Shown here piece by piece: positions 1 through 64,000 of a stretch of DNA of 64,000 nucleotides. The stretch lies in assembly GCA_964522395.1 (NCBI GenBank), contig CAZFVN010000002.1:43644-107643 (forward strand), in the 5' to 3' direction. The DNA comes from an uncultured Myxococcales bacterium. GTDB taxonomy: Bacteria > Myxococcota_A > UBA9042 > CAIXZC01. Made by a program: the position numbers and the translations under genes. The notes beneath the pieces were generated by a model, which saw nothing but the letters and a program-made list of their open reading frames with translations, was not told the origin of the DNA and did not search any database. Positions within the stretch are counted from its first letter, which is position 1. Each line of letters begins with the position of its first letter.

Positions 1-1
1 T

Positions 2-508
2 GAAGTGGTGGCTTGTGGTACCGAATCCCTCAACACGGGGGTGCTGGAGCCCGGGACCTATTACTTGATTGTCGATTCCAATGGCAATCTCCACAAGGGT
101 GACTTCTCCATGACTGTGGTGCCGTCGCCCCCTGATGCGCCTGACAATGACTCATGTGCGGCTCCTCAGCAGCTTATCTTCCAGAACAACATGTCCCAGG
201 CCAGCGGCATGACGCTCTTTAGTAATGACCTTTCCTCCGCACCATGCGGGGGGGCGGGAGCGCCAGAGAATGTCTTCACATTCGTGGTACCTGCCGGCAC
301 TTCCAAGGCGAGCTTCAATGTCGACGCCGACTTTGATCCCGCCATCTATATCGTGCTGGGAGATTGCAACGGGGCACCGGTGGCCTGTGTTCCAGCCGCC
401 AGCTATGACATGGGCTGGCCGGGGCAGGGCACCTACTACCTCTTCGTTGATGGCAAGACGGCCAACGACAAGGGGCTTTATACGTTGACTGTGACACTCA
501 CCCAGTAA
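2..508 (+). CDS. 3' fragment (the last ~169 codons) of a further array paralog whose start lies upstream of the window. It encodes a C-terminal PPC-like domain.
   Basis: The in-frame translation EVVACGTESLNTGVLEPGTYYLIVDSNGNLHKGDF...GQGTYYLFVDGKTANDKGLYTLTVTLTQ aligns with the C-termini of the genes at 17282-21391 and 21442-25554. There is no start codon inside the window. Confidence 0.85.
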   Translation, partial: EVVACGTESLNTGVLEPGTYYLIVDSNGNLHKGDFSMTVVPSPPDAPDNDSCAAPQQLIFQNNMSQASGMTLFSNDLSSAPCGGAGAPENVFTFVVPAGTSKASFNVDADFDPAIYIVLGDCNGAPVACVPAASYDMGWPGQGTYYLFVDGKTANDKGLYTLTVTLTQ

Positions 509-523
509 TTTGGGGGATTTTGG

Positions 524-3500
524 ATGCGTAGAATCGGATTCTTCTCAAGCCTACTCGTCTTGTTGCTTTCTCTTTCAGCCCAGGCTTCGGTCCCGGCGGC
601 TCTCTCCTACCAGGGTTTTTTGACAGACTCGGTGGGTAACCCCGTAACGGGGACCTGGACAGTTACCTTCGGCCTGTACGCAGGGCCGTCGGGGGGCGAG
701 GTGCTCTTTGAAGAGTCCCTCGATGTGACCACCGACAAGGGCCTCTTCAGCGTCTACCTGGGTACTCCGGATAATCCTCTGCCGGTAGGGTCATTTAAGG
801 CGGGGGAGCTCTTCCTGGAGCTGACAGTTGAAACCGATGATGGTCCAGTAGCGCTGACTCCCCGCCAGCAAGTAGTGTCGGACCCCTACGCCCTCTATGC
901 CCAGGATGCTGCTCAATTGGGCGGAGAGGATGCCGAAGCATTCGTCTTGCTGCAGCAATTGCCCGATCTCTGCGTCACGCCCGAAGCGCTGCCCGATGTG
1001 CTTGCAGAGTTGGGCATCGTCGGCGGTGGGCTGGACGAGGAGGCGCTGGCCGCCTGGCTGCTGGTCAACGGGTACAATGCCTGCGCTTGCTACGCAGACG
1101 ACAATGTCGCCAACTATCTGGCCGCGGCGGGCTATGAGCCTGGACCCTACTTCACTGGTTTGTACGAAGACCTTGTTGATTCTCCCGATCTCTCTATCTA
1201 TATGACGTCGGAAGATGTGGCAGCAGCACTCGCCAGCCTTGGGGCGGTACTTCTGGCCGACGGTTCCGTGGCCCTTGAGGGTGATTTTGATTTTGCTGGT
1301 TTTCAGGCTCTTAATCTGGCGGTGCACAATTCTGTAGACCCGCCCGCTGACCCTGCTGCCGGACAGCTTTGGTGGGATCTCAACCAAGTGATATTGAAGG
1401 TCTACACAGGGGAGGGATGGTCTGGCATCGGAGCTGGCGTGGCTGCCGATATTGCCTGTCCGGAGTGTGTAGATGCGGATGACGTTGCCTTTACCTTCGC
1501 AGCAGCCGATCAAAAGGGCGGCGCGGCGCTCAACGTGAACTGCTTCCAGTGCATCAACGGGGACGAGGTCAACTTCGCCTGGGCCAAAGGTGTCGAACCT
1601 GGGGGCGATGCTGAGCACGCCCTCACTGCGGATACCGCTTTGAACGCTGAGAAGGCCGCTGATCTGGAGTGTCCCGGCTGTGTCGATGTCGCTGACATCA
1701 ACCCTGTGGCCCTTGCTTCGGGCGTGGTTTCTTTTGATGATTCCAAGGCGAAATTGGGTGCGGCAACTGCCCAGGAGGCCTTTGAGAAGTTAGCCGCCAG
1801 TGGCGGTTCCGGTGCCGTAGAGGGTAACGGCACCATCATCTCCTATGTCGAGCAATGGGGATTGTCTGCCTACGGCTCTGCAACTACCTACATGCACCTT
1901 ATGAACCCGGCGTCACCCAAGGTGCTGATGCATCTCTATGCAGACGATTCAGCGAGCTTCGCTTCCTCGAACAACCTGGTAGTGGCATATGCCTTCGCCC
2001 CCAATCAGTATTCCGCTGGGGCCATGGGCAACCAGGGGGAGAACGCGCTGCAGGTGGGCAATCCCAGTACTTTCAACAGTGGCAGTCATATCATGATTCA
2101 TCAGACCCGGGGCAGTGATGGAGTCAGCGCGGGCACCTGGGAACTGAACCAGGTGAAGTCGGTAAACGGCTCGACCCTTCATCTGATAAAGCCGTTGGCC
2201 AACGACTACGTCACGGGTGGTTCAGCCAAAGCTCAGGTCGTACTGGCGGCTTCCTTCGGCAATGTTGAAATTGTTAACGGCGGCACCCTCAAGCCTTCTA
2301 TGGCACTCGCTGTGGATGGCTCCATGGGCGGCATTGTCTATGTTCGAGCCAACAAGATGACCGTCAAATCGGGCGGACGCATCGACGCGGATGGCATGGG
2401 CTTCCAGCCTTCGCCGGGGGGGTACTTCGCTCCCGGTTCGTCGGAGTGCGGAGTTGGTATTCCTGGCGAATCCGAGCAGAATTGCTCGGGGGGCGCCGCG
2501 GGTGCGATCCAATGTGCCAATGCAGGCGGTGGTGGCAACAAGGCCGCCGGGCAAAACGGCACCAACCACGGCAACTGTGCCACCGAAACGGAAGGCGGTG
2601 CGGCCAAGGGTGATGGCAATCTCAATACTCTGGAGTTTGGCGGCGCCGGCGGCACTCAGTTCGCCGGGGGCGGAGCTGGCGGCGGTATCGTAGTTATCGG
2701 CGCCCAGTCTTTTGTGGTACAGGATGGCGGCAAGGTCTCGGCAGATGGTTCTGTGGCCACAGACCGCGGTTCCGGTGGTGGCGCCGGCGGGACCATCGCA
2801 CTCTACGCAGATTTCCACCAGTTGGACGGTGAGGTGACGGCTGCAGGCGGCAAGGGTGGTGAAGTCCTGCAATGGAAGCATATCGAACCCAAACCCCTCA
2901 CTCCCGTTACTTTCAATACACGCTCCCACGGCGGGGGCTATAGTCCGAAGTATTTGGAATTCTGGTATCCGCATTGGTCGGGGTCGACTATCTACCGGTA
3001 TGACAGGAACTATACTCCCCTTGGTGATTTCACTTCTGGCAACAATAACATGATGCAACTCTGGGGCGATCCCGATGGCACCTACTACACTGCCAACTAC
3101 GGACAGGACCGAATACGGAAGTGGTCTGACAAGGGCAACAGCCAGATCTGGGAGTACTACAACGGCGGCACCACCAATGGTGTCTGCGCGGACGAAGACT
3201 ACGTCTATGCCATGCGCAGTAGCGGCAATGAGGTAAGGAAGCTCAACAAGACTACCGGCCAGCATGTCCAGACCTTCACAATATCGAACACTTCCAGCAC
3301 CGATGGCGCGCTACTGTGCACTCCAGGAAGGCTCTATTACGGTCGCACAGATGGCACTGTCTACTACCACGATACTTCCTCACATCAGCAACTTGGCTCA
3401 TTCTCCGCCGGTACAAATATCCACAACATGTCCTTTGACGGGCAGATCATGTACGTCTCGCCAAACTCGAGCACGGTTTCACGGATCCAACTCATAGAGG

Positions 3501-4624
3501 GGAACATCTACGAACCGGCAGGATCCGGCGGCGATGGCGGCGAAGGCTGGGTTGTGGAGAAGAGCCCCAAGGCCGGTATCATCAATGAATCCTATCCCAA
3601 GGGCATCCAGATCTGGATCGACGGAGAAGATGTCACCACCCAGGTAGGGGACCCCAACGGCAAGGGCAGTCCATCCTGGGATGCCCAGAACGGCATGTGG
3701 GGCAAAGATGGATTGGAGTCCTGGTCGACAGGGCAACTCGATCTGACCTCCGTTGCCAATTGGACGCTGGGTGAACACGCGATCCAGGTGAAAGAGACCG
3801 GCGGGGCGGGTGGAGATGTGAAGATGTTTGCCTACGTGGTCTATCCCTTCACCAAATCTGTAGCTCCAGTAAATGATACTTGTGACCAGCCGGTGATGCT
3901 CGACGTTTCTGACGCGGTAACCGTGACGGGTACCACGGAAGATGTCATGGGTAAGATCAAGGCAACTGATGCCAACACCGGGCCGTTCTGTGGCGGTTCG
4001 GGTGGTTCGGATGTGACCTACGGTTTTGTCTTGGACGACTGGCGCAGCCTGAGTATTTCGACGGTCTCTGCATTTACCCCCCGGGTCTACTTGCGCAAGG
4101 ACAGTTGCGCGGATGGCCAGGTGGTAGCGTGCGGTTCCAACCTCATCGATACCGGAGTCCTGGAACCGGGGACCTATTTCCTGGTGGTCGATTCCGATGG
4201 CAATTTGCAAAAGGGCAACTTCTCGCTGACCATTGTGCCCTCACCGCCCGACGCGCCAACCAACGATTCCTGCGCCATGCCCCAGCAATTGGTCTTCCAG
4301 AACAATGTTGCCAAGGCCAGCGGCATGACTCTTTTTTCTAACGACCTTTATTCCGCCGCGTGTGGTGGGGATGGTGCGCCGGAGAATACCTTCACTTTCG
4401 TGGTGCCGCCTGGAACTTCGAAGCTGGATATCGATGTCGACGCAGACTACGACCCGGTTATCTACATGGTCAAGGACAACTGCGAAGGGGGGCTGATAGC
4501 CTGCATTCCAGACAGTTCCTACCAGATGGGCTGGCCGGGACCGGGGACCTATTTCCTCTTCCTGGATGGCAAGACAGGCAATGACAAGGGGCTCTATGAG
4601 TTGTCCGTGAGCCTGGTGCAATAG
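524..4624 (+). CDS. Array paralog A, long form, 1366 aa. Secreted multidomain protein: conserved N-terminal domain, Gly-rich beta-helix-like core, beta-propeller-like insert, 2x C-terminal PPC-like domains.
   Basis: Uninterrupted ORF. Sec signal peptide MRRIGFFSSLLVLLLSLSAQA|SVPAAL. Conserved mature N-terminus AALSYQGFLTDSVGNPVTGTWTVTFGLY. GGAGGTQFAGGGAGGGIVVIGAQS glycine-rich repeats. C-terminal GTYFLVVDSDGN / DADYDP / GTYFLFLDGKT motifs typical of bacterial pre-peptidase C-terminal domains. Confidence 0.85.
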   Translation: MRRIGFFSSLLVLLLSLSAQASVPAALSYQGFLTDSVGNPVTGTWTVTFGLYAGPSGGEVLFEESLDVTTDKGLFSVYLGTPDNPLPVGSFKAGELFLELTVETDDGPVALTPRQQVVSDPYALYAQDAAQLGGEDAEAFVLLQQLPDLCVTPEALPDVLAELGIVGGGLDEEALAAWLLVNGYNACACYADDNVANYLAAAGYEPGPYFTGLYEDLVDSPDLSIYMTSEDVAAALASLGAVLLADGSVALEGDFDFAGFQALNLAVHNSVDPPADPAAGQLWWDLNQVILKVYTGEGWSGIGAGVAADIACPECVDADDVAFTFAAADQKGGAALNVNCFQCINGDEVNFAWAKGVEPGGDAEHALTADTALNAEKAADLECPGCVDVADINPVALASGVVSFDDSKAKLGAATAQEAFEKLAASGGSGAVEGNGTIISYVEQWGLSAYGSATTYMHLMNPASPKVLMHLYADDSASFASSNNLVVAYAFAPNQYSAGAMGNQGENALQVGNPSTFNSGSHIMIHQTRGSDGVSAGTWELNQVKSVNGSTLHLIKPLANDYVTGGSAKAQVVLAASFGNVEIVNGGTLKPSMALAVDGSMGGIVYVRANKMTVKSGGRIDADGMGFQPSPGGYFAPGSSECGVGIPGESEQNCSGGAAGAIQCANAGGGGNKAAGQNGTNHGNCATETEGGAAKGDGNLNTLEFGGAGGTQFAGGGAGGGIVVIGAQSFVVQDGGKVSADGSVATDRGSGGGAGGTIALYADFHQLDGEVTAAGGKGGEVLQWKHIEPKPLTPVTFNTRSHGGGYSPKYLEFWYPHWSGSTIYRYDRNYTPLGDFTSGNNNMMQLWGDPDGTYYTANYGQDRIRKWSDKGNSQIWEYYNGGTTNGVCADEDYVYAMRSSGNEVRKLNKTTGQHVQTFTISNTSSTDGALLCTPGRLYYGRTDGTVYYHDTSSHQQLGSFSAGTNIHNMSFDGQIMYVSPNSSTVSRIQLIEGNIYEPAGSGGDGGEGWVVEKSPKAGIINESYPKGIQIWIDGEDVTTQVGDPNGKGSPSWDAQNGMWGKDGLESWSTGQLDLTSVANWTLGEHAIQVKETGGAGGDVKMFAYVVYPFTKSVAPVNDTCDQPVMLDVSDAVTVTGTTEDVMGKIKATDANTGPFCGGSGGSDVTYGFVLDDWRSLSISTVSAFTPRVYLRKDSCADGQVVACGSNLIDTGVLEPGTYFLVVDSDGNLQKGNFSLTIVPSPPDAPTNDSCAMPQQLVFQNNVAKASGMTLFSNDLYSAACGGDGAPENTFTFVVPPGTSKLDIDVDADYDPVIYMVKDNCEGGLIACIPDSSYQMGWPGPGTYFLFLDGKTGNDKGLYELSVSLVQ

Positions 4625-4670
4625 CGCAGCAAACCGGTGCGGGCTGAGTGTCCGCCGGTGAGGGGTGACG

Positions 4671-7600
4671 ATGAAAGCAAGATGGGTAGTTGGAATCTCG
4701 GCAGCATTGGCAGTTTCTTTCATTCTGTTGCCCTCGATGGCAGTTCGCGCGGCCGCTCCAGCGGCGCTTTCATACCAGGGCTTTCTAACCGATTCGGTGG
4801 GCAATCCCGTGACCGGTACCTGGACGGTCTCGTTTGGTCTGTACGCAGAGCCATCAGGGGGGGAAGTGCTCTTTGAGGAGTCCCTCGACGTGACCACCGA
4901 TAAGGGTCTCTTCAGCGTCTACCTGGGTACCCCGGACAATCCTCTGCCGGTGGGCTCGTTTGAGGCAGGAGAGCTCTTTCTTGAGCTGACAGTTGAAACT
5001 GACGACGGTCCGGTGGCACTGACTCCGCGTCAGCAAGTCGTTTCAGACCCTTATGCCCTTTATGCCCAGGATGCTGCCCAGTTGGGCGGTGAGGATTCTT
5101 CATCATACGTGCTGCTCCAACAGTTACCGGACATTTGCATCACTCCTGAGGCATTGCCCGACGTTCTTGCTGAGTTGGGGATTGTTGGCGGTGGACTTGA
5201 TGAAGAGGCGCTGGCCGCCTGGCTGCTGGCCAATTCCTTTGTGGATGAGGCATTACTTGCGGCCTGGCTGCTGGACAATGGATATGACCCCTGTGCCTGT
5301 TACGGAGACGAGGGTGTGGCCGCTTACCTGGCCGCCGAGGGATTCGTCGCCGGTCCCCATTTCTCGGGGTCCTACGACGACCTGATGGATGCCCCCGATC
5401 TCTCCGGCTTCATGACCGCCGACGACATTGCCGAGGCCCTCTCCAATCTGGGTGCGGTGCTTCTCGCCGATGGGTCTGTAGCCCTCGAAGGCGACTTTGA
5501 TTTTGCCGGTTTCCAGGCCCTCAATCTGGCGGTGCACAATTCCGATGAGCCGCCGCTGGAACCGGTTGCCGGACAACTCTGGTGGGACCTAAACGAGGTT
5601 CTCTTGAAGGTCTACACCGGCGAAGGCTGGTCTGGCATCGGCACTGGTGTAGCGGCTGACATCGCCTGCCCTGAATGTGTGGATGCTGATGACGTGGCTT
5701 TCACCTTTGCTGCGGCCGACCAGAAGGGTGGTGCGGCGCTCAACGTCAACTGCTTCCAGTGTATCAAGGAAGAGGAAGTGAGCTTCGCCTGGGCCAAAGG
5801 CGTTGAGCCAGGCGGGGCGGCGGAGCATGCAGTCGTCTCCGATACTACCCTTGATGTGGCCTGTCCCGGCTGCGTCGATGTGGCCGATATCAATCCTGCA
5901 GCCCTCGCTTCGGGCGTGGTTTCCTTTGATGACTCCAAAGCCAAATTGGGTGCTGCAACTGCACAGGAGGCCTTCGAGAAGTTGGCGGCGGTTGGGGGCT
6001 CAAGTGCGGTGGAAGGCAACGGCACCATCGTTCCCTATGTCGAGCAATGGGGGCTTCCCGCATATGGCTCGGCCACGACCTATCTTCATCTCATGAACCC
6101 GGCTTCGCCAAAGGTGCTGATGCATTTGTATGCCGACGATTCGGCCAGCTTCGCGTCTTCCAATAATCTGGTCGTCGCCTACGATTTCGCCCCCAACCAG
6201 TATTCGGCCGGGGCCATGGGCAATGTCGGTGAGACCGCCTTGCAGGTTTCCAATCCCAGTACCTTCAACAGCGGTAGTCACATCATGATTCATCAGACCT
6301 GGGGCAGTGACGTTGCAACGGCCGGTACCTGGGAGCTCAATCAGGTGAAGTCGGTGAATGGCACGACCCTACATTTAATCAAACCGCTGGCCAATAGTTA
6401 TGTCACGGGAGGTGGCGCCAAAGCGCAGGTTGTGCTGGCCGCGTCGTTTGGCAACGTCGAAATCGTTAATGGCGGGACGCTCAAACCATCCCAACCTCTG
6501 GCGTTGGATGGCTCCATGGGTGGCATCGTCTATGTGCGGGCCAACAAGATGACCGTCAAGTCCGGTGGTAGAATCAATGCTGATGGTGCCGGTTTCCAAC
6601 CGACTCCAGGGGGCTATTTTGCCCCCGGCTCGTCAGAATGTGGCGTTGGGACCCCCGGCGAATCCGAGCAGAACTGTTCGGGTGGTGCGGCCGGTGCGGT
6701 GCAGTGTGCCAATGCCGGTGGCGGCGGCAATAAGACGGCGGGTCAAGACGGTACCGTCCACGGTGATTGCGAAGCCCAATCCAAGGGTGGTGTGGCCAAG
6801 GGTGACGCCAACTTAGGTACCCTTGAGTTTGGCGGAGCTGGCGGCACACAGTTTGAGGGCGGAGGAGCTGGCGGCGGTATCGTCGTCATCGGCGCCCAGT
6901 CTTTCGTGGTCCAGGATGGCGGTAAGGTTACGGCCGACGGGATCGCAGCTTCCGACCGCGGCTCGGCTGGCGGCGCCGGTGGAACTATCGCTCTCTACGC
7001 AGATTTCCATCAGTTGGACGGCGAAGTCATCGCTGAAGGTGGCGACGGAGCTGTAGTCAAGCAGTGGACCTACATTGAACCCAAGGCTCTCGGTACAGTG
7101 AATTTCGATACTCATTCCCACGGTGGCGGATATAGCCCCAAGTATAGGGAGTTCTGGTACCCGAAATGGGGGTCGAAGACCATCTACCGGTTCAACCTCG
7201 ACTACGAACCGCTGGGAACTTTTGATAGCGGTAACAATGATATGATGGGGTTCTGGGGTGACACGGACGGCACCTATTACACGGCCAACTGGGGCCAGGA
7301 CAGAATTCGTAAGTTCTCGGACAAGGGCGCCAGCCAGATCTGGGAGTATAGCCTCGGCTCCACCGCCGGCGCGGTTTGCGCCGATGAGAACTACGTCTAT
7401 GGCATGCGCCATGGTGATACAACGGTGTGGAAGCTCAACAAAGATACTGGGCAGCAGGTCGATACGTTCGCCTTGTCCGGTGCAAATAGTGCCTACGATT
7501 CGCTCATCTGTGCACCCGGGAGGTTCTACTACGGGCGCACCAACGGGCAGGTATATATCTACGACTCCAACTCGCATGGGCAGATTGGGAGTTTCAACGC

Positions 7601-8816
7601 AGGCATCAGCATTGATAGCGTAGCTTTCGACGGTCAGGTGATGTACGTCTCTCCGAACACCAGTACAGTGACCAGGTTCCAACTGGTGGATGGCAACGTC
7701 TACGAGCCAGCCGGTTCCGGTGGTGATGGTGGCGACGGGTGGGTAGTAGAGAAGACTCCTATTTCTGGGATCATTAATGAATCATATCCAAAGGGCATCG
7801 AGATCTGGATTGACGGAGAGGAAGTCACTGAGCAGGTGGGCGATCCCAATGCCAAGGGAACTCCGGCCTGGGATGTTGCAACCAACAAGTGGGGTAAGGA
7901 CGGTTTAGAGGCTTGGTCTACGGGGCCCCTGGACCTTACGTCGGTTGCTAACTGGACCCTGGGCGAACACTCCATCCAGGTGAAAGAGACTGGCGGCGCG
8001 GGTGGCGACGTCAAGATGTTCGCCTATGTCATCTATCCCTTCACCAAATCGACGGCTCCCGTAAACGATACTTGCGACCAGCCGGTGATGCTTGACCTTT
8101 CGGATGCGGTGACCGTTTCTGGCACCACTGAAGATATCATGGGCAAGGTCAAGGCTACCGATGCCAATACCGGACCGTTTTGTGGTGGTTCGGGTGGTTC
8201 GGATGTGACCTACGGGTTCACCCTCACTGACTGGCGCAGTCTGAGCATTGCGGTCACCTCCGCCTTCACGCCAAGGGTCTATTTGCGCAAAGACTCTTGC
8301 GCCGATGGTCAGGTGGTGGCGTGCGGGACAAACCTCATTGATACCGGGGTGCTGGAGCCGGGGACTTACTATCTGGTGGTAGATTCCGATGGCAACATGC
8401 AGAAGGGTAATTTCAGCCTGACCGTAGTGCCATCACCACCTGACGCCCCCGGCAATGACTCGTGTGCCGGGCCACAACCAATGATCTTCCAGAACAACAC
8501 TGCCCAGGCCAGCGGCATGACTTTTTTCTCTAACGACCTCTACTCGGCCGCGTGTGGTGGAGCCGGGGCGCCAGAGAACATCTTTACCTTTGTGGTACCG
8601 CCCGGGACGTCCAAACTGGATATCAATGTGGATGCCGACTACGACCCCGCCATCTACATGGTCAAGGATGCCTGCGAAGGCGCACTTATTGCGTGCATTC
8701 CAGACAGCACCTATCAGATGGGCTGGCCGGGACCGGGGACCTACTTCCTCTTCTTGGACGGCAAAACCGCCAACGACAAGGGGCTCTACGAGTTGACCGT
8801 GAGTATCACTCAGTAG
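4671..8816 (+). CDS. Array paralog B, long form, about 1381 aa from ATG 4671. Secreted multidomain protein of the same family.
   Basis: The ORF track starts at a GTG at 4665. The ATG at 4671 gives MKARWVVGISAALAVSFILLPSMAVRA|AAPAAL and lies after GAGGGGTGA. About 90% aa identity to paralog A over the N-terminal ~450 aa, with many synonymous differences. Confidence 0.8.
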   Translation: MKARWVVGISAALAVSFILLPSMAVRAAAPAALSYQGFLTDSVGNPVTGTWTVSFGLYAEPSGGEVLFEESLDVTTDKGLFSVYLGTPDNPLPVGSFEAGELFLELTVETDDGPVALTPRQQVVSDPYALYAQDAAQLGGEDSSSYVLLQQLPDICITPEALPDVLAELGIVGGGLDEEALAAWLLANSFVDEALLAAWLLDNGYDPCACYGDEGVAAYLAAEGFVAGPHFSGSYDDLMDAPDLSGFMTADDIAEALSNLGAVLLADGSVALEGDFDFAGFQALNLAVHNSDEPPLEPVAGQLWWDLNEVLLKVYTGEGWSGIGTGVAADIACPECVDADDVAFTFAAADQKGGAALNVNCFQCIKEEEVSFAWAKGVEPGGAAEHAVVSDTTLDVACPGCVDVADINPAALASGVVSFDDSKAKLGAATAQEAFEKLAAVGGSSAVEGNGTIVPYVEQWGLPAYGSATTYLHLMNPASPKVLMHLYADDSASFASSNNLVVAYDFAPNQYSAGAMGNVGETALQVSNPSTFNSGSHIMIHQTWGSDVATAGTWELNQVKSVNGTTLHLIKPLANSYVTGGGAKAQVVLAASFGNVEIVNGGTLKPSQPLALDGSMGGIVYVRANKMTVKSGGRINADGAGFQPTPGGYFAPGSSECGVGTPGESEQNCSGGAAGAVQCANAGGGGNKTAGQDGTVHGDCEAQSKGGVAKGDANLGTLEFGGAGGTQFEGGGAGGGIVVIGAQSFVVQDGGKVTADGIAASDRGSAGGAGGTIALYADFHQLDGEVIAEGGDGAVVKQWTYIEPKALGTVNFDTHSHGGGYSPKYREFWYPKWGSKTIYRFNLDYEPLGTFDSGNNDMMGFWGDTDGTYYTANWGQDRIRKFSDKGASQIWEYSLGSTAGAVCADENYVYGMRHGDTTVWKLNKDTGQQVDTFALSGANSAYDSLICAPGRFYYGRTNGQVYIYDSNSHGQIGSFNAGISIDSVAFDGQVMYVSPNTSTVTRFQLVDGNVYEPAGSGGDGGDGWVVEKTPISGIINESYPKGIEIWIDGEEVTEQVGDPNAKGTPAWDVATNKWGKDGLEAWSTGPLDLTSVANWTLGEHSIQVKETGGAGGDVKMFAYVIYPFTKSTAPVNDTCDQPVMLDLSDAVTVSGTTEDIMGKVKATDANTGPFCGGSGGSDVTYGFTLTDWRSLSIAVTSAFTPRVYLRKDSCADGQVVACGTNLIDTGVLEPGTYYLVVDSDGNMQKGNFSLTVVPSPPDAPGNDSCAGPQPMIFQNNTAQASGMTFFSNDLYSAACGGAGAPENIFTFVVPPGTSKLDINVDADYDPAIYMVKDACEGALIACIPDSTYQMGWPGPGTYFLFLDGKTANDKGLYELTVSITQ

Positions 8817-8818
8817 TT

Positions 8819-8935
8819 CTAATGGGTGAGGCAAACGATGGGTACGAAGGGAGTGGGTGGAGCAAATGGGCGAGGCAAATGGGTGAGGCAAGTGGGTGAG
8901 GCAAACGATGGATACGAAGGGAATGGGAGAGGCAC
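8819..8935 (+). repeat. Local tandem duplication of the inter-paralog leader motif, with about 4 copies of GGGTGAGGCAAA-like 12-mers.
   Basis: GGGTGAGGCAAACGATGGGTACGAAGGGAGTGGG occurs at about 8824-8858 and again at about 8894-8928 as ...GATGGATACGAAGGGAATGGG. Intervening copies are TGGGCGAGGCAAA and TGGGTGAGGCAAG. Confidence 0.7.
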
Positions 8936-8937
8936 AA

Positions 8938-11900
8938 ATGGCTAGAAGGCACATCACAGTTGGGCTCACTATCGCAGTATTGGCGCTGACGTGCTTCTCG
9001 CCCTTTTCAGCGCAAGCGGCTGCACCCGCTGCTCTCTCCTACCAGGGGTTCTTGACCGATTCGGTGGGTAACCCGGTGACAGGTACCTGGACAGTGACTT
9101 TTGGACTTTATGGGGAGCCCTCGGGAGGGGACTCGCTCTTCATGGAGTCATTGGATGTGACTACTGACAAGGGGCTCTTCAGTGTCTATCTAGGAACTCC
9201 GGACAATCCGCTTCCGGTGGCTTCATTTGAAACCGGCGAGCTCTTTCTTGAGTTGACGGTGGAGACCGACGATGGCCCCGTTGTGCTGACGCCGCGCCAG
9301 CAGGTAGTGTCGGATCCCTACGCCCTCTATGCCCAGGATTCTGCGCAACTCGGCGGTGAAGATTCTTCATCGTACGTGCTGCTCCAGCAGTTGCCGGACA
9401 TATGTATCACCCCCGAGGCCTTGCCCGACGTTCTGTTGGAGCTGGGAATTACGGGTGGCGGACTGGACGAGGAGGCCCTGGCCGCCTGGTTGCTGGCCAA
9501 TTCATTTGTGGATGAAACCTCTCTTTTGTCCTGGCTCCTGGAAAACGGGTATGAGACTGGTTCGCACTTCTCGGGTCTATACGAGGATCTCATCGATGTT
9601 CCTGACCTCGCCGGCTTCATGACGGCGGAAGATGTGGCCGAGGCCCTTGCTGCCCTGGGTGCGGTGTTACTGGCCGATGGCTCGGTGGCCCTCGATGGGA
9701 ATTTTGATTTTGCTGGCTTCCAGGCACTCAATCTGGCCGTACACAATTCCTTGGAGTCCCCGGAAGAGCCTGTAACCGGTCAGCTCTGGTGGGACCTGAA
9801 CGAGTCGCTGCTGCGGGTCTATACCGGCCAGGCGTGGTCTGGTATCGGCACGGGTGTAGCGGCAGATCTTTCTTGTCCCGAGTGCGTCGAGGCTGATGAT
9901 GTGGCCTTCACTTTCGCCGCGGCTGACCAGAAGGGCGGTGCGGCGCTCAACGTCAACTGCTTCCAATGTATCAGCGAAACTGAAGTGAACTTCGCCTGGG
10001 CCAAGGGGGTTGAGCCTGGCGGTGATGCCGAGCACGCGCTCACTGCCGACACGGCAACCAACGCGCTCACTGCGGACACAGCGGCGGATGTAGATTGTCC
10101 CGGCTGCGTTGATCTCGCAGACGTCAATCCCGCAGTCCTCGTTTCCGACGTCGTCGCCTTTGATGATTCGGTAACCAAGTTGGGGGCCAATACCGTCCAG
10201 GGGGCCTTTGAGAAACTGGCTGCTGTGGGCGGCTCCAGTGCGGTGGAGGGCAATGGCACCATCGTGCCCTACGTCGAGCAATGGGGACTTCCTGCATACG
10301 GGTCAGCCACGACTTATCTGCACCTGATGAACCCGGCTTCGCCAAAGGTCCTGATGCACCTTTATGCTGATGATTCGGCCAGCTTTGCCTCCTCCAATAA
10401 TCTGGTAGTGGCCTATGACTTTGCCCCAAACCAATACTCAGCCGGGGCCATGGGTAACCAGGGGGAGACTGCGCTTCAGGTGGGCAATCCCAGCACTTTC
10501 AACAGCGGCAGCCACATCATGGTGCACCAGACCACCGGAGATGACGGTATTACTGCCGGTACCTGGGAACTCAACCAGGTGAAGTCGGTGAACGGCTCGA
10601 CGCTGCATCTGATCAAGCCTCTCGCTCACGGTTATGTCACAGGGGGAAAGGCCAAGGCGCAGGTCGTGCTGGCGGCCTCCTTCGGCAATGTCGAAATCGT
10701 CAATGGTGGGACGCTCAAACCCTCTTCGCCGCTAGCGGTGGACGGCTCCATGGGCGGAATTGTCTATGTGCGGGCCAATAAGATGACCGTGAAATCCGGA
10801 GGTCGTATCAACGCGGATGGAGCCGGCTTCCAGCCCTCAGCGGGCGGCTATTTCGCCCCCGGTTCTTCGGAGTGCGGGGTTGGTACGGCGGGTGACTCTA
10901 AGCAGAACTGCTCGGGCGGGGCTGCCGGCGCTATCCAGTGTGCCAACGCTGGCGGCGGTGGCAACAAGACCGCGGGCCAGGATGGCTCCAATCACGGCAA
11001 TTGTGCCACTCAGACCGAAGGAGGAGCGTCCAAGGGTGACGGCAACCTCAATACGTTGGAATTCGGTGGTGCTGGTGGTACGCAGTTCGCAGGTGGCGGC
11101 GCGGGTGGTGGAATTGTTGTTATCGGGGCACAGTCTTTTGTAGTGCAGGACGGCGGCAAAGTCACGGCAGACGGAAAGTCGGCCAGCGACCGTGGCTCTG
11201 GTGGCGGTGCCGGCGGAACTATCGCACTCTTCGCAGATTTCCACCAGTTGGACGGGGATGTCTCCGCGGTTGGTGGCGAGGGTGGCGACGTGAAGCAGTG
11301 GAAGTATATTGAGCCTAAGCAACTGACTCCGGTCTCCTTCAATACCCGCTCCCATGGTGGTGGCTATAGCCCCAAGTACCTGGAGTTCTGGTACCCGGAG
11401 TGGTCGGGTTCGACCATCTACCGCTATAGCAGGGAATACGCTCCCCTCGGTGATTTTGCCTCGGGAAACGATCACATGATGCAACTCTGGGGCGACCCTG
11501 ACGGCACCTACTACACGATCAATTGGAGCCAGGACCGGGTGCGGAAATGGTCGGACAAAGGGGACAATCAGTTATGGGAGTACAATATCGGCAGTACCGC
11601 CGGGGCTGTTTGCACCGACGAAACCTACGCCTACGCCATGCGGCACAGCGGCAACGATGTGTGGAAGCTGAACAAGGCCACGGGCCAGCACGTGCAGACC
11701 TTCTCACTGAACAACACGGCAAGTATCTACGGTGGCCTGGTCTGTACTCCGGGGCGCCTCTACTACGGGCAGTCGGGTGGCAGTGTCTATATACACGACT
11801 CATCATCGCATCAGCAATTGGGCTCGTTTACGGTGGGCACCAGCATCAACAATATGTCCTTCGATGGTCAGGTAATGTACGTTTCGCCCAACTCCAGTAC

Positions 11901-13050
11901 TGTAACCCGCTTCCAACTCGTTGACGGCAATATCTACGAGCCGGCCGGGTCGGGTGGTGATGGTGGCGAAGGATGGATTGTCGAGAAGGCCCCAATGGCG
12001 GGAATCATCAATGAATCATACCCAAAGGGTATCGAGATTTGGGTAGATGGTGACGAGGTAACGCCGCAGGTGGGTGACCCCAACGCTAAGGGCACACCCG
12101 CTTGGGATGCTGCGACTCAGAAATGGGGCAAGGACGGCTTGGAAGCCTGGGCTACCGGTCCCCTGGACCTTACTTCGGTTGCCAATTGGACGCTAGGCGA
12201 GCACTCGCTGCAGGTGAAAGAGACGGGTGGTGCCGGTGGCGACGTCAAGATGTTTGCTTATGTCATCTACCCCTTCACCAAGTCGAGCGCCCCGGTAAAT
12301 GATACTTGCGATCAGCCGGTGATGCTGGACCTCTCAGATAGTGTTACCGTTGCCGGTACAACCGAAGATGTGATGGGCAAGATCAAGGCAACCGATGCCA
12401 ATACCGGGCCCTTCTGCGGCGGCTCGGGTGGAGCGGATGTTACCTATGCCTTTGTCCTGGATGATTGGCGGAGTATAAGCATTTCAGTGACTTCTGCCTT
12501 CGTCCCCAGAGTCTACTTGCGTAAGGACAGTTGTGCCGATGGTCAGGTCGTAGCGTGCGGCACCAGCCAAATCGATACAGGAGTGCTGGAGCCGGGGACC
12601 TACTATCTCGTGGTAGACTCAGACGGCAATATGCAGAAGGGGAACTTCACTCTCACCGTTGTGCCTTCGCCCCCAGATGCTCCAGGCAATGACTCGTGCG
12701 CCGGACCGCAGCAGATGGTCTTCCAGAACAACGTTGCCAAAGCCAGCGGCATGACGCTTTTTTCTAACGACCTCTACTCCGCTGCGTGTGGCGGGGATGG
12801 TGCACCAGAGAACATCTTCACGTTCGAGGTGCCGGCTGGCACTGCCAAACTGGATATCGACGTCAGCGCTGATTTTGACCCCACCATCTATATGGTCAAG
12901 GGTAACTGTGATGGCGTTCTTATCGCCTGCATCCCAGACAAGACATATCAGATGGGCTGGCCAGGGCCGGGGACCTATTTCCTCTTCCTGGACGGCAAGA
13001 CCGCAAACGACAAGGGGCTCTACGAGTTAACGGTGACCCTGACGCAATAG
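8938..13050 (+). CDS. Array paralog C, long form. Secreted multidomain protein.
   Basis: The ORF is open from 8896. The probable start is ATG 8938 (MARRHITVGLTIAVLALTCFSPFSAQA|AAPAAL), which gives a canonical signal peptide. The in-frame extension MDTKGMGEAQ is possible, so the start is uncertain. Confidence 0.75.
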   Translation: MARRHITVGLTIAVLALTCFSPFSAQAAAPAALSYQGFLTDSVGNPVTGTWTVTFGLYGEPSGGDSLFMESLDVTTDKGLFSVYLGTPDNPLPVASFETGELFLELTVETDDGPVVLTPRQQVVSDPYALYAQDSAQLGGEDSSSYVLLQQLPDICITPEALPDVLLELGITGGGLDEEALAAWLLANSFVDETSLLSWLLENGYETGSHFSGLYEDLIDVPDLAGFMTAEDVAEALAALGAVLLADGSVALDGNFDFAGFQALNLAVHNSLESPEEPVTGQLWWDLNESLLRVYTGQAWSGIGTGVAADLSCPECVEADDVAFTFAAADQKGGAALNVNCFQCISETEVNFAWAKGVEPGGDAEHALTADTATNALTADTAADVDCPGCVDLADVNPAVLVSDVVAFDDSVTKLGANTVQGAFEKLAAVGGSSAVEGNGTIVPYVEQWGLPAYGSATTYLHLMNPASPKVLMHLYADDSASFASSNNLVVAYDFAPNQYSAGAMGNQGETALQVGNPSTFNSGSHIMVHQTTGDDGITAGTWELNQVKSVNGSTLHLIKPLAHGYVTGGKAKAQVVLAASFGNVEIVNGGTLKPSSPLAVDGSMGGIVYVRANKMTVKSGGRINADGAGFQPSAGGYFAPGSSECGVGTAGDSKQNCSGGAAGAIQCANAGGGGNKTAGQDGSNHGNCATQTEGGASKGDGNLNTLEFGGAGGTQFAGGGAGGGIVVIGAQSFVVQDGGKVTADGKSASDRGSGGGAGGTIALFADFHQLDGDVSAVGGEGGDVKQWKYIEPKQLTPVSFNTRSHGGGYSPKYLEFWYPEWSGSTIYRYSREYAPLGDFASGNDHMMQLWGDPDGTYYTINWSQDRVRKWSDKGDNQLWEYNIGSTAGAVCTDETYAYAMRHSGNDVWKLNKATGQHVQTFSLNNTASIYGGLVCTPGRLYYGQSGGSVYIHDSSSHQQLGSFTVGTSINNMSFDGQVMYVSPNSSTVTRFQLVDGNIYEPAGSGGDGGEGWIVEKAPMAGIINESYPKGIEIWVDGDEVTPQVGDPNAKGTPAWDAATQKWGKDGLEAWATGPLDLTSVANWTLGEHSLQVKETGGAGGDVKMFAYVIYPFTKSSAPVNDTCDQPVMLDLSDSVTVAGTTEDVMGKIKATDANTGPFCGGSGGADVTYAFVLDDWRSISISVTSAFVPRVYLRKDSCADGQVVACGTSQIDTGVLEPGTYYLVVDSDGNMQKGNFTLTVVPSPPDAPGNDSCAGPQQMVFQNNVAKASGMTLFSNDLYSAACGGDGAPENIFTFEVPAGTAKLDIDVSADFDPTIYMVKGNCDGVLIACIPDKTYQMGWPGPGTYFLFLDGKTANDKGLYELTVTLTQ

Positions 13051-13092
13051 AGTAGCAACCGGTGTGGACTCAAAGCCGCACCAGAGGAGTTG

Positions 13093-16000
13093 ATGATGAA
13101 AGGAAGACTAGCACTGGCAATCTCGGCAGCGATGTTGGCAAGCTTGGCGATGTTGCCGTTGGCAGCTCAGGCTGCGGCCCCTGCGGCCCTCTCTTACCAG
13201 GGCTTCCTGACCGATTCAGTTGGTAACCCGGTGACGGGGACGTGGACAGTGACCTTCGGACTCTACGCTGAGCCTTCGGGAGGCGATGCCCTCTTCCAGG
13301 AATCATTGGATGTGACCACCGACAAGGGGTTGTTCAGCGTCTATCTGGGTACTCTGGACAATCCTCTGCCGTTGGCTGAGTTTGAAACCGGGCAGCTCTT
13401 TCTGGGCCTGACCATTGAGACTGATGATGGGCCGGTGGCGTTGACACCAAGACAGCAGGTGGTGTCGGATCCCTATGCCCTCTACGCCCAGGATGCCGCG
13501 CAGCTTGGTGGGGAAGACGCGGCTGCGTTTGTCTTGCTCCAGCAGTTGCCTGACCTCTGTATTACACCCGAAGCTCTGCCTGATGTCCTGGCAGAGTTGG
13601 GTGTCGTGGGTGGCGGTCTGGACGAAGCGGCGCTTGCTGCCTGGCTTCTCGTAAATGGCTACAACCCTTGCGCCTGTTATGCCGATGATAATGTGGTCGA
13701 CTATCTGGCTGCAGCCGGGTACGAGCCCGGCCCCTATTTCTCCGGCCTCTATGACGACCTCATTGACGCCCCTGACCTCGCCGGTTTCATGACGGCCGAG
13801 GACGTTGCCGATGCCCTCAGCAATCTAGGTGCGGTGCTCCTGGCAGATGGCTCAGTGGCGCTGGAGGGAGATTTCGATTTCGCCGGCTACCAGGCCCTCA
13901 ATCTGGCAGTACACAACTCACTTGAACCACCTGCGGAGCCGGTCGCCGGTCAACTTTGGTGGGACCTTGCCGACGGTCTGCTGAAGGTCTACACCGGCCA
14001 GGCATGGTCGGGGATTGGCACCGGCGTGGCTGCGGACATAGCCTGTCCCGAATGCGTGGATGCAGATGATGTGGCCTTTACCTTTGCGGCCGCTGACCAG
14101 AAAGGTGGCGCGGCGCTAAATGTGAACTGTTTCCAGTGTATAAGTGAAACCGAAGTCAACTTCGCCTGGGCCAAAGGCGTTGAGCCCGGTGGCGATGCCG
14201 AGCATGCCCTCACCGCGGATTCGGCCCTGACGGCCGATAAGGCCATTGACGTGGAGTGTCCTGGGTGTGTCGGCCTCTCGGACATCGACGCTGCTGCCCT
14301 GGCCTCAGAAGTTGTCAGCTTCGACGATTCGAAAACCAAGATTGGGGCACAAACGGTGCAGGGGGCCCTTGAAAAGTTGGTCGCCAGTGGTGGCAGCGGG
14401 GCTGTTGAAGGCAATGGCACCATCGTCCCCTATGTCGAACAATGGGGTCTTCCCGCTTACGGCTCGGCAACTACTTACCTGCATCTGATGAACCCAGCTT
14501 CACCCAAGGTACTGATGCACCTCTACGCCGATGACTCGGCCAGCTTCGCGTCATCAAATAACCTCGTTGTTGCGTATGCCTTTGCGCCCAACCAATACTC
14601 GGCTGGAGCCATGGGCAATGCGGGGGAGACCGCGCTGCAGGTGGCCAACCCCAGTACCTTCAACAGCAGCAGCCACATCATGATTCATCAGACCCGGGGT
14701 GATGACGGAGTCGTCGCGGGTACCTGGGAACTCAACCAGGTGAAGTCGGTGAACGGCTCAACCCTCCATTTGATTAAGCCCTTGGGCAACACCTATGTCA
14801 CCGGCGGCTCTGCTAAGGCCCAGGTAGTGCTGGCGGCGTCCTTCGGCAATGTGGAGATTGTCAACGGCGGAACCCTCAAGCCGTCTTCACCGCTGGCGCT
14901 GGATGGCTCCATGGGCGGCATCGTTTACGTGCGAGCGAACAAGATGACCGTGAAGTCGGGCGGTCGTATTGACGCGGACGGGATGGGCTTTCGGCCGACC
15001 CCAGGTGGTGACTTCGTCCCCGGTTCTTCAGAGTGTGGTCTTGGCACCGTCGGTGACTCCAAACAAAACTGCTCAGGGGGGGCTGCAGGCAAGTGGCCAT
15101 GTGGGAATGCTGGGGGTGGTGGCAATAAGTCCGCAGGCCAGAACGGCTCGGATCATACAGGTTGTCCAATTGAAACTGAGGGTGGTGCAGCTAAGGGCGA
15201 TGCGAACCTCAATACGCTTGAGTTCGGAGGTGCCGGAGGCACTCAATTCGCAGGCGGCGGCACCGGGGGTGGCATTGTGGTCATCGGGGCCCAGTCGTTT
15301 GTTGTTCAGGACGGCGGTAAAGTCTCGGCAGACGGTATGGCGGCCACCGATCGAGGTTCCGGCGGTGGGGCCGGTGGGACCGTAGCGCTCTTCGCAGACT
15401 TCCATCAGTTGGACGGCGAAGTAACGGCCACGGGTGGAATTGGCGGGGAAGTGGTGACGTGGAGTTTCATTGAGCCAAAGGCTCTTGAGTCCGTCTCCTT
15501 CAATACCCATTCCCATGGTGGCGGCTATAGTCCCAAGTACCTGGAGTTCTGGTACCCACAGTGGTCTGGGTCGACCATCCACCGTTATGACATCGATTAT
15601 GTGTCGCTCGGGACGTTTGCCAGCGGCACCAGCGATATAATGGGTCTCTGGGGAGACACGGACGGCACCTACTACACCGCCAACTGGGGTCAGGACAAGG
15701 TGCGCAAGTTCTCGGACAAGGGCAGTGACCAGATCTGGGAATACGGTTTGGGTACCACAGCCGGTGCTATTTGCTCCGACGAGAACTATGCCTATGCGAT
15801 GCGGCACGGCGGTGACACGGTGTGGAAGCTCAACAAGGATACTGGACAGCTCGCCGAGACCTTCTCTTTGCCCGGAGCGAACAGCATTACAGGTGGTTTG
15901 GTTTGCACTCCGGGGAGGTTCTATTATGGCACCGACAGTGGGACGGTGCGTATCTACGACGCTAACTCTCATCAGCAGATCGGTAGCTTCAACGTTGGCA

Positions 16001-17211
16001 CTGGTATCGCCAATATGGCTTTCGACGGTAGGGTGATGTACGTCTCGCCGAACTCGAGTACTGTGACACGGTACCAACTCACCGAGGGCAACATCTACGA
16101 ACCTGCTGGCTCCGGCGGTGATGGTGGTGAGGGCTGGCTACTCGAGAAGACACCGATGGCCGGGATCATTAATGAGTCCTATCCCAAGGGTATCGAAATC
16201 TGGGTTGATGGGGAGAATGTCACTGCGCAGGTGGGTGACCCCAACGGCAAGGGCTCTCCGGCCTGGGATGCTCCCACCAGCAAGTGGGGCAAAGACGGCT
16301 TGGAGTCTTGGTCAACCGGGCAGTTGGACCTTACGTCAGTGGCTAACTGGACGCTGGGCGAGCACTCGCTGTCGGTGAAGGAGACAGGTGGTGCGGGCGG
16401 GGATGTGAAGATGTTCGCATACGTGGTCTACCCCTTCACAAAATCGAGCGCACCGATGAATGATACTTGTGATCAGCCGGCAATGCTTGACCTCTCCGAT
16501 ACGGCGGTGGTGACGGGCACCACCGAAGACGTCATGGGCAAAATCAAGGCGACCGATGCCAATGTCGGGCCGTTTTGCGGTGGCTCCGGTGGTGCTGATG
16601 TGACCTACGGATTTACGCTCACCGAATGGCGCAGTTTGTCCATTGCAGTGACCTCCGCATTCATTCCCCGGGTCTATCTACGCAAGGATTCTTGCGAAGA
16701 CGGCCAGGTGGTGGCTTGTGGCACCAAACTGATTGATACCGGGGTCCTGGAGCCGGGGACTTACTATCTGGTGGTGGATTCGGATGGGAATCTGCAGAAG
16801 GGCAACTTCACTCTGACCGTAGTTCCGTCGCCTCCCGATGCGCCGGGCAACGACTCTTGCGCAGCTCCCCAGCAGATGGTCTTCGAGAACAACATTGCCA
16901 AGGCCAGCGGCATGACTCTTTTTTCTAACGACCTTTACTCCGCCGCGTGTGGTGGAGATGGCGCACCAGAGAACATCTTCACCTTCGTCGTGCCCGCGGG
17001 GACGTCCAAATTGGATATCAGCGTGGACGCCGATTTCTCTCCTACCATTTATATGGTCAATGGAGCCTGCGAGGGTGCGCTCATCGCGTGCATCCCCGAT
17101 AGTTCTTATCAAATGGGGTGGCCAGGGCCGGGCACCTACTATCTTTTCTTGGATGGCAAGACAGCGGACGACAAGGGGATCTACGAATTGACCGTGGGCC
17201 TCACGCAGTAG
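13093..17211 (+). CDS. Array paralog D, long form. Secreted multidomain protein.
   Basis: GAGGAG RBS, then ATGATGAAA at 13093. Signal peptide MMKGRLALAISAAMLASLAMLPLAAQA|AAPAAL. Full domain set as in paralog A. Confidence 0.8.
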   Translation: MMKGRLALAISAAMLASLAMLPLAAQAAAPAALSYQGFLTDSVGNPVTGTWTVTFGLYAEPSGGDALFQESLDVTTDKGLFSVYLGTLDNPLPLAEFETGQLFLGLTIETDDGPVALTPRQQVVSDPYALYAQDAAQLGGEDAAAFVLLQQLPDLCITPEALPDVLAELGVVGGGLDEAALAAWLLVNGYNPCACYADDNVVDYLAAAGYEPGPYFSGLYDDLIDAPDLAGFMTAEDVADALSNLGAVLLADGSVALEGDFDFAGYQALNLAVHNSLEPPAEPVAGQLWWDLADGLLKVYTGQAWSGIGTGVAADIACPECVDADDVAFTFAAADQKGGAALNVNCFQCISETEVNFAWAKGVEPGGDAEHALTADSALTADKAIDVECPGCVGLSDIDAAALASEVVSFDDSKTKIGAQTVQGALEKLVASGGSGAVEGNGTIVPYVEQWGLPAYGSATTYLHLMNPASPKVLMHLYADDSASFASSNNLVVAYAFAPNQYSAGAMGNAGETALQVANPSTFNSSSHIMIHQTRGDDGVVAGTWELNQVKSVNGSTLHLIKPLGNTYVTGGSAKAQVVLAASFGNVEIVNGGTLKPSSPLALDGSMGGIVYVRANKMTVKSGGRIDADGMGFRPTPGGDFVPGSSECGLGTVGDSKQNCSGGAAGKWPCGNAGGGGNKSAGQNGSDHTGCPIETEGGAAKGDANLNTLEFGGAGGTQFAGGGTGGGIVVIGAQSFVVQDGGKVSADGMAATDRGSGGGAGGTVALFADFHQLDGEVTATGGIGGEVVTWSFIEPKALESVSFNTHSHGGGYSPKYLEFWYPQWSGSTIHRYDIDYVSLGTFASGTSDIMGLWGDTDGTYYTANWGQDKVRKFSDKGSDQIWEYGLGTTAGAICSDENYAYAMRHGGDTVWKLNKDTGQLAETFSLPGANSITGGLVCTPGRFYYGTDSGTVRIYDANSHQQIGSFNVGTGIANMAFDGRVMYVSPNSSTVTRYQLTEGNIYEPAGSGGDGGEGWLLEKTPMAGIINESYPKGIEIWVDGENVTAQVGDPNGKGSPAWDAPTSKWGKDGLESWSTGQLDLTSVANWTLGEHSLSVKETGGAGGDVKMFAYVVYPFTKSSAPMNDTCDQPAMLDLSDTAVVTGTTEDVMGKIKATDANVGPFCGGSGGADVTYGFTLTEWRSLSIAVTSAFIPRVYLRKDSCEDGQVVACGTKLIDTGVLEPGTYYLVVDSDGNLQKGNFTLTVVPSPPDAPGNDSCAAPQQMVFENNIAKASGMTLFSNDLYSAACGGDGAPENIFTFVVPAGTSKLDISVDADFSPTIYMVNGACEGALIACIPDSSYQMGWPGPGTYYLFLDGKTADDKGIYELTVGLTQ

Positions 17212-17281
17212 CGAAGCAACCGGTGCGGTTTTTTTGATGGGTGAGGCAAATGATGAGTAAGAACGGAAAGGGTGGTTCGAT
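17212..17281 (+). promoter_or_regulatory. D/E junction. It holds the post-stop motif GCAACCGGTGCGG plus a T7 tract, the leader GGGTGAGGCAAA, an 11-codon uORF (17250-17285, MMSKNGKGGSI) overlapping the main ATG as ATGA, and the RBS GGTGG.
   Basis: Read directly from the sequence. The uORF stop TGA at 17283-17285 overlaps ATG 17282-17284. Confidence 0.5.
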
Positions 17282-20200
17282 ATGATAAGGAAAGTTAGCT
17301 GTGGTGCCGGTTTTGCGATGTTCGTACTGACCGCTCTTATGTCTGTTACGGCCTGGGCTGCGGCTCCGGCAGCGCTCTCTTATCAGGGCTTTCTCACCGA
17401 CTCGGTTGGCAACCCGGTAACGGGGACGTGGACGGTCACCTTTGGCCTCTACGCCGAGCCATCTGGCGGCGATGCCCTCTTCCAGGAGTCCCTGGACGTA
17501 ACCACCGACAAGGGTCTTTTCAGCATCTACCTGGGAACTCCGGATAATCCCCTGCCGTTGGCCGAGTTTGAAGCCGGGCAGCTCTTTCTGGGGCTGACGG
17601 TAGAAACTGATGACGGCCCCGTGGCGCTGACTCCACGGCAGCAGGTCGTATCGGACCCCTATGCTCTCTATGCTCAGGATGCCGCCCAACTTGGTGGCCA
17701 GGATTCGTCCGCTTTTGTATTGCTCCAGCAATTGCCTGACCTGTGCATTACGCCTGAGGCATTGCCAGAAGTGCTGGCCGAGTTGGGTGTTGTCGGGGGC
17801 GGCCTGGACGAAGAGGCATTGGCCGCCTGGCTCCTGATAAATGGCTACAACGCTTGCGCCTGTTACGCGGATGACAACGTGGAGGACTATCTGGTTGCTG
17901 CCGGCTATGAGCCTGGACCACATTTCTCCGCTCTCTACGAGGATCTCCTCGATGCCCCCGATCTCACCGGCTTCATGACTGCCGAGGATGTTGCGGAGGC
18001 GCTGTCCAATCTGGGAGCGGTGCTCCTGGCCGACGGTTCAGTAGCTTTGGCAGGAGACTTCGATTTCGCCGGTTTCCAGGCTCTCAATCTGGCTGTGCAC
18101 AACTCGTTGGAGCCGCCGGTGGAACCGGTGGCAGGTCAGCTCTGGTGGGATCTCACCGAGGGTCTACTGAAGGTCTATACGGGCCAGGCCTGGTCTGGTA
18201 TTGGCACCGGTGTGGCAGCAGATCTCTCTTGCCCCGGTTGCGTGGATTCAGACGATGTGGCCTTTACTTTTGCCGCCGCTGACCAGAAGGGGGGGGCCGC
18301 GCTTAACGTCAACTGCTTCCAGTGTATCAGCTCGGCCGAAGTGAACTTCGCCTGGGCCAAGGCCGTTGAACCGGGTGGGGCTGCAAAGCACTCTGTGACC
18401 GCCGACACAGCTTTCCTCGCCGAAGATTTGGAGTGCCCGGGTTGCGTTGGTCTCGCCGACATCGACGCTGCCGCTCTCGCCTCGGAGGTCGTGAGCTTCG
18501 ATGACTCCAAAGCCAAACTCGGCGCCGACACTGTCCAGGGAGCATTTGAGAAACTGGCCGCCGCAGGTGGCTCCAGCGCGGTGGAGGGAAATGGGACCAT
18601 TGTCCCCTACGTTGAGCAATGGGGTCTGCCAGCCTACGGCACGGCAACTACCTATTTGCATCTTATGAATCCTGCCACCCCGAAGGTGCTCATGCATCTC
18701 TACGCCGACGATTCGGCGAGCTTCGCATCTTCCAACAACCTGGTAGTGGCCTATGCTTTTGCCCCCAACCAGTATTCAGCCGGGGCCATTGGCAACCAGG
18801 GTGAGACGGCGCTGCAGGTAGGCAACCCCAGCACCTTCAATAGTGGCAGCCACATCATGATCCATCAGACCGTGGGTGGAAATGGGACCACCGGTGGAAC
18901 CTGGGAGTTGAACCAGGTCAAGTCGGTGAATGGCTCGACCCTGCATCTCATCAAGCCGCTGGCCCATAGCTTTGTCACCGGTGGCACTGCGAAGGCCCAG
19001 GTGGTCCTGGCTGCCTCCTTCGGCAATGTCGAGATCGTCAACGGTGGGACGCTGAAGCCCTCTTCCCCACTGGCGGCCGATGGTTCCATGGGTGGCATCG
19101 TCTATGTGCGAGCCAACAAAGTCATGGTCAAGTCTGGCGGCAAGGTTGTGGCCGATGCCATGGGTTTCCTGCCCACTACTGGTGGTAACTACGCGCCCGG
19201 TTCCTCCGAGTGTGGTCTCGGGGTTCCGGGCAACTCCCAGCAGAACTGTAGTGGCGGTTCCGGTGGCTCCGAGTATTGCGCCAATGCAGGTGGCGGCGGC
19301 AACAAAACCGCAGGTGACAACGGCAAGACCTACGGCAATTGTCCGGGTGAGGCCGAGGGCGGTGCCAGCAAGGGCAACGCCAGTCTCACCACTCTGGAGT
19401 TTGGAGGGGCGGGCGGTAGCCGACACAACCTTGGCGGCACTGGCGGTGGCATTGTAGTCATTGGTGCACAGTCGATCATCGTTCAGGAGGGAGGCAGCGT
19501 TTCCGCCAATGGGTCTTCCCCGGTGAATGGTGGCTCTGGTGGTGGCGCCGGTGGCACCATCGCGCTGCTGGCCGATTTCCACCAATTGGATGGCCAGGTG
19601 GAGGCTTCTGGCGGTGCCGGTGGTACAGGTCAGTCTTGGAAGTTTATTGAGCCTGAAGAAGTGTCCAGCGTCTCCTTCGACACCCGCTCCCATGGTGGTG
19701 GGTATAGCCCCAAGCACAAAGAGTACTGGTATCCGGAGTGGGCTGGCAGTACCGTCTATCGCTTCAACGATCAATATCAGCAAGTCGGGTCCTTCAACAG
19801 TGGCGACTCGCACATAATGCAGATTTGGGGTGATACGGACGGAACCTACTACACCGCTAACTGGAGCCATGACCGGATTCGCAAGTTCCAGGACAAGAGC
19901 GGTAGCCAGATCTGGGAGTACAGCACGGGGGCCACGGCCGGTGGTGTTTGCCACGATGGGACCTATCTCTATGCGATGCGTGAGAGTGGCCAGAGTGTTT
20001 ACAAACTCAATCCCGCCAATGGGCAGTTGGTCGAAACTATCGATCTGCCGAACATCCCCAATAGCTTGTACGGCGGTCTAGTTTGCATTCCTGGACGTAT
20101 CTACTATGCCAATACCGGTTCTCAGGTACGCTACTATGATCTAAAGACCAAACAACAGCTAGGCCTCTTCGATAGTGGGGTGGCCGGGTACAATACATCT

Positions 20201-21391
20201 TTCGACGGGCAGCACATGCTGATATCCGCCAATAACAGCAACGTCAAACGTTTCAAACTCATCGACGGTAATGTCTACGGTCCGCCTGGGGAGGGCGGTG
20301 ACGGCGGCGAAGGCTGGGTACTTTCGAAGTCTCCGGTATCGGGGATTATCAACGAATCCTACCCGAAGGGTATCGAAATCTGGGTGGACGGTGCTGAAGT
20401 AACTCCGCTCGTGGGAGACCCCAATGGCAAGGGCTCACCCGCCTGGGATGCGGATGTTCAGAAGTGGGGCAAGGACGGTCTCGACGCCTGGGCAACTGGT
20501 TCCCTCGACCTTTCCACAGTTGCCAACTGGACCCTGGGCGAACACTCGATTCAGGTGAAGGAAACCGGCGGAGCCGGTGGCGACGTGAAGATGTTTGCCT
20601 ACGTCATCTACCCCTTCACCAAGTCCTCGGCACCCATGAATGACACCTGCGAAACGCCGGCCATGCTGGACGTCTCTGACACGATCACCGTGACCGGAAC
20701 GACGGAAGACGTGATGGGCAAGATTAAGGCAACCGATGCCAATGCCGGGCCTTTCTGCGGCGGGTCTGGAGGGGCGGATGTCACCTACGGCTTCGCGCTG
20801 GATGATTGGCGCAGCCTGGATATCTCGGTGACCGCGGCATTCTCCTCACGCTTTTACGTGCGCAAGGGAAGTTGTGACGAAGGAGAAGTGGTGGCCTGTG
20901 GCACAGATTCGGTGAGTACAGGCGTATTGGAGCCGGGGACCTACTATTTGATCGTAGATTCCAACGGTAACCTCCACAAGGGTGATTTCAGCCTCACCAT
21001 CGTACCCTCACCACCCGATGCGCCCGATAACGACTCGTGTGCAGCTCCTCAGCAGCTGATCTTCCAGAACAACACCTCGCAGGCCAGCGGTATGACTCTC
21101 TTCTCCAACGATCTCTCCTCCGCTCCATGCGGGGGGGCTGGGGCACCGGAAAATGTCTTCTCCTTCGTGGTTCCCGCGGGCATGGCGAAACTGGGCTTCT
21201 CCGTGGATGCTGACTTCGACCCGGTAGTCTATCTGGTGCCAGAGAATTGCGCCGGACCGCCAGTGGCTTGCATTCCCGATGTTAGCTACGAAATGGGCTG
21301 GCCGGGGCAGGGTACTTACTACCTCTTTGTGGATGGCAAGACGGCCAACGACAAGGGGCTCTACACTCTCACCGTAACAATGACTCAATAG
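17282..21391 (+). CDS. Array paralog E, long form, 1369 aa. Secreted multidomain protein.
   Basis: ATG 17282 is preceded by GGTGG 6 nt upstream. Signal peptide ...TALMSVTAWA|AAPAAL. Its C-terminal PPC-like domain is of the LHKGDF / LSSAPCGG subtype, shared with paralog F and the 5' fragment. Confidence 0.85.
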   Translation: MIRKVSCGAGFAMFVLTALMSVTAWAAAPAALSYQGFLTDSVGNPVTGTWTVTFGLYAEPSGGDALFQESLDVTTDKGLFSIYLGTPDNPLPLAEFEAGQLFLGLTVETDDGPVALTPRQQVVSDPYALYAQDAAQLGGQDSSAFVLLQQLPDLCITPEALPEVLAELGVVGGGLDEEALAAWLLINGYNACACYADDNVEDYLVAAGYEPGPHFSALYEDLLDAPDLTGFMTAEDVAEALSNLGAVLLADGSVALAGDFDFAGFQALNLAVHNSLEPPVEPVAGQLWWDLTEGLLKVYTGQAWSGIGTGVAADLSCPGCVDSDDVAFTFAAADQKGGAALNVNCFQCISSAEVNFAWAKAVEPGGAAKHSVTADTAFLAEDLECPGCVGLADIDAAALASEVVSFDDSKAKLGADTVQGAFEKLAAAGGSSAVEGNGTIVPYVEQWGLPAYGTATTYLHLMNPATPKVLMHLYADDSASFASSNNLVVAYAFAPNQYSAGAIGNQGETALQVGNPSTFNSGSHIMIHQTVGGNGTTGGTWELNQVKSVNGSTLHLIKPLAHSFVTGGTAKAQVVLAASFGNVEIVNGGTLKPSSPLAADGSMGGIVYVRANKVMVKSGGKVVADAMGFLPTTGGNYAPGSSECGLGVPGNSQQNCSGGSGGSEYCANAGGGGNKTAGDNGKTYGNCPGEAEGGASKGNASLTTLEFGGAGGSRHNLGGTGGGIVVIGAQSIIVQEGGSVSANGSSPVNGGSGGGAGGTIALLADFHQLDGQVEASGGAGGTGQSWKFIEPEEVSSVSFDTRSHGGGYSPKHKEYWYPEWAGSTVYRFNDQYQQVGSFNSGDSHIMQIWGDTDGTYYTANWSHDRIRKFQDKSGSQIWEYSTGATAGGVCHDGTYLYAMRESGQSVYKLNPANGQLVETIDLPNIPNSLYGGLVCIPGRIYYANTGSQVRYYDLKTKQQLGLFDSGVAGYNTSFDGQHMLISANNSNVKRFKLIDGNVYGPPGEGGDGGEGWVLSKSPVSGIINESYPKGIEIWVDGAEVTPLVGDPNGKGSPAWDADVQKWGKDGLDAWATGSLDLSTVANWTLGEHSIQVKETGGAGGDVKMFAYVIYPFTKSSAPMNDTCETPAMLDVSDTITVTGTTEDVMGKIKATDANAGPFCGGSGGADVTYGFALDDWRSLDISVTAAFSSRFYVRKGSCDEGEVVACGTDSVSTGVLEPGTYYLIVDSNGNLHKGDFSLTIVPSPPDAPDNDSCAAPQQLIFQNNTSQASGMTLFSNDLSSAPCGGAGAPENVFSFVVPAGMAKLGFSVDADFDPVVYLVPENCAGPPVACIPDVSYEMGWPGQGTYYLFVDGKTANDKGLYTLTVTMTQ

Positions 21392-21441
21392 TCTCAGTGG
21401 GTGAGGCAAAAGATGAATGTGAACAGGATGGGTGGTTATTC
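21392..21441 (+). promoter_or_regulatory. E/F junction leader. It holds GGGTGAGGCAAAAGATG and an 11-codon +1-frame uORF (21413-21448, MNVNRMGGYSC) overlapping the main ATG at 21442.
   Basis: Read directly from the sequence. The same motif order as the D/E junction. Confidence 0.5.
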
Positions 21442-24400
21442 ATGTTAGAGAATCTCAACCGCAGTGCTGGCTTTGTGACGTTCATTCTATCCTTGATTAT
21501 CTCTTTCTCGGCGCATGCTGCGGCTCCCGCAGCACTCTCCTACCAGGGTTTCCTGACGGACTCGGTGGGGAATCCTGTGTCCGGGACCTGGACGGTTACC
21601 TTCGGCCTCTACGATGAGCCGTCGGGTGGCGATTCTCTCTTCATGGAGTCTCTGGACGTGACGACAGATAAGGGGCTCTTCAGTGTCTACCTGGGGACGC
21701 CGGACAATCCGCTTCCGGTGGCCTCTTTTGAAACCGGCCAGCTCTTTCTGGAGTTGACGGTGGAAACGGATGATGGCCCTGTGGCCTTGACGCCGCGGCA
21801 GCAGGTGGTGTCGGATCCATATGCACTCTACGCCCAGGATGCGGCCCAACTCGGAGGTGAAGATGCCGCGGCATTTGTGCTGCTGCAACAACTGCCCGAA
21901 CTCTGCATTACTCCCGAGGCTCTGCCCGATGTCCTAGTGGAACTTGGCATCACCGGTGGCGGGTTGGATGAAGCGGCACTGGCCGCGTGGCTGCTGGCCA
22001 ATTCCTATGTAGACGAGACTTTGCTTGCAACGTGGCTACTTGAAAATGGCTACGAGGTTGGAGCCCACTTTTCCGGTCTCTACGAAGACCTGATTGATGC
22101 CCCGGACCTTTCTGGTTTCATGACCGCGGATGATATTGCCCAGGCACTTTCAGATCTTGGGGCGGTGCTGCTGGCGGATGGTTCTGTAGCGCTGGAAGGT
22201 GACTTTGACTTCGCTGGCTTCCAGGCGCTCAATCTAGCTGTACACAACTCCTTGGAGCCACCCGATGAGCCTGTTGCAGGGCAACTCTGGTGGGACCTCA
22301 ATGATTCGTTGCTGCGAGTCTACACCGGGGAAACGTGGTCGGGAATCGGTACTGGAGTAGCGGCTGACCTATCCTGCCCGGAGTGTGTTGAGGCTGATGA
22401 CGTGGCCTTCACCTTTGCCGCGGCTGACCAGAAGGGCGGTGCAGCTCTAAATGTAAACTGCTTTCAGTGCATCAGCGAGAGTGAAGTGAGCTTCTCCTGG
22501 GCCAAGGGCGTGTCTCCTGGCGGGGATGCGGAGCACGCGCATACCGCTGACAGTGCGACCACCGCGCTGTCGGCCGAGACTGCAGAAGATGTGAATTGCC
22601 CCGGTTGCGTGGACCTGGTGGACATCAATCCCGCGGCCCTGGCCGGTTCGGTGGTGAGCTTCGATGACTCCAATGCCAAACTGGGGGCCAATAACCTCCA
22701 GGCTGCGGTCGACAAACTTGCCGCGGTTGGCGGTAGCAGCGCGGTGGAGGGGAATGGCACCATCGTCCCCTACGTAGAGCAGTGGGGACTGCCGGCATAT
22801 GGCACGGCAACGACCTATCTCCACCTCATGAATCCCACAACACCAAAGGTGCTTATGCATCTCTATGCCGACGATTCGGCGAGCTTTGCATCTTCCAATA
22901 ACCTGGTTGTGGCCTATGCGTTTGCTCCCAATCAGTATTCAGCGGGGGCCATTGGCAATACCGGGGAGACTGCACTGCAGGTCAGCAACCCCAGCACCTT
23001 CAACAGCGGTAGTCACATCATGATTCATCAAACCATCGGTGGCAACGGCACCACCGCAGGGACCTGGGAGCTGAATCAGGTGAAGTCGGTCAATGGTTCA
23101 ACGCTGCATCTTATCAAGCCGCTGGAGGATAGCTTTGTCACCGGTGGTGGAGCGAAAGCGCAGGTTGTTCTTGCCGCGTCTTTTGGCAATGTGGAAATCG
23201 TAAATGGTGGAACCCTGAAACCCTCCAGCCCCCTGGCAGCAGACGGTTCCCAAGGTGGCATCATTTACGTACGAGCCAACAAGGTAGTGGTCAGTTCGGG
23301 GGGCCGAATTGATGCCGACGGTGCTGGTTTTGACCCGACGCCTGGCGGGTACTTCGCACCTGGTTCATCTGAGTGTGGCCTGGGGGTCCCCGGCGATTCG
23401 CAGCAGAACTGCTCTGGTGGTGCTGGTGGCGGAAAGTTCTGCGCCAACGCTGGTGGTGGAGGCAACAAAACCGCAGGGGAAGATGGAGCAAATTACGACA
23501 ACTGTCCCACGGAGGCCAGCGGAGGCGCAGAGAAGGGCGATAGTAATCTGTCCACCCTGGAGTTCGGCGGTGCGGGAGGTAGCCAGTACGGATTGGGTGG
23601 CGCTGGTGGCGGCATTGTAGTTATCGGCGCTCAGTCCTTTGTCGTGAAAGATGGCGGCAAGGTTTCGGCCAATGGTATGGCGGCCGAGATCGGTGGGTCA
23701 GGTGGTGGTGCTGGCGGGTCGATTGTTCTCATGGCCGATTTTCACCAGTTGGATGGTGAGGTCGCGGCCGCAGGTGGCAAGGGCGGAGAAGGCGTTACCT
23801 GGAAGTTTATTGATCCAGAAGAGGTTGCCTCCGTGTCCTTCGATACTCACTCCTACGGTGGCGGCTATAGTTACAAACACAAGGAGTTCTGGTACCCGGA
23901 ATGGTCAGGCACCACGGTCTATCGATTCAACGAGAGCTATCAGTCCGTGGGGTCCTTCAATTCCGGTTCCGGGGATATGATGGGTTTCTGGGTGGATGCG
24001 GATGGCTCCTACTATACGGCCAACTGGGGTCAGGGAGTGGTGCGAAGATGGCAAGAGAAGAGTAACAATCAGATGTGGCAGCACAGCATTGGAGCCGATG
24101 CGGGAGGTGTTTGCACCGACGGTACGTATGTCTACGCCATGCGCAACGGCAGCAATACAGTTTACAAGCTCAATCGAGCCAACGGCGCGGAGATCGAGAC
24201 CTTCTCTCTTCCCAACATCAGCGGCACTCTCTACGGTGGACTTCTCTGCATCCCGGGTCGCCTCTACTTTGGCAACACTGGTAGCAACCTGAACTACTAC
24301 CATCTGGCGACCAAGCAACTGATTGGCAACTTCACGACGGGTAGCGGCGTCCACAACCTCTCTTTCGACGGGCAGTTCATGTATACGTCGCCAAACAGCT

Positions 24401-25554
24401 CTGATGTGAAGCGTTTCAAACTGTTGGAAGGCAACAGCTTCGAGCCAGTAGGCGACGGCGGCGACGGAGGCGATGGCTGGGTTCTCGAAAAAGCCCCCGT
24501 TTCCGGCATCATCAACGAATCCTACCCCAAGGGCATCGAAATCTGGGTCGATGGCAAAGAAGTGACGCCAATTGTTGGGGACCCCAATGGAAAGGGAACC
24601 CCCGCCTGGGATGGTGATGCCCAGAAATGGGGAAAGGATGGTCTGGATGCCTGGTCAACCGGCTCCCTCGATCTTTCCACGGTGGCCAATTGGACCTTGG
24701 GAGAGCACTCCATTCAGGTGAAGGAAACCGGTGGGGCCGGCGGTGACGTGAAGATGTTTGCCTATGTCATCTACCCCTTCACAAAGTCATCTGCACCCCT
24801 CAATGACACCTGCGATTCACCGGTGATGCTTGATGTTTCGGATACCGTGACAGTCACAGGAACGACCGAAGATGTAATGGGCAAGATCAAGGCAACTGAT
24901 GCCAATACCGGGCCCTTTTGTGGTGGTTCGGGCGGTGCGGATGTTACCTACGGGTTTGCCTTGGATGATTGGCGCACGCTGGATATCTCAGTAACTGCCG
25001 CATTCTCTTCCCGATTCTACGTGCGCAAGGGAAGTTGCGACGAAGGCGAGGTTGTTGCCTGTGGCACTGAGACGGTCAACACCGGAGTCCTGGAGCCGGG
25101 GACTTACTATTTGATCGTCGATTCCAATGGCAATTTGCACAAGGGTGACTTCACCCTCACTGTGGTGCCCTCTCCGCCCGACGCTCCAGACAACGACTCT
25201 TGCGCGGCCCCGCAACAATTGATCTTCCAGAACAACACCTCTCAGGCCTCCGGCATGACTCTCTTTTCCAACGACCTCTCTTCGGCGCCTTGCGGGGGGG
25301 TCGGCGCACCGGAAAATGTGTTCTCATTCACGGTGCCCGCTGGTACCTCGAAGCTAAGCTTTTCGGTAGATGCTGACTTTGATCCGGTCATCTATCTGGT
25401 GCTAACAGATTGCGGAGGGCAGGCGGTGGCTTGCATTCCGGACATTACCTATGAGATGGGCTGGCCCGGACCGGGCACTTACTACCTCTTTGTGGATGGC
25501 AAGACGGCCAACGACAAGGGGCTCTATACGCTGACAGTAAGCATGACTCAGTAG
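21442..25554 (+). CDS. Array paralog F, long form. Secreted multidomain protein.
   Basis: The ORF is open from a GTG at 21397. The probable start is ATG 21442 (MLENLNRSAGFVTFILSLIISFSAHA|AAPAAL). The beta-propeller-like insert is present, with a diverged sequence. Confidence 0.75.
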   Translation: MLENLNRSAGFVTFILSLIISFSAHAAAPAALSYQGFLTDSVGNPVSGTWTVTFGLYDEPSGGDSLFMESLDVTTDKGLFSVYLGTPDNPLPVASFETGQLFLELTVETDDGPVALTPRQQVVSDPYALYAQDAAQLGGEDAAAFVLLQQLPELCITPEALPDVLVELGITGGGLDEAALAAWLLANSYVDETLLATWLLENGYEVGAHFSGLYEDLIDAPDLSGFMTADDIAQALSDLGAVLLADGSVALEGDFDFAGFQALNLAVHNSLEPPDEPVAGQLWWDLNDSLLRVYTGETWSGIGTGVAADLSCPECVEADDVAFTFAAADQKGGAALNVNCFQCISESEVSFSWAKGVSPGGDAEHAHTADSATTALSAETAEDVNCPGCVDLVDINPAALAGSVVSFDDSNAKLGANNLQAAVDKLAAVGGSSAVEGNGTIVPYVEQWGLPAYGTATTYLHLMNPTTPKVLMHLYADDSASFASSNNLVVAYAFAPNQYSAGAIGNTGETALQVSNPSTFNSGSHIMIHQTIGGNGTTAGTWELNQVKSVNGSTLHLIKPLEDSFVTGGGAKAQVVLAASFGNVEIVNGGTLKPSSPLAADGSQGGIIYVRANKVVVSSGGRIDADGAGFDPTPGGYFAPGSSECGLGVPGDSQQNCSGGAGGGKFCANAGGGGNKTAGEDGANYDNCPTEASGGAEKGDSNLSTLEFGGAGGSQYGLGGAGGGIVVIGAQSFVVKDGGKVSANGMAAEIGGSGGGAGGSIVLMADFHQLDGEVAAAGGKGGEGVTWKFIDPEEVASVSFDTHSYGGGYSYKHKEFWYPEWSGTTVYRFNESYQSVGSFNSGSGDMMGFWVDADGSYYTANWGQGVVRRWQEKSNNQMWQHSIGADAGGVCTDGTYVYAMRNGSNTVYKLNRANGAEIETFSLPNISGTLYGGLLCIPGRLYFGNTGSNLNYYHLATKQLIGNFTTGSGVHNLSFDGQFMYTSPNSSDVKRFKLLEGNSFEPVGDGGDGGDGWVLEKAPVSGIINESYPKGIEIWVDGKEVTPIVGDPNGKGTPAWDGDAQKWGKDGLDAWSTGSLDLSTVANWTLGEHSIQVKETGGAGGDVKMFAYVIYPFTKSSAPLNDTCDSPVMLDVSDTVTVTGTTEDVMGKIKATDANTGPFCGGSGGADVTYGFALDDWRTLDISVTAAFSSRFYVRKGSCDEGEVVACGTETVNTGVLEPGTYYLIVDSNGNLHKGDFTLTVVPSPPDAPDNDSCAAPQQLIFQNNTSQASGMTLFSNDLSSAPCGGVGAPENVFSFTVPAGTSKLSFSVDADFDPVIYLVLTDCGGQAVACIPDITYEMGWPGPGTYYLFVDGKTANDKGLYTLTVSMTQ

Positions 25555-25605
25555 TTTCAACGGGTGAGCCAATTGATGAGCACGACCCAAATGGATGGTT
25601 CAAAT

Positions 25606-28600
25606 ATGCGAAGGAAACTTAGCCGTAGTGTCTCAATTGCCTTGTTCTTGCTGACCGCACTCTGGTCATTCTCGGTTCTTGCAGCGGCCCCGGCGGCATT
25701 GTCCTACCAGGGGTTCTTGACCGATTCGGTAGGTAACCCTGTAAGTGGAACCTGGACGGTGACGTTTGGGCTCTTTGCCGCGCCTGGAGGTGGGGCCGCG
25801 CTCTTTGAGGAGTCGCTGGATGTGACCACCGATAAGGGACTCTTCTCGGTCTACCTGGGGACTCCTGACAATCCCTTGCCAACCGCCTCCTTCGAAACCG
25901 GCATGCTCTTCTTGGAGCTGACGGTGGAGACCGACGACGGGCCCGTGGCGCTGTCGCCCAGGCAGCAGGTAGTGTCGGATCCCTACGCTCTCTATGCTCA
26001 AGATGCTGCACAACTTGGTGGTGAAAATGCCGCCGCGTTCGTGCTTCTGCAGCAACTTCCTGACCTTTGCATTACACCCGAGGCTCTCCCCGATGTTCTG
26101 GAGGAGCTTGGCATCACCGGGGGCGGGCTTGATGAAGAAGCCCTGGCCGCGTGGCTACTGGCCAATGCTTTCTTGGATGAGGCGGCTCTTTCCGAGTGGC
26201 TATTGGCCAATGGATATGACCCCTGCGCCTGTTACGGCGACGAGGGCGTGGCTGCCTATCTGGCTGTCGAGGGCTTCATTGCAGGACCACATTTCTCGGG
26301 CCTCTATGAAGATCTTATAGACCCCCCGGACCTCTCCGGGTTTATGACCTCGGATGATGTAGCAGAGCTACTCTCTGACCTCGGCGCGGTGCTCCTGGCT
26401 GATGGCTCGGTGGCCCTTGAAGGGCATCTCGATTTCGCCGGCTTCGAAGCGCTCAACTTAGCCGTGCACAATTCAGAGGATGCTCCCGAGGAACCGGCAG
26501 TTGGGCAGCTCTGGTGGGATCTGAGCGAGGCTCTCCTCAAAGTCTACACCGGCGAGGCGTGGTCAGGGATTGGCACCGGCGTGGCGGCTGATATTGCCTG
26601 TCCAGAATGTGTCGACGCGGATGATGTGGCCTTTACCTTCGCCGCCGCTGACCAGAAAGGCGGGGCGGCGCTCAATGTCAACTGCTTCCAGTGCATCAAT
26701 GCCGACGAAGTGAGCTTCGCCTGGGCCAAAGGAGTGCTTCCAGGCGGGGATGCGGAGCATGCACTGACAGCGGACCTGGCAACCACCTCCCTTACCGCCG
26801 AAACGGCTTCAGATGTGGAATGCCCTGGTTGCGTTCAGGCTGGCGACATCGACCCCGCTGCCCTCGATGCCAAATTGGTGGCCTTCGATGATGCCGGTGC
26901 CGAATTGGGAGCCAACACCGTCCAAGCTGCCGTTGAGAAGCTGGCAGCCGCCGGTGGATCCGAAGCCAACGAAGGCAATGGGACAGTCATCTCCTACGAA
27001 CAGCAGTGGGGCCTGCCGTCCTACGGTCACGCAACAGAATATGTCCACCTGTTCAATCCGACCCAACCGAAGGTCATGGCCTATCTCTACGCCAGCGAAT
27101 CGACTAGTTTTGCTACCTCCAACAATCTGGTGGTGGCATACAACCATACACCCAACCAGTACAGTGAAGTTGCCCAGGGAACGGCGGGTGACACCGCTTT
27201 GGAGGTGAACAACCCCTCAATCTTCAACTATGGTAACCACATCATGGTTCACCAGACCGTAGGGAAGAACGGCAATGGCACGGACGCCGGGAATTGGGAA
27301 TTGAACCAGGTCATCGGTGTCAACGGAAACACCGTCTTGCTGGCCAAACCGCTGCTCAACACCTACTCCTCTGTCGATTGTGACGAGGGTCGGGCACAGG
27401 CAATTATCGCGGCTTCATACAACCTGCTGGAAGTGGTCAACGGTGGCCACGTCTACCCATCTAATTCGCTCTCTTCCACTTCGGAGACAAGAGGGGGCAT
27501 TGTCTATATCCGGGCCCGCAAGGTTGTCGTGAAGGCCGGTGGCAAGATCGATGCAGACAATCGTGGTTTTGAGGGTGGTGATTGGTATAGTTGCACCAAC
27601 GAGGCGGAGAAGGGCCATTCGGAATGTAGTACTTGTGAGAATAGCAACCTCATGGGCCAAAGCGCCAACTGTTCGGGCGGCGGTGGGAGCTACATCGGAT
27701 GTTCTAGTCCAGCCTATGGAGGTGCTGGCGGTGGGGGCAATAAGGCCGCTGGCCAGAAAGGGGGCGGTAGTCAACAGGCCTCTGGCGGCAACGCCAAAGG
27801 CGATGCTCTGTTAAACACTCTGCACTTTGGCGGGGCAGGTGGTAAATCGTACGCGCGTAGCGGCGGGCATGGCGGCGGCATGGTCGTATTGGGTGCGGAA
27901 ACCATCATAGTGGAAGCGGGCGGAACCATTTCCGCGAACGGAGCCAACGGTTCCTCCACCGGGAGTGGCAGTCAATCTGGCGGTGGTGGTGGCGCCGGCG
28001 GCACGGTAGCGCTCTTTGCCAATCAAGTGATAAATGAGGGGACCATCTCAGCCACCGGCGGTACAGGTGGTACCGGTCCCAAGGGCAATGGTGGCGACGG
28101 CGGCGAGGGTTGGGTGGTGCAGATAGACCCCATTCCAGGCGTCGTCAACGAATCCTACCCCAAGGGCATCGAATTCTGGGTCGACGACAAGAACATCACC
28201 CCGGAAGTTGGAGACCCCAACGGAAAGGGCGACCCATTCTGGGATGCCGATGGTGGCAAGTGGGGCAAGGATGGTCTGACCGCGTGGTCCACTGGAGCCC
28301 TCGACTTGACCTCCTTCGCCAACTGGACCCTGGGCGAGCACAAGATTGAACTCAAGGAGACCGGCGGCGCCGGCGGTGAGTTGAAGCTCTATATGTACAT
28401 TATCTATCCCTTTACCAAGGCCTCAGCCCCGGTGAACGATACGTGTGAGCAGCCCGTAATGATGGACCTATCGGGCCCAGTCACACTCACTGGTACCACT
28501 GAGGATATCATGGGCAAGATCAAGGCCACCGATGCCAATAATGGGCCTTTCTGTGGTGGCTCCGGCGGCCCCGACCTGGTTTATGGATTCACTCTTAACG

Positions 28601-29187
28601 ACTGGCGTCAACTGGCAGTCAAAGTGACCTCTGCACACACGCCCCGCATCTACATTAAGAAGGATGATTGCGAGGGTGGTGAGGTGGTGGCCTGCGGTGA
28701 AGACTCCTTCGACACGGGGGTTCTGCAACCAGGTACCTACTATCTCTTTGTTGATGCTGACGGCAATTTGCAAAAGGGCGATTTCACCTTGAACGTGGTG
28801 CCCTCACCTCCAGATGCACCAGGCAATGACTCGTGCGCAGCTCCGCAGCAACTCGTGTTCCAGAACAACACCTCGCAAGTGTCCGGTATGACGCTCTTTT
28901 CTAACGACCTTTACTCCGCTGCGTGTGGTGGGGCCGGCGCGCCAGAAAACGTCTTCCAGTTCACGGTGCCTGCCGGGGTCTCGAAGCTGGATGTTGCGGT
29001 GGATGCAGATTTCGCCCCCACCATGTATGTCGCTAAGGGAAGCTGCGAAGGGGACCCCATCGCCTGTGTTCCCGCGGCGACCTACCAGATGAGCTGGCCA
29101 GGCCAGGGAGTCTACTACCTCTTTCTCGATGGGAAGACTGCTGACGCCAAGGGTCTATACACTTTGACCGTCACCATGACTCAATAG
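25606..29187 (+). CDS. Array paralog G, short form, about 1193 aa. Secreted protein lacking the beta-propeller-like insert.
   Basis: The ORF is open from 25564. The probable start is ATG 25606 (MRRKLSRSVSIALFLLTALWSFSVLA|AAPAAL). The central region is homologous to the long forms but more diverged. The segment KPLTPV...NIYEP is missing. Confidence 0.75.
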   Translation: MRRKLSRSVSIALFLLTALWSFSVLAAAPAALSYQGFLTDSVGNPVSGTWTVTFGLFAAPGGGAALFEESLDVTTDKGLFSVYLGTPDNPLPTASFETGMLFLELTVETDDGPVALSPRQQVVSDPYALYAQDAAQLGGENAAAFVLLQQLPDLCITPEALPDVLEELGITGGGLDEEALAAWLLANAFLDEAALSEWLLANGYDPCACYGDEGVAAYLAVEGFIAGPHFSGLYEDLIDPPDLSGFMTSDDVAELLSDLGAVLLADGSVALEGHLDFAGFEALNLAVHNSEDAPEEPAVGQLWWDLSEALLKVYTGEAWSGIGTGVAADIACPECVDADDVAFTFAAADQKGGAALNVNCFQCINADEVSFAWAKGVLPGGDAEHALTADLATTSLTAETASDVECPGCVQAGDIDPAALDAKLVAFDDAGAELGANTVQAAVEKLAAAGGSEANEGNGTVISYEQQWGLPSYGHATEYVHLFNPTQPKVMAYLYASESTSFATSNNLVVAYNHTPNQYSEVAQGTAGDTALEVNNPSIFNYGNHIMVHQTVGKNGNGTDAGNWELNQVIGVNGNTVLLAKPLLNTYSSVDCDEGRAQAIIAASYNLLEVVNGGHVYPSNSLSSTSETRGGIVYIRARKVVVKAGGKIDADNRGFEGGDWYSCTNEAEKGHSECSTCENSNLMGQSANCSGGGGSYIGCSSPAYGGAGGGGNKAAGQKGGGSQQASGGNAKGDALLNTLHFGGAGGKSYARSGGHGGGMVVLGAETIIVEAGGTISANGANGSSTGSGSQSGGGGGAGGTVALFANQVINEGTISATGGTGGTGPKGNGGDGGEGWVVQIDPIPGVVNESYPKGIEFWVDDKNITPEVGDPNGKGDPFWDADGGKWGKDGLTAWSTGALDLTSFANWTLGEHKIELKETGGAGGELKLYMYIIYPFTKASAPVNDTCEQPVMMDLSGPVTLTGTTEDIMGKIKATDANNGPFCGGSGGPDLVYGFTLNDWRQLAVKVTSAHTPRIYIKKDDCEGGEVVACGEDSFDTGVLQPGTYYLFVDADGNLQKGDFTLNVVPSPPDAPGNDSCAAPQQLVFQNNTSQVSGMTLFSNDLYSAACGGAGAPENVFQFTVPAGVSKLDVAVDADFAPTMYVAKGSCEGDPIACVPAATYQMSWPGQGVYYLFLDGKTADAKGLYTLTVTMTQ

Positions 29188-29238
29188 TCCTACTGGGTGG
29201 AGCAAAAAATGAGCAGGAACAGAAATGGGTGGTTCAAC

Positions 29239-32200
29239 ATGCTAAGGAAGATTAACCGTAGTGCTGGCTGTTTGCTGTTCGTGTTTGCCGTTATGTTGTC
29301 CTCTTCGGCCCAGGCAGAGGCTCCGGCCGCGCTCTCATACCAGGGGTTTCTCACCGATTCGGTGGGCAATCCAGTGACGGGGACCTGGACGCTCTCGTTC
29401 GGACTCTACTCGGTGCCTGTGGGCGGCTCTCCACTCTTTGAGGAATCTCTCAACGTGACTACCGATAAGGGGCTCTTCTCTGTCTACCTGGGGACCCCGG
29501 ACAATCCGCTGCCGACGGATTCGTTTAGTAGCGGTCAGCTCTTCCTGGAATTGACCGTGGAAACCGATGACGGTCCCGTGGCGTTGACTCCCAGACAACA
29601 GGTTGTCTCCGATCCCTACGCCATTTTCGCCCATGATGCGGAGCAACTTGGGGGAGAAGATTCCTCTTCCTACGTGCTGCTCCAACAACTTCCCGACCTC
29701 TGTATTACCCCTGAGGCGCTTCCCGATGTGCTGGAAGATTTGGGGATTGGCGGTGGCGGTCTCGATGAGGAGGCACTGGCTGCCTGGTTATTGGCCAACT
29801 CTTTCTTGGATGAGGTATCCCTTTCTGCATGGTTGCTGGCCAATGGGTACGACCCCTGTGCCTGCTATGGTGACGATGGAGTGGCTGCCTACCTCGCTGC
29901 CGAGGGGTTTGTCGCGGGACCCCATTTTTCCGGACTCTACGAAGACCTCGTCGACCCTCCGGACCTCTCCGGTTTCATGACCTCAGATAATGTTGCTGAG
30001 TTGCTCTCAGACCTCGGCGCGGTGCTCCTGGCCGATGGCTCGGTGGCCCTTGATGGGTCTCTCGATTTCGCCGGTTTTGAGGCGCTCAACTTAGCGGTAC
30101 ACAACTCGGAGGATGCTCCAGCGGAACCGGCAGTGGGGCAACTCTGGTGGGACCTTAACGAAGCTCTCCTCAAAGTCTACACTGGCGAAGCGTGGTCGGG
30201 GATTGGCACCGGCGTGGCGGCTGATATTGCTTGCCCAGAGTGTGTCGACGCGGATGACGTGGCATTTACCTTCGCAGCCGCTGATCAGAAGGGCGGGTCG
30301 GCGCTCAATGTCAACTGCTTCCAGTGCATCAATGCCGACGAAGTAAGCTTCGCTTGGGCCAAGGGCGTTTTGCCAGGCGGAGATGCGGAGCATGCCCTCA
30401 CGGCTGACACCGCAACCAGCGCCCTTACTGCCGACACCGCGGCTGATGTCGAGTGCCCCGGCTGCGTCAACGCCGGTGACCTGGCTGCAGATGCAGTCCA
30501 TTCGCAAAAGGTCGTCTTCGACGACACCAAAACTCAATTGGGCGCCAGCACGGTGCAAGGAGCCATTGAGAAGATGGCGGAAGATGGCGGCGGGAATGCC
30601 GTGGAAGGATTGGGGACCATCGTTCCCTACGTCCAACAGTGGGGTCTGCCCGCCTACGGCAAGGCCGAAAACCACATCCACCTCATGAATCCCTCAACGC
30701 CCAAGGTAGTGGCCCATGTCTATGCCAGCGAATCGACCAGCTTCGCCACCTCCAACAACCTGGTGGTGGCCTATAACCACAATCCTAACCAGTATAGCCC
30801 TGTCTCGCAGGGAACCGCCGGGGATAATGCGCTGGAAGTAGGTAATCCATCTATCTTCAACTACGGCAATCACATTCTCGTGCACCAGTCGGTGGGCACC
30901 GGTGGCAACGGCACCGGCGCTGGTAACTGGGAGTTGAATCAGGTAGTTGGCGTCAACGGCAATACGTTGTTGTTGGCGAAGCCGCTGAACAATACGTACA
31001 GCTCTGCTGATTGCAAGCAGGGGAGGGCGCAGGCGGTTGTGGCGGCCTCTTACAACCTCCTCGAGGTTACTTCCGGCGGAAAGATCTACCCGAGCGAGAA
31101 CTTCCATGGCGATGAGGTCCGAGGGGGCATCGTCTATGTTCGGGCTCGCAAGATTGTAGTTAAGTCTGGGGGCTCCATCGAGGTAAATGGGCGTGGCTTC
31201 GAGGGGGGGGATAACTACGAGTGTAACCAACCCAGTGAGCAGGGCCATTCGGAGTGTAGTGTTTGCGACAACCAGTGGAGTTCATCTCCTAATTGTTCTG
31301 GTGGCGGCGGTGGTGGTCACGGCTGTCATCATCCCGCCTACGGTGGTGGCGGTGGCGGCGGGAACAAAGCGGCTGGCGGCGCAGGGACCGGAAGTCAGAA
31401 AGGAAGTGGAGGTAACTCCAAAGGCGACGGCTCTCTCAGCGCCATACACATGGGCGGTGGCGGCGGCATGGTTTATTCGCAACCTGGCGGTCGCGGTGGC
31501 GGAATCATCGTTCTTGGTGCAGAAACAATTATCGTTGAGCCGGGAGGCTCCATTTCGGCCAACGGCACCAACGGCGGCAACACTGGCAGCGGCCACCAGG
31601 CTGGCGGCGGCGGTGGTGCTGGCGGCACCGTGGCTCTCTACGCTGAACAGGTCGTGAACTCAGGTACCATATCGGCCACCGGAGGGAAGGGCGGAACCGG
31701 ACCCCAGGGCAACGGCGGTGACGGTGGGGAAGGTTGGGTAGTACAGCTCGACCCCGTTTCCGGCGTGGTCAATGAATCCTATCCCAAGGGGCTTGAACTT
31801 TATGTTGATGGCCAGGAAGTAACCCCGCTGGTAGGCGATCCCAATGGCAAAGGCGCTCCCTACTGGGATGCCGAAAATGGCAAATGGGGCAAGGATGGGC
31901 TGACTGCCTGGAACACCGGTCCATTGGACCTGACTTCTGTCGCTAACTGGACCCTGGGTGAGCATACCGTTGCGCTGCACGAAACGGGCGGCGCAGGGGG
32001 TGAGTTGAAGCTCTACCTCTACGTCATCTATCCCTATTCGAAATCGAGTCCGCCGGTGAATGATACCTGCGACCAGCCGGTCATGATGAATCTCGCCGGA
32101 CCGGTAACAATGACCGGCTCCACGGAAGATATCATGGGCAAACTGAAAGCTACCGATGCCCACTCCGGACCCTTCTGTGGTGGCTCAGGAGGACCAGAGG

Positions 32201-32811
32201 TGGTCTATGCCTTCACCCTGGATGACTGGCGGCAACTCTCCATATCAGTGACCTCCGCACACACGCCGCGCGTATACATTAAAAAGGACGACTGCGCCGG
32301 GGGCGAAGTGGTGGCTTGCGGCGAAGACTCATTTGCAACTGGAGTGCTGCAACCCGGTACCTATTATCTCTTCGTGGATGCCGACGGCAATCTGCAAAAG
32401 GGCGACTTCGCGCTCACGGTGACGCCGGCACCTCCCGATGCTCCGGACAATGATACTTGCGCGGTCCCGCAGCAACTGGTCTTCCAGAACAACACTTCTC
32501 AGGTATCGGGCATGACGCTCTTTAGCAGCGACGACTATTCGGCCGCTTGTGGTGGCGCCGGCGCACCAGAGAATGTCTTCCAATTCACCGTTCCGGCGGG
32601 CATCTCTGCCTTGAACATCTCGGTGGATGCTGACTTCGCTCCGGCAATGTATCTGGCCAAAGAGAATTGCGATGGCGCGCCAATTGCTTGTGTCCCCGCC
32701 GACACCTATCAGATGGGCTGGCCGGGCCAGGGTACCTACTACCTCTTCCTCGATGGGAAGGGCGCGGATGCTAAGGGGCTCTACACTTTGACTGTTACAA
32801 TGGAGCAATAG
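29239..32811 (+). CDS. Array paralog H, short form. Secreted protein.
   Basis: The ORF is open from 29197. The probable start is ATG 29239 (MLRKINRSAGCLLFVFAVMLSSSAQA|EAPAAL). GGGTGG lies 7 nt upstream of the ATG. Confidence 0.75.
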   Translation: MLRKINRSAGCLLFVFAVMLSSSAQAEAPAALSYQGFLTDSVGNPVTGTWTLSFGLYSVPVGGSPLFEESLNVTTDKGLFSVYLGTPDNPLPTDSFSSGQLFLELTVETDDGPVALTPRQQVVSDPYAIFAHDAEQLGGEDSSSYVLLQQLPDLCITPEALPDVLEDLGIGGGGLDEEALAAWLLANSFLDEVSLSAWLLANGYDPCACYGDDGVAAYLAAEGFVAGPHFSGLYEDLVDPPDLSGFMTSDNVAELLSDLGAVLLADGSVALDGSLDFAGFEALNLAVHNSEDAPAEPAVGQLWWDLNEALLKVYTGEAWSGIGTGVAADIACPECVDADDVAFTFAAADQKGGSALNVNCFQCINADEVSFAWAKGVLPGGDAEHALTADTATSALTADTAADVECPGCVNAGDLAADAVHSQKVVFDDTKTQLGASTVQGAIEKMAEDGGGNAVEGLGTIVPYVQQWGLPAYGKAENHIHLMNPSTPKVVAHVYASESTSFATSNNLVVAYNHNPNQYSPVSQGTAGDNALEVGNPSIFNYGNHILVHQSVGTGGNGTGAGNWELNQVVGVNGNTLLLAKPLNNTYSSADCKQGRAQAVVAASYNLLEVTSGGKIYPSENFHGDEVRGGIVYVRARKIVVKSGGSIEVNGRGFEGGDNYECNQPSEQGHSECSVCDNQWSSSPNCSGGGGGGHGCHHPAYGGGGGGGNKAAGGAGTGSQKGSGGNSKGDGSLSAIHMGGGGGMVYSQPGGRGGGIIVLGAETIIVEPGGSISANGTNGGNTGSGHQAGGGGGAGGTVALYAEQVVNSGTISATGGKGGTGPQGNGGDGGEGWVVQLDPVSGVVNESYPKGLELYVDGQEVTPLVGDPNGKGAPYWDAENGKWGKDGLTAWNTGPLDLTSVANWTLGEHTVALHETGGAGGELKLYLYVIYPYSKSSPPVNDTCDQPVMMNLAGPVTMTGSTEDIMGKLKATDAHSGPFCGGSGGPEVVYAFTLDDWRQLSISVTSAHTPRVYIKKDDCAGGEVVACGEDSFATGVLQPGTYYLFVDADGNLQKGDFALTVTPAPPDAPDNDTCAVPQQLVFQNNTSQVSGMTLFSSDDYSAACGGAGAPENVFQFTVPAGISALNISVDADFAPAMYLAKENCDGAPIACVPADTYQMGWPGQGTYYLFLDGKGADAKGLYTLTVTMEQ

Positions 32812-32888
32812 CTCTAGTGGGTGAGACATTTCTAACGGGTGAGGCTTCAATGGGTGAAACAGAAGATGACTGGAAGAGGTGGTTCAAT

Positions 32889-35800
32889 ATGCTAGGGAAA
32901 CTCAACCGTAGTGCCGGTTTCGTGTTGTTCGTGCTGACCGTGCTGGCGTCCTTCTCAGCTCAGGCCGCGGTCCCCACGGCGCTCTCATATCAGGGTTTTC
33001 TAACTGACTCAGTGGGCAACCCGGTGACCGGCACGTGGACCGTCACTTTCGGGCTCTTTGCCGATCCCAACGGCGGTGCGCCCCTCTTTGAGGAGTCCCT
33101 GGATGTGACCACGGATAAAGGGCTCTTCTCGGTCTACCTGGGAACTCCGGACAATCCGTTGCCACTTGCCTCCTTCGAGTCGGGAACGCTCTTCCTGGAA
33201 TTGACCGTTGAAACTGACGATGGCCCGGTTTCATTGACTCCCCGGCAGCAAGTTGTCTCCGATCCTTTCGCACTCTACGCTCAGGACGCAGCTCAACTTG
33301 GAGGTGAGGACGCATCGGCGTTTGTGCTGCTGCAGCAATTGCCCGATCTATGCGTTACTCCGGAGGCCCTACCAGACGTATTGACAGAGCTTGGGATTAC
33401 CGGTGGAGGTCTTGACGAAGAGGCACTTGCCGCCTGGCTGCTCGCCAACTCCTTTGTCGACGAGGTGTCCCTGGCGGCCTGGCTGCTGGCCAACGGGTAT
33501 GATCCGTGCGCCTGCTATGGCGATGAGGGTGTGGCCGCCTATCTGGCTGCCGAGGGATTCATGGCAGGGCCGCATTTCTCTGGCCTCTATGGGGACCTTG
33601 TTGACTCACCCGATCTCTCGTCATATGTGACAGCCGAAGATGTGGAGCAGGCACTCTCAGACCTCGGTGCCGTCCTCCTCGCCGATGGCTCGGTTGCTCT
33701 CGAAGGGAACCTCGATTTTGCAGGCTACCAGGCCCTCAATCTGGCGGTTCACAATTCGGAAGAGGCACCGGAAGAACCAGTCGTTGGGCAGCTCTGGTGG
33801 GACCTCACTGAGGGCCTGCTCAAGGTCCATACGGGTGATGGATGGTCAGGAATTGGCACTGGCGTGGCGGCAGACATCGCCTGCCCAGAATGTGTCGATG
33901 CCGACGACGTAGCGTTCACTTTTGCCGCCGCAGATCAGAAGGGCGGGGCTGCACTCAATGTCAATTGCTTCCAGTGCATCAATGCTGATGAGGTGAGCTT
34001 CGCATGGGCCAAAGGAGTGCTACCGGGCGGAGATGCTGAACATGCGCTGACTGCAGACACCGCGGTCAACGCGCTAACTGCCGAAACCGCAGGTGACGTC
34101 GAGTGCCCCGGTTGTGTAGATGCCGGTGATCTGGCCGTTGGTGCCATGCACTCGGACAAGGTCGTCTTCGACGACACCAAGACCCAAATCGGTGCAGGTT
34201 CGGTGCAGGCGGCCCTGGAGCACGCCCTGTCGGCTGGAGCCAGCGGTGCGGTAGAAGGAAACGGGACCATTGTTCCATTTGTAGAGCAGTGGGGTCTGCC
34301 GGCTTACGGTGAGGCCACCACATACGTCCACCTCATGAATCCCAGCCAGCCTAAAGTCCTGGCCCATCTCTATGCCGGGGAATCGAGCAGCTTCTCCACA
34401 TCCAATAACCTCGTGGTGGCTTACAGCTTCGCGCCCAACCAATACTCTGGCGGTGTCAACGGTACCGCTGGAGAGCAGGCTTTGCAGGTAACCAACCCCT
34501 CGAGCTTCTCCGTGGGAGCCCACATTCTCATTCATCAGACCGTAGGCACCGGGGGCAACGGCACCAATGCCGGCCAGTGGGAGCTCTCTCAGGTCCTGGG
34601 CATCGAGGGTTCGACGCTTCTGCTGGCAAAGGAGTTGCAGCATACGTTCACTTCTTGCGGCAATGATTGTGGTTACGCGCAGGCTGTGGTGGCTGCCTCA
34701 TACAATCAGTTGGAGGTGGTCAACGGCGGGACTATCAGTCCTTCAATGAATGCCCATGACCAGGGGGACAAGAAGGGCAGTATCATCTTCATCAGAGCTC
34801 GCAAGATCGTTCTGAAGACGGGCGGTAAGATCCAAGCCAATGGTTATGGTCCCTACAATAGGGGTGATACGTGGGGAGGCGACTACCGAGGCGAAACAGC
34901 GTCGTCGCAGTGCAAAATTGATAATGGAAGCTGGGGTCCGGCCAACAACTGCTCGGGTGGTGGCGGTGGTGGCAAGCACATAATTGAGTGGTCAAATACA
35001 TGCGGTGGGGGGGGCGGTGGAAACAAGACGGCTGGACAGAAAGGCAAGGGGAACAGCAACAATGGCGGCCACGGAGGCTCTGCATGGGGTGATGCAAACG
35101 CCGATATATTGACCTTTGGAGGGTCCGGCGGAAGTTCCTATTATGGTCGAGCCGGATGGGGTGGAGGCCTCATCGTTCTGGGAGCGGAGACCATCATCGT
35201 CGAAAATGGTGCTTCGATCACTGCAAACGGAAATACGGGCGATTGTCCATGGGGTAATCATGGTTCCCATGGTGGCGGTGGCGGCGGAGCCGGTGGATCT
35301 ATTGTCCTCTTTGCCAAGGAGCTGCTCAACAGCGGAACTGTAACCGCTGACGGTGGCGCCGGGAAGCACTGCGGCGATGCCGTTAACATCGGCGGCAACG
35401 GTGGCGACGGCTGGGTCATTCACAAGGACCCCGTTGACGGCACTGTCAATGAGAGTTTCGCGAAGGGTGTTGAACTCTGGCTCGATGGTGAGAATGTTAC
35501 TGCTCAAATTGGGGATCCCAATGCCAAGGGGGCCCCGGCCTGGAATGCGGATGATCAGAACTGGGGGGCCGATGGCCTTGCCGGGTGGTCTACCGGGCCG
35601 CTGGATTTGACTGCCGCGGCCAATTGGACGTTGGGCGAACATAAGATCCAGCTCAAAGAGACCGGTGGTGCGGGTGGCGACGTCAAACTCTTCACCTACA
35701 TCATCTATCCCTTCACCAAGTCGACTCCGCCGGTAAACGATACTTGCGACCAGCCAGTGTTGCTGGATGTGTCGGGCCCGACCACGGTAACCGGCACCAC

Positions 35801-36488
35801 TGAAGATATCATGGGCAAATTGAAGGCCACCGATGCCCATTCCGGACCGTTTTGCGGCGGGGCCGGAGGGCCGGAAGTTGTTTATGCATTCACCTTGGAA
35901 GAGTGGCGGCAGCTCACTCTCTCGGTGACCAGCGCGTTTACGCCGCGGGTCTATATCAAGAAGGGAAGTTGCACCGACGGTGAAGTGGTTGCGTGTGGCA
36001 CCGACCAGGTAACAACTGGCGTCTTCGAACCTGGAACCTACTATCTCTTCCTCGATTCAGATGGCAACCTGCAGAAAGGCGACTTCTCCCTTACAGTGAC
36101 CCCCACTCCCCCTGATTCACCGGCCAACGACTCTTGTGCCGGGCCGGAGCAACTGCTTTTCCAGAACAATGTGGCCCAGATCTCCGGCATGACTCTTTTT
36201 TCTAACGACCTCTACTCTGCCGCGTGCGGTGGCGCTGGTGCACCCGAAAACGTCTTCACCTTCACGGTGCCGGCCGGGCTTTCATCGTTGGATATCGCCG
36301 TGGATGCTGACTACGACCCCGCTATCTATGTTGTGAAGGACTCTTGTGACGGCAATCCTGTGGCCTGCATTCCGGCCAACAGCTACCAGATGGGCTGGCC
36401 CGGATCGGGTGTTTATTATCTCTTCCTCGACGGCAAAACCGCCAACGACGAAGGGCTCTACACACTGACCATTACCCTCAATCAGTAG
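32889..36488 (+). CDS. Array paralog I, short form. Secreted protein.
   Basis: The ORF is open from 32817. The probable start is ATG 32889 (MLGKLNRSAGFVLFVLTVLASFSAQA|AVPTAL). Confidence 0.75.
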   Translation: MLGKLNRSAGFVLFVLTVLASFSAQAAVPTALSYQGFLTDSVGNPVTGTWTVTFGLFADPNGGAPLFEESLDVTTDKGLFSVYLGTPDNPLPLASFESGTLFLELTVETDDGPVSLTPRQQVVSDPFALYAQDAAQLGGEDASAFVLLQQLPDLCVTPEALPDVLTELGITGGGLDEEALAAWLLANSFVDEVSLAAWLLANGYDPCACYGDEGVAAYLAAEGFMAGPHFSGLYGDLVDSPDLSSYVTAEDVEQALSDLGAVLLADGSVALEGNLDFAGYQALNLAVHNSEEAPEEPVVGQLWWDLTEGLLKVHTGDGWSGIGTGVAADIACPECVDADDVAFTFAAADQKGGAALNVNCFQCINADEVSFAWAKGVLPGGDAEHALTADTAVNALTAETAGDVECPGCVDAGDLAVGAMHSDKVVFDDTKTQIGAGSVQAALEHALSAGASGAVEGNGTIVPFVEQWGLPAYGEATTYVHLMNPSQPKVLAHLYAGESSSFSTSNNLVVAYSFAPNQYSGGVNGTAGEQALQVTNPSSFSVGAHILIHQTVGTGGNGTNAGQWELSQVLGIEGSTLLLAKELQHTFTSCGNDCGYAQAVVAASYNQLEVVNGGTISPSMNAHDQGDKKGSIIFIRARKIVLKTGGKIQANGYGPYNRGDTWGGDYRGETASSQCKIDNGSWGPANNCSGGGGGGKHIIEWSNTCGGGGGGNKTAGQKGKGNSNNGGHGGSAWGDANADILTFGGSGGSSYYGRAGWGGGLIVLGAETIIVENGASITANGNTGDCPWGNHGSHGGGGGGAGGSIVLFAKELLNSGTVTADGGAGKHCGDAVNIGGNGGDGWVIHKDPVDGTVNESFAKGVELWLDGENVTAQIGDPNAKGAPAWNADDQNWGADGLAGWSTGPLDLTAAANWTLGEHKIQLKETGGAGGDVKLFTYIIYPFTKSTPPVNDTCDQPVLLDVSGPTTVTGTTEDIMGKLKATDAHSGPFCGGAGGPEVVYAFTLEEWRQLTLSVTSAFTPRVYIKKGSCTDGEVVACGTDQVTTGVFEPGTYYLFLDSDGNLQKGDFSLTVTPTPPDSPANDSCAGPEQLLFQNNVAQISGMTLFSNDLYSAACGGAGAPENVFTFTVPAGLSSLDIAVDADYDPAIYVVKDSCDGNPVACIPANSYQMGWPGSGVYYLFLDGKTANDEGLYTLTITLNQ

Positions 36489-36503
36489 CAACAGGTGAAC
36501 ACC

Positions 36504-39500
36504 ATGAAGAGAATTGCCATCGTATCTGGTCTCCTGGTCCTACTTCTGTCCTTTGCCGCTCAGGCGGCAGCTCCCGCTGCACTGTCGTACCAGGGCTTTC
36601 TCACCGATTCTGTGGGTAACCCGGTAACTGGGACCTGGACCATAACTTTCGGGCTCTATGCGGCTCCTAGTGGAGGGCAAGAACTCTTTGAGGAGTCTCT
36701 TGACGTGACCACGGACAAGGGATTATTCAGCGTCTACCTCGGTACGCCTGACAATCCGCTTCCCACGGCATCCTTTGAAGCGGGGCAACTCTTTCTGGCC
36801 CTGACCGTAGAAACGGACGATGGCCCGGTGACGCTGACGCCTCGTCAGCAAGTGGTGTCAGATCCATATGCCCTCTATGCTCAAGATGCCGCTCAGTTGG
36901 GGGGCGAGGACGCTGAGGCCTTTGTGTTACTGCAGCAACTACCTGACCTGTGCATTACGCCAGACGCTCTTCCCGCTGTTCTGGCAGATTTGGGCATCAC
37001 TGGAGGTGGTCTGGACGAAGAGGCCCTGGCCGCGTGGCTCCTGGCCAATTCGTTCGTAGATGAGACTGCTCTTGCGGTCTGGCTACTAGCCAATGGGTAT
37101 GACCCGTGTGCCTGCTACGGGGATGAGGGCGTTGCCGCATATCTTGCGGCCGAGGGGTTTGTGGCAGGGCCCCACTTCTCCGGTCTCTACGACGACCTCA
37201 TCGATTCTCCTGACCTTTCAGGATTCATGACCGCGGACGATGTGGCCGAGGCCCTCTCGAACCTTGGTGCCGTGCTGCTCGCTGATGGTTCTGTTGCACT
37301 TGAAGGTGACCTGAATTTTGCCGGATACCAGGCTCTGAATCTGGCAGTTCATAACTCCGAAGAGGCGCCTGTAGAACCGGTGGCTGGCCAACTTTGGTGG
37401 GACTCTGGCGATGCGATGCTGAAGATCTATGATGGTGATGACTGGGGGAGTGTTGGCACCGGCGTGGCGGAGGATGTTGCTTGTCCTGAGTGCGTCGATG
37501 CCGATGATGTGGCCTTTACCTTTGCCGCTGCTGATCAGAAGGGCGGTGCATCGCTGAATGTGAACTGCTTCCAGTGCATTAATGCCGATGAGGTTAGTTT
37601 CGCCTGGGCCAAAGGTGTTTTACCCGGCGGCGATGCAGAGCATTCGCTGACCGCTGACCTGGCGACCTCTGCACTCACCGCTGAGTTGGCTCAGGACGTC
37701 GAATGTCCCGGCTGTGTGAATGCCGGTGACATCGATCCGAATGCCCTCGACTCCAAGGTAGTCAAGTACGATGGCGCTGGCTCTGGCCTCGGTTCCAACT
37801 CGGTGCAGGGAGCTATTGACGAGTTGGCATCTAGCGGCTCTGGGGACCTCAATGAAGGCAATGGAACTATTGTCCCTTATGTTCAGCAGTGGGGTCTCCC
37901 CGCATATGGCAAGGCCGAGAATCATATCCACCTCATGAACCCTTCCCAGCCCAAAGTCGTGGCCCATGTCTATGCTAGCGAATCGACCAGTTTTGCGACC
38001 TCCAATAATCTGGTTGTGGCATATAACCATACGCCCAACCAGTACAGCGAAGTCTCGCAAGGTACCGCTGGCGATACCGCGCTGGAAGTGAACAACCCCA
38101 GCATCTTCAACTATGGAAATCATATTCTGGTCCACCAGTCTGTCGGCACAGGTGGAAATGGCGCCGGGGCTGGTAACTGGGAGTTGAATCAGGTCATTGG
38201 GGTCAATGGCAACACACTGCTATTGGCCAAGCCGCTAGAGAAAACCTATTCCTCTGGAGACTGCGATGATGGTCGTGCCCAGGCCGTGGTGGCCGCGTCC
38301 TACAACCTTCTGGAGGTTGTGTCGGGTGGTAACATCATGGCCAATGAGACTTTCTACAGTGGGGGCGAATCACGAGGTGGAATTGTATACGTGAGAGCGC
38401 GGAAGATCGTGGTGAAGTCAGGTGGCAAGATCCAAGTGGATGGACGCGGCTTCTATGGGGCCAATTCATACGAGTGCGGACCACCACGGGTCACAGAGAA
38501 GGGCCACTCAGAGTGCAATGTTTGCGACAATCTGGTTTCCTTCTATGGCACGGCCCCCAATTGTTCTGGTGGCGGGGGTGGAAATCACAATTGCTGGTAT
38601 CCCGGAAAGGGTGGCGGAGGTGGCGGTGGGAACAAGACTGCGGGGAAAGACGGCGTCGGTTCTGAGCCTGGCAAGGGCGGACTAACAAAGGGGGATGCTA
38701 ACCTGGCTACCTTGCAGTTTGGTGGTGGTGGTGGACGAGCGATGCACACGAACGCGGGACATGGTGGCGGCATCATCGTTCTGGGTGCCGAGACGATCAT
38801 CGTCGAACCAGGAGGTAGCATTACCGCTAACGGGAGCGCCGGGGTGAATGATGGCAATGGCAACTATGCCGCTGGAGGCGGGGGAGGTGGCGGTACGGTG
38901 GCTCTCTTCGCAGATCAGGTAATGAACGAGGGTACTATTGTCGCCGCGGGTGGCAAGGGAGGCACCGCCCCCCAGGGCAATGGCGGAGATGGCGGCGAAG
39001 GCTGGGTGGTTCAAAAGGACCCCATTTCCGGCGTGGTCAATGAGTCCTATCCAAAGGGCCTGGAAATATATGTTGACGGTCAGGAGGTAACCCCCCTCGT
39101 GGGCGATCCAAATGGCAAAGGGGCACCTTCCTGGGACGCTGAGGTGGGCAAATGGGGAGCAGATGGTCTCACTGAATGGAACACCGGTCCATTGGATCTA
39201 ACGTCAGTGGCCAACTGGACTCTGGGTGAGCATACCATTGCTTTGCATGAGACGGGTGGAGCGGGTGGTGAGTTGAAGCTCTATCTCTACGTGATCTACC
39301 CATTTACCAAATCTTCGGTGCCGGGCAACGACACCTGCGATGGTCCGACCTTCCTTAATCTCGCAAATCCCGTGACCGTCTCCGGTACCACCGAGGACAT
39401 CATGGGCAAGATCAAAGCTACCGATGCCAGCCAGGCGCAGTTCTGCGGCGGCTCCGGTGGTCCCGATGCCATCTACGCCTTCACCCTCGATGACTGGCGA

Positions 39501-40076
39501 CAACTGGCCGTCAGCGTGAAGGCACCATTCACGCCGCGCACCTACATCAAGAAGGGGGACTGCATTACTGGCGAGGTTGCGGGTTGCGGAACTGATTCCT
39601 GGCAATCCAAGGTCCTGGAACCGGGTACTTACTACTTCTATATCGATGGCGATGGCAATCTGCAGAAGGGTGATTTCTCCTTTACGTTGACGCCCTCTCC
39701 GCCGGGACCCCCGGCTAACGATAGCTGTGCTGGCCCAATGTCCCTGGTCTTCCAAGACGGCACCGCCCAGGTCAATGAAATGAGTCTCTTTGCCACGGAC
39801 ACTTACTCGGCAGTTTGTGGTGGAACTGGTGCTCCGGACCTTGTCTATACCTTCAATGTGGCCCCCAATACCAGCAAACTCACTATCACCGTTGATGGGG
39901 ACTTCGACCCCGCCATCTACGTTACCAAAGACTCGTGCGATGCCAATCCCATCGCCTGCGTTCCACAAGGTTCCTATCAGATGTCCTGGCCCACCCCGGG
40001 CACCTACTACCTATTTGTCGATGGCAAGACCGCTCAGGATAAGGGTCTCTTTACGCTGACTCTAACGACAGAGTAG
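36504..40076 (+). CDS. Array paralog J, short form, about 1190 aa. It is the last copy of the array.
   Basis: The track starts at a GTG at 36495. ATG 36504 gives MKRIAIVSGLLVLLLSFAAQA|AAPAAL. The C-terminal PPC-like domains are the most diverged of the array (TTE end). Confidence 0.8.
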   Translation: MKRIAIVSGLLVLLLSFAAQAAAPAALSYQGFLTDSVGNPVTGTWTITFGLYAAPSGGQELFEESLDVTTDKGLFSVYLGTPDNPLPTASFEAGQLFLALTVETDDGPVTLTPRQQVVSDPYALYAQDAAQLGGEDAEAFVLLQQLPDLCITPDALPAVLADLGITGGGLDEEALAAWLLANSFVDETALAVWLLANGYDPCACYGDEGVAAYLAAEGFVAGPHFSGLYDDLIDSPDLSGFMTADDVAEALSNLGAVLLADGSVALEGDLNFAGYQALNLAVHNSEEAPVEPVAGQLWWDSGDAMLKIYDGDDWGSVGTGVAEDVACPECVDADDVAFTFAAADQKGGASLNVNCFQCINADEVSFAWAKGVLPGGDAEHSLTADLATSALTAELAQDVECPGCVNAGDIDPNALDSKVVKYDGAGSGLGSNSVQGAIDELASSGSGDLNEGNGTIVPYVQQWGLPAYGKAENHIHLMNPSQPKVVAHVYASESTSFATSNNLVVAYNHTPNQYSEVSQGTAGDTALEVNNPSIFNYGNHILVHQSVGTGGNGAGAGNWELNQVIGVNGNTLLLAKPLEKTYSSGDCDDGRAQAVVAASYNLLEVVSGGNIMANETFYSGGESRGGIVYVRARKIVVKSGGKIQVDGRGFYGANSYECGPPRVTEKGHSECNVCDNLVSFYGTAPNCSGGGGGNHNCWYPGKGGGGGGGNKTAGKDGVGSEPGKGGLTKGDANLATLQFGGGGGRAMHTNAGHGGGIIVLGAETIIVEPGGSITANGSAGVNDGNGNYAAGGGGGGGTVALFADQVMNEGTIVAAGGKGGTAPQGNGGDGGEGWVVQKDPISGVVNESYPKGLEIYVDGQEVTPLVGDPNGKGAPSWDAEVGKWGADGLTEWNTGPLDLTSVANWTLGEHTIALHETGGAGGELKLYLYVIYPFTKSSVPGNDTCDGPTFLNLANPVTVSGTTEDIMGKIKATDASQAQFCGGSGGPDAIYAFTLDDWRQLAVSVKAPFTPRTYIKKGDCITGEVAGCGTDSWQSKVLEPGTYYFYIDGDGNLQKGDFSFTLTPSPPGPPANDSCAGPMSLVFQDGTAQVNEMSLFATDTYSAVCGGTGAPDLVYTFNVAPNTSKLTITVDGDFDPAIYVTKDSCDANPIACVPQGSYQMSWPTPGTYYLFVDGKTAQDKGLFTLTLTTE

Positions 40077-40122
40077 AGTCAACACCTGCCTGGGGAGGAA
40101 TCCACACGACAGGGGGAAGGCT

Positions 40123-42078
40123 TTACGCTCCTGGAGAGAAGACGAAGGGCCAGCGAATGATGCACATACCGCCCTTGGGAGGCTGGAAGTGGATCTTTCC
40201 GATGATCTTGGAGATGCACCTATCCAGCTTCTTGTTTCCGGTGGAGTTCTGCACGGCTTTTACGCCTTTGACTCGGCCAGTGAGGTCAATGATCCACTGG
40301 ACCGTCACCTTACCGGCGAGGTCAGGCTTCATTTGGAGTTGCATTTCGTAGCAGGCACGAATGGCTGCTGAACGGCCCTTGACTTTGCGCTGCACGTCAT
40401 TCTTCTTGCAGAACTGACCCATGGAGCCGGAGCCGAGTTTGACGCGGGAGGCCCGCTTCCGGTCACGGCCCTTGAGGCTGGCCAGCGCCATTCGGCCGGA
40501 GCGATTGGCATCAGCTCCGCCAATTCCACCCGGCAAGCCGCCGCCCATTCCGCCCATACCGCCCAGACCGAAAGCACCGCCGCCACCGAAGCCGCCGCCC
40601 CCACCGCCAAATCCGCCGGCACCGCCGAAGCCGCCACCGCCACCGTAGTCACCGGTACCGCCCGAGCTGCCCATGTAGGAGAAGTCGTTGTCACCTTCGT
40701 TGTTCAACTGATACTGACCATCCTCACCCCAAACAACATTCTTGACCGCCAGATTACGGTCCTTACCGAGCAGTTTGGAGAGGGAAGTGTTCTTCTTCAT
40801 CTTGCTGTCGAGTACCGCGATAACGCCCTTCTTCTTCAATTCCTTGGCGAGCTTCGAGTCACGCTTGGCATCCCGCCCGATGTGCCCTTCTTTCATGGGC
40901 TTGAAGTCTTCGTCCTTCTTGGGGATGTCCACGGCCTTCTTAAGCGGGTCTCCTGCATCCTCAAGCTTCTGCTCGACGGTGGGAGTATCCTCGATCTCTT
41001 CCTCGAGCTTCTCTTCTTCGGGCATCTTCTCGAGTTCTTTCTCTTCCTCTTCCTTCTTGGCCTGCTCTTCCTTCTTCTGGCGTTCCTTCTTCTTCATGTC
41101 GCGCTTGACGTCGATCTTAATGAAGCGACGCAGTTCTTCCTGGCTCTTGACTCGCACTGATACGGGGCGAGGGGAAACGACGATTGCCATCAGAAATGCG
41201 ATCTGGATGGCTGCGGAGAGGAGCGCTGAGGATGCCATTCCGCGGTCGAAGTTGCGCAGTGAACTGGGGGTCCTGACGTTGGCAGGTTCAGTAAATTGGA
41301 AGAAGAGGGAGAGTTCGCCAAACTTGAAAACGCCCGAGTCGCCCGGATTGACGGTGACGTAATCGGTGCCACTGGTATTGGCAGTGTTTTCCTTCTTGTA
41401 TTCGGCAACTGATGCGGTTTTGTCACCGATTGTGATTCGCCCATCAAGGGCCTTGTCGAGGCCAACCGCGTAACTGTCCGTTCGGCCACCCTTGTGGCGG
41501 ATGAGGGTCAGCTTGTCAAAGGAGGCGGGCAAGGGAAACATGTTCTTGAGGTCGGAACCGACCGTGACGCTCTGACCTTCGTTGAAGACCCGTTCCTTGA
41601 TGATCGTATCTTTCCAGAGAAGAGCGACCCGCAAGAACTGCGTTCCTTTTGGGTAGCGAGGGTTGGCACCAATGGTCTTGAGACTACCAAAGAGTGCCAG
41701 CAGGCTTCCCAACCAGAGAAGGTAGAAGCCGAGTCCACCTTGCATGAAGCCGGTAAACTGACCTCCTTCATCAAAGGGGAGCTGATGTATATCTTTGTAT
41801 ATGAGCGGAGCCTTGAAGGAAATGTAGACAAAGATTCCCATCGCGGCCGAGGAGAGGATTACGTTGACCAGGGCGGCCTGTTTGTGCTTGCGGAAGTAAA
41901 ATCCGACCAGCGCTACCGGTACCATAAGCCCGGCAAAGAGAACGACGAGGTTGCCCATTCCCGCTTCCATGAGCATCGCCTGTTTCCCTTCGTACACCAT
42001 GTCGTACAGGGGGAATCCGAGAGCTCCGGCGATTAATATTATCGCTCCAATGACTGCAACAGTCTGTCCGACTTTCAT
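40123..42078 (-). CDS. Polytopic membrane protein, 651 aa. It has an FHA-like segment, a Lys/Glu-rich coiled coil, a (GGF/GGM)n glycine-rich linker and a C-terminal TonB-C/AgmX-PglI-like domain.
   Basis: Four N-terminal hydrophobic helices. KKKERQKKEEQAKKEEEEKELEK low-complexity segment. GGFGGAGGFGGGGGGFGGGGAFGLGGMGGMGGG stretch. The C-terminal segment AAIRACYEMQLQ...VTVQWIIDLTGRVKGVKAV...CISKIIGKIHFQPP resembles TonB C-terminal or AgmX/PglI C-terminal domains of Myxococcus gliding proteins. This is from memory and not verified. Confidence 0.55.
   Translation of the reverse strand: MKVGQTVAVIGAIILIAGALGFPLYDMVYEGKQAMLMEAGMGNLVVLFAGLMVPVALVGFYFRKHKQAALVNVILSSAAMGIFVYISFKAPLIYKDIHQLPFDEGGQFTGFMQGGLGFYLLWLGSLLALFGSLKTIGANPRYPKGTQFLRVALLWKDTIIKERVFNEGQSVTVGSDLKNMFPLPASFDKLTLIRHKGGRTDSYAVGLDKALDGRITIGDKTASVAEYKKENTANTSGTDYVTVNPGDSGVFKFGELSLFFQFTEPANVRTPSSLRNFDRGMASSALLSAAIQIAFLMAIVVSPRPVSVRVKSQEELRRFIKIDVKRDMKKKERQKKEEQAKKEEEEKELEKMPEEEKLEEEIEDTPTVEQKLEDAGDPLKKAVDIPKKDEDFKPMKEGHIGRDAKRDSKLAKELKKKGVIAVLDSKMKKNTSLSKLLGKDRNLAVKNVVWGEDGQYQLNNEGDNDFSYMGSSGGTGDYGGGGGFGGAGGFGGGGGGFGGGGAFGLGGMGGMGGGLPGGIGGADANRSGRMALASLKGRDRKRASRVKLGSGSMGQFCKKNDVQRKVKGRSAAIRACYEMQLQMKPDLAGKVTVQWIIDLTGRVKGVKAVQNSTGNKKLDRCISKIIGKIHFQPPKGGMCIIRWPFVFSPGA
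40440..40690 (-). repeat. Low-complexity coding repeat (GGF/GGA/GGM)n within the 40123-42078 gene.
   Basis: The + strand reads ccgcc/gccacc/gaagcc reiterations encoding GGFGGAGGFGGGGGGFGGGGAFGLGGMGGMGGG. Confidence 0.6.
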
Positions 42079-42125
42079 GTTCTACCCTTCATTTCAATGG
42101 CATCAGAGGCCAACAACAACGGCCT

Positions 42126-42154
42126 ATGATATTTTTGTAGTTCCCACGTGTCAA
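42126..42154 (-). promoter_or_regulatory. Candidate sigma70-type promoter for the 40123-42078 gene, read on the - strand as TTGACA, a 17-nt spacer, then TATCAT.
   Basis: The + strand reads atgata (42126-42131) ... tgtcaa (42149-42154). On the - strand this is TTGACAcgtgggaactacaaaaaTATCAT, about 45 nt upstream of the start codon. The RBS is GAAGGG. Confidence 0.4.
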
Positions 42155-42252
42155 GCTCAAAACCCGGCGACCGATGGGCCCATCTCGGTGCGTCAGGGGC
42201 GGGTTAGACACGGGGGGGCACATGGGGTTCCCGAGTAAGTGAAAAAAAACGC

Positions 42253-42993
42253 CTAATTGCCGCGATTAAAATCCTCCTCTGGGAAGCTCCCCAGTGCGTC
42301 AGGTAGCTCCCAATCACTCCTCTTTTCCAGGACCAGCAGTGTCAGCACAGCTTGAGCACGGCCAGAGTCCCCATGGCGTTGGTAGAAGCGGGCCAGCCGA
42401 GCAACGTTCTTTCGACGATCGGTACCGTGAAGTGCGAGGTATCTGAGCAATTCCTCGGCATCGGCCAAATGCCCGAGCTTCTCCGAAATTCTGGCGAGCC
42501 GACCTCGGACCGCCAAATTAGTGGGGGATAGATACTGTGCCCTTTTGAGATAGAGTCGAGCTTCTCCCTCTCGTCCTTCGGCGATCAGAACATCGGCCAG
42601 CTCGATCATGGGGACTACCGCTCCCCGCGCAGCTTTGATAGCAGACTCAAAAGAGCTGACGGCCTTCTTTGCGTCTCCTTCGTGGCGGTACCAACGTCCC
42701 ATGGCGAGATGGATGACATAGAGGTTATCCCGGCTGGCTTGGGCACGAGAGAGCAAATAGAATGCATCTCGGTATCGGCCCCGACTCATGTCGCAAAGCG
42801 CCTTCTTGTACGCCGGATACCACCACTCGGGGGCAACGACCACAGCCATTTCGTATTGTCGGCATGCGGCCTCTACTCTACCCAGTTCGCTCTGCGCATC
42901 GCCCCGTTCCAGCGCAGTGCGGGCAATAGTCACCGGGTCATCAGCGGATACGAAACCAGGAGCTAGAACAATGCCGAGGGCAAGTAACATCAC
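42253..42993 (-). CDS. Secreted tetratricopeptide-repeat protein, 246 aa.
   Basis: Signal peptide MMLLALGIVLAPGFVSADD. Repeated W/Y-A-L-G-x-A helix-pair pattern typical of TPR (YKKALCDMSRGRYRDAFYLL, AMGRWYRHEGDAKKAVSSFESAI). Confidence 0.6.
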   Translation of the reverse strand: MMLLALGIVLAPGFVSADDPVTIARTALERGDAQSELGRVEAACRQYEMAVVVAPEWWYPAYKKALCDMSRGRYRDAFYLLSRAQASRDNLYVIHLAMGRWYRHEGDAKKAVSSFESAIKAARGAVVPMIELADVLIAEGREGEARLYLKRAQYLSPTNLAVRGRLARISEKLGHLADAEELLRYLALHGTDRRKNVARLARFYQRHGDSGRAQAVLTLLVLEKRSDWELPDALGSFPEEDFNRGN

Positions 42994-43028
42994 GGGGGAA
43001 AGGAAGAAGAGACGGCAGCAAGAAGAAC

Positions 43029-44162
43029 TCAGAAGGTCACCCCAAAAGTGGCCCCCGTGAAACTGGGAGAAAAATGGGGTTGGAAAGCGGTCTTTGGTGA
43101 AGTTGTGCCCTCAGGGCCGTCGCTGATGTCAAGTACGAGAATGGTCACCGCGGCTACCGCAGAAGCGCCAGCCACGCCGGCTAGCACCGTTGATATAAGG
43201 GCATTCCGGTCCCCTCTCTCAGTGATCGGGTCCAACTCGTCGAAGAAGGTCTCCTGGGTGACATCGCAAGTAGTGCCGTTCGAGCAATGCTCGTCAATGA
43301 GGTCGTTGGCATCCGTCTCAGCTTTCTTCATGCGAGTGTACATGTAGAAGCTACCGCCTCCAGCAAGGAGTGCGACGCCGCCAAGTACCGAAGTGGCAAC
43401 TATGGTCCCCGTCGTGATATTGCCAGGCTCGTCGCCCGTTTTCGGGGGTGGCGTAATTGGGTCAACCGGCGGCTTGCCACCTGCTTTGGCCAGGGCAAGC
43501 TTGGCCTGACATGGAGCTTTGACGCTGCAATTGACAGTCACTTCGCCGGCTTTGAAACCGTCAGCCGTGGCCGCCACTACATGCTTCCCAGCAACTACGC
43601 TGACTGGCTTACTAGAGTCGGTCACGGCTTTACCGTCCAATGTAATGGCGGCACCCGCTGGCTGGACGGCAAAGGTCAAGGTTGCGGTTCGTGGCTGCAG
43701 AGCCCACTTGGCAACCTGCTCCATCTCTTCAATCAGCTTGCCGACATCCCCTTCCACCCGTTGCCGGTAGGGCTTCTCTTTCTCCGCTCCGGCTGCCACC
43801 AGCCAGACCTCCAGGCGATAGCCGTTGGCTGCCTTGCCAACCTTGCCAAACAGAACCAGATTGAGGCCAAGTTCGGTGGCGGCGGCGCGCACACATGATA
43901 CCTCGCTCACACAGGTACCGCCCGACTTGGCAGTGCGCTCGGAGAGGGAGTTCCGAAAGGTCTCTTTTCCCTGGACGCGGTAGCCCCGGTTACTCTTCTC
44001 AATGACCGAGCTAATGAGAACCTCAGTGAGGTCGTCGGCCAACTCCCGGTCCATGTCGCTTTCAGGCAGTAGCAGCACCGCAGCGGATCGCTCCGTCGCA
44101 CCGGCCAGACCGGACAGTGATAAAACTGCCATCAGCAGGGCGGCAAAGATTCTCAGAGCCAT
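43029..44162 (-). CDS. Secreted or envelope protein of 377 aa with a PEGA-like beta-sandwich segment and a C-terminal Phe.
   Basis: Signal peptide MALRIFAALLMAVLSLSGLAGA. AGKHVVAATADGFKAGEVTVN resembles a PEGA domain. It ends ...FGVTF, as in outer-membrane beta-barrel C-terminal strands. The function is unknown. Confidence 0.45.
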   Translation of the reverse strand: MALRIFAALLMAVLSLSGLAGATERSAAVLLLPESDMDRELADDLTEVLISSVIEKSNRGYRVQGKETFRNSLSERTAKSGGTCVSEVSCVRAAATELGLNLVLFGKVGKAANGYRLEVWLVAAGAEKEKPYRQRVEGDVGKLIEEMEQVAKWALQPRTATLTFAVQPAGAAITLDGKAVTDSSKPVSVVAGKHVVAATADGFKAGEVTVNCSVKAPCQAKLALAKAGGKPPVDPITPPPKTGDEPGNITTGTIVATSVLGGVALLAGGGSFYMYTRMKKAETDANDLIDEHCSNGTTCDVTQETFFDELDPITERGDRNALISTVLAGVAGASAVAAVTILVLDISDGPEGTTSPKTAFQPHFSPSFTGATFGVTF

Positions 44163-44309
44163 AGGTAGAACCTCGTTTAGTACCGCCCTAGAATAGAGAA
44201 GGGTTAGATCCTTGTCAAATAACGTGCATGCACTGCGCGTGCGCGAGCGCGACTTTCATTTGACATCCCCTCAGCCAACGATTAGGTTTCGGCGGCGGAG
44301 GCGCTGTAT

Positions 44310-44918
44310 ATGCTGTTGACCATCGACCGTATGGACCCGGAACACTGGCTGGTTGCACAGGTGGTCCGTACTTTGCAAAATGGCGGCGTGGTGGTCATTC
44401 CTACCGATACTGTATACGGCGTGGTGTGCGATATTGAATGTGATGTGGCTGCTGAGCGCATCTATCGTCTCAAGGGCATGGATTCCAAGAAGCTCCTTTC
44501 GATTCTCTGTTCTGACCTTGCCATGGCAGCTCAGTATACGCGGGGAATTCCCAATACCCTCTTTCGTGTTGTTCGTAGGAAGCTGCCTGGGCCCTACACC
44601 TTCATCTTGCCGGCCTCCAAAGAGTTGCCTCGCATTATGCGCAAGCACCGGAAGACGGTAGGGATACGGGTGCCGGATTGCCCATTCACGCTGGAGTTGA
44701 TAGCTCAGTTCCAGCGACCTCTTCTCACTACCTCCGTAGCTCTATCGCCAGGCGAGTGGCTGCTAGACCCCTTCACCATTGAGGAGGAGTACGGTAATAG
44801 CATCGATCTGGTCGTTGACGGTGGGGCCCTGTTTCCGGAGCCCTCCACAGTTATTGACTTCTCAAGTCTCGACCCGGAGGTAGTACGGGAGGGCAAGGGG
44901 CCCGTGGATTTCCTCTAG
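44310..44918 (+). CDS. tsaC: L-threonylcarbamoyladenylate synthase (TsaC/YrdC family, t6A biosynthesis).
   Basis: 202 aa. The N-terminal motif VVVIPTDTVYGVVCD is the hallmark YrdC/Sua5 fold motif. The size fits a single-domain TsaC. Confidence 0.75.
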   Translation: MLLTIDRMDPEHWLVAQVVRTLQNGGVVVIPTDTVYGVVCDIECDVAAERIYRLKGMDSKKLLSILCSDLAMAAQYTRGIPNTLFRVVRRKLPGPYTFILPASKELPRIMRKHRKTVGIRVPDCPFTLELIAQFQRPLLTTSVALSPGEWLLDPFTIEEEYGNSIDLVVDGGALFPEPSTVIDFSSLDPEVVREGKGPVDFL

Positions 44919-44932
44919 GGCAGGAGCCTATC

Positions 44933-46543
44933 GTGGAGCAAGGTTACGACGTTCTGATTCTTGGCAGCGGGATCGCCGGTCTGACGGCGGCGCTCGCGGT
45001 GGCGGATCAGGCCCGCTGCCTCGTCCTCTCCAAGGCATCGAGCGAAGAGACCAATACGGTGAGAGCCCAGGGGGGCATTGCCTCGGTCTTTGCCAAGGAC
45101 GATTCCTTCGACCTCCACATCGAGGACACGCTGGCGGCCGGTGCCGGTCTTAGTGACGAGGGTACCGTCCGTCGCTGCGTCCAGGAGGGGCCGGAACAGA
45201 TTCGCTGGCTGGCTGGCCTTGGCGTCGGCTTCGCACCGGCTGATAACGGGGTCACCGGGGCTTTCGACCTGAGTCGCGAGGGAGGCCATTCGAGGCGGCG
45301 TGTTGTCCATGCCAAAGATACGACGGGGCGAGCCGTTGAAGAGGTACTCCTAGAGCAAGTGCAAGCACATCCCAATATCACTTTGCGCGAGCGAGCCATG
45401 GGAGTCGACCTGGTCACTCTGCGCAAGGTGTCGGGCAATGGCCAGCGCGATCGCTGCATCGGTGCCTACGTCATGGATACTGACTCCGGCGTTATTCAAG
45501 CTGTGGGCGCGTCAGCGACCATCCTCGCCACCGGTGGAGCCGGCAAGGTCTATCTTTACACCAGCAATCCCGACGTCGCCACCGGGGATGGCCTGGCGAT
45601 GGCCTGGAGGGTCGGAGCCGAAGTAGAGAGCATGGAATTCTTTCAGTTCCACCCCACTTGCCTCTACCATCCGCAGGCCAAGAACTTTCTGATCTCTGAG
45701 GCGGTGCGGGGGGAGGGTGGCCAACTGCTCACTCGAGCTGGCCATCGATTCATGCCCGACTACCACGATGCTGCAGAGTTGGCGCCGCGAGACGTCGTGG
45801 CGAGAGCGATTGATGCGGAGCTGAAGAAGTCCGGAGACGACCATGTTCTCCTCGATATCAGCCACAAACGTCCGGCGTTCGTGGAGAATCGCTTTCCCGG
45901 TATCTTTTCCTTCTGTCAGAAGTTGGGAATCGATATTCGCACCGAGCCCATCCCTGTGGTTCCCGCAGCCCACTATCAGTGCGGCGGTATCCGGGTTGAT
46001 GAAAATGGTTGGACCGGTATAGCGGGGCTTTACGCGGCTGGGGAGGTGGCCTGCACCGGCATGCATGGGGCCAATCGACTGGCGTCCAATTCGCTGCTGG
46101 AGGCATTGGTCTATGGCCGTCGTTCAGGGCAGACTGCGCTCAAGTGGCTACGAGACGTGGGAGAGGGACCAAAGGAGCTACCGGCGTGGCATACCGGCAT
46201 GGCGCGCCACCCTGACGAATCGATTGTGATTAGTCAGAATTGGGACGAGATCAGGCGTTTCATGTGGAACTATGTGGGGCTGGTGCGGTCAGACAATCGG
46301 CTCGCCCGCGCCCGACGACGGCTCTCCGCGGTGCGGGAGGAGATCCTCTCGGACTACTGGAGCTTCATCGTCACTCCTGACCTCCTGGAATTGCGCAACC
46401 TCTCTGACGTTGCCTATCTGATCCTCGAGATGGCGAGCATTCGCAAAGAGTCTCGAGGGTTGCACTACAACCTGGACCATCCTGAAACCGATGATCGGAA
46501 CTGGCGGCGTTCGACTATTCTCAGGGGACCCCGGCCACGCTAG
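44933..46543 (+). CDS. nadB: L-aspartate oxidase (NAD biosynthesis).
   Basis: 536 aa with a GTG start after AGGAG. Dinucleotide-binding DVLILGSGIAGLTAALA. RAQGGIA, FQFHPT and ISEAVRGEGG motifs of the NadB/succinate-dehydrogenase flavoprotein family. The length fits NadB rather than SdhA. Confidence 0.8.
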   Translation: MEQGYDVLILGSGIAGLTAALAVADQARCLVLSKASSEETNTVRAQGGIASVFAKDDSFDLHIEDTLAAGAGLSDEGTVRRCVQEGPEQIRWLAGLGVGFAPADNGVTGAFDLSREGGHSRRRVVHAKDTTGRAVEEVLLEQVQAHPNITLRERAMGVDLVTLRKVSGNGQRDRCIGAYVMDTDSGVIQAVGASATILATGGAGKVYLYTSNPDVATGDGLAMAWRVGAEVESMEFFQFHPTCLYHPQAKNFLISEAVRGEGGQLLTRAGHRFMPDYHDAAELAPRDVVARAIDAELKKSGDDHVLLDISHKRPAFVENRFPGIFSFCQKLGIDIRTEPIPVVPAAHYQCGGIRVDENGWTGIAGLYAAGEVACTGMHGANRLASNSLLEALVYGRRSGQTALKWLRDVGEGPKELPAWHTGMARHPDESIVISQNWDEIRRFMWNYVGLVRSDNRLARARRRLSAVREEILSDYWSFIVTPDLLELRNLSDVAYLILEMASIRKESRGLHYNLDHPETDDRNWRRSTILRGPRPR

Positions 46544-46608
46544 AGTACCGCTCAGGCAAGCGACCATGAAGTTCTCATTCAGTGACCGAAATCTGCCCGT
46601 CGGTTGCG

Positions 46609-49600
46609 CTAGGGACCATTCTTGATTTGCAGTTGGTAGACCTTGCAGTTGACGGTGACGCCCGGCTTGCGATAGACCTTCACGAAGTACTTGCCCCCAA
46701 AGGTTTTGCATTTGTTCTTGTTGGGGGCCGCTACATGGCCTGTCCCTGCCGGTCCAACCGCTACTGAGCAAGGGCATTCACCCCCGTCAGTGCCGTCGTA
46801 GAAATTCACGGTCCAGTGGAAGATATCGCCATCCTTGCAAAGCAGATTCTGTACTGGGTCACAGCCATCTTTGTAGATTTGGAAGCGGAAAGCACTGGCA
46901 CCATCAACCAATTGGGCGTTCAATGTGAAGTCGTTGCAATCATCCCCGGGAGTATCCGTCGCGATAAAAACGTACCAGTCTTCGTCGTTGCCAGGGGCCA
47001 GATTGCCAAAAGTGTTGACTGCTACATCGCCCTGAGTGATGGTCCCCAGGTCATAGGCGTTCGTACACTGGTTGCCCTCATTGTCCTGGTCGACAACGTC
47101 TTCTTCACATTCGCATCCATCCCCAAAGAGGTAGTTGAGATCATAGAAATGAGTGTTGCATCCTTCGATGACGCAGGCCCCATCTTCACAAGCCGGTGTG
47201 CCATTCTTCACCTTGCCGCACATCCCAATGGCGTTGCCTTCGTCGGTTGAACCGTTGCAATTGTCATCAATGCTATTGCACTGCTCTGTGGCTCCGGGAA
47301 AAACGTATTGCTTGGTGTCGTCGCAATCCATCTTCTGCTGTGTGTTGTAAAGCTCAAAGGGAGCGCAGAGGCACTTGAAATTGTTGGAAACTCCGAACTT
47401 GTCCTGGTCGCCGTCATAGTAATGGTCCTGGCAGCCGACGGCGTTTTCCTCGTCAACGGCGCCGTTGCAATTGTTGTCTCGCTCGTCGCACAACTCTTCG
47501 GCGAACTTATTGATCTCGGGATCTTCGTCGTCGCAGTCACTGCCCGCCGGGTCCCCGTCCCCGTCAATGTCATCGTCCAGGCAGTCCTTGACACCGTCAT
47601 TGTCGGTGTCAGGGAACCCCTCATCGATGCCTCCGAGACAGTTGTTATCAATGGCATCGCACAGTTCATCAACGCTGGGATTGATGAAAAACTCCTGGTC
47701 GTTGCAGTCCCCGCCTAATACTGCAGAGTACTGGCCCTCCGGCTCGCAGGTGCACTGCGTGGCCGCGGTGATGCCAAAACCGTCGCCGTCGACATCCAGG
47801 AAGTATGGGAAACAGCCATCGGAGCCAAACTCGTCTACTTCGTCATTGCAGTTGTTATCAATACCGTCGCACAGTTCATTGGCGCCGGGGTTGGATTCCT
47901 TCTCATTGTCGTCGCAGTCACCGCCCTGGGTGGTAGTGTAAATCCCCTCGCCACCGCACAAGCACTGCCACTTGAAGCTGTTGCCGTAGCCGTCGTTGTC
48001 AGCATCCTGATAGTATGGTGAGCAGCCAGAAGAGCCATCGCCATCCACCGAGCCGTTACAGTCGTCATCGATGCCATTGCAGAGATCTTCAGCTCCCGGG
48101 TGGACGCCCTGATTGGTGTCGTCACAGTCCCCCGGCAGCATCGTCGTGTAGCCCTGCCCAGCCTCACAGAGACATTGTGAGTTTCCAGTATCTCCGTAGC
48201 CATCCAGGTCGCCATCAAAATAGAAGATTTCGCAGTCGGCGGTGCCATCATCCACGATTCCGTTACAGTCATCGTCCCAGCCGTTGCAGATTTCGGCCTT
48301 CCCGGTGTTTACGTTGGGGTTGGTATCGTCGCAATCACCGCCGTTCTTCGCTGTATAGAAGTCCTTCGGGGAGCAGAGGCATTTGGTCTCTGCGTTGTTG
48401 CCCCAACCATCTTTGTCGAGGTCGTGGTAGTAGAGGATGCAGCCCTCCGAATCTGGCTCGTCGAGGAGGTCATTGCAGTTATTGTCCTTGCCGTCACAGC
48501 TTTCGGTTTTGCCGGGAAAGATCTCCGGATCCTCATCGTTGCAGTCGCCGAAGTTCTCAGCGTCGTAGGAGCCGCTCGGCTGGCAAGTGCACTTTGTGTA
48601 GTTGAATATGCCCCACCCATCAGAATCCTCGTCGAGATAGTAGATGTTGCAGCCCAACGAACCGTCCTCGTCACTCTTGAAATTACAGTTATCGTCCTTG
48701 CCGTTGCAGTACTCATTGGCGCCAGGATAGACCTTGTCGTCGTTGTCATCACAGTCACCGGATTGAGTGGCCGAATACTCGTCCTTGGAGCCACATACGC
48801 ATTTCTTGTCTGCGTAAAGCCCGTACGTGTCGCCATCGTGGTCGCGGTAGCGGAGCACACAACCGGTGCTGCCGGCGTTGTCGACATCTTCGTCGCAGTT
48901 ATCATCGATGTTGTTGCAGATTTCCTCGGCCAGTGGATGAATGTTCGGGTCAGAGTCGTTGCAGTCACCGAATGCGACTGCGGTGAAGGGCGGGGAGCCG
49001 TCGACGCCGCAAACGCACTTCTTGAAGCCGGCGAAGCCGAAGTTGTCTTTGTCCACGTCGATGTAGAAGTTCTGGCATCCCTCAGAATCTTCAGGATCAA
49101 CCAGGGTATCGCAGTTGTCATCCACGCCATTGCAAACCTCTAGTGCTCCGGGAAAGATCGCGGCATCAGTGGGGGCGCAGTCCTGCAAGTCAGGCGTGCC
49201 ATCATTGTCATTATCTGGGTCACAGACGTCGCCAATACCGTCTCCGTCACCATCGTCCTGGAGGGGATTGGAGTTGGCCGGGCAGTTGTCGTCGCAGTCC
49301 TGAATCTCGCCCGGCAGGCAAGGGTTGTCGCCACTTTCGCCGGAGTTGTCGCCATCGTCGGGGACGCCGTCACCATCGTCGTCGCCATCACAGGCGTCAC
49401 CATCACCGTCGCCATCTACGTCTTCCTGGAGGACGTTGGGGACAAGCTTGCAATTATCGACGGGGTCCTTCACGCCATCGTTATCGTCGTCATCGTCGCA
49501 CATGTCCCCCAGGCCATCGTCGTCGTTGTCAAACTGGTCGGGGTTGGGAATTAGCGCGCAGTTGTCATCACATTCAACAACCAATGTTGGCGGTGCGCAG

Positions 49601-51003
49601 GGGAAGTTGCCATCGATGCCGTCGCCATTTCCATCTTCTGGAACATCGTCCCCATCGTCATCTTCGTCAACGCAATCGGCCAGAGAATCGAAGTCGTAGT
49701 CAGGGAAGCCGTCGTCGAAGATAGTATTGCAGTCGTTGTCCAGGCCGTCGCATATCTCGGGTTGGTTGGAATCGCCTATGCAGACCACCGCGTTGTCACC
49801 TTCGCAGGCCCAGATGCCATTGGCACAAAAGTCGATGTCATCGCCGTCACAGGGTTCCCCTTTTTCGGGCCAGGGGTCGTCGGCCACGCCGTCGCAGTTG
49901 TCATCCTTGCCGTTGCAGATTTCAATGTAGGGCGGATCGTCGACGCAGTTCATCTGACCTTGAGCGTCACACTCCCAGGTTCCCTCAGCGCAGAGGTCAT
50001 CATCTTCTGGGTTGTCGCACTCCTCACCTAACCCCAGGAAGTCCTCATCGACTTCGCCGTCACAATCGTCATCTTCACCGTTGCATTGTTCGGGGCCGGG
50101 GAAGGGAGCTGGACAGAGCCATCCATCCGGACCCTGGCATACTTCATCTGCCGTGCAGGCGCCGAACTCGTTTTCGTTAGCGCACTCCTCTCCAACCAGC
50201 TCTTCATCCTTCTCGCCATCACAATCATTGTCGTTGCCATCACACACTTCTGGACCAGGGATTTCGGCGGAACATTCGCTCCACCCTGCGGCACCATCAC
50301 AGAGCCTCTCGCCAAAGCACTTGCCGAACTCATTCTCCTCTGAGCAGTCCTCCTGAGCGCCATTGAGTTCGCCGAGGCAGATACAGGAGCCGCTCTCCGG
50401 CAGACACTGGGCGAAGGTCTCATCGTCCACCGTCATTTCCTGGCAACTGTAGTCCTCCGGGCAGAGGCCTTCTTCCCCACAGGCAATGGCACAGCGAAGA
50501 TCACCGGCATTGCCTACGGCCAGACAGCGATCTTGAGGCGAACCACACTCCTTGTCTTCTTCGCAACTCTGGCAGAGGTCGGTTTCGGGTGGGGAGCAAA
50601 GATAGATGATGTCAGAGCCGACGTCTTTGCTCGTGCATTTCCAGTTGAGGGGGCACTCCGTCTCACAGTTGATGGTGCAAACGTCACCATACTGCTCAGT
50701 CGCGACGCAGTAGCTTGAGAGACAATCATCAGCCTCTTTGCAAGGCCAAAGGAAACCACCTTCTTCAGTGATAAGTTCGATCTCGGAGACCTGGATATCT
50801 AGATCTTCGAGCCACCAGAGTTCACTGATATCAACTATATCATCGGGGACAATGATGGTTGTATCGCTAGGTGGGGTCACCACCGAATCCATGATTCCGA
50901 CATCCTGAACGTCAAGGTCCCTGGAGGTCTCCTGTCCTGGGGTTGAGCAGGCCGAAATGAGGAGGACGAAGAGGGAGCGAAAAAGAGAGCGTGCTGTGAT
51001 CAT
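46609..51003 (-). CDS. Giant cysteine-rich lipoprotein of about 1464 aa. It holds EGF-like Cys-rich modules, thrombospondin type 3 Ca-binding repeats, about 10 MopE-type putative metal-binding repeats and a C-terminal PPC-like domain.
   Basis: The likely start is ATG 51003 (MITARSLFRSLFVLLISAC, lipobox LISAC). The track ORF extends to 51183. Repeated ~70-aa modules read GC..YY.D.D.DG.G...C.C...Y...GDCDD.D..V.PGA.E.C.G.DDDC.G..DE. There is also a CDDNCPANSNPLQDDGDGDGIGDVCDPDNDNDGTPD TSP3 consensus. Confidence 0.8.
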   Translation of the reverse strand: MITARSLFRSLFVLLISACSTPGQETSRDLDVQDVGIMDSVVTPPSDTTIIVPDDIVDISELWWLEDLDIQVSEIELITEEGGFLWPCKEADDCLSSYCVATEQYGDVCTINCETECPLNWKCTSKDVGSDIIYLCSPPETDLCQSCEEDKECGSPQDRCLAVGNAGDLRCAIACGEEGLCPEDYSCQEMTVDDETFAQCLPESGSCICLGELNGAQEDCSEENEFGKCFGERLCDGAAGWSECSAEIPGPEVCDGNDNDCDGEKDEELVGEECANENEFGACTADEVCQGPDGWLCPAPFPGPEQCNGEDDDCDGEVDEDFLGLGEECDNPEDDDLCAEGTWECDAQGQMNCVDDPPYIEICNGKDDNCDGVADDPWPEKGEPCDGDDIDFCANGIWACEGDNAVVCIGDSNQPEICDGLDNDCNTIFDDGFPDYDFDSLADCVDEDDDGDDVPEDGNGDGIDGNFPCAPPTLVVECDDNCALIPNPDQFDNDDDGLGDMCDDDDDNDGVKDPVDNCKLVPNVLQEDVDGDGDGDACDGDDDGDGVPDDGDNSGESGDNPCLPGEIQDCDDNCPANSNPLQDDGDGDGIGDVCDPDNDNDGTPDLQDCAPTDAAIFPGALEVCNGVDDNCDTLVDPEDSEGCQNFYIDVDKDNFGFAGFKKCVCGVDGSPPFTAVAFGDCNDSDPNIHPLAEEICNNIDDNCDEDVDNAGSTGCVLRYRDHDGDTYGLYADKKCVCGSKDEYSATQSGDCDDNDDKVYPGANEYCNGKDDNCNFKSDEDGSLGCNIYYLDEDSDGWGIFNYTKCTCQPSGSYDAENFGDCNDEDPEIFPGKTESCDGKDNNCNDLLDEPDSEGCILYYHDLDKDGWGNNAETKCLCSPKDFYTAKNGGDCDDTNPNVNTGKAEICNGWDDDCNGIVDDGTADCEIFYFDGDLDGYGDTGNSQCLCEAGQGYTTMLPGDCDDTNQGVHPGAEDLCNGIDDDCNGSVDGDGSSGCSPYYQDADNDGYGNSFKWQCLCGGEGIYTTTQGGDCDDNEKESNPGANELCDGIDNNCNDEVDEFGSDGCFPYFLDVDGDGFGITAATQCTCEPEGQYSAVLGGDCNDQEFFINPSVDELCDAIDNNCLGGIDEGFPDTDNDGVKDCLDDDIDGDGDPAGSDCDDEDPEINKFAEELCDERDNNCNGAVDEENAVGCQDHYYDGDQDKFGVSNNFKCLCAPFELYNTQQKMDCDDTKQYVFPGATEQCNSIDDNCNGSTDEGNAIGMCGKVKNGTPACEDGACVIEGCNTHFYDLNYLFGDGCECEEDVVDQDNEGNQCTNAYDLGTITQGDVAVNTFGNLAPGNDEDWYVFIATDTPGDDCNDFTLNAQLVDGASAFRFQIYKDGCDPVQNLLCKDGDIFHWTVNFYDGTDGGECPCSVAVGPAGTGHVAAPNKNKCKTFGGKYFVKVYRKPGVTVNCKVYQLQIKNGP
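47300..49080 (-). repeat. Coding tandem repeats: about 10 MopE-like CxxxDDDCDGxxDE-containing ~70-aa modules within the 46609-51003 gene.
   Basis: Recurrent CNGKDDNCN, CDGKDNNCNDLLDE, CNGWDDDCNGIVDD, CNGIDDDCNGSVDG, CDGIDNNCNDEVDE and CDAIDNNCLGGIDE, each preceded by GDCDD/GDCND and C.C. The coordinates are approximate. Confidence 0.6.
49190..49670 (-). repeat. Thrombospondin type 3-like Asp-rich Ca-binding repeats, coding, within the 46609-51003 gene.
   Basis: DNCALIPNPDQFDNDDDGLGDMCDDDDDNDGVKDPVDNCKLVPNVLQEDVDGDGDGDACDGDDDGDGVPD...CDDNCPANSNPLQDDGDGDGIGDVCDPDNDNDGTPD matches the DxDxDGxxDxxD...DNCPxxxNxxQxDxDxDGxGDxCD consensus. The coordinates are approximate. Confidence 0.55.
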
Positions 51004-51046
51004 ATTTCGTCCTCGCTGGTGGCCGGCGGCGGACCTCATCCTGGGT

Positions 51047-53188
51047 CTAGCCGTCGTTGATGCCATTGGAGAATTCGATCTGGTAGTCATCGCAGGCGAT
51101 GGCGGCCCCCGGTTTGCGGAATACTCTGATGTAGAAGTCTGCGGTTTGGCTGGTGCACTGGTGGGTCGTGGCGGAAGTGTCATCTTTGAAATTGTCAGGA
51201 GTCAGATTGTGGTCAGCGTCCGGTGCACAGGGACATTCGCCGCCGGGCGCATCAGGTTGGCCGGTTTCCGCATAGAAGTCTGTCATGTACTCGAAGAGGG
51301 TGGCCTCGCTGCAAAGATGGTCAGCCCCGGCGCAGCCGCCCCGGTAGACGTCGAATGCGTAGGCATCGTTGGGGTTCTTGAGGAGTCGCACTCGGACGTG
51401 GAAGGTGTCACAACCATCCGGATCCGGGCCATCGACCGCCTTGAACTTGTACCAGTCCGAGTCATCGACCGGCACCACCTTGCCGGTGCGGGAGGTAGAA
51501 CTGGAACCATCCCCCAGGTCGCCCAGGAATTCGGCATCGACACAGGTCTGGTTGGCTATCTCCGAGCCCTCCACCTGACATTCGCAGCCATCTGCAAAGG
51601 CCGAGTTGAGATCGTGGTAACCCTCTTCACAACTGTTGATAACGCAACCGTCCTGGCAAGCCACGTCGCCGTGGGCGATGACGCCGCAGCTTGTCACCGC
51701 TTCGCCTTCGTCAGTTTCGCCGTCACAGTCGTTGTCAACGCCGTCACAAAGTTCGACGACAGTGGGGTGGACGTCATAGTTGGTGTCGTCACAGTCGCCA
51801 CCTTTGATGGCGATGTAGTCGCCAATCTTGCCACAGAGGCATTTCAACTGGTCGGAGAGGCCGTAGCCGTCCTTGTCCTGGTCGAGATAGTAGGGGATGC
51901 AGCCCAGACCGTTTTCTTCGTCCATGACGCCGTCACAGTTATTGTCCTCACCATCACAGAGCTCTTCTGCGTCCGGGAAGGTATTGGGATTGGCATCGTT
52001 GCAGTCGTCAGCGGTCTTGGACCACTCGGAAGTCTCCTTACAGCGGCAATCGGTAATGGTGGGGTCGCCGAAGCCATCGCTGTCGCCGTCGTAGTACATA
52101 GTTTCGCAGCCGTCGGAAAAGGACTCGTCTGTATCGCCATCACAGTCATCGTCGAACTGGTTGCAGACCTCTTCAACTCCCGGGTTGACGCTGATGTTGG
52201 AGTCATCACAGTCACCACCCATGGATTCATGGTTGGCGCTGGGGGCTTCACATTCGCAGCTACCGGCGCCAATGCCGTAGCCATCTCCGTCCTGATCAAA
52301 ATACCAGGTGATGCACTTGAGTGAGTTGGGGGGGTCGATCTCCCCATCGCAGTTATCGTCGATGCCGTTGCACTCTTCTGGTTTGGGGTCCACCGCACTG
52401 CATTCCGTGAGGCCGTTGGCGTTGCAAACTCGCTCGCCGTGGCACTCGCCATACCCATTGACCTTCATGCATGTCGTGCTGGCACCCTCCTGAATGGCCT
52501 TCGTTGAGCACTCACACTCGCCGCCCGCTCCAGAGGGCACGCACTGGTGCGCGGTGCCGCCACCGTCAGTTGCGACTTCGGCGCAGACATAACCTTCCGG
52601 GCAATCGCCAGTGGCCGAGCAGTCGACCGCACAGAAGCTCCCGTTATCACCATGAGAGACGCAAAGGTCGTTGGCAGTGGAATATGCCGACTTACAAACG
52701 TCGTCTTCAGCGCAAGGATTGCAAAGGTAGACATGTTGCGGCAGGCAGATGTAGAGCACATCTGGCAGGGCCTGCTGGTCTTGTACGCATGCCCAGCCCT
52801 CTGGACAATCCTCGATGCAACCCTTCGAGCAAACCTTTCCGTCTTGCGTCTCGACGCAATAGCCGCTCACGCAATCGGAGTTATCTTCACAGTCGCAAAG
52901 GAACTCACCGGGGCCGGCACAAACTTCTACTTCGGGAGGAAGTTCCCCCGCTACGTCCGTCGGTTTCACGGTGTCAGTTCCAGTGTCGGCCGGCGGCACA
53001 TAGAACTCGTCCATGACATCGATACCGGTGTTGTCGGCGACGTCAATTGGCGTAGTGTCACCTGGTTTTACATCCCCTGGAGCTACATCTACGGATACTG
53101 CTGGACTAGACGAGCAAGCCATGGCCAAGAGCCAGACGATCAGCAGGGGCCAGCCTGCAACGACGTGATTCGAACGAATTGTCAGCAT
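51047..53188 (-). CDS. Cysteine-rich lipoprotein of about 713 aa with MopE-type repeats and a C-terminal PPC-like domain. It is a paralog of the 46609-51003 gene.
   Basis: The probable start is ATG 53188 (MLTIRSNHVVAGWPLLIVWLLAMAC, lipobox LAMAC), preceded by GGAGGGAAGG. The track ORF extends to 53629 without a signal peptide. Repeats CNGIDDNCDGEIDP, CNQFDDDCDGDTDE, CDGEDNNCDGVMDE and CDGVDNDCDGETDE. The C-terminus DDSDWYKFKAVDG...FYIRVFRKPG is homologous to the C-terminus of the neighbouring gene. Confidence 0.75.
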   Translation of the reverse strand: MLTIRSNHVVAGWPLLIVWLLAMACSSSPAVSVDVAPGDVKPGDTTPIDVADNTGIDVMDEFYVPPADTGTDTVKPTDVAGELPPEVEVCAGPGEFLCDCEDNSDCVSGYCVETQDGKVCSKGCIEDCPEGWACVQDQQALPDVLYICLPQHVYLCNPCAEDDVCKSAYSTANDLCVSHGDNGSFCAVDCSATGDCPEGYVCAEVATDGGGTAHQCVPSGAGGECECSTKAIQEGASTTCMKVNGYGECHGERVCNANGLTECSAVDPKPEECNGIDDNCDGEIDPPNSLKCITWYFDQDGDGYGIGAGSCECEAPSANHESMGGDCDDSNISVNPGVEEVCNQFDDDCDGDTDESFSDGCETMYYDGDSDGFGDPTITDCRCKETSEWSKTADDCNDANPNTFPDAEELCDGEDNNCDGVMDEENGLGCIPYYLDQDKDGYGLSDQLKCLCGKIGDYIAIKGGDCDDTNYDVHPTVVELCDGVDNDCDGETDEGEAVTSCGVIAHGDVACQDGCVINSCEEGYHDLNSAFADGCECQVEGSEIANQTCVDAEFLGDLGDGSSSTSRTGKVVPVDDSDWYKFKAVDGPDPDGCDTFHVRVRLLKNPNDAYAFDVYRGGCAGADHLCSEATLFEYMTDFYAETGQPDAPGGECPCAPDADHNLTPDNFKDDTSATTHQCTSQTADFYIRVFRKPGAAIACDDYQIEFSNGINDG

Positions 53189-53348
53189 CCTTCCCTCCCT
53201 CGACACGAGCAGCACGAGCGCGCACTTCGCGTTAGTTTGGAGTATACATTGCGCGCCTGTACGGGTCAACGAAAAGCGCCGCTTCGCTGCTGGCGTCCGC
53301 AACGCAAAGCTGGTAGCGTGGAAACCGACGAAAAAGGTGGAGGACTGC

Positions 53349-56087
53349 ATGACTGTGCACCGATGGCTTCTGCTTTTAAACACCGCGCTCCTCGTGTCCG
53401 CCTGCGGCCAGAGCGGGGATGGCGCTGTTTGCAGCACCGCGGTGAACCCCGGCGACCTCGTTATTACAGAAGTTTTTGTCGACCCGGCTGGACCGGATGG
53501 AGCAAAAGAGTGGATTGAGATCGTAAACGTCTCAAGTGTGCCGCAATGTCTCAATGGGCTCTTCGTGGAAGCCGCCGGAGCAACCGTCCGCCAGACGGCG
53601 CTTGAGGACTCGGACGACATCATCATCATGCCCAGCTCTTTTGCCGTCTTGAGCGGGGAAATGGGCCCCGTAGATGCCCTGGCTTACTGGGACACCGGCT
53701 TCGCTCTCCCCAGTACTGCAACCTCCCTTCGTCTCAAGCGCAGCAATGTTGTCATCGATGAAATTTCGTGGGGAGGCGAGGGCCAACCTTCACCTAAGGA
53801 GGGCAGGAGCCTTTCACTCTGTGCAGAATGTCTGGAGTCTAGCTGTAACGACGATCCCGACTGGTGGGCGATCGCCTCGGGAATGCCCTACGATAGTTCC
53901 GGCAACAGGGGTTCTCCGGGAACGCCGAACGGTACCTGCGCATGTCCCGCTCCTCCAGGCAGTACAGCGGTGCGGGCGCCGAAGGCCGGGGACCTTCTCA
54001 TTACTGAAATCTATGCCAATCCGCCTGGCACCGACGGCGACGCGGAGTGGTTCGAGATTCTAATCGTGGCCAAGGACGCGGCGATTGACTTCTCCGGCAT
54101 TGGTATCCGCCGTGAAATCGATGGGCCAGTAGTCGCCACCATAGATGCCGATCTCTGTCTCACCGGCACTCCGGATACCTATCTGACCCTCGGTCGAAGC
54201 CTGGACCCCGGGGCCAATGGGGGAATCACCCTCGATTATGCCTATGGCTCGGGTTTGACTCTTGCCAACGACGGCGGTTACGTGGGTCTGGTTCTCGGCG
54301 ACCAGCTTATTGCTGGCTACGCGTATGGCGAGGTGACGGATGGCCGCAGTCTCTCCTACGATGGGGGCAGCAAGGAGTGGTGCGATGGATCAATGCCATT
54401 TGGCGAAGAAGGGGGGTTTGCAACCCCCGGCTCACTCAATCCGCCATGTGGGGTGGCCACTTGCCTGCAAGGCGGTTTGCCGGTGACTGCCCAGGTGCCG
54501 TTGCCGGGTGAAGTAGAGATTGTGGAAGTGTTCCCCAATACTCCCGGCAAGGAGGTGCCAGAGCGGGAGTGGTTCGAAATCCGGGTCACCGGAGGCCGCG
54601 AGATCGATCTCAACGGACTGGAAATCTGGAACGACCCTGACGCCATCAACGCAATCCACACGATAGAGTCGGATAGCGGTGACTGTCTAAGGGTTCAGCC
54701 GGGCGGGCATGTTGTCCTCGCCCGCAGCGACATCGTCGTCCTCAACGGATTGCCGTCTGGCTCGATCATCGCGGTCTATGAAGCACTCTCCATGCAGAGC
54801 GAGGGTCACTTGCTGCTACGCTATGCCGGCAACACCATTGACGCGACGGACTGGATTCTCTCCGAGGATGGCCGGGCCGTGCAGAAGGACATCGCTACCG
54901 GTGATTGGTGCAGCGCCACCAAGAGCTACTGGACGACCCCGGAAAACAAGCTCGCGTTTGGTACTCCCGGGAGCCCCAATGAGTCCTGTGGTAGCGGTGG
55001 AACGTGTCAGTTTGGAGGTAGTCCGCGCCAACTCGTTTTGCCCTCCGAAGGGGAGTTGATCATCAATGAAGTTTTCCCTAATCCCGACGGCAACGATGTA
55101 GCTAACCGGGAGTGGCTGGAACTGGCGTTCGCTGAGTCCGCAATGGGCAAGAATCTCAACGGCATAGAACTCTTTATCAAGGGTGAGTCAAAGGGAATCA
55201 TCGGCGAGAATTCTGATGCTTGTGTCACCATTGAGAAACCCTTCCTGGTATTGGGCAAGAGTGCCGATACCGGCGTCACCGGCGGGGCCGAAATCGACAT
55301 CGTGATGGCCGGGTTGGCGCTCCCCAATAGCGACGTTAGTGTCACCTTCTCCCGGGCCCAGACCATCTACGATTTCATCTACTACAGCGATCCCGATGAT
55401 GGTGTAGCGATCCAACTGGACCCCGACTTCAAGGATATTTCTGCCAATGATTCACCTGACAATTGGTGCGATTCTCAAATAAGCTTCAATAACACTCCGG
55501 AGTTGGGTACGCCAGGGGCTGAAAACCCCTCCTGCAACGCGGTCTTCTGTATGGCTAACAATGAGGCGCAGGAACTACTTAAGCTCTATCCGGAGGAGGT
55601 TGTAATCACCGAAGTATATGCCAATCCCAAGGGAGCGGACGGTAAGAAAGAATGGTTTGAAATCTATGTTGAGCCGGGAGTAACCAAAGCGCACCTAAAT
55701 GGGGTCGGGATCATGAAGAAGGCGGGGGAGGAGCCAAGTTGGAGCTTCTCCACGTCGCAGTGCATTGAACTGGAAGGCGGGAACCACTACGTGCTCTGCC
55801 GCTCGGCCGATCCGACGGAAAACGGTGGTCTGACCGATTGCATCGAGTATGGCAGCGTCACCCTGGTCAATAGCGGTGGCGTAATCGGCCTCGGTAAACC
55901 CGGTGTGATCTATGACCTCGTGCCAGCCTATGGTGATGCCGACGACGGTGTCTCCCGCCAGCTCGACCCCGAGCATTACTCGGCAACGCAAAACGATTCC
56001 AAGGACAACTGGTGCGATACGCCCGCTTCCAGTACCTTCTCCGATGGTCGCGGAACCCCCGGCCAGAAGAATCCAGCTTGTAAGTAA
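53349..56087 (+). CDS. Lipoprotein with five lamin-tail-domain (LTD) repeats, about 912 aa.
   Basis: ATG 53349 lies after GGTGGAGGA. Signal peptide MTVHRWLLLLNTALLVSAC (lipobox). Five copies of the LTD N-terminal signature: DLVITEVFVDPAGPDGAKEWIEIVN, DLLITEIYANPPGTDGDAEWFEIL, VEIVEVFPNTPGKEVPEREWFEIRV, ELIINEVFPNPDGNDVANREWLELAF and VVITEVYANPKGADGKKEWFEIYV. Each is followed by a ~150-aa beta-rich unit with conserved CxxxxC. Confidence 0.75.
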   Translation: MTVHRWLLLLNTALLVSACGQSGDGAVCSTAVNPGDLVITEVFVDPAGPDGAKEWIEIVNVSSVPQCLNGLFVEAAGATVRQTALEDSDDIIIMPSSFAVLSGEMGPVDALAYWDTGFALPSTATSLRLKRSNVVIDEISWGGEGQPSPKEGRSLSLCAECLESSCNDDPDWWAIASGMPYDSSGNRGSPGTPNGTCACPAPPGSTAVRAPKAGDLLITEIYANPPGTDGDAEWFEILIVAKDAAIDFSGIGIRREIDGPVVATIDADLCLTGTPDTYLTLGRSLDPGANGGITLDYAYGSGLTLANDGGYVGLVLGDQLIAGYAYGEVTDGRSLSYDGGSKEWCDGSMPFGEEGGFATPGSLNPPCGVATCLQGGLPVTAQVPLPGEVEIVEVFPNTPGKEVPEREWFEIRVTGGREIDLNGLEIWNDPDAINAIHTIESDSGDCLRVQPGGHVVLARSDIVVLNGLPSGSIIAVYEALSMQSEGHLLLRYAGNTIDATDWILSEDGRAVQKDIATGDWCSATKSYWTTPENKLAFGTPGSPNESCGSGGTCQFGGSPRQLVLPSEGELIINEVFPNPDGNDVANREWLELAFAESAMGKNLNGIELFIKGESKGIIGENSDACVTIEKPFLVLGKSADTGVTGGAEIDIVMAGLALPNSDVSVTFSRAQTIYDFIYYSDPDDGVAIQLDPDFKDISANDSPDNWCDSQISFNNTPELGTPGAENPSCNAVFCMANNEAQELLKLYPEEVVITEVYANPKGADGKKEWFEIYVEPGVTKAHLNGVGIMKKAGEEPSWSFSTSQCIELEGGNHYVLCRSADPTENGGLTDCIEYGSVTLVNSGGVIGLGKPGVIYDLVPAYGDADDGVSRQLDPEHYSATQNDSKDNWCDTPASSTFSDGRGTPGQKNPACK

Positions 56088-56154
56088 ATGGCAGATACCT
56101 CTCCCAGAGCGTCGCACGGGCGTGCTTCGCGTCTATAAGATATTTCTCTTGCAA

Positions 56155-56200
56155 AGGGACGGGCGCGGATGCTAGCGTCCCGCCCAGTTCGTTGTTTGAG
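56155..56200 (+). terminator. Candidate intrinsic terminator after the LTD gene.
   Basis: GC-rich stem GGGACG(GGCGCGGATGCTAG)CGTCCC(GCCC), followed by the T-rich GTTCGTTGTTTG. The hairpin is imperfect. Confidence 0.3.
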
Positions 56201-56243
56201 ATTGCAGATGCGCGGCGCTGGCGTGGGAGCAAATCAGGAGAAG

Positions 56244-56972
56244 ATGCTGGAAGGCCCCGAAAAAGTTACACTTTTTCTCGGAAACTACGGGAGCGGCAAG
56301 ACCGAAGTAGCGGTCAACTATGCGCTTCATCAAGCCGCTGGAGCGCCTTCTTGGAGCATTGCGCTGGCAGATCTCGATCTCGTCAATCCTTACTTCCGTA
56401 GTCGTGAACCGCGAGATCTCCTGGAAGCTGCCGGAGTTCGGGTGATTCTACCCGACCGAGAATACCACGATGCCGATTTACCCATCCTCGTTCCGGAGGT
56501 GCGCGCGGCGCTTACCGCCTCAACCGCCCATGTGATTCTCGACGTCGGTGGCGATGATGCTGGTGCGAGAGTACTGGGGGCGCTCACGGATGCTCTCCCC
56601 GAGGGTAGCTACCAGGCGCTGATGGTGCTTAACGGCAATCGGCCTTTCACCAGCGATGTGGCGGGCATCAAGAGAATCAGAAGCGATATCGAGCGGGCCG
56701 GCCGGATTCAGATTGGCGGTCTGGTTTCTAATACGCACTTGATGGAAGAGACGACTGTGGGGACGATCCTGGCCGGCTACCGGCTGGCCAAGGAGGCCTC
56801 GAGGGCCACGGGTCTCCCCCTTGAATTCGTCTGTGCCCCGGCGACGATGGTGGCGGAGGTTGCCGCAGCAATAGGGGAACCGGTGCTCCCCATCGTGCGC
56901 TATCTGGCCCCCTCCTGGAAGAACTCAGGGGGCGGTCGGGGCAATTTGGGAAAGGAACTCTTTCGACTGTAG
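56244..56972 (+). CDS. P-loop NTPase of unknown function, about 242 aa.
   Basis: ATG 56244 lies after AGGAGA. The track ORF starts at 56169. Walker A GNYGSGKTE. DVGGDD is a possible Walker B. It sits immediately upstream of the oxidoreductase operon. The family was not recognised. Confidence 0.5.
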   Translation: MLEGPEKVTLFLGNYGSGKTEVAVNYALHQAAGAPSWSIALADLDLVNPYFRSREPRDLLEAAGVRVILPDREYHDADLPILVPEVRAALTASTAHVILDVGGDDAGARVLGALTDALPEGSYQALMVLNGNRPFTSDVAGIKRIRSDIERAGRIQIGGLVSNTHLMEETTVGTILAGYRLAKEASRATGLPLEFVCAPATMVAEVAAAIGEPVLPIVRYLAPSWKNSGGGRGNLGKELFRL

Positions 56973-56980
56973 GAGCGACC

Positions 56981-57214
56981 ATGCCCAGGGTCAGAATCGA
57001 CAAGGATCGTTGCAAGGGATGCGGGCTTTGCGTGGACAACTGCCCGCAAAACGTCCTCGATATGTCCATGGAGATCAATGCCAAAGGGTACTTCCACTCA
57101 AGCCCGGTGCGGCAGCACCATTGTATCGGCTGCCGGATTTGCGCCATTGTTTGCCCCGACGTGGCGATTGAGGTTGCAGTGAATGGTGTCCAGTACCACT
57201 ACTTCGCATACTAG
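56981..57214 (+). CDS. korD: 2x[4Fe-4S] ferredoxin-like delta subunit of a four-subunit 2-oxoacid:ferredoxin oxidoreductase.
   Basis: 77 aa with two CxxCxxCxxxCP motifs (CKGCGLCVDNCP, CIGCRICAIVCP). It is the first gene of a delta-alpha-beta-gamma operon, as in oorDABC. Confidence 0.7.
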   Translation: MPRVRIDKDRCKGCGLCVDNCPQNVLDMSMEINAKGYFHSSPVRQHHCIGCRICAIVCPDVAIEVAVNGVQYHYFAY

Positions 57215-57223
57215 GAGCCAGTG

Positions 57224-58297
57224 ATGGGTAAGAGACTCCTGATGAAAGGCAATGAGGCCATCGGCGAAGCCGCGATCATAGCGGGTTGTCGAGCATATTT
57301 CTGCTATCCAATTACGCCTCAGACGGAAGTCGCGGAATATCTGGCGCGCCGCATGCCCGAGGTGGGTGGCGTCTTTCTGCAGGGCGAGAGTGAGGTAGCT
57401 GTAGCATACATGCTCTTTGGCGCTGCCGCGGGTGGACGCAAAGTCTTCACCACTTCGTCAAGCCCCGGCATCAGCTTGATGGCTGAGGGCATGTCCTATC
57501 TTGCCGCGGCGGAGTTGCCGGTGGTGATTGGCAATGTCATGCGCAATGGCCCAGGTCTGGGAGGTATCCTGCCCTGTCAGGCCGATTATTTCCAGGCAAC
57601 CAAGGGGGCCGGTCACGGCGATTATCGGTTCCTGGTGCTTGCCCCGGCATCTGTCCAAGAGGCAGTGGACATGATGATCCTCGGCTTCGAGTTGGCCGAG
57701 AAGTATCGGACCCCGGTGATGATCGTTGCCGACGGCATGATTGGTCAGATGATGGAGCCGGTGGAGATACCCGAGTTTGACAGTGAGCCCTCCCCCGACA
57801 TTGAGGGACACGAGGATTGGGCGACTATCGGTGCCAAAGGCCGAGGGCAGAATCTCGTTAAGACCCTCTACCTGAAACCGGAACAGTCCTGGGAACACAA
57901 CGTAAAACTGAAGGCGAAGTATGACCTCATCGAGGACAACGAAATACGCTATGAAGAGGTAGACACCGATGGCGATCTTGATGTCCTGATCGTCTCCTTT
58001 GGGACCATGGCCCGGATTTGCAAAACGGCCATGACCGAGATGAAGGAGCAGGGTGTCAAGGTCGGCATGCTACGTCCGCAGACGCTCTGGCCTTTCCCTC
58101 TGCAACGTATCCGGGAACTGGCGGCGCGGTCGAAGATTGTCTATTCGGTGGAACTGTCCATGGGTCAGATGGTAGAGGACGTGGACCGTGCAGTGCAGGG
58201 CCAGGCGCCGGTGCATTTCTACGGCAAGACGGGGGGGCTGGTCCCGATTCCAGCAGAGGTTACTGCAGCGATACTCGCTACGTTGGAGGATAAGTAG
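57224..58297 (+). CDS. korA: 2-oxoacid:ferredoxin oxidoreductase alpha subunit.
   Basis: The N-terminus MGKRLLMKGNEAIGEAAIIAGCRAYFCYPITPQTEV...GGVFLQGESEVAVAYMLFGAAAGGRKVFTTSSSPGISLM is the conserved KorA/PorA core. The 2-oxoglutarate versus pyruvate or other 2-oxoacid specificity is unresolved. Confidence 0.75.
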   Translation: MGKRLLMKGNEAIGEAAIIAGCRAYFCYPITPQTEVAEYLARRMPEVGGVFLQGESEVAVAYMLFGAAAGGRKVFTTSSSPGISLMAEGMSYLAAAELPVVIGNVMRNGPGLGGILPCQADYFQATKGAGHGDYRFLVLAPASVQEAVDMMILGFELAEKYRTPVMIVADGMIGQMMEPVEIPEFDSEPSPDIEGHEDWATIGAKGRGQNLVKTLYLKPEQSWEHNVKLKAKYDLIEDNEIRYEEVDTDGDLDVLIVSFGTMARICKTAMTEMKEQGVKVGMLRPQTLWPFPLQRIRELAARSKIVYSVELSMGQMVEDVDRAVQGQAPVHFYGKTGGLVPIPAEVTAAILATLEDK

Positions 58298-59047
58298 ATG
58301 GCCAACAAGATCTTCCAAAGGACCGAATCGACGGCCACCGCACATACCCACTATTGCCCCGGCTGTACCCACGGGATCATCCATCGCATGGTGGCGGAAT
58401 CCCTGGACGAACTCGGTTTGCATGATCGGGCCGTAGGCATCGCTCCCGTGGGTTGCTCGGTGCTGGCGTACAACTACTTCACTATTGATTTCCAGGAATC
58501 GGCCCACGGTCGCGCACCAGCGATGGCCACCGGTTTGAAGCGAGTCCGCCCTGAACTGATCGTCTTCACTTATCAAGGGGACGGTGATCTGGCCTCCATC
58601 GGCACCGGGGAGATTATCCACGCGGCCAACCGTGGCGAGAAGATCTGCGTCATTTTCGTGAACAACGCCATCTACGGCATGACCGGCGGGCAGCTCGCCC
58701 CCACCACCATGCCGCGGCAGGTGACGACAACTTCTCCGGCCGGTCGGGATGTTAGCGAAGTTGGACACCCTCTCAGGGTGGCTGAGATGCTGGCAACCTT
58801 GGCAACGCCGAGCTATATCGTCCGGACTGCGGTGCACACGCCAGCCTACATGGTGCAGGCCAAAGAGTGCATCAAACGGGCATTCAAGTATCAGGCTGAA
58901 GGGCGCTGCTTCTCCCTGGTGGAGATCCTCTCGACCTGTCCCACGAATTGGGGTTTGCAACCAACTGAAGCCACCGCCTGGGTTGAACAGAATATGGTTC
59001 CCTACTACAAGATCAAGGAATTCAAGACGCCGGAGATGGAGGGGTAG
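58298..59047 (+). CDS. korB: 2-oxoacid:ferredoxin oxidoreductase beta subunit (TPP-binding).
   Basis: YCPGCTHG Cys motif. TPP-binding GDGD...NN motif (YQGDGDLASIGTGEIIHAANRGEKICVIFVNNAIYGMTGGQ). Confidence 0.75.
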   Translation: MANKIFQRTESTATAHTHYCPGCTHGIIHRMVAESLDELGLHDRAVGIAPVGCSVLAYNYFTIDFQESAHGRAPAMATGLKRVRPELIVFTYQGDGDLASIGTGEIIHAANRGEKICVIFVNNAIYGMTGGQLAPTTMPRQVTTTSPAGRDVSEVGHPLRVAEMLATLATPSYIVRTAVHTPAYMVQAKECIKRAFKYQAEGRCFSLVEILSTCPTNWGLQPTEATAWVEQNMVPYYKIKEFKTPEMEG

Positions 59048-59049
59048 AG

Positions 59050-59604
59050 ATGCAATATGAAGTTGTCTTTGCCGGATTCGGTGGACAGGGCGTCATGATC
59101 GCCGGACAGATTCTCGCGCATAGCGCGATGGACGAAGGCTACAACGTAGTTTGGCTTCCTAGCTATGGGCCTGAAATGCGGGGAGGCACAGCCAATTGTA
59201 GCGTTGTCATCTCCGACAAACTTATTGCCTCACCCGTAGTCCCCACGCCTGGAGCTGCCGTCGTTATGAACAATCCCTCTTTGGATAAGTTCGGGGCTTC
59301 GGTCAGGCCCGGTGGCGTAGTCATCATAAATACTTCCCTGGTGAATGTGGAATGCGACCGGGAAGATATTACGGTGGTCTCCATTCCGGCCAACGAGATC
59401 GCCATTGAGTTGGGCTCCGGAAAGGCAGCCAACATGGTGGTCCTGGGGGCCTACGTGGGGGCTACTGATGCTGTCTCCATCGAGAATCTGAAAGCGTTCA
59501 TGCAGAAGAAATTTGCGAACAAGCCGCAGTTTGTCGGTCTTAACATGGAGGCCCTTCAGGCGGGCTACGACAGAGCCAAAGCGGCGATGCAGGAGGAGAA
59601 GTGA
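59050..59604 (+). CDS. korC: 2-oxoacid:ferredoxin oxidoreductase gamma subunit.
   Basis: 184 aa. FAGFGGQGVMIAGQILAHSA...YGPEMRGGTANCSVVIS is the gamma-subunit (pyruvate/ketoisovalerate oxidoreductase gamma family) signature. Confidence 0.7.
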   Translation: MQYEVVFAGFGGQGVMIAGQILAHSAMDEGYNVVWLPSYGPEMRGGTANCSVVISDKLIASPVVPTPGAAVVMNNPSLDKFGASVRPGGVVIINTSLVNVECDREDITVVSIPANEIAIELGSGKAANMVVLGAYVGATDAVSIENLKAFMQKKFANKPQFVGLNMEALQAGYDRAKAAMQEEK

Positions 59605-60056
59605 TGCCCTCGACAGATTATGCCGAGTTGCTGCAGAAGTACCCTCCCATTGAGGAGTCGCTCATCGAGATTCTTCACGATGTGCAACTGGCTCATCGTC
59701 ATCTGCCGCGGCCAGCCCTTGAGGCTGCCGCCAACTACTGTGAGATTCCTCTCGCCCGGGTCATGAGCGTGGCCACATTCTACAAGGCTTTCTCCTTTGA
59801 ACCAAAGGGCGATACAGTGCTCAAAGTCTGTATGGGTACGGCTTGCCACGTGAAGGGAGCCAGCCTGCTCCTCGACGAAGCTGAGCGCCTTCTGGGCTGC
59901 AAGTGTGGTGAAACCACCGAGGACCGGAAGTATACGTTGGAAGAAGTGAACTGTGTCGGTGCCTGTGCCATGGCCCCGCTGGTCATCGAGGATGAGCAAT
60001 ACCACGGGAAATTCAAACCCGTTGACATGAAGACTCTGCTCAAGACGGGGGAGTAG
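59604..60056 (+). CDS. NuoE/HoxE-like thioredoxin-fold [2Fe-2S] subunit of an NADH-linked diaphorase module.
   Basis: Cys pattern C-x4-C...C-x3-C (VCMGTACHVKGA ... NCVGACAMAPLV). The ATG overlaps the korC TGA as TGATG. Confidence 0.7.
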   Translation: MPSTDYAELLQKYPPIEESLIEILHDVQLAHRHLPRPALEAAANYCEIPLARVMSVATFYKAFSFEPKGDTVLKVCMGTACHVKGASLLLDEAERLLGCKCGETTEDRKYTLEEVNCVGACAMAPLVIEDEQYHGKFKPVDMKTLLKTGE

Positions 60057-60057
60057 A

Positions 60058-61908
60058 ATGAAACTGACGCTTGCGAATATCGACGGCTATCGGCAGGAGC
60101 TGGTGAATCGGCGCAAGGGATTGCAGTCCATCATGGTCTGCTGCGGTACCGGCTGCCGAGCCCGGAACGGGTTGGGAGTGGCTGAGGCCCTGGGTGAAGA
60201 GCTGGCGAAGAAGGACCTTGGTGAAGTGAAAGTGGAATTGACCTCTACCGGGTGTCACGGCTGGTGTGAGCAAGGTCCCATCGTCACCGTCGAGCCAGAC
60301 GGTATTTTTTATACTAACGTCAAGGCCGATGATGCCGCTCAGATTGTCGAGGCTTTTGAGGCGGGCAATCCGGTACAGAGACTGCTCTATCGAGACATCG
60401 CCACCAAGGAACGCAAGGTGACCTATCATGAGGTGCCCTTTTACTCGCATCAGACCAGGTGGGCGATGCGCAATGTGGGACGGATATCTCCGACTGACAT
60501 TGGTCACTACATCGTTCGGGATGGCTACATGGCGTTGGCGAAGGTGCTCTCCGGTATGAGCCAGGAGGCAGTCCTGGACGAGGTTGCAAAAGCTGGTCTG
60601 CGAGGTCGAGGTGGCGGCGGCTTTGATGCCGGCCGTAAGTGGCGCTCCGCAGCGCGAGCCAGTGGGAGCGAGAAGTACCTCATCTGCAATGGCGACGAGG
60701 GTGACCCAGGTGCGTTTATGGACCGGTCGATAATGGAGGCTGACCCTCATGGAGTGATTGAGGGGATGACTATCGGAGCCTATGCCATAGGGTCTTCCCA
60801 GGGTTACATTTACGTGCGGCAGGAGTATCCGCTTGCTGTCGAGAATCTTGAAAAGGCAATGGCCGATGCCCGGGAAATGGGGTTGTTGGGCGAGAACATC
60901 CTTGGAAGCGAGTTCTCCTTCGACATCAAGATAGCCCGTGGCGGCGGAGCTTTTGTTTGTGGGGAATCCTCAGCGCTGATGCGCTCCATTGAGGGCAAAG
61001 TTGGCGAGCCTCGAGCCAAATATGTTCATGCCACCGACAAGGGACTCTTCAATCGGCCGACAGTGCTCAACAATGTCGAGACCTTCATCTGTGTGCCCCT
61101 GATTATCGACAAAGGTGCTGCTCACTTCGCCGCTACCGGGACTGAAGGTTCCAAAGGAACCAAAGCGTTCTCGGTGGTGGGCAAGGTGAATTGCAATGGA
61201 CTCATTGAAGTGCCAATGGGGACCACTTTGCGGGAGCTTATCTTTGACGTTGCCGGTGGTGTCCCCAAGGGCCGCTCATTCAAAGCGGTTCAGACGGGTG
61301 GGCCTTCGGGCGGCTGTCTGCCAGAAGATCAGTTGGATCTTCCGGTAGACTTCGACACCCTGGCCGAGGCTGGCTCAATGATGGGCTCGGGCGGTCTCAT
61401 CGTTATGGACGACCGCAACTGCCTGGTGGACGTGGCCCGCTATTTCGTGAAGTTTCTGGTGGACGAGTCTTGTGGCAAGTGTGTGCCTTGTCGGGAAGGG
61501 CTCAAGCAGATGTTGGAGGTGCTGACCCGGATTACGACGGGTGAGGGTCGAGTAGAGGACCTCGCCACCATCGACAAGCTCTGTGATGTGCTCAAGGATG
61601 GTAGCCTCTGCGCCCTGGGGACGTCCGCTGCTAACCCGGTCCTGTCGACCCTGATGTATTTCCGCAGTGAGTATGAAGAGCACATTCGGGATGGGTTTTG
61701 TCGGGCTGGAGTTTGCGCCGCTCTCTGTTCTTACCATATCAACGAGAAATGCACCGGCTGTACGTTGTGTGCCAAGGTTTGTCCGGTGACCTGCATTACC
61801 GGCGAGAAGAAGAAGTTGCACCTTATTGAGCAGGAGGACTGCATCCAATGTGGTTCCTGCTTTGATGCCTGCCGGTTCGATGCCATTGAGATCAGGAGCG
61901 CGCCATGA
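60058..61908 (+). CDS. NuoF/HoxF/HndC-like NAD(H)- and FMN-binding subunit. It has an N-terminal [2Fe-2S] domain and a C-terminal 2x[4Fe-4S] ferredoxin domain.
   Basis: 616 aa. GRGGGGFDAGRKW and ICNGDEGDPGAFMDR are the FMN/NADH motifs of NuoF. ESCGKCVPCREG is the N3 cluster motif. The C-terminus holds CTGCTLCAKVCP and CIQCGSCFDAC. The N-terminus holds CCGTGC. Confidence 0.75.
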   Translation: MKLTLANIDGYRQELVNRRKGLQSIMVCCGTGCRARNGLGVAEALGEELAKKDLGEVKVELTSTGCHGWCEQGPIVTVEPDGIFYTNVKADDAAQIVEAFEAGNPVQRLLYRDIATKERKVTYHEVPFYSHQTRWAMRNVGRISPTDIGHYIVRDGYMALAKVLSGMSQEAVLDEVAKAGLRGRGGGGFDAGRKWRSAARASGSEKYLICNGDEGDPGAFMDRSIMEADPHGVIEGMTIGAYAIGSSQGYIYVRQEYPLAVENLEKAMADAREMGLLGENILGSEFSFDIKIARGGGAFVCGESSALMRSIEGKVGEPRAKYVHATDKGLFNRPTVLNNVETFICVPLIIDKGAAHFAATGTEGSKGTKAFSVVGKVNCNGLIEVPMGTTLRELIFDVAGGVPKGRSFKAVQTGGPSGGCLPEDQLDLPVDFDTLAEAGSMMGSGGLIVMDDRNCLVDVARYFVKFLVDESCGKCVPCREGLKQMLEVLTRITTGEGRVEDLATIDKLCDVLKDGSLCALGTSAANPVLSTLMYFRSEYEEHIRDGFCRAGVCAALCSYHINEKCTGCTLCAKVCPVTCITGEKKKLHLIEQEDCIQCGSCFDACRFDAIEIRSAP

Positions 61909-62660
61909 GTGAAATCACGCTAAACGGCAGATTGGTCAAGGTGCGCAAGGGAGAGTTTCTGCTTGCCGTGGCCCGGCGGGAAGGGGTCGATATCCCAACC
62001 CTTTGTCAACTCGATTCAGTCGAGCCGTCTGGAGCTTGCCGACTTTGCATGGTGGAAGTGACGAAATCTGAGTGGGATGGCTGGTCGAAGCTAGTGACAT
62101 CCTGCCTGTTTCCCGCTGATGACGGCCTGATTGTGACCACCGATTCTCCCCAGGTTTGCAAGACTCGTAAGGGGATCCTGGAGTTGCTTATGGCCCGGTC
62201 GCCCAATGCTCTACCTGTCCAGGAACTGGCGCGAGAGTATGGCATTTTGCAGTGCCCTTATCCTGTCGACCACCAGGGCGACAACTGCATCTTGTGCGAT
62301 ATCTGCACGAGGGTTTGTCAGAATCTGGTGACCGGCGCTATCGCCCGTATTGAAAGAGGGGTGGAGAAGCGGGTGGCGACTCCCTTTGAGGAGCCTACCC
62401 CCGACTGCATAGGCTGTCTGGCCTGCGCTAGAAGTTGCCCTACCGAGGCCATCGATTACCAGGATACAGGTGCATCGCGCACCATCTGGGGCAAGACCTT
62501 TGAAGTTGCGGCGTGCGGGGGCTGCGGTGCTCCAACGGTAACTGCAGAGCAGGTAGCCTGGATCGAGAAGAGCAAGGGAGTTTCCCAGGAAGACCAGTTG
62601 ATGTGTGACCGGTGCAAGGCGCAAAAGACCGCCGCTGCGTACCAGAAGCTGGCCTGGTAG
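61905..62660 (+). CDS. NuoG/HydA-N-terminal-like iron-sulfur subunit with [2Fe-2S], His-ligated [4Fe-4S] and [4Fe-4S] sites. It has no catalytic domain.
   Basis: 251 aa. ITLNGRLVKV...CQLDSVEPSGACRLCMVEV is a 2Fe-2S ferredoxin fold. HQGDNCILCDICTRVCQ is an HxxxCxxCxxxxxC motif. CIGCLACARSCP. It overlaps the stop of the previous gene as ATGA. Confidence 0.65.
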   Translation: MSEITLNGRLVKVRKGEFLLAVARREGVDIPTLCQLDSVEPSGACRLCMVEVTKSEWDGWSKLVTSCLFPADDGLIVTTDSPQVCKTRKGILELLMARSPNALPVQELAREYGILQCPYPVDHQGDNCILCDICTRVCQNLVTGAIARIERGVEKRVATPFEEPTPDCIGCLACARSCPTEAIDYQDTGASRTIWGKTFEVAACGGCGAPTVTAEQVAWIEKSKGVSQEDQLMCDRCKAQKTAAAYQKLAW

Positions 62661-62674
62661 GGAGGAGATAAGAG

Positions 62675-63088
62675 ATGGTATCAAAGTTGATGCACGTTAC
62701 TCCCAGCAAATGCACAGCCTGCCGTAATTGCGAGTTAGCTTGTGCCTTTGCTCATCTGCACGAAGGGCGCCCAACTACCGCCCGTATTCGAGCCTTCGCC
62801 GATGATGGCCAGCGTGAGGGACACAATGCAGTTGTAGTTTGCATGCAGTGCGAAGATGCTGGCTGCGTCAAGGCCTGCCCCGCCTTTGCCCTCTGGCGGA
62901 AGCCGGAGACCGGTGCTATTTATCATGTGCCTGAGCGCTGCATTCGTTGTCAATCCTGCGTTGCCGGTTGTTCCTTCGGCAATATGCGTTGGGAAGCGGC
63001 CATGGATTTCCCCACCAAATGTGACCTATGTAATGGCGACCCCGTTTGCGTGAAGTTCTGCCCCACCGCCGCCATCGAGTATCGGTAG
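62675..63088 (+). CDS. Polyferredoxin with four [4Fe-4S]-type Cys motifs.
   Basis: 137 aa. CTACRNCELAC, CMQCEDAGCVKACP, CIRCQSCVAGC and CDLCNGDPVCVKFCP. RBS GGGAGGAG. Confidence 0.65.
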   Translation: MVSKLMHVTPSKCTACRNCELACAFAHLHEGRPTTARIRAFADDGQREGHNAVVVCMQCEDAGCVKACPAFALWRKPETGAIYHVPERCIRCQSCVAGCSFGNMRWEAAMDFPTKCDLCNGDPVCVKFCPTAAIEYR

Positions 63089-63202
63089 CGTCCCTTCAGC
63101 CACCATCCACCTCTCCTGCCGTCCCTCTGAAAAACAGGTTGGATTTGGTGTGAGGTGACCCTATGCTGGACTTGGAATTTCACAGCGAAGGAGGGATTTA
63201 CA

Positions 63203-63376
63203 ATGGAAAACAAAGTACTCATGGCAATGAAAGAAGCGGGCAAGCCAGTCCGTCCAGGCGATGTTGCCACTGCCCTTGGGGCCGACAAAGCCGAAGTATC
63301 CAAGGCCATCAAGGCCCTGAAGGCCACCGGGGCCATCCATTCCCCAAAGCGTTGCTTCTGGGAACCTACTTCCTAG
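63203..63376 (+). CDS. Small hypothetical protein of 57 aa, possibly helix-turn-helix.
   Basis: ATG 63203 lies 7 nt after AAGGAGGG. MENKVLMAMKEAGKPVRPGDVATALGADKAEVSKAIKALKATGAI. The call rests on a strong RBS only. Confidence 0.35.
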   Translation: MENKVLMAMKEAGKPVRPGDVATALGADKAEVSKAIKALKATGAIHSPKRCFWEPTS

Positions 63377-63386
63377 TACTCCACGG

Positions 63387-63974
63387 CTAGCGCTCCAATT
63401 TCAGCAGCTTCTTCAGGACCTTGTCGAGGAGTGAATCCTGGCCGGGCTCGTAGCGGTTGACGGGGTCCCAGGCTGGAGCTTCTGGAGGGGAGTAGACGTA
63501 GGAGTCTCGGGCTGGCTGGGGCGGCGGTGTGGCTGCTGCAGCAGCCGGTTTGGCCGTCGCCTTATCGGGTGCGGCAGTGTCCTTCTGTTCCTGTGCATTG
63601 GCGGCCGGCTTGCCGCCGCGACCGCGGCCGCCCCGGCGTCGGCGGCGTTTGGCGGCTTCGCTTAGTGGTTTTGCTTCACTACCATCGCCTGTACTCTTCT
63701 TCTTGCTGACTGCCGATTTGGACTCAGCGGCCTCGGCAGCAGGCTTCTCACCGTCGGCCTTCTTGCGGGGGCGCCTGCTCCGCCTGGGCTTCTTGGGGGT
63801 TTCGTCTTCGGCCTTGGCTTTTTCCGTGGTCGCACCGGTTTTTTTGGCCTTGGTTTCTGCTTTCGTCTCTGTTGCTTTGGTGCTGCCCCGGCGACCACGA
63901 CCTCGACCGGGGCTGCCCTTCTTGGCTCCGCCCTTCTTCGGTTCTTCGGTTTTGGTCTCTTCTGGCTTGGCCAC
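63387..63974 (-). CDS. Highly basic Lys/Ala/Glu/Arg-rich low-complexity protein, histone-H1-like. It is possibly longer, as the upstream part may run off the window.
   Basis: KKGGAKKGSPGRGRGRRGS...KKPRRSRRPRKKADGEK...RRRRRGGRGRGGKPA, with a conserved-looking C-terminus YVYSPPEAPAWDPVNRYEPGQDSLLDKVLKKLLKLER. The track start is a GTG 27 nt from the window edge. Confidence 0.5.
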   Translation of the reverse strand: MAKPEETKTEEPKKGGAKKGSPGRGRGRRGSTKATETKAETKAKKTGATTEKAKAEDETPKKPRRSRRPRKKADGEKPAAEAAESKSAVSKKKSTGDGSEAKPLSEAAKRRRRRGGRGRGGKPAANAQEQKDTAAPDKATAKPAAAAATPPPQPARDSYVYSPPEAPAWDPVNRYEPGQDSLLDKVLKKLLKLER

Positions 63975-64000
63975 CTGCTGCTTCGCTTCTTCTCGCTTTT

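Follow-up and report, generated by a model that had tools for sequence, protein, structure and literature searches.

Seven of the 13 paralogs in a tandem, same-strand array of a large secreted-protein gene are preceded by a short leader of about 45 bases, which carries an SD-like site and a start codon of its own. The reading that best accounts for this arrangement at the sequence level, with a probability of roughly 45%, is that the leader serves as a translation-initiation module specific to this lineage and composed of two SD and ATG units, in which a short upstream ORF (uORF) would be coupled to the main gene by termination-reinitiation. The source organism is an uncultured MAG, and the window, that is, the whole stretch of 64,000 nucleotides analysed, opens inside the third paralog. 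A sequence-only reading of the window had counted 10 paralogs, a number that has to be raised to 13, and had placed the leader at junctions B/C, D/E, E/F, F/G, G/H and H/I, where all the coordinates and peptides that it gave turned out to be correct. The seventh leader lies just upstream of the window.

Anatomy and distribution of the leader

At the six window junctions, the module is laid out as a stop codon, 7 nt, GGGTGAGG (motif 1, SD-like), an ATG, about 17 nt, GGGTGG (motif 2, a second SD-like site), 6 nt and the main ATG with its signal peptide. In all ten distinct leaders, which come from three organisms, the upstream ATG lies exactly 14 nt downstream of the first G of GGGTG, and the spacing between GGGTGAGG and this ATG is 8 nt. 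Exact copies of GGGTGAGGCAAA occur at 8824, 8894, 17239 and 21399, variants at 8855, 8868, 8881, 8925, 25562 and 29195, and more diverged copies at 32819, 32837 and 32852. With up to two mismatches allowed, the window contains 20 matches to GGGTGAGGCAAA versus 7.0 ± 2.5 in shuffled sequences (0 of 100 shuffles reach 20), and half of these 20 matches fall in the junctions. Motif 1 is the most invariant stretch of the leader. The second motif, proposed earlier as GGGTGGTTCAA(C/T)ATG, holds as a consensus but not as a literal match, being exact in G/H only, with one mismatch in D/E and H/I, three in E/F, an indel in F/G and a poor fit in B/C.

The individual junctions, all on the + strand, show several variations of this layout. 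In D/E, an exact motif 1 (GGGTGAGG, 17239..17246) would serve the upstream ATG, with a predicted anti-SD duplex of -9.2 kcal/mol on a generic tail; CCCTCTCC is an altered form of this SD1, conceived as a mutant design. The 11-codon uORF that follows, MMSKNGKGGSI (17250..17285, with a second ATG at 17253), contains the SD-like motif 2 (GGGTGGTT, 17270..17277; predicted duplex -16.0 kcal/mol, generic tail) 6 nt before the main ATG of E at 17282, and its TGA lies within the ATGA of that start. Only in D/E, the leader is separated from the D stop by the remnant of a 'type 2' junction hairpin (AACCGGTGCGGTT) followed by T7 (17218..17237), which has a terminator-like look. The E/F leader (21399..21448) has motif 1 at 21399, motif 2 at 21430 and the main ATG at 21442, which the uORF MNVNRMGGYSC (21413-21448) overlaps by 7 nt with its TAG. 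The start-overlapping position of both uORFs, already described from the sequence, was thus confirmed. In F/G (25562..25608), with a motif 1 variant at 25562, the upstream ATG at 25576 is fused in frame with the main ATG at 25606 by a 1-nt insertion after motif 2. In G/H (29195..29245), with a motif 1 variant at 29195, motif 2 at 29227 and the main ATG at 29239, a 1-nt insertion before motif 2 brings the upstream ATG at 29209 into the main frame, and a 6-codon uORF still runs from an internal ATG at 29225 to TAA 29243-29245. The H/I leader (32819..32895) holds three motif 1 copies (32819, 32837 and 32852), motif 2 at 32877, the main ATG at 32889, an in-frame upstream ATG at 32850 and a uORF, MTGRGGSIC (32866-32895), with a 7-nt overlap with the main ORF.

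The B/C leader is a duplicated unit (8824..8945) with six SD-like copies (8824, 8855, 8868, 8881, 8894 and 8925) and four copies of a 13-nt tandem repeat, TGGGTGAGGCAAA, between 8854 and 8905. Its uORF (8838-8945) has 35 codons and a TAG that overlaps the main ATG (8938) by 8 nt, and the ATG of the second unit, at 8908, is in frame with C. This repeat lends itself to a quite unlikely reading of the whole leader as a frame-agnostic 'start-site array'. Because 13 is not a multiple of three, gain and loss of TGGGTGAGGCAAA units by slippage would rotate the upstream starts through the three frames, selection would keep stops just inside the main ORF or in-frame fusions that funnel ribosomes to the true start whatever the frame in which they loaded, and copy number and 1-nt indels would tune each paralog of the 13-gene array.

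The distribution of the leader is narrow. Three further leader junctions were found in two related metagenomic organisms, so that it is known from three closely related organisms, and a search of 1.28 Mb of loci with a leader profile gave matches only at paralog junctions, always on the + strand. The uORF-over-start architecture that had been noticed in the window recurs in these further junctions and organisms. Two JGI contigs of 95,319 and 50,706 bp from sample 3300072015 carry long junctions of 99, 138 and 174 nt, and the remaining relatives that were looked up for independent leaders were either already-sampled organisms or leaderless arrays. Within the array, junctions fall into three discrete types, with a short SD, with a hairpin plus SD, or with the leader. 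The leader is missing from 5 of the 12 inter-paralog junctions of the source organism, from all junctions of several related arrays and from most family members of other species, which start directly at a canonical signal peptide. This weakens the earlier suggestion that the leader coordinates expression along the array, and makes its function look dispensable. Searches of Pfam and PDB sequences with the paralogs gave no domain and no solved relative from which the family could be named. Phase variation by homopolymer indels was also considered, and near-identical contigs from other samples showed no difference in any leader. Identical contigs came from the samples SUTE22-1, SAMN10231913 and SAMN10231914.

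Conservation and reading frames

The proposal that the leader is conserved at the nucleotide level was borne out by the comparison between paralogs. Leader identity, at 74.5%, exceeds the neutral expectation: third codon positions in the neighbouring N-terminal domain, itself highly conserved, are 49% identical and the signal peptide 63%, and there is no codon periodicity in either candidate upstream frame. These values bear on the possibility that the leader is a hitch-hiking relic, a by-product of slippage and junction-spanning recombination with little or no function. This origin, which we regard as unlikely, would fit a leader confined to a subset of junctions in so few organisms, with duplicated or degenerate forms in C, L004 and L101 (in L101, the second unit no longer has its ATG) and with all three frames used or broken among its copies. 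The S. aureus lpl cluster provides a documented case of evolutionary units that span junctions (PMC2568036), and substitution tracts are clustered between samples, which suggests ongoing gene conversion. However, conservation of the leader far exceeds that of nearby synonymous sites and of the signal peptide, its flanks lack matching homogenisation, so that any recent conversion would have been confined to about 46 nt, and signal peptides of at least four types follow it: one type accompanies it in E to I and in L096g6, and three other types carry it as well.

In seven of the ten distinct leaders, the ATG linked to motif 1 opens an out-of-frame uORF that ends inside the main ORF, 4, 4, 7, 7, 7, 8 or 11 nt from its start. 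These uORFs are 9, 11, 11, 11, 21, 35 and 35 codons long and encode unrelated peptides. Of the other three leaders, two have acquired an in-frame fusion through 1-nt insertions that differ between them, and in L101 (leader at 9920-10001) the uORF stops 19 nt upstream of the main ATG. From leader composition, the chance of an open frame is about 0.11 for 34 codons and about 0.52 for 10 codons. The stop appears to be maintained from within the main ORF, where codon 2 in five paralogs is ATA, TTA, CTA, CTA or GTA with a purine after it. The uORF frame thereby retains a TAR stop while the residue encoded in the main frame changes, and NTA makes up just 8.7% of Leu/Ile/Val codons here. The overlap statistic is nevertheless only moderately strong, because a +1-frame stop soon after the ATG is common in the family also where no leader is present (17 of 29 starts, owing to the ATGA that arises from Met-Lys) and because the leaders are related rather than independent.

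The leader had been said to be used in two frames, either as an extension of about 10 residues or as a uORF. Both states exist, with the uORF state prevalent, and the upstream ATGs reported in frame with C (8908), G (25576), H (29209) and I (32850) are indeed so, but C and I also hold out-of-frame uORFs. The extended N-terminal peptides that these ATGs would give include MSRNRNGWFNMLRK for H and MSTTQMDGSNMRRK for G. An N-terminally extended signal peptide as the functional product, with the uORF versions as decayed forms, is highly improbable. Besides the four in-frame ATGs, this alternative can draw on a third frame, which an ATG or GTG beside motif 1 opens in X3, F, I and L096g6, and on gene callers, which took upstream in-frame starts for P0006, P0036, P0038 and P0041. 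Yet the frame is not conserved: the G, H and C fusions arose through different 1-nt insertions, and the third frame, in which the I ATG sits, is broken in six of the ten leaders, by stops in E, L004 and L101 and by frameshifts in G, H and C. In-frame extension is therefore not a conserved protein feature, and the extensions are secondary. Further, they are partly acidic (MGETEDDW..., MDTKGMGEAQ), which is atypical of an n-region, and about 60 homologues in other species begin directly at M-K/R. A Pfam search with five extended N-termini (E <= 10) gave no relevant match and no extended-signal-peptide (ESPR) family, and with the frame not conserved an ESPR-type extension was rejected.

Ribosome binding and RNA structure

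Both motifs pair at workable spacing with the anti-SD of a 16S tail that is generic rather than the organism's own, with duplex energies of -8 to -12 kcal/mol for motif 1 and -8.5 to -18.6 kcal/mol for motif 2. To this extent, the idea of a shared ribosome-binding site was supported. Each leader holds 2-6 SD-like copies and is rich in purines and poor in C (G 40%, A 30%, C 10.5%), and such an unstructured leader suits ribosome loading. These properties, together with the 13-nt tandem array and the invariance of motif 1, would also be expected of a simple loading pad, in which tandem SD-like copies raise the local ribosome concentration and the upstream ATG and uORF are incidental. This explanation is rather unlikely, since a pad requires neither the fixed 14-nt ATG offset nor the preserved TAR stop. 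Standby sites, as in the de Smit and van Duin model or in tisB, serve a structured, occluded RBS. The leader resembles them in that a start is preceded by purine-rich, unstructured sequence that could accommodate 30S subunits, but no occlusion of the main RBS is predicted: unpaired probabilities are 0.21-0.54 for RBS1 and 0.18-0.56 for RBS2, with no consistent difference, and a standby role by unmasking was therefore discarded.

An RNA-level structural element, the other possibility raised from the sequence, was not upheld by structure prediction. Single-sequence folds of seven junctions were no better than shuffles (z-scores -0.9 to +1.0), the alifold consensus of six leaders with 60-70 nt of coding sequence reached only -4.2 kcal/mol with no covariation (term +0.11), and folding that allows for G-quadruplexes placed none in any minimum free energy structure. 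A scan of the whole window with Rfam 15 gave no match at the gathering score, and a known cis-regulatory RNA family was rejected on this result. Regulatory leader and arrest peptides such as ErmCL, TnaC and SecM need both a conserved peptide and alternative RNA structures to work. The uORFs are like them in being short and placed just upstream of, or over, the start region of the next gene; in contrast, their peptides differ in length and sequence, 3-nt periodicity is absent and no alternative structure is supported, so that an attenuator of this kind was rejected as well.

Conservation of the leader reaches beyond the SD and ATG positions, and direct repeats of GGGTG-N3-CAA stand at a spacing of 31 nt in E, F, G and L096 and of 13 nt in C. 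Such repeats could be recognised, in mRNA or DNA, by a trans-acting protein or sRNA that exerts paralog-specific control. This possibility appears very unlikely, as the motifs are fully explained as SD sequences and the junctions show no promoter-like site. The uORF and main ORF, which lie on the same strand at a distance of 23-100 nt, may share one transcript. A promoter and terminator scan between 16 and 34 kb left the junctions empty except for the weak hairpin and T-run of D/E. By inspection, GGA sites of the CsrA type are not conserved across leaders, and CsrA was dropped as a candidate.

A proposed coupled uORF repeated along a gene array

According to the coupling model, ribosomes would load at SD1 (GGGTGAGG), start at the upstream ATG 8 nt further on and translate a short uORF whose peptide is irrelevant. 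After stopping 4-11 nt into the main ORF, they would begin again at the main ATG, which may also be served by its own strong SD2 (GGGTGG) within the uORF. In paralogs with a 1-nt fusion, the same ribosome flow would simply lengthen the precursor by about 10 residues. Slippage duplication of the 13-nt SD-ATG unit is the probable origin of the module, which may later have passed to a subset of the paralogs by inheritance or recombination. We infer that ribosomes translate the uORF and that the coupling is positive, although SD2, as predicted with the generic tail, looks strong enough alone, so that coupling is perhaps unneeded.

Positive coupling of this kind has precedents. In Sinorhizobium meliloti, uORFs that overlap the main ORF by up to 13 nt act by positive coupling (PMC13285730), and the leader ORF of E. 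coli iraD does likewise (PMC5574718). The uORFs described here are like those of iraD and like S. meliloti uORFs 1, 9, 14 and 16 and the glnK uORF in being short, with their own SD and with a stop over the main start (ATGA or an overlap of up to 13 nt). In those systems the peptide is unimportant and translation of the uORF promotes that of the main ORF, whereas the present module is known from sequence alone. It also differs from them in standing at internal junctions of a long same-strand array instead of in a 5′ leader, in being repeated at about 75% identity before seven paralogs and in having a main start with its own strong SD; unlike in iraD, no sequestering RNA structure is predicted. 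The overlaps of 4-11 nt are within the reinitiation range of overlapping gene pairs (ATGA or TGATG; PMC6728339, PMC10666635), but the upstream partner is a mini-ORF of 9-35 codons and not a gene. The stop of the preceding paralog lies 21 nt from the uORF ATG, and a gap of 21 nt nearly abolished coupling in the experiments of PMC10666635, which indicates that the uORF is probably initiated de novo at SD1. Finally, the array recalls the S. aureus lpl cluster (Tsuru and Kobayashi 2008, PMC2568036), where tandem secreted or lipoprotein-like paralogs also have intergenic regions and flanking ORF ends of discrete types; unlike the lpl unit, the leader is combined with several types of signal peptide.

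The type of coupling proposed here is already known in bacteria, and in this case it would be repeated along one gene array. Because public gene calls choose inconsistent starts, the N-termini and signal peptides of this uncharacterised secreted family are annotated incorrectly in several database entries. Should the uORF be in use, the array would offer a clean natural case of uORF-mediated coupling at the internal junctions of a very long paralog operon, with a coupling module that has been copied, duplicated and frame-shifted between paralogs. It would also provide a natural series (overlaps of 4, 7, 8 and 11 nt, in-frame fusions and one 19-nt gap) in which the geometry of reinitiation can be related to expression.

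Paralog array and junction types

A head-to-tail array of paralogs fills positions 1-40076 of the window on the plus strand. Two contigs from other samples match the window at 100% and 99.96% identity, and the upstream continuation of one of them (L099 1-13217) brings the array to 13 paralogs, X1, X2 and X3 followed by A to J. The array is preceded by a small Dicty_CTDC-repeat gene. A GltG-like gene is also a neighbour, and together with the names carried by homologues it assigns the organism to uncultured Myxococcota / 'Deltaproteobacteria'. The paralogs have 1,190-1,385 residues, canonical Sec-type signal peptides and 60-82% pairwise amino-acid identity, and Pfam and PDB sequence searches of the family returned no domain and no solved relative. 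At least six long forms (~1,360-1,385 aa) are followed by four short forms (~1,190-1,223 aa). Because a more distant relative (L103 8921-17728) contains a single long and a single short paralog, with short junctions, after a gene of the Dicty_CTDC-repeat type, a two-gene ancestral state that later expanded is suggested. Downstream of the array, a further cluster of predicted extracellular proteins (46609-56087) comprises very large minus-strand ORFs with many MopE-type metal-binding motifs and thrombospondin type 3 repeats (46609-51183 and 51047-53629) and a lamin-tail-domain protein (53337-56087).

The junctions sort into three types. The first is a short spacer with a Shine-Dalgarno (SD) motif (X3/A, I/J). 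In the second, a conserved GC-rich stem-loop (GCAACCGGTGCGG ... CCGCC) separates the stop codon from the following paralog's SD (A/B, 4625-4670; C/D, 13051-13092; also junctions of L003, L093, L096 and L101); its stem is retained in nine examples from four organisms, with compensatory changes at two of eight pairs. The third type carries the leader (X2/X3, B/C, D/E, E/F, F/G, G/H, H/I), named here by the downstream paralog. The D/E junction (17218-17237) is a hybrid: it opens with one half (5') of a type-2 hairpin, continues with a T7 run that is terminator-like by consensus scan, and ends in the leader. This hybrid resembles a scar left by recombination or insertion, and might give E some insulation from D.

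Conservation and distribution of the leader

The leader has the consensus GGGTGAGGCAAAaGATGAGTAcGAACaG-AATGGGTGGttC-aAtATG, with two SD-like motifs before the main ATG at the signal-peptide start. Motif 1, the upstream one, occurs 20 times in the window with up to two mismatches, against 7.0 ± 2.5 in shuffles, and a profile search of 1.28 Mb of fetched DNA matched paralog junctions only. Among E, F, G, H and a related copy in L096, identity is 74.5% in the leader and 63% in the adjoining signal-peptide region, whereas in the very conserved N-terminal domain it is 49% at third codon positions against 89% at positions 1 and 2. The paralogs are therefore so old that neutral sites approach saturation, yet the leader has been kept. 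A recent conversion tract is an unlikely cause, since the flanks lack homogenisation matching that of the leader. In neither of the upstream frames does conservation follow a 3-nt period. It is conservation of nucleotides, as the sequence-only reading had proposed; the coordinates and peptides of that reading were all correct. The B/C leader is duplicated and holds four copies of a 13-nt tandem repeat, TGGGTGAGGCAAA.

The leader is lineage-specific. In other species, about 60 homologues start directly at M-K/R signal peptides, a sister organism has it at none of the eight junctions of its nine-paralog array, and another organism at two of nine. Contigs of the same population from different samples are invariant at every leader, and thus give no sign of phase-variable indels. 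Differences between near-identical contigs of different samples are confined to tight substitution clusters within paralog coding regions (window 24289-24301 and 34981-35018 vs L100; L093 4114-4468, 9222-9324 and 13117-13198 vs L094/L095; L096 vs L097, 18810-18973 and 22408-22571). In L096/L097 two neighbouring paralogs share the same three changes. The clusters suggest that paralogs have undergone gene conversion or have been assembled into chimeras. In some samples of the sister organism, a ~3.9 kb block with three minus-strand genes (434, ~163 and 165 aa) interrupts the array and replaces most of one paralog (L094 1548-5501, L106 8360-11560 vs L093 1718-5800); a mobile element may have inserted here, or the block may mark a deletion variant.

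Upstream reading frames and their proposed coupling

Ten distinct leaders from three organisms were compared (X3, C, E, F, G, H and I of the window array; L096 18225-18296, L101 9920-10001, L004 1367-1488). In eight, 7 nt separate the preceding stop from GGGTG, and an ATG follows exactly 14 nt past the first G of GGGTG in all ten. In seven, this ATG starts an out-of-frame uORF that remains open as far as the main start and terminates shortly after entering the main ORF. The overlap is 4 nt (ATGA) in X3 (21 codons) and E (11 codons), 7 nt in F, I and the L096 copy L096g6 (11, 9 and 11 codons), 8 nt in C from its first unit and 11 nt in L004 (35 codons each). The peptides that the uORFs encode show no relationship in sequence. 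A 1-nt insertion produces an in-frame fusion after motif 2 in G and the second unit of C, and before motif 2 in H, where an internal ATG still gives a 6-codon uORF. The exception is L101, whose uORF stops 19 nt short of the main ATG and whose second unit has lost its ATG. In X3, F, I and L096g6 a third frame, beginning at an ATG or GTG directly next to motif 1 ('GEAKDEYEQNGWFNM'), runs open and in frame; in the other six it meets stops or frameshifts. Hence no extension is conserved at the protein level. The earlier interpretation was borne out in part: the element is nucleotide-level and uORF- or coupling-like, with the uORF as its main state and the in-frame versions secondary, whereas the suggested coordination along the array found no support in these results.

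Given the base composition of the leader (G 40%, A 30%, T 19%, C 10.5%), 10 open codons have a chance of ~0.52 and 34 of ~0.11. Leaderless starts of the family often have a stop within three codons past the ATG in the +1 frame (17/29), because Met-Lys gives ATGA, and less often in the +2 frame (6/29). The second codon of the main ORF reads ATA in E, TTA in F, CTA in H and I and GTA in L096g6, with a purine next in all five; its first base thus varies over all four nucleotides while the TA-purine of the uORF stop is kept, and NTA makes up only 8.7% of Leu/Ile/Val codons in these genes. Together, these observations favour selection for a uORF ending at the main start, with the copies related, the numbers small and one exception.

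Against a generic bacterial 16S 3' tail, rather than the organism's own, motif 1 pairs at -8 to -12 and motif 2 (GGGTGG) at up to -18.6 kcal/mol. For the RNA-level regulatory element also suggested from the sequence, no RNA structure is supported: fold z-scores of -0.9 to +1.0 indicate no stable leader fold, the consensus structure (-4.2 kcal/mol) lacks covariation and an Rfam scan of the whole window gave no match. No G-quadruplex was predicted in the leader, accessibility of the two ribosome-binding sites did not differ consistently and no promoter-like site was found at the junctions in a scan of 16-34 kb. The uORF ATG lies 21 nt from the preceding paralog's stop. As termination-reinitiation in E. 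coli and Haloferax was nearly lost across a gap of this length (PMC10666635), the uORF would probably be initiated de novo at motif 1. The 4-11 nt overlaps fall within the range of positively coupling uORFs, described as overlapping uORFs in S. meliloti (PMC13285730) and as a leader uORF in E. coli iraD (PMC5574718). The reading chosen, tentatively and at a probability of about 0.45, is therefore a uORF in translational coupling with the main ORF, together with a second SD that is internal. Four rivals were ranked in this order: a tandem-SD loading pad with an incidental uORF; a hitch-hiking by-product of slippage and of recombination units that span junctions, for which the S. aureus lpl cluster is the cited comparison (PMC2568036); a repeat bound by a regulator; and a genuine N-terminal extension.

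Public gene calls pick inconsistent starts for these paralogs: 12 residues inside the signal peptide in P0001, the main ATG in P0039, the internal leader ATG in P0036, and the ATG or GTG abutting motif 1 in P0006, P0038 and P0041. Translationally coupled bacterial uORFs are an already known kind, which the leader would join. Its interest lies chiefly in the natural allelic series of overlap geometries that its copies form, and in the inconsistent start-site annotation to which it gives rise.

Follow-up and report, generated by a model that had tools for sequence, protein, structure and literature searches.

The question raised by this locus is what two large, cysteine-rich lipoproteins, encoded side by side in a genome of an uncultured Myxococcales bacterium, are built from and what they might do at the cell envelope. 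The genes lie in a 64,000-nucleotide stretch of DNA (the window), and an earlier note on it had described paralogs of 1464 and 713 aa, here called A and B, in which MopE-type metal-binding repeats are combined with thrombospondin type 3 (TSP3) repeats. This observation was confirmed by our analysis, and the interpretation attached to it was partly supported.

Organization of the gene pair

Gene B (51047–53188) encodes the 713-aa lipoprotein and gene A (46609–51003) the 1464-aa lipoprotein; these genes and all features described below are on the minus strand. The ATG of B at 53188 is preceded by a GGGAGGGAAGG ribosome-binding site, and that of A at 51003 by GCGAGGA. A lies downstream of B after a gap of 43 bp, in which no terminator-like site was found, and the B-A gene order is kept in three related MAGs (57–88% identity). 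A promoter-like site upstream of B, TTGACC-17-TATACT (53241–53269, 10/12 matches), is a weak candidate for the promoter of the pair, because the number of such sites in the region is not above that in shuffled sequence, i.e., the chance expectation. The sizes and coordinates given earlier were exact, and the two proteins are paralogous, with N- and C-terminal domains that are 35–37% identical. Both are rich in Cys (8.5% in A and 8.4% in B) and strongly acidic, with Asp and Glu accounting for 363 of the 1464 residues of A and 147 of the 713 of B (net charges of about −305 and −117), and A contains merely 8 His residues. The downstream neighbours, nadB and a yrdC-like gene, are housekeeping genes that give no clue to the function of A and B, and an LTD neighbour gene is kept in the closest relative only. 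Envelope proteins are abundant in the window (a PEGA-domain protein below the Pfam cut-off, a protein whose C-terminal domain is of the AgmX/PglI type, and an LTD lipoprotein), and ten genes for fibre-like secreted proteins form an array elsewhere in it.

Domain architecture of A and B

B begins with a signal peptide and lipobox (aa 1–25, LLAMAC followed by SSS; 53114–53188) that passes the PROSITE-type rule, and its lipobox Cys column is invariant across 20 orthologues. An acidic Pro/Thr/Val-rich tether follows (aa 26–89; 52922–53113), which is predicted to be disordered (pLDDT <50 over most of aa 20–85) and is the sole fast-evolving part of the protein (pN 0.21). The N-terminal Cys-rich domain (aa 90–272; 52373–52921) has 23 conserved Cys, includes one short “NGYGxC...GLTEC” module and matches no Pfam family; AF2 gave pLDDT values of ∼71–88 across its blocks. 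In the repeat array (aa 273–494; 51707–52372; pLDDT ∼84–91), four PF11617 cores flank three units of 69–70 aa, each with two DxDxDG loops and 6 Cys. The C-terminal domain (aa 495–713; 51050–51706) consists of a Cys-rich hairpin module and then a predicted jelly-roll β-sandwich containing DWYKF.

The signal peptide and lipobox of A (aa 1–19, LLISAC followed by STP; 50947–51003) miss the same rule by one residue (Arg at −10); the A orthologues pass it, and both elements are kept in all A and B orthologues. The acidic tether of A (aa 20–87; 50743–50946) is poorly conserved (pN 0.23), and its N-terminal Cys-rich domain (aa 88–209; 50377–50742) is 35% identical to that of B. Next come short modules (aa 210–431; 49711–50376) at a spacing of 53–56 aa (three spacings measured), each ending in a PF11617 core (at aa 254, 307, 363, and 418); by eye, a fourth copy of the module can be made out where the N-terminal domain ends. 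The TSP3 array (aa 432–612; 49168–49710; 12 Cys) was recognized by the Pfam TSP_3 model, PF02412, with 39.7 bits (cut-off 25), and three DNCxxxxNPxQxDxDxDGxGDxCDxDxDxDG repeats could be read in it, starting near aa 480, 516, and 572. Residues 480–617 match the structure of COMP (3fby, E 2e-30) and thrombospondin-2 structures (2rhp/1yo8). The long-unit array (aa 613–1255; 47239–49167) has eight units of 69–72 aa and ten PF11617 cores between aa 624 and aa 1242, and is split at aa 1129–1160 by a TSP3-like DTDNDGVKDC...DIDGDGD insert. The C-terminal domain (aa 1256–1464; 46612–47238), a B-like hairpin module plus β-sandwich with DWYVF, is 33% identical to that of B in a MAFFT alignment and 37% in the BLASTP segment covering the domain. 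The architecture first described, with a lipobox, a PF11617 array, a TSP3 array in the larger protein and a common C-terminal domain, was recovered by sequence analysis. The EGF-like Cys knots also ascribed to A were not, as no EGF family was found at E ≤ 0.01 or even E ≤ 5.

Repeats and their metal ligand set

In A, the PF11617 model matched 11 stretches with a score of 247.9 bits, and in B it matched 4 with 93.2 bits, both well above the cut-off of 27. By regular expression, CxGxD(D/N)(D/N)C cores numbered 14 in A and 4 in B; the earlier count of about 10 copies was therefore an undercount for A. We calculated column statistics from 1,695 repeat instances in 224 proteins. The 70-aa unit contains one loop of the form D9-x-D11-x-D13-G...G16 and a second of the form D57-x-D59-x-D61-G62-x-x-D65-E66. 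Asp, Glu, or Asn accounts for ≥ 93% in 14 columns, and Gly is also conserved. Four Cys per unit are universal and two are optional, and this even number suggests that they form disulfides rather than remaining as free thiolates. No conserved His, Met, or Trp column was found among these repeats, and no column was above 25% for His or ∼2% for Met. With only oxygen ligands in the conserved set, copper is an unlikely ion, and the “copper” label of PF11617 is probably misleading; the ion of the repeats would instead be Ca2+. Of the earlier interpretation, a putative Ca/metal-binding role outside the cytoplasm was supported.

Conservation and family

Among the orthologues, all Cys are retained (124/124 in A and 60/60 in B) in almost gapless alignments. 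The values of pN were 0.03–0.10 in the structured domains versus 0.21–0.23 in the tethers, with synonymous sites near saturation, and both proteins are under strong purifying selection. Identity is even along A and B across orthologues at 57–88%, with no hypervariable region. The B relatives at 92–100% identity are all 713 aa long, with most of their variation in the tether; in those at 92–93% identity, 36% of the columns vary in this linker versus 5–11% elsewhere. This pattern runs against the kin-recognition-type polymorphism suggested in the earlier note.

A protein identical to B is already present in public data (P0286/P0280), without a name, and of 8,000 word-sharing candidates, 6,785 matched B at E ≤ 1e-10. 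At NCBI, PF11617 proteins are named “putative metal-binding motif-containing protein” or “MopE-related protein.” Their hosts are mostly MAGs labelled Myxococcales, Myxococcota, or Deltaproteobacteria, with a few Patescibacteria/Uhrbacteria. Most of the family members examined pass the lipobox pattern, and many PF11617 relatives carry a lipobox together with the N-terminal Cys-rich domain and the C-terminal domain. The combination of TSP3 and PF11617 was found again in several metagenomic proteins; the TSP3 repeats of A are real, but calling them “eukaryote-like” overstated the case. A full-text literature search found the Pfam name “Cu-binding_MopE” in one paper and the two NCBI names in none, in agreement with the view that the family is under-characterized. 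A and B are members of a very large, known, abundant, and uncharacterized family, within which the conserved B-A pair and the TSP3 insert mark out a sub-family.

The C-terminal head domain

In the AF2 model obtained for B (pLDDT 82, pTM 0.78), the head domain is a β-sandwich, and we regard the C-terminal domain of A and B as a predicted generic jelly-roll. The best Foldseek matches were CUB domains (E 3e-4, TM 0.4–0.5), which are weak and uninformative on a ligand; the structural matches comprised spermadhesin/neuropilin CUB, PliG, SIDT ectodomains, botulinum HA70, the Tk-SP C-terminal domain, and C-CPE. No Pfam model, CUB model, or PDB sequence matched the domain. It had been described as a PPC-like domain with DWY(V/K)F; the motif is present, but at E ≤ 1 PF04151 (PPC) gave no match to A, to B, or to the 25 family members examined. 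The domain has at least 2,041 cluster representatives, and in nearly all of the best 150 of these it lies at the extreme C-terminus. In the seven representatives scanned, it caps arrays of MopE, TSP3, Ig-like (ASH/HYDIN), or CPL1-like type, and in none of these seven is a peptidase joined to it.

Proposed function and alternatives

We consider that A and B have about an even chance of being co-transcribed, lipid-anchored stalks, stiffened by calcium and disulfides and ending in a β-sandwich head, that serve as Ca2+-dependent surface adhesins or receptors. B and A would be transcribed together and sent across the inner membrane as lipoproteins. Outward from the N-terminal lipid anchor, each would begin with an acidic, disordered tether (∼65 residues) leading to a compact domain rich in Cys. 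Beyond it would lie a long rod whose repeats are locked by disulfides, and finally the C-terminal β-sandwich cap, the likely ligand-binding head. Three repeat types, namely, the 70-aa “MopE-type” units, the 55-aa modules, and TSP3 (in A only), would be variations on one DxDxDG(xxD) calcium loop. Extracellular Ca2+ would fill these loops and, with ∼60 (A) or 29 (B) predicted disulfides, turn the acidic chain into a stiff stalk, of which the two proteins would supply two lengths. The Ca2+-stiffened rod logic is known from the T3 “wire” of thrombospondins.

Other locations could be assigned to proteins of this kind. A and B may instead be periplasmic, anchored on the inner side of the outer membrane or in the inner membrane, and act as spacers, a scaffold, or cation reservoirs; a lipobox by itself is no sign of exposure at the surface, the many acidic residues of A (363) amount to a large cation capacity, and envelope proteins are plentiful in the window. 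This appears unlikely to us, since a beads-on-a-string rod of 1464 aa would, by rough estimate, be longer than the typical periplasm, and the head domain elsewhere caps extracellular-type arrays (TSP3, ASH/HYDIN Ig-like, and CPL1-like). In Myxococcus lipoproteins, Lys at +2 is described as an inner-membrane retention signal; the residue here is Ser. It is a rather slim possibility that the anchor or tether is cleaved and the Ca2+-loaded rods are shed, to join an extracellular matrix or biofilm or to act in prey contact, which differs from the adhesin/receptor model in final location alone. Cleavage could obviously occur in the disordered tether, MopE is itself released in the form of a C-terminal fragment (PMC3423442), Cys-rich proteins are typically linked with the extracellular matrix (PMC3325183), and fibre-like secreted proteins are encoded in the same window; however, no protease or secretion-system gene was found among the scanned neighbours.

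Two further readings concern function, and both fit the data poorly. Copper or transition-metal capture, in which the repeats would scavenge or buffer Cu at the surface as in MopE of Methylococcus, is improbable. A and B do match the “Cu-binding_MopE” family strongly, and IMAC suggests that weak Cu(II) binding by MopE* is aided by its first 24 residues (PMC3423442), a segment that runs into the beginning of the motif at residue 13. However, the repeat profile matched MopE* (2vov) in a single stretch (residues 13–44, E 0.021), the rest of MopE* being unmatched by A and B, and phmmer of A against PDB gave no 2vov match at E ≤ 1. This stretch falls inside the N-terminal 46 residues reported to be invisible in the crystal, away from the ligands of the high-affinity Cu(I) site, His132, His203, and kynurenine; Ca2+ stabilized the protein (PMC3423442). 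The absence of conserved His, Met, and Trp from the 1,695 repeats, the probable disulfide bonding of their Cys, the paucity of His in A, and the lack of a copper-homeostasis gene nearby also speak against copper. The kin-recognition or outer-membrane-exchange reading, in which cells would recognize each other homotypically through a polymorphic head borne on a Cys-rich stalk, as in TraA, is largely refuted and highly improbable. The common design of a Cys-rich stalk with a terminal β-sandwich, the envelope location, and the Myxococcota-labelled hosts argue for it, as does the rigid stalk also proposed for TraA. However, the repeat that the earlier note had placed in TraA as well is not shared: TraA of Myxococcus xanthus combines a PA14 domain with TIGR04201 repeats and MYXO-CTERM (PMC3325183), and none of the three was found in A or B. 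Nor was a TraB/OmpA-domain partner present among the scanned neighbours, and the low pN of the structured domains, the even identity among orthologues, and the constant length of close B relatives, which vary chiefly in the tether, are all contrary to it.

Comparison with known systems

A and B carry the same repeat as other PF11617 proteins and show no essential difference from them. Compared with MopE/CorA of methanotrophs, where MopE is surface-associated and secreted (PMC3423442), they have nothing that corresponds to the MopE* domain in which Cu(I) is bound. The C-rich core of teneurins (teneurin-1 and others), a motif of the C-x-D-x-x-D-N-D-x-D-G-x-x-D type, was earlier aligned with the PF11617 core (PMC3278476). 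In the crystal structure of the human teneurin-4 C-rich domain, three Ca2+ are bound by eight acidic residues in a geometry like that of T3 and LDL-A, and the fold is locked by three disulfides (PMC9058538). The likeness to A and B is at the level of the motif only, and a profile search of PDB with the repeat did not retrieve teneurin; the core occurs once in teneurin versus 4–14 times in A and B, where it sits in a 55–70-aa unit with a second DxDxDG loop.

The thrombospondin/COMP T3 “wire” (1ux6, 1yo8, and 3fby) is matched by A at residues 480–617, where the alignment spans three T3 repeats in a row and both the DxDxDGxxDxxD motifs and the spacing of the Cys are preserved. In contrast to those proteins, A has no TSP C-terminal lectin-like domain and, by Pfam, no EGF repeats, nor was a coiled-coil noticed in it, and its T3 array is placed in a bacterial lipoprotein between other putative Ca-loop repeats. 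The head domain resembles jelly-rolls of the CUB, PPC, and collagen-binding types in its modelled β-sandwich and its PPC-style D-x-D-W-Y-x-F strand, but differs in its additional disulfides, in a disordered insert (∼40 residues), and in the Cys-hairpin module that comes before it. A and B resemble TraA in displaying a terminal β-sandwich at the cell envelope on a stalk of Cys-rich repeats, but they differ from it in the family of the repeats, in the head domain, and in the anchor; no polymorphism was seen in A and B, and the orientation is reversed, with an N-terminal lipid anchor and C-terminal head here and an N-terminal head and C-terminal sorting tag in TraA. The stalk logic suggested for A and B therefore parallels both the Cys-rich stalk of TraA, where its authors proposed rigidity (PMC3325183), and the thrombospondin T3 “wire,” where it has been shown.

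Gene organization and conservation of the A/B pair

Two genes on the reverse strand, separated by a gap of 43 bp, encode paralogous lipoproteins: gene B (window 51047..53188(-), 713 aa), followed by gene A (window 46609..51003(-), 1464 aa). The finding described in the earlier note is real and correctly located; coordinates, sizes and the MopE-type and TSP3 repeats were borne out. The start codons are those chosen there, and good ribosome-binding sites precede both ATGs (GGGAGGGAAGG for B and GCGAGGA for A). No terminator-like site was found between the genes, and we read B then A as a putative single transcription unit. A promoter-like site (TTGACC-17-TATACT) lies 5′ of B, a match that is, taken alone, no better than chance for the region. 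The B-then-A pair is kept in three species-representative MAGs (lengths 713-730 and 1464-1477 aa), where it is followed on the 3′ side by nadB and a yrdC-like gene, the same as in the window. These downstream genes are housekeeping genes, and no functional partner was identified among the neighbours of A and B. A gene transcribed divergently from B (window 53337-56087(+)) encodes 916 aa; the protein has five lamin-tail-domain (LTD; PF00932) repeats, and its N-terminus resembles that of a lipoprotein. This gene is not a steady neighbour of the pair: among related-genome loci, it lies beside the pair in L001, the closest relative, and in L010, and was not found in L002.

A and B are further members of a very large, already catalogued and functionally uncharacterised family. 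When word-sharing candidates were scored with B, 6,785 of 8,000 reached E ≤ 1e-10, and full-length B orthologues (~700-725 aa) extended down to ~41% identity. The relatives are named “hypothetical,” “putative metal-binding motif-containing protein,” or “MopE-related protein” where a name is given, and the named ones come mostly from MAGs labelled Myxococcales, Myxococcota or Deltaproteobacteria. The exact B sequence is already public (database proteins P0286 and P0280).

Both are real genes under strong constraint, with a fixed repeat number and no hypervariable part. The alignments of the MAG orthologues (57-88% identity) are almost gapless, identity is even along both proteins, and every Cys is kept (124/124 in A, 60/60 in B). 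Synonymous sites are almost saturated with changes against the closest relative (pS 0.58-0.78), whereas pN is 0.03-0.10 in all structured domains and 0.21-0.23 in the tether that follows the lipobox; dN/dS is ~0.03-0.08 where computable. The B relatives at 92-93% identity all have 713 aa, and varying columns make up 36% of the tether vs 5-11% elsewhere. A kin-recognition-type polymorphism, which the earlier note had suggested looking for between strains, does not emerge from this even conservation and low pN; the sequences at 92-100% identity, which are relatives and not same-species strain sets, differ mostly in the tether.

Modular architecture

A signal peptide stands at the start of both proteins and ends in a lipobox, which reads LLISAC|S in A and LLAMAC|S in B. 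B and all its orthologues pass the PROSITE-type lipobox rule. The A protein of the window fails it by one residue (Arg at -10); its LLISAC is canonical, and the A orthologues pass. The lipobox is followed in both by an acidic tether of ~65 residues, disordered in AlphaFold2, and then by an N-terminal Cys-rich domain in which 23 Cys are conserved and for which no Pfam family was found (A aa 88-244, window 50272-50742; B aa 100-263, window 52400-52891). Next come short modules of 53-56 aa, each ending in a PF11617 core, of which, by reading, B has one and A four (three A spacings were measured). Three thrombospondin type 3 (T3) repeats, also assigned by reading, are present in A only (aa 432-612). 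Long units of 69-72 aa number three in B and eight in A, where a T3-like insert at aa 1129-1160 breaks the array. A C-terminal region of ~210 aa is common to both proteins.

The MopE-type repeats named in the earlier note were confirmed by a Pfam search: PF11617 scored 247.9 bits in 11 stretches of A and 93.2 bits in four stretches of B (gathering cut-off, 27 bits), and a regular expression for the CxGxD(D/N)(D/N)C core found 14 copies in A and 4 in B. The TSP3 array that it placed in the larger protein was likewise recovered, with PF02412 (TSP_3) scoring 39.7 bits in two stretches (cut-off, 25 bits). With the Asp/Cys pattern intact, A aa 480-617 aligns to crystal chains of COMP and thrombospondin-2 at E 2e-30; alignments to 3fby, 2rhp, 1yo8 and 1ux6 range from E 2e-30 to 6e-17. 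Both proteins are rich in Cys (8.4-8.5%) and strongly acidic (Asp+Glu vs Lys+Arg, 363 vs 58 in A and 147 vs 30 in B).

Because their N- and C-terminal domains are 35-37% identical, A and B are paralogues; in essence, A has the plan of B, enlarged by the insertion of many more modules. The arrays are old, since neither gene has a DNA-level tandem repeat at unit length and the units are 39-51% identical to one another. A recent repeat expansion was rejected on the grounds of this age and of the fixed length of A across orthologues (1464, 1464, 1468 and 1477 aa).

Predicted metal of the repeat

To judge which ion the PF11617 repeat binds, 1,695 repeat instances from 224 proteins were surveyed. 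Thirteen positions of the unit are conserved at ≥95% (D9, D11, D13, G16, C25, D37, C38, D40, E51, C53, D57, C60 and D65), P47 is conserved at 93%, and in 14 columns Asp, Glu or Asn accounts for ≥93% of residues. These positions define two DxDxDG-type loops per unit: loop 1, D9-x-D11-x-D13-G...G16, and loop 2, D57-x-D59-x-D61-G62-x-x-D65-E66, the latter with the spacing of the thrombospondin T3 motif. DxDxDG is an established Ca2+-binding loop, and the all-oxygen ligand set of the two loops points to Ca2+. No conserved His, Met or Trp was found in the 1,695 repeats, no column exceeding 25% His or about 2% Met.

The copper link in the Pfam name comes from MopE and is weak. In the crystal structure of the MopE* form (2vov), the Cu(I) ligands are His132, His203 and a kynurenine; the protein is stabilised by Ca2+ (PMC3423442). 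A profile of the 70-aa unit matched 2vov at residues 13-44 only (E 0.021), within an N-terminal stretch that is reported to be invisible in the crystal (PMC3423442); the full protein gave no match to 2vov at E ≤ 1, and we detected no homology of A or B to the Cu(I) domain with its His/His/kynurenine site. A copper site was therefore rejected as the main reading, given that the repeats have no conserved His, Met or Trp and that only the crystal-invisible N-terminus of MopE* matches. On the pattern of conserved residues, the ion of the PF11617 motif is probably Ca2+, not Cu.

A published alignment had set the teneurin C-rich core against the PF11617 core in 2012 (PMC3278476). A structure of the teneurin-4 C-rich domain has become available since then: three Ca2+ are coordinated by eight acidic residues in a geometry like that of T3 and LDL-A, and the fold is locked by three disulfides (PMC9058538). 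Teneurin was absent from the matches of our repeat profile at E ≤ 10, and the published alignment is at motif level only (PMC3278476). A match of the profile to AOAH is weak (E about 0.5-1.2). We infer that one disulfide-clamped calcium loop recurs, with variations, in all three kinds of module (MopE-type, short and T3).

The C-terminal head domain

The domain shared by the C-termini of A and B, here called the head, matched no Pfam family, including PF04151 (PPC), with the A and B segments at E ≤ 5 or with 25 members at E ≤ 1, and no solved structure was related to it by sequence at E ≤ 10. AlphaFold2, given a 25-sequence alignment, returned a confident model (pLDDT 82, pTM 0.78) in which a Cys-rich hairpin module precedes a beta-sandwich that contains a disordered insert of ~40 residues. 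Foldseek searches of the PDB gave weak, generic jelly-roll matches only, the best being spermadhesin and neuropilin CUB domains (E 3e-4), followed by PliG, SIDT ectodomains, botulinum HA70, the Tk-SP C-terminal domain and C-CPE. Of the PPC-like domain proposed in the earlier note, the DWYxF strand holds, and the weak structural matches suggest the jelly-roll fold class; membership of the PPC family was rejected, as PF04151 was unmatched member by member at E ≤ 1, and only the description “jelly-roll beta-sandwich” is kept.

A head profile was searched against 1.84 billion cluster representatives, and 2,041 carriers were found at E ≤ 1e-3 (944 at 1e-10 and 232 at 1e-30). Among the 150 best-scoring of these 2,041 representatives, the head is almost always at the extreme C-terminus. 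The arrays that it caps in seven scanned carriers consist of MopE repeats (up to 25 copies), of TSP3 with MopE repeats, of ASH/HYDIN Ig-like domains or of CPL1-like Cys-rich repeats; no peptidase domain was found in these seven, A or B. We regard it as a binding head mainly because it stands at the far end of many extracellular repeat rods. It merits a family definition, since it has 2,041 representatives (E ≤ 1e-3), caps several kinds of extracellular repeat array, and has no model in the Pfam copy searched.

The Cys-hairpin (C..G..C....C..G..D.D....GCEC) forms the first ~50 residues of the C-terminal region. It occurs in 18-34 tandem copies in some large database proteins (P0170, P0174, P0235, P0240, P0247 and P0252), and in related proteins it matches Pfam CPL1-like (PF21671); for both reasons we treat it as a separate repeat module.

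Proposed mechanism and significance

Observed were the lipobox, the universal Cys, the repeat families and, in each unit, two loops of oxygen ligands, besides the conserved gene pair, purifying selection and the beta-sandwich cap. A mechanism built on them would run as follows. After export and lipidation of A and B, Ca2+ would fill the loops, and together with ~29 (B) or ~60 (A) disulfides would stiffen the highly acidic chain into a rod. The rod would keep the C-terminal head away from the membrane, and the two paralogues would give two reach lengths. Such stiffening is established for the thrombospondin T3 wire. The same stiff-stalk logic has been proposed for the Cys-rich stalk of TraA (PMC3325183).

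The Cys counts bear on how the chains might be joined. After removal of the lipobox Cys, 123 remain in A and 59 in B, both odd numbers, and 57 of the 59 in mature B are invariant over 20 orthologues. Every module has an even count except the N-terminal domain. Since the totals are odd and this domain is the only odd module, one conserved Cys per chain must lie outside the intramolecular disulfides, perhaps as a free thiol or in a bond between chains. We consider it improbable that this Cys joins A and B by disulfides into homo- or hetero-oligomers. Such an assembly would form a surface fibre, dependent on Ca2+, that carries its heads at two heights and serves the uncultured Myxococcota-like bacterium in adhesion to other cells, matrix or prey, in functional analogy to thrombospondin/COMP. 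If this oligomeric fibre did exist, the head would be a new adhesive family of ~2,000 cluster representatives.

The gain is mainly one of annotation, and current understanding is not overturned. Three outcomes are useful: the “copper” motif can be re-read as a probable calcium loop, the conserved B-A pair is defined, and an unmodelled head family is recognised. The label “Cu-binding_MopE / putative metal-binding motif” on thousands of proteins probably names the wrong metal. The evidence favours a DxDxDG calcium loop, clamped by disulfides and akin to T3 repeats, over a copper site; in that case the carriers of the motif would be structural, Ca2+-dependent components of the envelope or surface. 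A short/long pair under strong purifying selection is also a tractable target, in uncultured Myxococcota-like bacteria, for finding what the stalks bind.

Other genes in the window

Ten consecutive, tightly packed genes (T1-T10; window 524-40076(+)) encode secreted paralogues of 1193-1385 aa. T1-T6 are 73-82% identical and T7-T10 66-77%, and the mature N-terminus APAALSYQGFLTDSVGNPV is common to all. Four scanned proteins of this array had no Pfam match, and T1 had no PDB sequence match. T1 and T7 match NCBIfam Bdello_MAT_N (mosaic adhesive trimer fibre protein; E 1e-10 and 5e-10) and the gliding family AgmC_N (E about 1e-17 to 1e-18), in each case below the curated cut-offs. These ten genes may supply a set of fibre-like adhesins, and the array seems more unusual than the A/B pair. 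No kinship of the A/B head with its C-terminal modules was found by hmmsearch or hhalign.

A 651-aa AgmX/PglI-type protein (window 40123-42078(-)) has an NF033768 C-terminal domain (79 bits vs a cut-off of 40) and a TonB C-terminal domain; its likeness to GltG/GltJ of gliding motility is below their cut-offs, and it fits a Myxococcota-like host. A 377-aa envelope protein (window 43029-44162(-)) matches PEGA/DUF3869 weakly, below cut-offs, and has a hydrophobic segment at its C-terminus; its gene adjoins the yrdC-like gene and nadB, a position kept in L002. Redox genes (window 57221-62660(+)) encode a pyruvate:ferredoxin oxidoreductase-type subunit, a NuoF-like flavoprotein with Fe-S domains and a 2Fe-2S/4Fe-4S protein, and their predicted products suggest an anaerobic or microaerobic metabolism of this Myxococcota-labelled organism.

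Comparison with known families

The earlier note had likened the repeat to that of TraA. TraA has TIGR04201 repeats, a PA14 domain and MYXO-CTERM (PMC3325183), none of which was matched in A or B in Pfam and NCBIfam searches, so the likeness does not extend to the repeat family. TraA-type kin recognition was rejected for want of its defining domains and of any hypervariable region. The EGF-like Cys knots described in the earlier note likewise found no counterpart, no EGF family being matched at E ≤ 0.01 with the whole proteins or at E ≤ 5 with the N-terminal segments, and EGF membership was rejected as no EGF model matched. Compared with thrombospondin/COMP, A shares TSP_3, whereas no EGF model and no model of the lectin-like C-terminal domain TSP_C was matched in Pfam, and reading of the sequence showed no coiled-coil. 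The T3 repeats had been called eukaryote-like; the combination of TSP3 and PF11617 recurs in metagenomic proteins, and the TSP3 array of A is therefore not a singular eukaryote-like acquisition.

Follow-up and report, generated by a model that had tools for sequence, protein, structure and literature searches.

A candidate electron-bifurcating 2-oxoacid oxidoreductase encoded by a nine-gene cluster in an uncultured Myxococcales bacterium

Nine genes (here g1 to g9) within a 64,000-nucleotide stretch of DNA from an uncultured Myxococcales bacterium (the window) probably encode one soluble multisubunit bifurcating enzyme of the Bfu (HydABC-type) family, in which a VorB/Oor-like, four-subunit 2-oxoacid:ferredoxin oxidoreductase (OFOR) would serve as the “third substrate” module. 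Among flavin-based bifurcating enzymes, the Bfu class is the one least understood, and the members studied are only those associated with hydrogenase, Nfn, formate dehydrogenase (FDH), Bam, and Wor. The idea of an OFOR-linked Bfu is itself not new, having already been published as “Por-Bfu” (PMC9304861). An earlier sequence-only reading of the window had suggested a dedicated path among 2-oxoacid oxidation, ferredoxin, and NAD(H), possibly with bifurcation, and this is still the best reading, given the B2 to B5 sites of g7, the Wor-like character of g7 to g9, and the conserved linkage of OFOR and Bfu genes.

Organization of the cluster and the 2-oxoacid oxidoreductase genes

The cluster occupies positions 56244 to 63088 on the plus strand, where all nine open reading frames (ORFs) were confirmed; the cluster is real and is predicted to form one operon. 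Taken in order from g1 to g9, the gaps at the junctions are 8, 9, 0, 2, −1 (TGATG), 1, −4 (ATGA), and 14 bp, and a GGAG or AGGAG ribosome-binding site lies ahead of the start codon of every gene. The sequence-only reading had described such tight gaps and overlaps, which the measured range of −4 to +14 bp bears out, and had placed the genes on one strand, which is also correct, but it had counted eight of them, although its own list sums to nine. Its description of the OFOR and the diaphorase as “fused” does not hold, as the genes are clustered and not fused. The spacing and synteny suggest that g1 to g9 are cotranscribed. Scans for promoter and terminator consensus sequences gave scores not above shuffled expectation, and a scan for inverted repeats found nothing beyond chance.

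Domain calls, checked against Pfam and NCBIfam, confirm the delta-alpha-beta-gamma order of OFOR subunits that had been read from the sequence. The gene for the delta subunit (g2; 56981 to 57214; 77 amino acids [aa]) encodes Fer4 domains for two [4Fe-4S] clusters, with all eight cysteines kept in 15 of 15 orthologues; its best NCBIfam matches are OGOR_delta and OorD, both under the cutoff. The alpha subunit (g3; 57224 to 58297; 357 aa; alternative GTG start at 57221) has POR_N and PFOR_II domains and scores 499.7 bits (cutoff, 399) against NF005507 of the VorB subfamily. Its nearest structures (PDB 1yd7/4wbx, 8ys5, and 6n2n) are of mixed specificity, comprising a 2-keto-acid enzyme from P. furiosus and two 2-oxoglutarate enzymes, and match at only 150 to 212 bits. 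The beta subunit (g4; 58298 to 59047; 249 aa) has a TPP_enzyme_C domain, a thiamine pyrophosphate (TPP) site, and one [4Fe-4S] cluster, and C20, C23, C53, and C214 are invariant in 16/16 orthologues. The gamma subunit (g5; 59050 to 59604; 184 aa) matches PF01558 (POR) with an E value of 2e-43. These five domains, along with the conserved cysteine ligands, are those of a four-subunit OFOR. Scores against the NCBIfam PorA and PorB models are only 107 and 72 bits (cutoffs, 550 and 405). Such profile comparisons place the OFOR in the VorB/Oor-like clade; the NCBIfam hit is at subfamily level only and does not single out pyruvate, 2-oxoglutarate, or a branched-chain or aromatic 2-oxoacid as the substrate.

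The first gene of the cluster (g1; 56244 to 56972; 242 aa) encodes a putative accessory protein, a SIMIBI-class P-loop NTPase with the Walker A motif GNYGSGKT. Homologues of about 242 aa support the start at 56244. The protein has no sequence match in Pfam, NCBIfam, or the PDB, and its AF2 model (pLDDT, 84) gives a generic SIMIBI match in Foldseek, with a TM score of ~0.5 to the G domains of Ffh/FtsY, the Mrp/MinD-like AF2382, and the ATPase-type HypB. No cysteine is conserved among the orthologues. Taken together with the generic fold and the lack of a family or PDB match, this does not support a role in carrying Fe-S clusters or Ni in the manner of Mrp, CooC, or HypB. The gene stands at the head of the cluster in 12 genome loci and, for more distant homologues, on three of the three metagenome contigs reached. 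Distant relatives are also found fused to Mur-ligase domains or beside a sigma-54 activator, and thus only the close g1 subfamily is cluster specific. The product of g1 probably serves in NTP-dependent assembly or maturation, rather than carrying electrons.

The BfuCBA module, its connector, and their recurrence

Downstream of the OFOR genes lie three genes that the sequence-only reading had taken for an NADH-diaphorase trio. The trio is present, but it is not an ordinary NuoEFG, as g7 carries the Bfu-specific sites B2 to B5. The first member, bfuC (g6; 59604 to 60056; 150 aa), encodes a NuoE/HoxE-like protein (PF01257; E value, 9e-44) in which C77, C82, C118, and C122, the ligands of [2Fe-2S] cluster C1, are invariant across orthologues. 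The second, bfuB (g7; 60058 to 61908; 616 aa), encodes a HydB/WorB-like protein with an FMN/NAD(H) 51-kDa domain and the B1 [4Fe-4S] site; it matches the Pfam models Complex1_51K (3e-44) and NADH_4Fe-4S (5e-33), and C472, C475, C478, and C518 are conserved. It also has N- and C-terminal extensions that are not found in NuoF, namely, a 2Fe-2S_thioredx domain at residues 18 to 100 and a Fer4 domain at residues 560 to 611 (Pfam). These provide an N-terminal [2Fe-2S] site (B5; C28/33/66/70) and two C-terminal [4Fe-4S] sites (B3/B4; C565-575 and C595-605), in addition to a His/Cys site (B2; H542/C548/C553). All of the B2 to B5 ligands are present and are conserved in 15 to 16 of the 16 orthologues. 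The same sites are missing from the nonbifurcating homologues NuoF, HoxF, and FdsB, including the NAD-linked structures 5XF9, 6TGA, and 3IAM, and B3/B4 are essential (PMC11829005).

Structure matches agree with this assignment. The best match of g7 in the PDB is WorB (9mqx_B; 736 bits), with an alignment that spans residues 17 to 610, followed by the bifurcating NiFe-HydB and FeFe-HydB; the top-scoring structures are thus all bifurcating enzymes, whereas NuoF scores ~340 bits and aligns over residues 130 to 550 only. A plain complex I NuoEFG is ruled out by this architecture and by the lack of any nuo membrane genes within 10 kb of the cluster.

The third member, bfuA (g8; 61905 to 62660; 251 aa), resembles only the N terminus of NuoG, in line with the earlier description of a NuoG-like protein that ends after its Fe-S domain. 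Its cysteines form groups of four and eight, as expected for one [2Fe-2S] and two [4Fe-4S] clusters, and no other cluster-binding cysteine motif lies between these domains. Here, as in the other Fe-S proteins encoded by g2 to g9, every Fe-S ligand is conserved across orthologues. A zinc finger (CxxC...CxxC), whose cysteines are missing in four orthologues, occupies the A5 position. The protein therefore has the predicted makeup of a Type 2 BfuA, with A1, A2, and A4 present and A3 and A5 absent. It matches WorA (9mqx_A) over its full length (phmmer E value, 4e-45), and its AF2 model (pLDDT, 93) superimposes on the same chain with TM scores of 0.82/0.84 over 246 columns, compared to 0.63 for the runner-up (Foldseek). 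The superposition takes in both the zinc finger and the C-terminal helix, which in g8 is a predicted helical tail of 14 residues (helix, 235 to 250). By these sequence comparisons, g6 to g8 appear to belong to the Bfu (HydABC-type) electron-bifurcating family.

The last gene (g9; 62675 to 63088; 137 aa) encodes a protein of the WorS/CooF/HycB type, the four-cluster polyferredoxin that had been noted earlier; its 16 cysteines fit four [4Fe-4S] clusters and are invariant in 13/13 orthologues. The best PDB matches are WorS (9mqx_E; 103 bits) and AorA (8c0z_C; 102 bits), and the best NCBIfam match (96.9 bits) is to PadI, over its N-terminal 135 residues. In PadI, which serves as the beta subunit in an NAD-dependent OFOR, a domain like g9 is thus naturally fused to an OFOR subunit of the beta type. 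By analogy with these proteins, we propose that g9 connects the OFOR to BfuA. The protein stops five residues past the CP motif of its last cluster and lacks the C-terminal helix of WorS, whereas g9 homologues from Wor-type loci, the type being assigned from gene order alone, have a tail of ~25 aa resembling KRK..AEKFK..EEV. Without this stacking helix, g9 would be expected to act as a 1:1 connector that does not form filaments.

The absence of a hydrogenase, FDH, or Nfn gene had led the sequence-only reading to describe the module as having no catalytic partner, and it had named the region immediately downstream as the place to check. In longer copies of the same contig, g9 is followed by a 57-aa ORF, then by a convergent gene for RNase E/G, and then by genes for PHB_acc_N, DnaJ, and others, and no hydA, fdhA, or nfn gene is found downstream. 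With RNase E/G and housekeeping genes in that place on these copies, we reject a hydrogenase, FDH, or Nfn partner located outside the window. The absence of those enzymes was thus correctly noted, but the wording is misleading, since the recurrence of the OFOR-BfuCBA gene order in loci titled as several phyla makes the OFOR the “catalytic partner.”

Use of g7 as the query fetched 80 genome loci, 16 of which have that order; among these 16, L001 and L027 are on contigs that end early. The titles of the 16 records name Myxococcales, Zixiibacteriota, Calditrichota, Ignavibacteria, Deltaproteobacteria, and Brocadiia, and the arrangement recurs beyond chance. One locus from Brocadiia (L022) has the OFOR and BfuCBA genes without g1 and g9, indicating that the connector is not universally needed. 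In a neighbor-joining tree of BfuB, which carries no support values, “type I” sequences are loosely grouped, with other architectures nested among them. Judged from these sequences, the architecture is a widespread variant of the OFOR-linked Bfu type.

Proposed electron path and alternative readings

In the enzyme that we propose, a 2-oxoacid and CoA would be oxidized at the TPP of the alpha and beta subunits, and electrons would pass from the [4Fe-4S] cluster of beta through the two clusters of delta to the four clusters of g9. From there they would enter BfuA, docked through its C-terminal helix as WorA is on WorS, and travel through A4, A2, and A1 to the flavobicluster of BfuBC, [B1-FMN-C1], where electron pairs would be split. 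The high-potential pair would go to NAD+ at the FMN, and the low-potential electrons would go through C1 and B3/B4 to ferredoxin (Fd), for a predicted net reaction of 2 (2-oxoacid + CoA) + NAD+ + 2 Fd(ox) → 2 acyl-CoA + 2 CO2 + NADH + 2 Fd(red). With a 2-oxoacid couple near −500 mV, the oxidative direction would be favored, and coupling to NAD+ could let the oxidation run even where the ferredoxin pool is highly reduced or the substrate concentration very low. The contacts of g9 with the OFOR and BfuA are suggested by analogy; in the solved structure, the partner of the WorS N-terminal domain is WorL and not an OFOR. An argument against bifurcation is that the donor is already as low in potential as ferredoxin, so there is no obvious thermodynamic need, and Schut et al. 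themselves call the need for bifurcation by Por-Bfu unclear (PMC9304861).

Direct reduction of NAD+ by a 2-oxoacid is thermodynamically possible, and a nonbifurcating, NAD+-reducing OFOR functionally analogous to PadEFGHI or AorABC could be encoded instead, with all electrons passing through g9 and BfuA to FMN and NAD+ and with B3/B4 being vestigial or an optional ferredoxin port. NAD-dependent OFORs do exist (NCBIfam PadE/F/G/I models), and g9 resembles both the N terminus of PadI and AorA of the NAD-linked AorABC. However, the NAD module of Pad differs, g7 retains the very ligands that the nonbifurcating NAD-linked enzymes lack, and its nearest structures by score are bifurcating enzymes throughout. 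We consider this reading unlikely.

A slightly less probable alternative is that the cluster encodes two cotranscribed but separate enzymes, namely, an ordinary ferredoxin-reducing OFOR and an orphan BfuABC-polyferredoxin that would link free ferredoxin and NAD(H). The OFOR retains its own delta, which is normally the ferredoxin-donating subunit, the Brocadiia locus dispenses with the connector, and Schut et al. raised the same caveat for Codh-Bfu (PMC9304861). Nevertheless, a BfuABC without a third-substrate module has no known activity, and loci whose titles name several phyla share one fixed order, OFOR-BfuC-BfuB-BfuA-g9. Furthermore, stop and start codons overlap at the OFOR/Bfu boundary, WorS-type subunits are recruited by the structural element that g8 has as its tail, and PadI joins a g9-like domain with an OFOR beta subunit.

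OFORs work in both directions, and the cluster of one locus (L084) is flanked by glycolysis/gluconeogenesis genes on one side and by a citrate synthase gene on the other. Operation of the complex chiefly in the opposite direction, as a confurcating synthase of 2-oxoacids in which NADH and Fd(red) would drive acyl-CoA carboxylation for anaplerosis or CO2 fixation, has been proposed by Schut et al. for Por-Bfu in gluconeogenesis (PMC9304861), but it is the most doubtful reading here, since the potentials of NADH (about −280 to −320 mV) and of Fd(red) (about −500 mV) have a mean well above a couple near −500 mV, so that NADH would make carboxylation harder than ferredoxin alone (potentials from PMC9304861), and the gene neighborhood of the cluster in the window holds no pathway hint.

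If the bifurcating OFOR-linked Bfu that we favor is real, 2-oxoacid oxidation or synthesis would be tied directly, and in a fixed ratio, to the NAD(H) and ferredoxin pools, and the redox balances of many uncultured anaerobes, among them Zixibacteria, Ignavibacteria, Calditrichota, and Myxococcota-like metagenome-assembled genomes, would have to be redrawn. The variant in the window is a well-defined target of eight subunits for expression and cryo-electron microscopy, offers a concrete docking hypothesis, in which the tail helix of BfuA docks on g9, which in turn docks on the OFOR, and adds an uncharacterized, tightly linked NTPase family.

Comparison with known systems

Literature searches for a characterized OFOR-Bfu or OFOR-NuoEFG operon found only work of the Adams/Li group. 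Stand-alone OFORs of the OorDABC/VorB type share with the one described here the TPP site, the three [4Fe-4S] clusters, and a set of four subunits encoded in the same order; the OFOR in the window differs in having g1 before it and BfuCBA after it. The phenylglyoxylate:NAD+ oxidoreductase PadEFGHI (NF045762 to NF045766) is likewise an OFOR that passes electrons to NAD+, and g9 has its best family match in the N-terminal polyferredoxin domain of the Pad beta subunit. However, every score of the window against the Pad equivalog models is far under the cutoff, Pad has another, non-Bfu NAD module and a Por-like OFOR part, and no PadH-like gene is found in the window.

A characterized counterpart of the Bfu part is WorABCSL of Acetomicrobium mobile, a bifurcating tungsten aldehyde oxidoreductase (PDB 9MQX; PMC12318220), whose chains B, A, and E are the best sequence matches of g7, g8, and g9. 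As in the window, its Type 2 BfuA has a zinc finger and a C-terminal adaptor helix, which recruits WorS in the solved structure (PMC12318220), and its S subunit has four [4Fe-4S] clusters. Its electron path, from the S clusters through A4, A2, and A1 to B1, provides a concrete model for the window. In place of the tungstopterin-containing WorL, the window has the TPP-dependent OFOR, and no aldehyde:ferredoxin oxidoreductase domain is found in the nine products or the neighboring genes. The C-terminal helix of WorS, about 25 residues long and absent from g9, stacks WorS units into a nanowire, and no g1-like NTPase has been reported for WorABCSL.

Por-Bfu was predicted by Schut et al. in 2022 as a Type 2 Bfu of Dehalococcoides mccartyi 195 and syntrophic Proteobacteria; it is a bioinformatic prediction (PMC9304861), and neither it nor any other OFOR-Bfu is known to have been purified. 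Here it was equated with “type II” loci and compared through its published description (PMC9304861 and PMC12318220) and those loci. Like the window, Por-Bfu groups a BfuC-BfuB-BfuA trio with the four subunits of an OFOR, to the exclusion of other catalytic subunits, and has a short Type 2 BfuA (A1, A2, and A4) without an H-cluster or pterin domain, and the same proposed 2-oxoacid/NAD(H)/ferredoxin logic. However, the type II loci encode a true PorCDAB (PorB, 407 bits [cutoff, 405]; PorC, 238 bits [cutoff, 225]) in the order gamma-delta-alpha-beta, as opposed to delta-alpha-beta-gamma, and the OFOR subunits of the window are only 23 to 30% identical to theirs. In addition, the type II BfuA ends at the zinc finger, without the helical tail of g8, and the type II loci have neither a WorS homologue nor g1. 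A 100-residue, weakly discriminating snippet of the Dehalococcoides Por-BfuB is 55% identical to the window and 66% identical to a type II Syntrophus locus. On the OFOR clade, the BfuA tail, and the WorS homologue, we reject the window as an instance of the published Por-Bfu. A broader and more tentative possibility is that the cluster represents a distinct, widespread nine-gene “Oor/Vor-Bfu” class, equipped with a connector of the WorS type and a dedicated SIMIBI NTPase in a new assembly or gating role, in which a WorABCS-like bifurcating “plug” was combined with a non-Por OFOR independently of Por-Bfu, and in which NAD+ reduction might pay for ferredoxin electrons at potentials well below −500 mV or for 2-oxoacid oxidation against fully reduced ferredoxin.

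Gene content and surroundings of the cluster

Nine successive open reading frames (g1 to g9) lie on the plus strand at 56244-63088, where the sequence-only reading correctly saw a tight, co-oriented cluster but counted eight genes, although its own list sums to nine. If each gene begins at its likeliest ATG, the gaps from g1 to g9 are 8, 9, 0, 2, -1 (TGATG), 1, -4 (ATGA), and 14 bp, and GGAG or AGGAG stands ahead of each of the nine start codons. Consensus scans for promoters and terminators gave no signal beyond shuffled expectation, and cotranscription of g1 to g9 is therefore something that we only infer.

Gene assignments were checked against Pfam and NCBIfam. The product of g1 has a Walker A motif (GNYGSGKT) and no family match. 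Genes g2 to g5 encode the delta (2x[4Fe-4S]), alpha, beta (TPP-binding), and gamma subunits of a 2-oxoacid:ferredoxin oxidoreductase (OFOR); the alpha subunit contains POR_N and PFOR_II and matches NF005507, of the VorB subfamily (499.7 bits; cutoff, 399), and the solved alpha subunits nearest to it, at modest scores, come from a 2-keto-acid enzyme of P. furiosus and from two 2-oxoglutarate enzymes. These are followed by a NuoE/HoxE-type [2Fe-2S] protein (g6), a NuoF-type flavoprotein with extra N-terminal thioredoxin-like and C-terminal 2x[4Fe-4S] domains (g7), a 251-aa protein resembling the N terminus of NuoG/HoxU (g8), and a 137-aa Fer4_11-type protein with 16 cysteines (g9).

The window stops at 64000, and the downstream region was viewed on longer public contigs (154 and 264 kb) encoding an identical g7. 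There, g9 is followed by a 57-aa ORF, a convergent RNase E/G gene, and genes for PHB_acc_N, DnaJ, metallophosphoesterase, and S1-domain proteins; upstream lie LTD-domain and MopE/TSP_3 proteins. No hydrogenase, formate dehydrogenase, or Nfn genes were found around the operon on these contigs, which bears out the earlier claim that the diaphorase genes lack such a partner. The 57-aa ORF (63203-63376, plus strand), 114 bp past g9, is preceded by a strong ribosome-binding site (AAGGAGG), matches a winged-helix family (MarR_2) weakly, and is predicted as a gene on those longer contigs too; no counterpart was found beside the cluster in other loci. A Lys/Ala/Pro-rich 195-aa minus-strand ORF at the window edge (63387-63974) is part of the 721-aa RNase E/G gene, which runs past the window. 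The LTD-domain protein directly 5' of the operon has 916 aa, and 44933-56087 holds a NadB-like flavoprotein (FAD_binding_2 and Succ_DH_flav_C) and, on the minus strand, two proteins that are very rich in cysteine and contain MopE Cu-binding and TSP_3 repeats. Ten co-oriented genes of 1193 to 1385 aa form a tandem run at 524-40076 (plus strand), in two paralogue groups (identity of 73-82% within p1 to p6, 66-77% within p7 to p10, and ~59-66% between groups). The first gene, which was the one read, encodes a product rich in Gly and Ala whose N terminus resembles a signal peptide, and the two genes scanned had no Pfam matches; the array probably encodes secreted or surface proteins.

Two OFOR-Bfu architectures and the g1 NTPase

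A g7 scan of one genome per species gave 80 loci, which were searched with the window's proteins and contain two distinct architectures joining an OFOR to Bfu, the HydABC-type electron-bifurcating family (g6, g7, and g8 being BfuC, BfuB, and BfuA). Type I (16 of the 80; L001 and L027 sit on truncated contigs) shares the window's arrangement (g1, delta, alpha, beta, gamma, BfuC, BfuB, BfuA, g9) and occurs in genomes labeled Myxococcales, Zixiibacteriota, Calditrichota, Ignavibacteria, Deltaproteobacteria, and Brocadiia. Its OFOR subunits are 47-72% identical to the window's, except in the close relative L001 (85-92%). Type II (11 of 80, including Syntrophus/Syntrophaceae, Spirochaetes/Leptospira, Bacteriovoracaceae, and Actinomycetota) has the order gamma, delta, alpha, beta, BfuC, BfuB, BfuA, and g1 and g9 are absent. 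Its OFOR is a genuine PorCDAB by NCBIfam (PorB, 407 versus a cutoff of 405; PorC, 238 versus 225) and is only 23-30% identical to that of the window. In three Myxococcales/Myxococcota MAGs (L021, L025, and L043), BfuC-BfuB-BfuA, with a slightly longer BfuA (277-289 aa), is nested among type I in a neighbor-joining tree, and no OFOR match was found nearby.

Among three distant g1 homologues chosen for their long contigs (47-52% identity), all three head the nine-gene cluster. The g1 family comprises at least 4399 clusters at 90% identity (E <= 1e-5) and at least 2157 at 50% identity (E <= 1e-3), the majority annotated as hypothetical. The g1 model (pLDDT 84) has a SIMIBI-class fold matching Ffh/FtsY G domains, Mrp/MinD-like proteins, and ATPase-type HypB (TM ~0.5). 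No cysteine is conserved among orthologues, so g1 is unlikely to use cysteine ligands to carry a cluster or a metal. Distant family members are C-terminal domains of ~670-aa Mur-ligase-like proteins (P0316, P0357, and P0360; 38-42% identity) or adjoin a PAS/sigma-54 activator (L087); the wider family therefore has settings unrelated to OFOR-Bfu, and the tie to this operon is limited to the close g1 subfamily. An NTP-dependent assembly role for g1 is a guess and the weakest part of our model.

Probable bifurcating core and proposed connector and electron path

Compared with all PDB sequences, g7 best matches, with 736 bits, chain B (WorB) in the cryo-EM structure 9MQX of WorABCSL, an electron-bifurcating tungsten aldehyde oxidoreductase from Acetomicrobium mobile. 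Bifurcating NiFe- and FeFe-hydrogenases, through their B subunits, and NfnB follow; for true NuoF, the score is ~340 bits and the alignment is confined to residues 130-550. The best match of g8 is chain A, WorA (E 4e-45, full length), and its AlphaFold model (pLDDT 93; C-terminal helix at residues 235-250) resembles WorA with TM 0.82/0.84 across 246 columns (runner-up, 0.63). The sequences nearest g9 are chain E (WorS) and AorA of 8C0Z. These homologies mark the trio g6 to g8 as a Bfu core that resembles WorABC most closely. Cofactor sites B2 to B5 are absent from non-bifurcating relatives, which retain FMN, B1, and C1, and bifurcation requires B3/B4 (PMC11829005). Ligands for B2 to B5 are present in g7 and kept in 15-16 of 16 orthologues, which makes a non-bifurcating OFOR that reduces NAD+ an unlikely alternative; the cluster ligands of g2, g4, g6, g8, and g9 are likewise all conserved.

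Type I BfuA proteins, the window's included, carry a C-terminal tail of 13-28 residues (TAxxxxK[IL]xxW). In four orthologues (L012, L030, L037, and L060) the Zn-finger cysteines have disappeared, yet the tail persists as TAxxxGKIxxW, so the tail appears to be under stronger constraint than the Zn site. The WorS-like g9 comes after BfuA in the window and other type I loci. It lacks the ~25-residue C-terminal helix of g9 homologues in loci called Wor-type from gene order only; in WorS, this helix lets units stack into a nanowire, and g9 is therefore expected to be a single connector, not a filament. Its best family match is the N-terminal domain of PadI, the beta subunit of NADH-dependent phenylglyoxylate dehydrogenase. 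In the PadI profile, positions 7-135 correspond to g9 and positions ~144-435 to beta subunits of the Por type. PadI is thus a naturally occurring fusion between an OFOR beta subunit and a module like g9, which supports docking of g9 on the OFOR.

The fusion, the fixed gene order, the overlapping gene junctions, and the BfuA adaptor helix all argue against two independent enzymes that are merely cotranscribed, which we consider quite improbable even though the OFOR delta subunit is retained and one Candidatus Brocadiia MAG (L022, 5800-13200) has a window-type OFOR and BfuCBA with neither g1 nor g9. That locus has unusually long delta-alpha and beta-gamma gaps, and its next gene is YajC-like, judged by eye from the translation.

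We propose instead a single path by analogy with WorABCSL, where electrons pass through the S clusters, A4, A2, A1, and B1 (PMC12318220). TPP-dependent oxidative decarboxylation would supply electrons to the beta and delta clusters; the electrons would then cross the four clusters of g9, enter BfuA, and reach the [B1-FMN-C1] site, where one part would go to NAD+ and the other to ferredoxin. Since the potentials of 2-oxoacid couples are close to -500 mV (table in PMC9304861), oxidation is the downhill direction. Predominantly reductive operation, as a confurcating synthesis, is quite improbable; it looks unfavorable, since NADH shifts the mean potential of the donors upward. In the oxidative direction, energy from NAD+ reduction could sustain ferredoxin reduction at low substrate or against a reduced ferredoxin pool, the argument made for Wor-, Por-, and Codh-Bfu by Schut et al. 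(PMC9304861).

Relation to the described Por-Bfu

The Bfu family was defined by Schut et al. 2022 (PMC9304861), who predicted, from gene clusters alone, a Por-Bfu of seven subunits for Dehalococcoides and for syntrophic Proteobacteria, a Type 2 enzyme whose extra subunits feed BfuA via cluster A4. The comparative evidence supports the dedicated path between 2-oxoacids, ferredoxin, and NAD(H) suggested by the sequence-only reading and agrees with that prediction, which makes the link itself less new. Por-Bfu has a BfuA with a Zn-finger motif and no C-terminal helix, and it lacks a WorS homologue (Feng et al. 2025, PMC12318220). This description is an exact match to type II loci, whose BfuA terminates in ...CPDHR, whereas the window and other type I loci, with their BfuA tail and WorS-like g9, do not. 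"Por" clades 35 and 44 of Schut et al. 2022 may already include type I. Judged by its genes, the window belongs to a second and apparently common OFOR-Bfu architecture, new relative to the described Por-Bfu, from which it is set apart by the clade of its OFOR, its gene order, its connector subunit, the tail on its BfuA, and its accessory NTPase.
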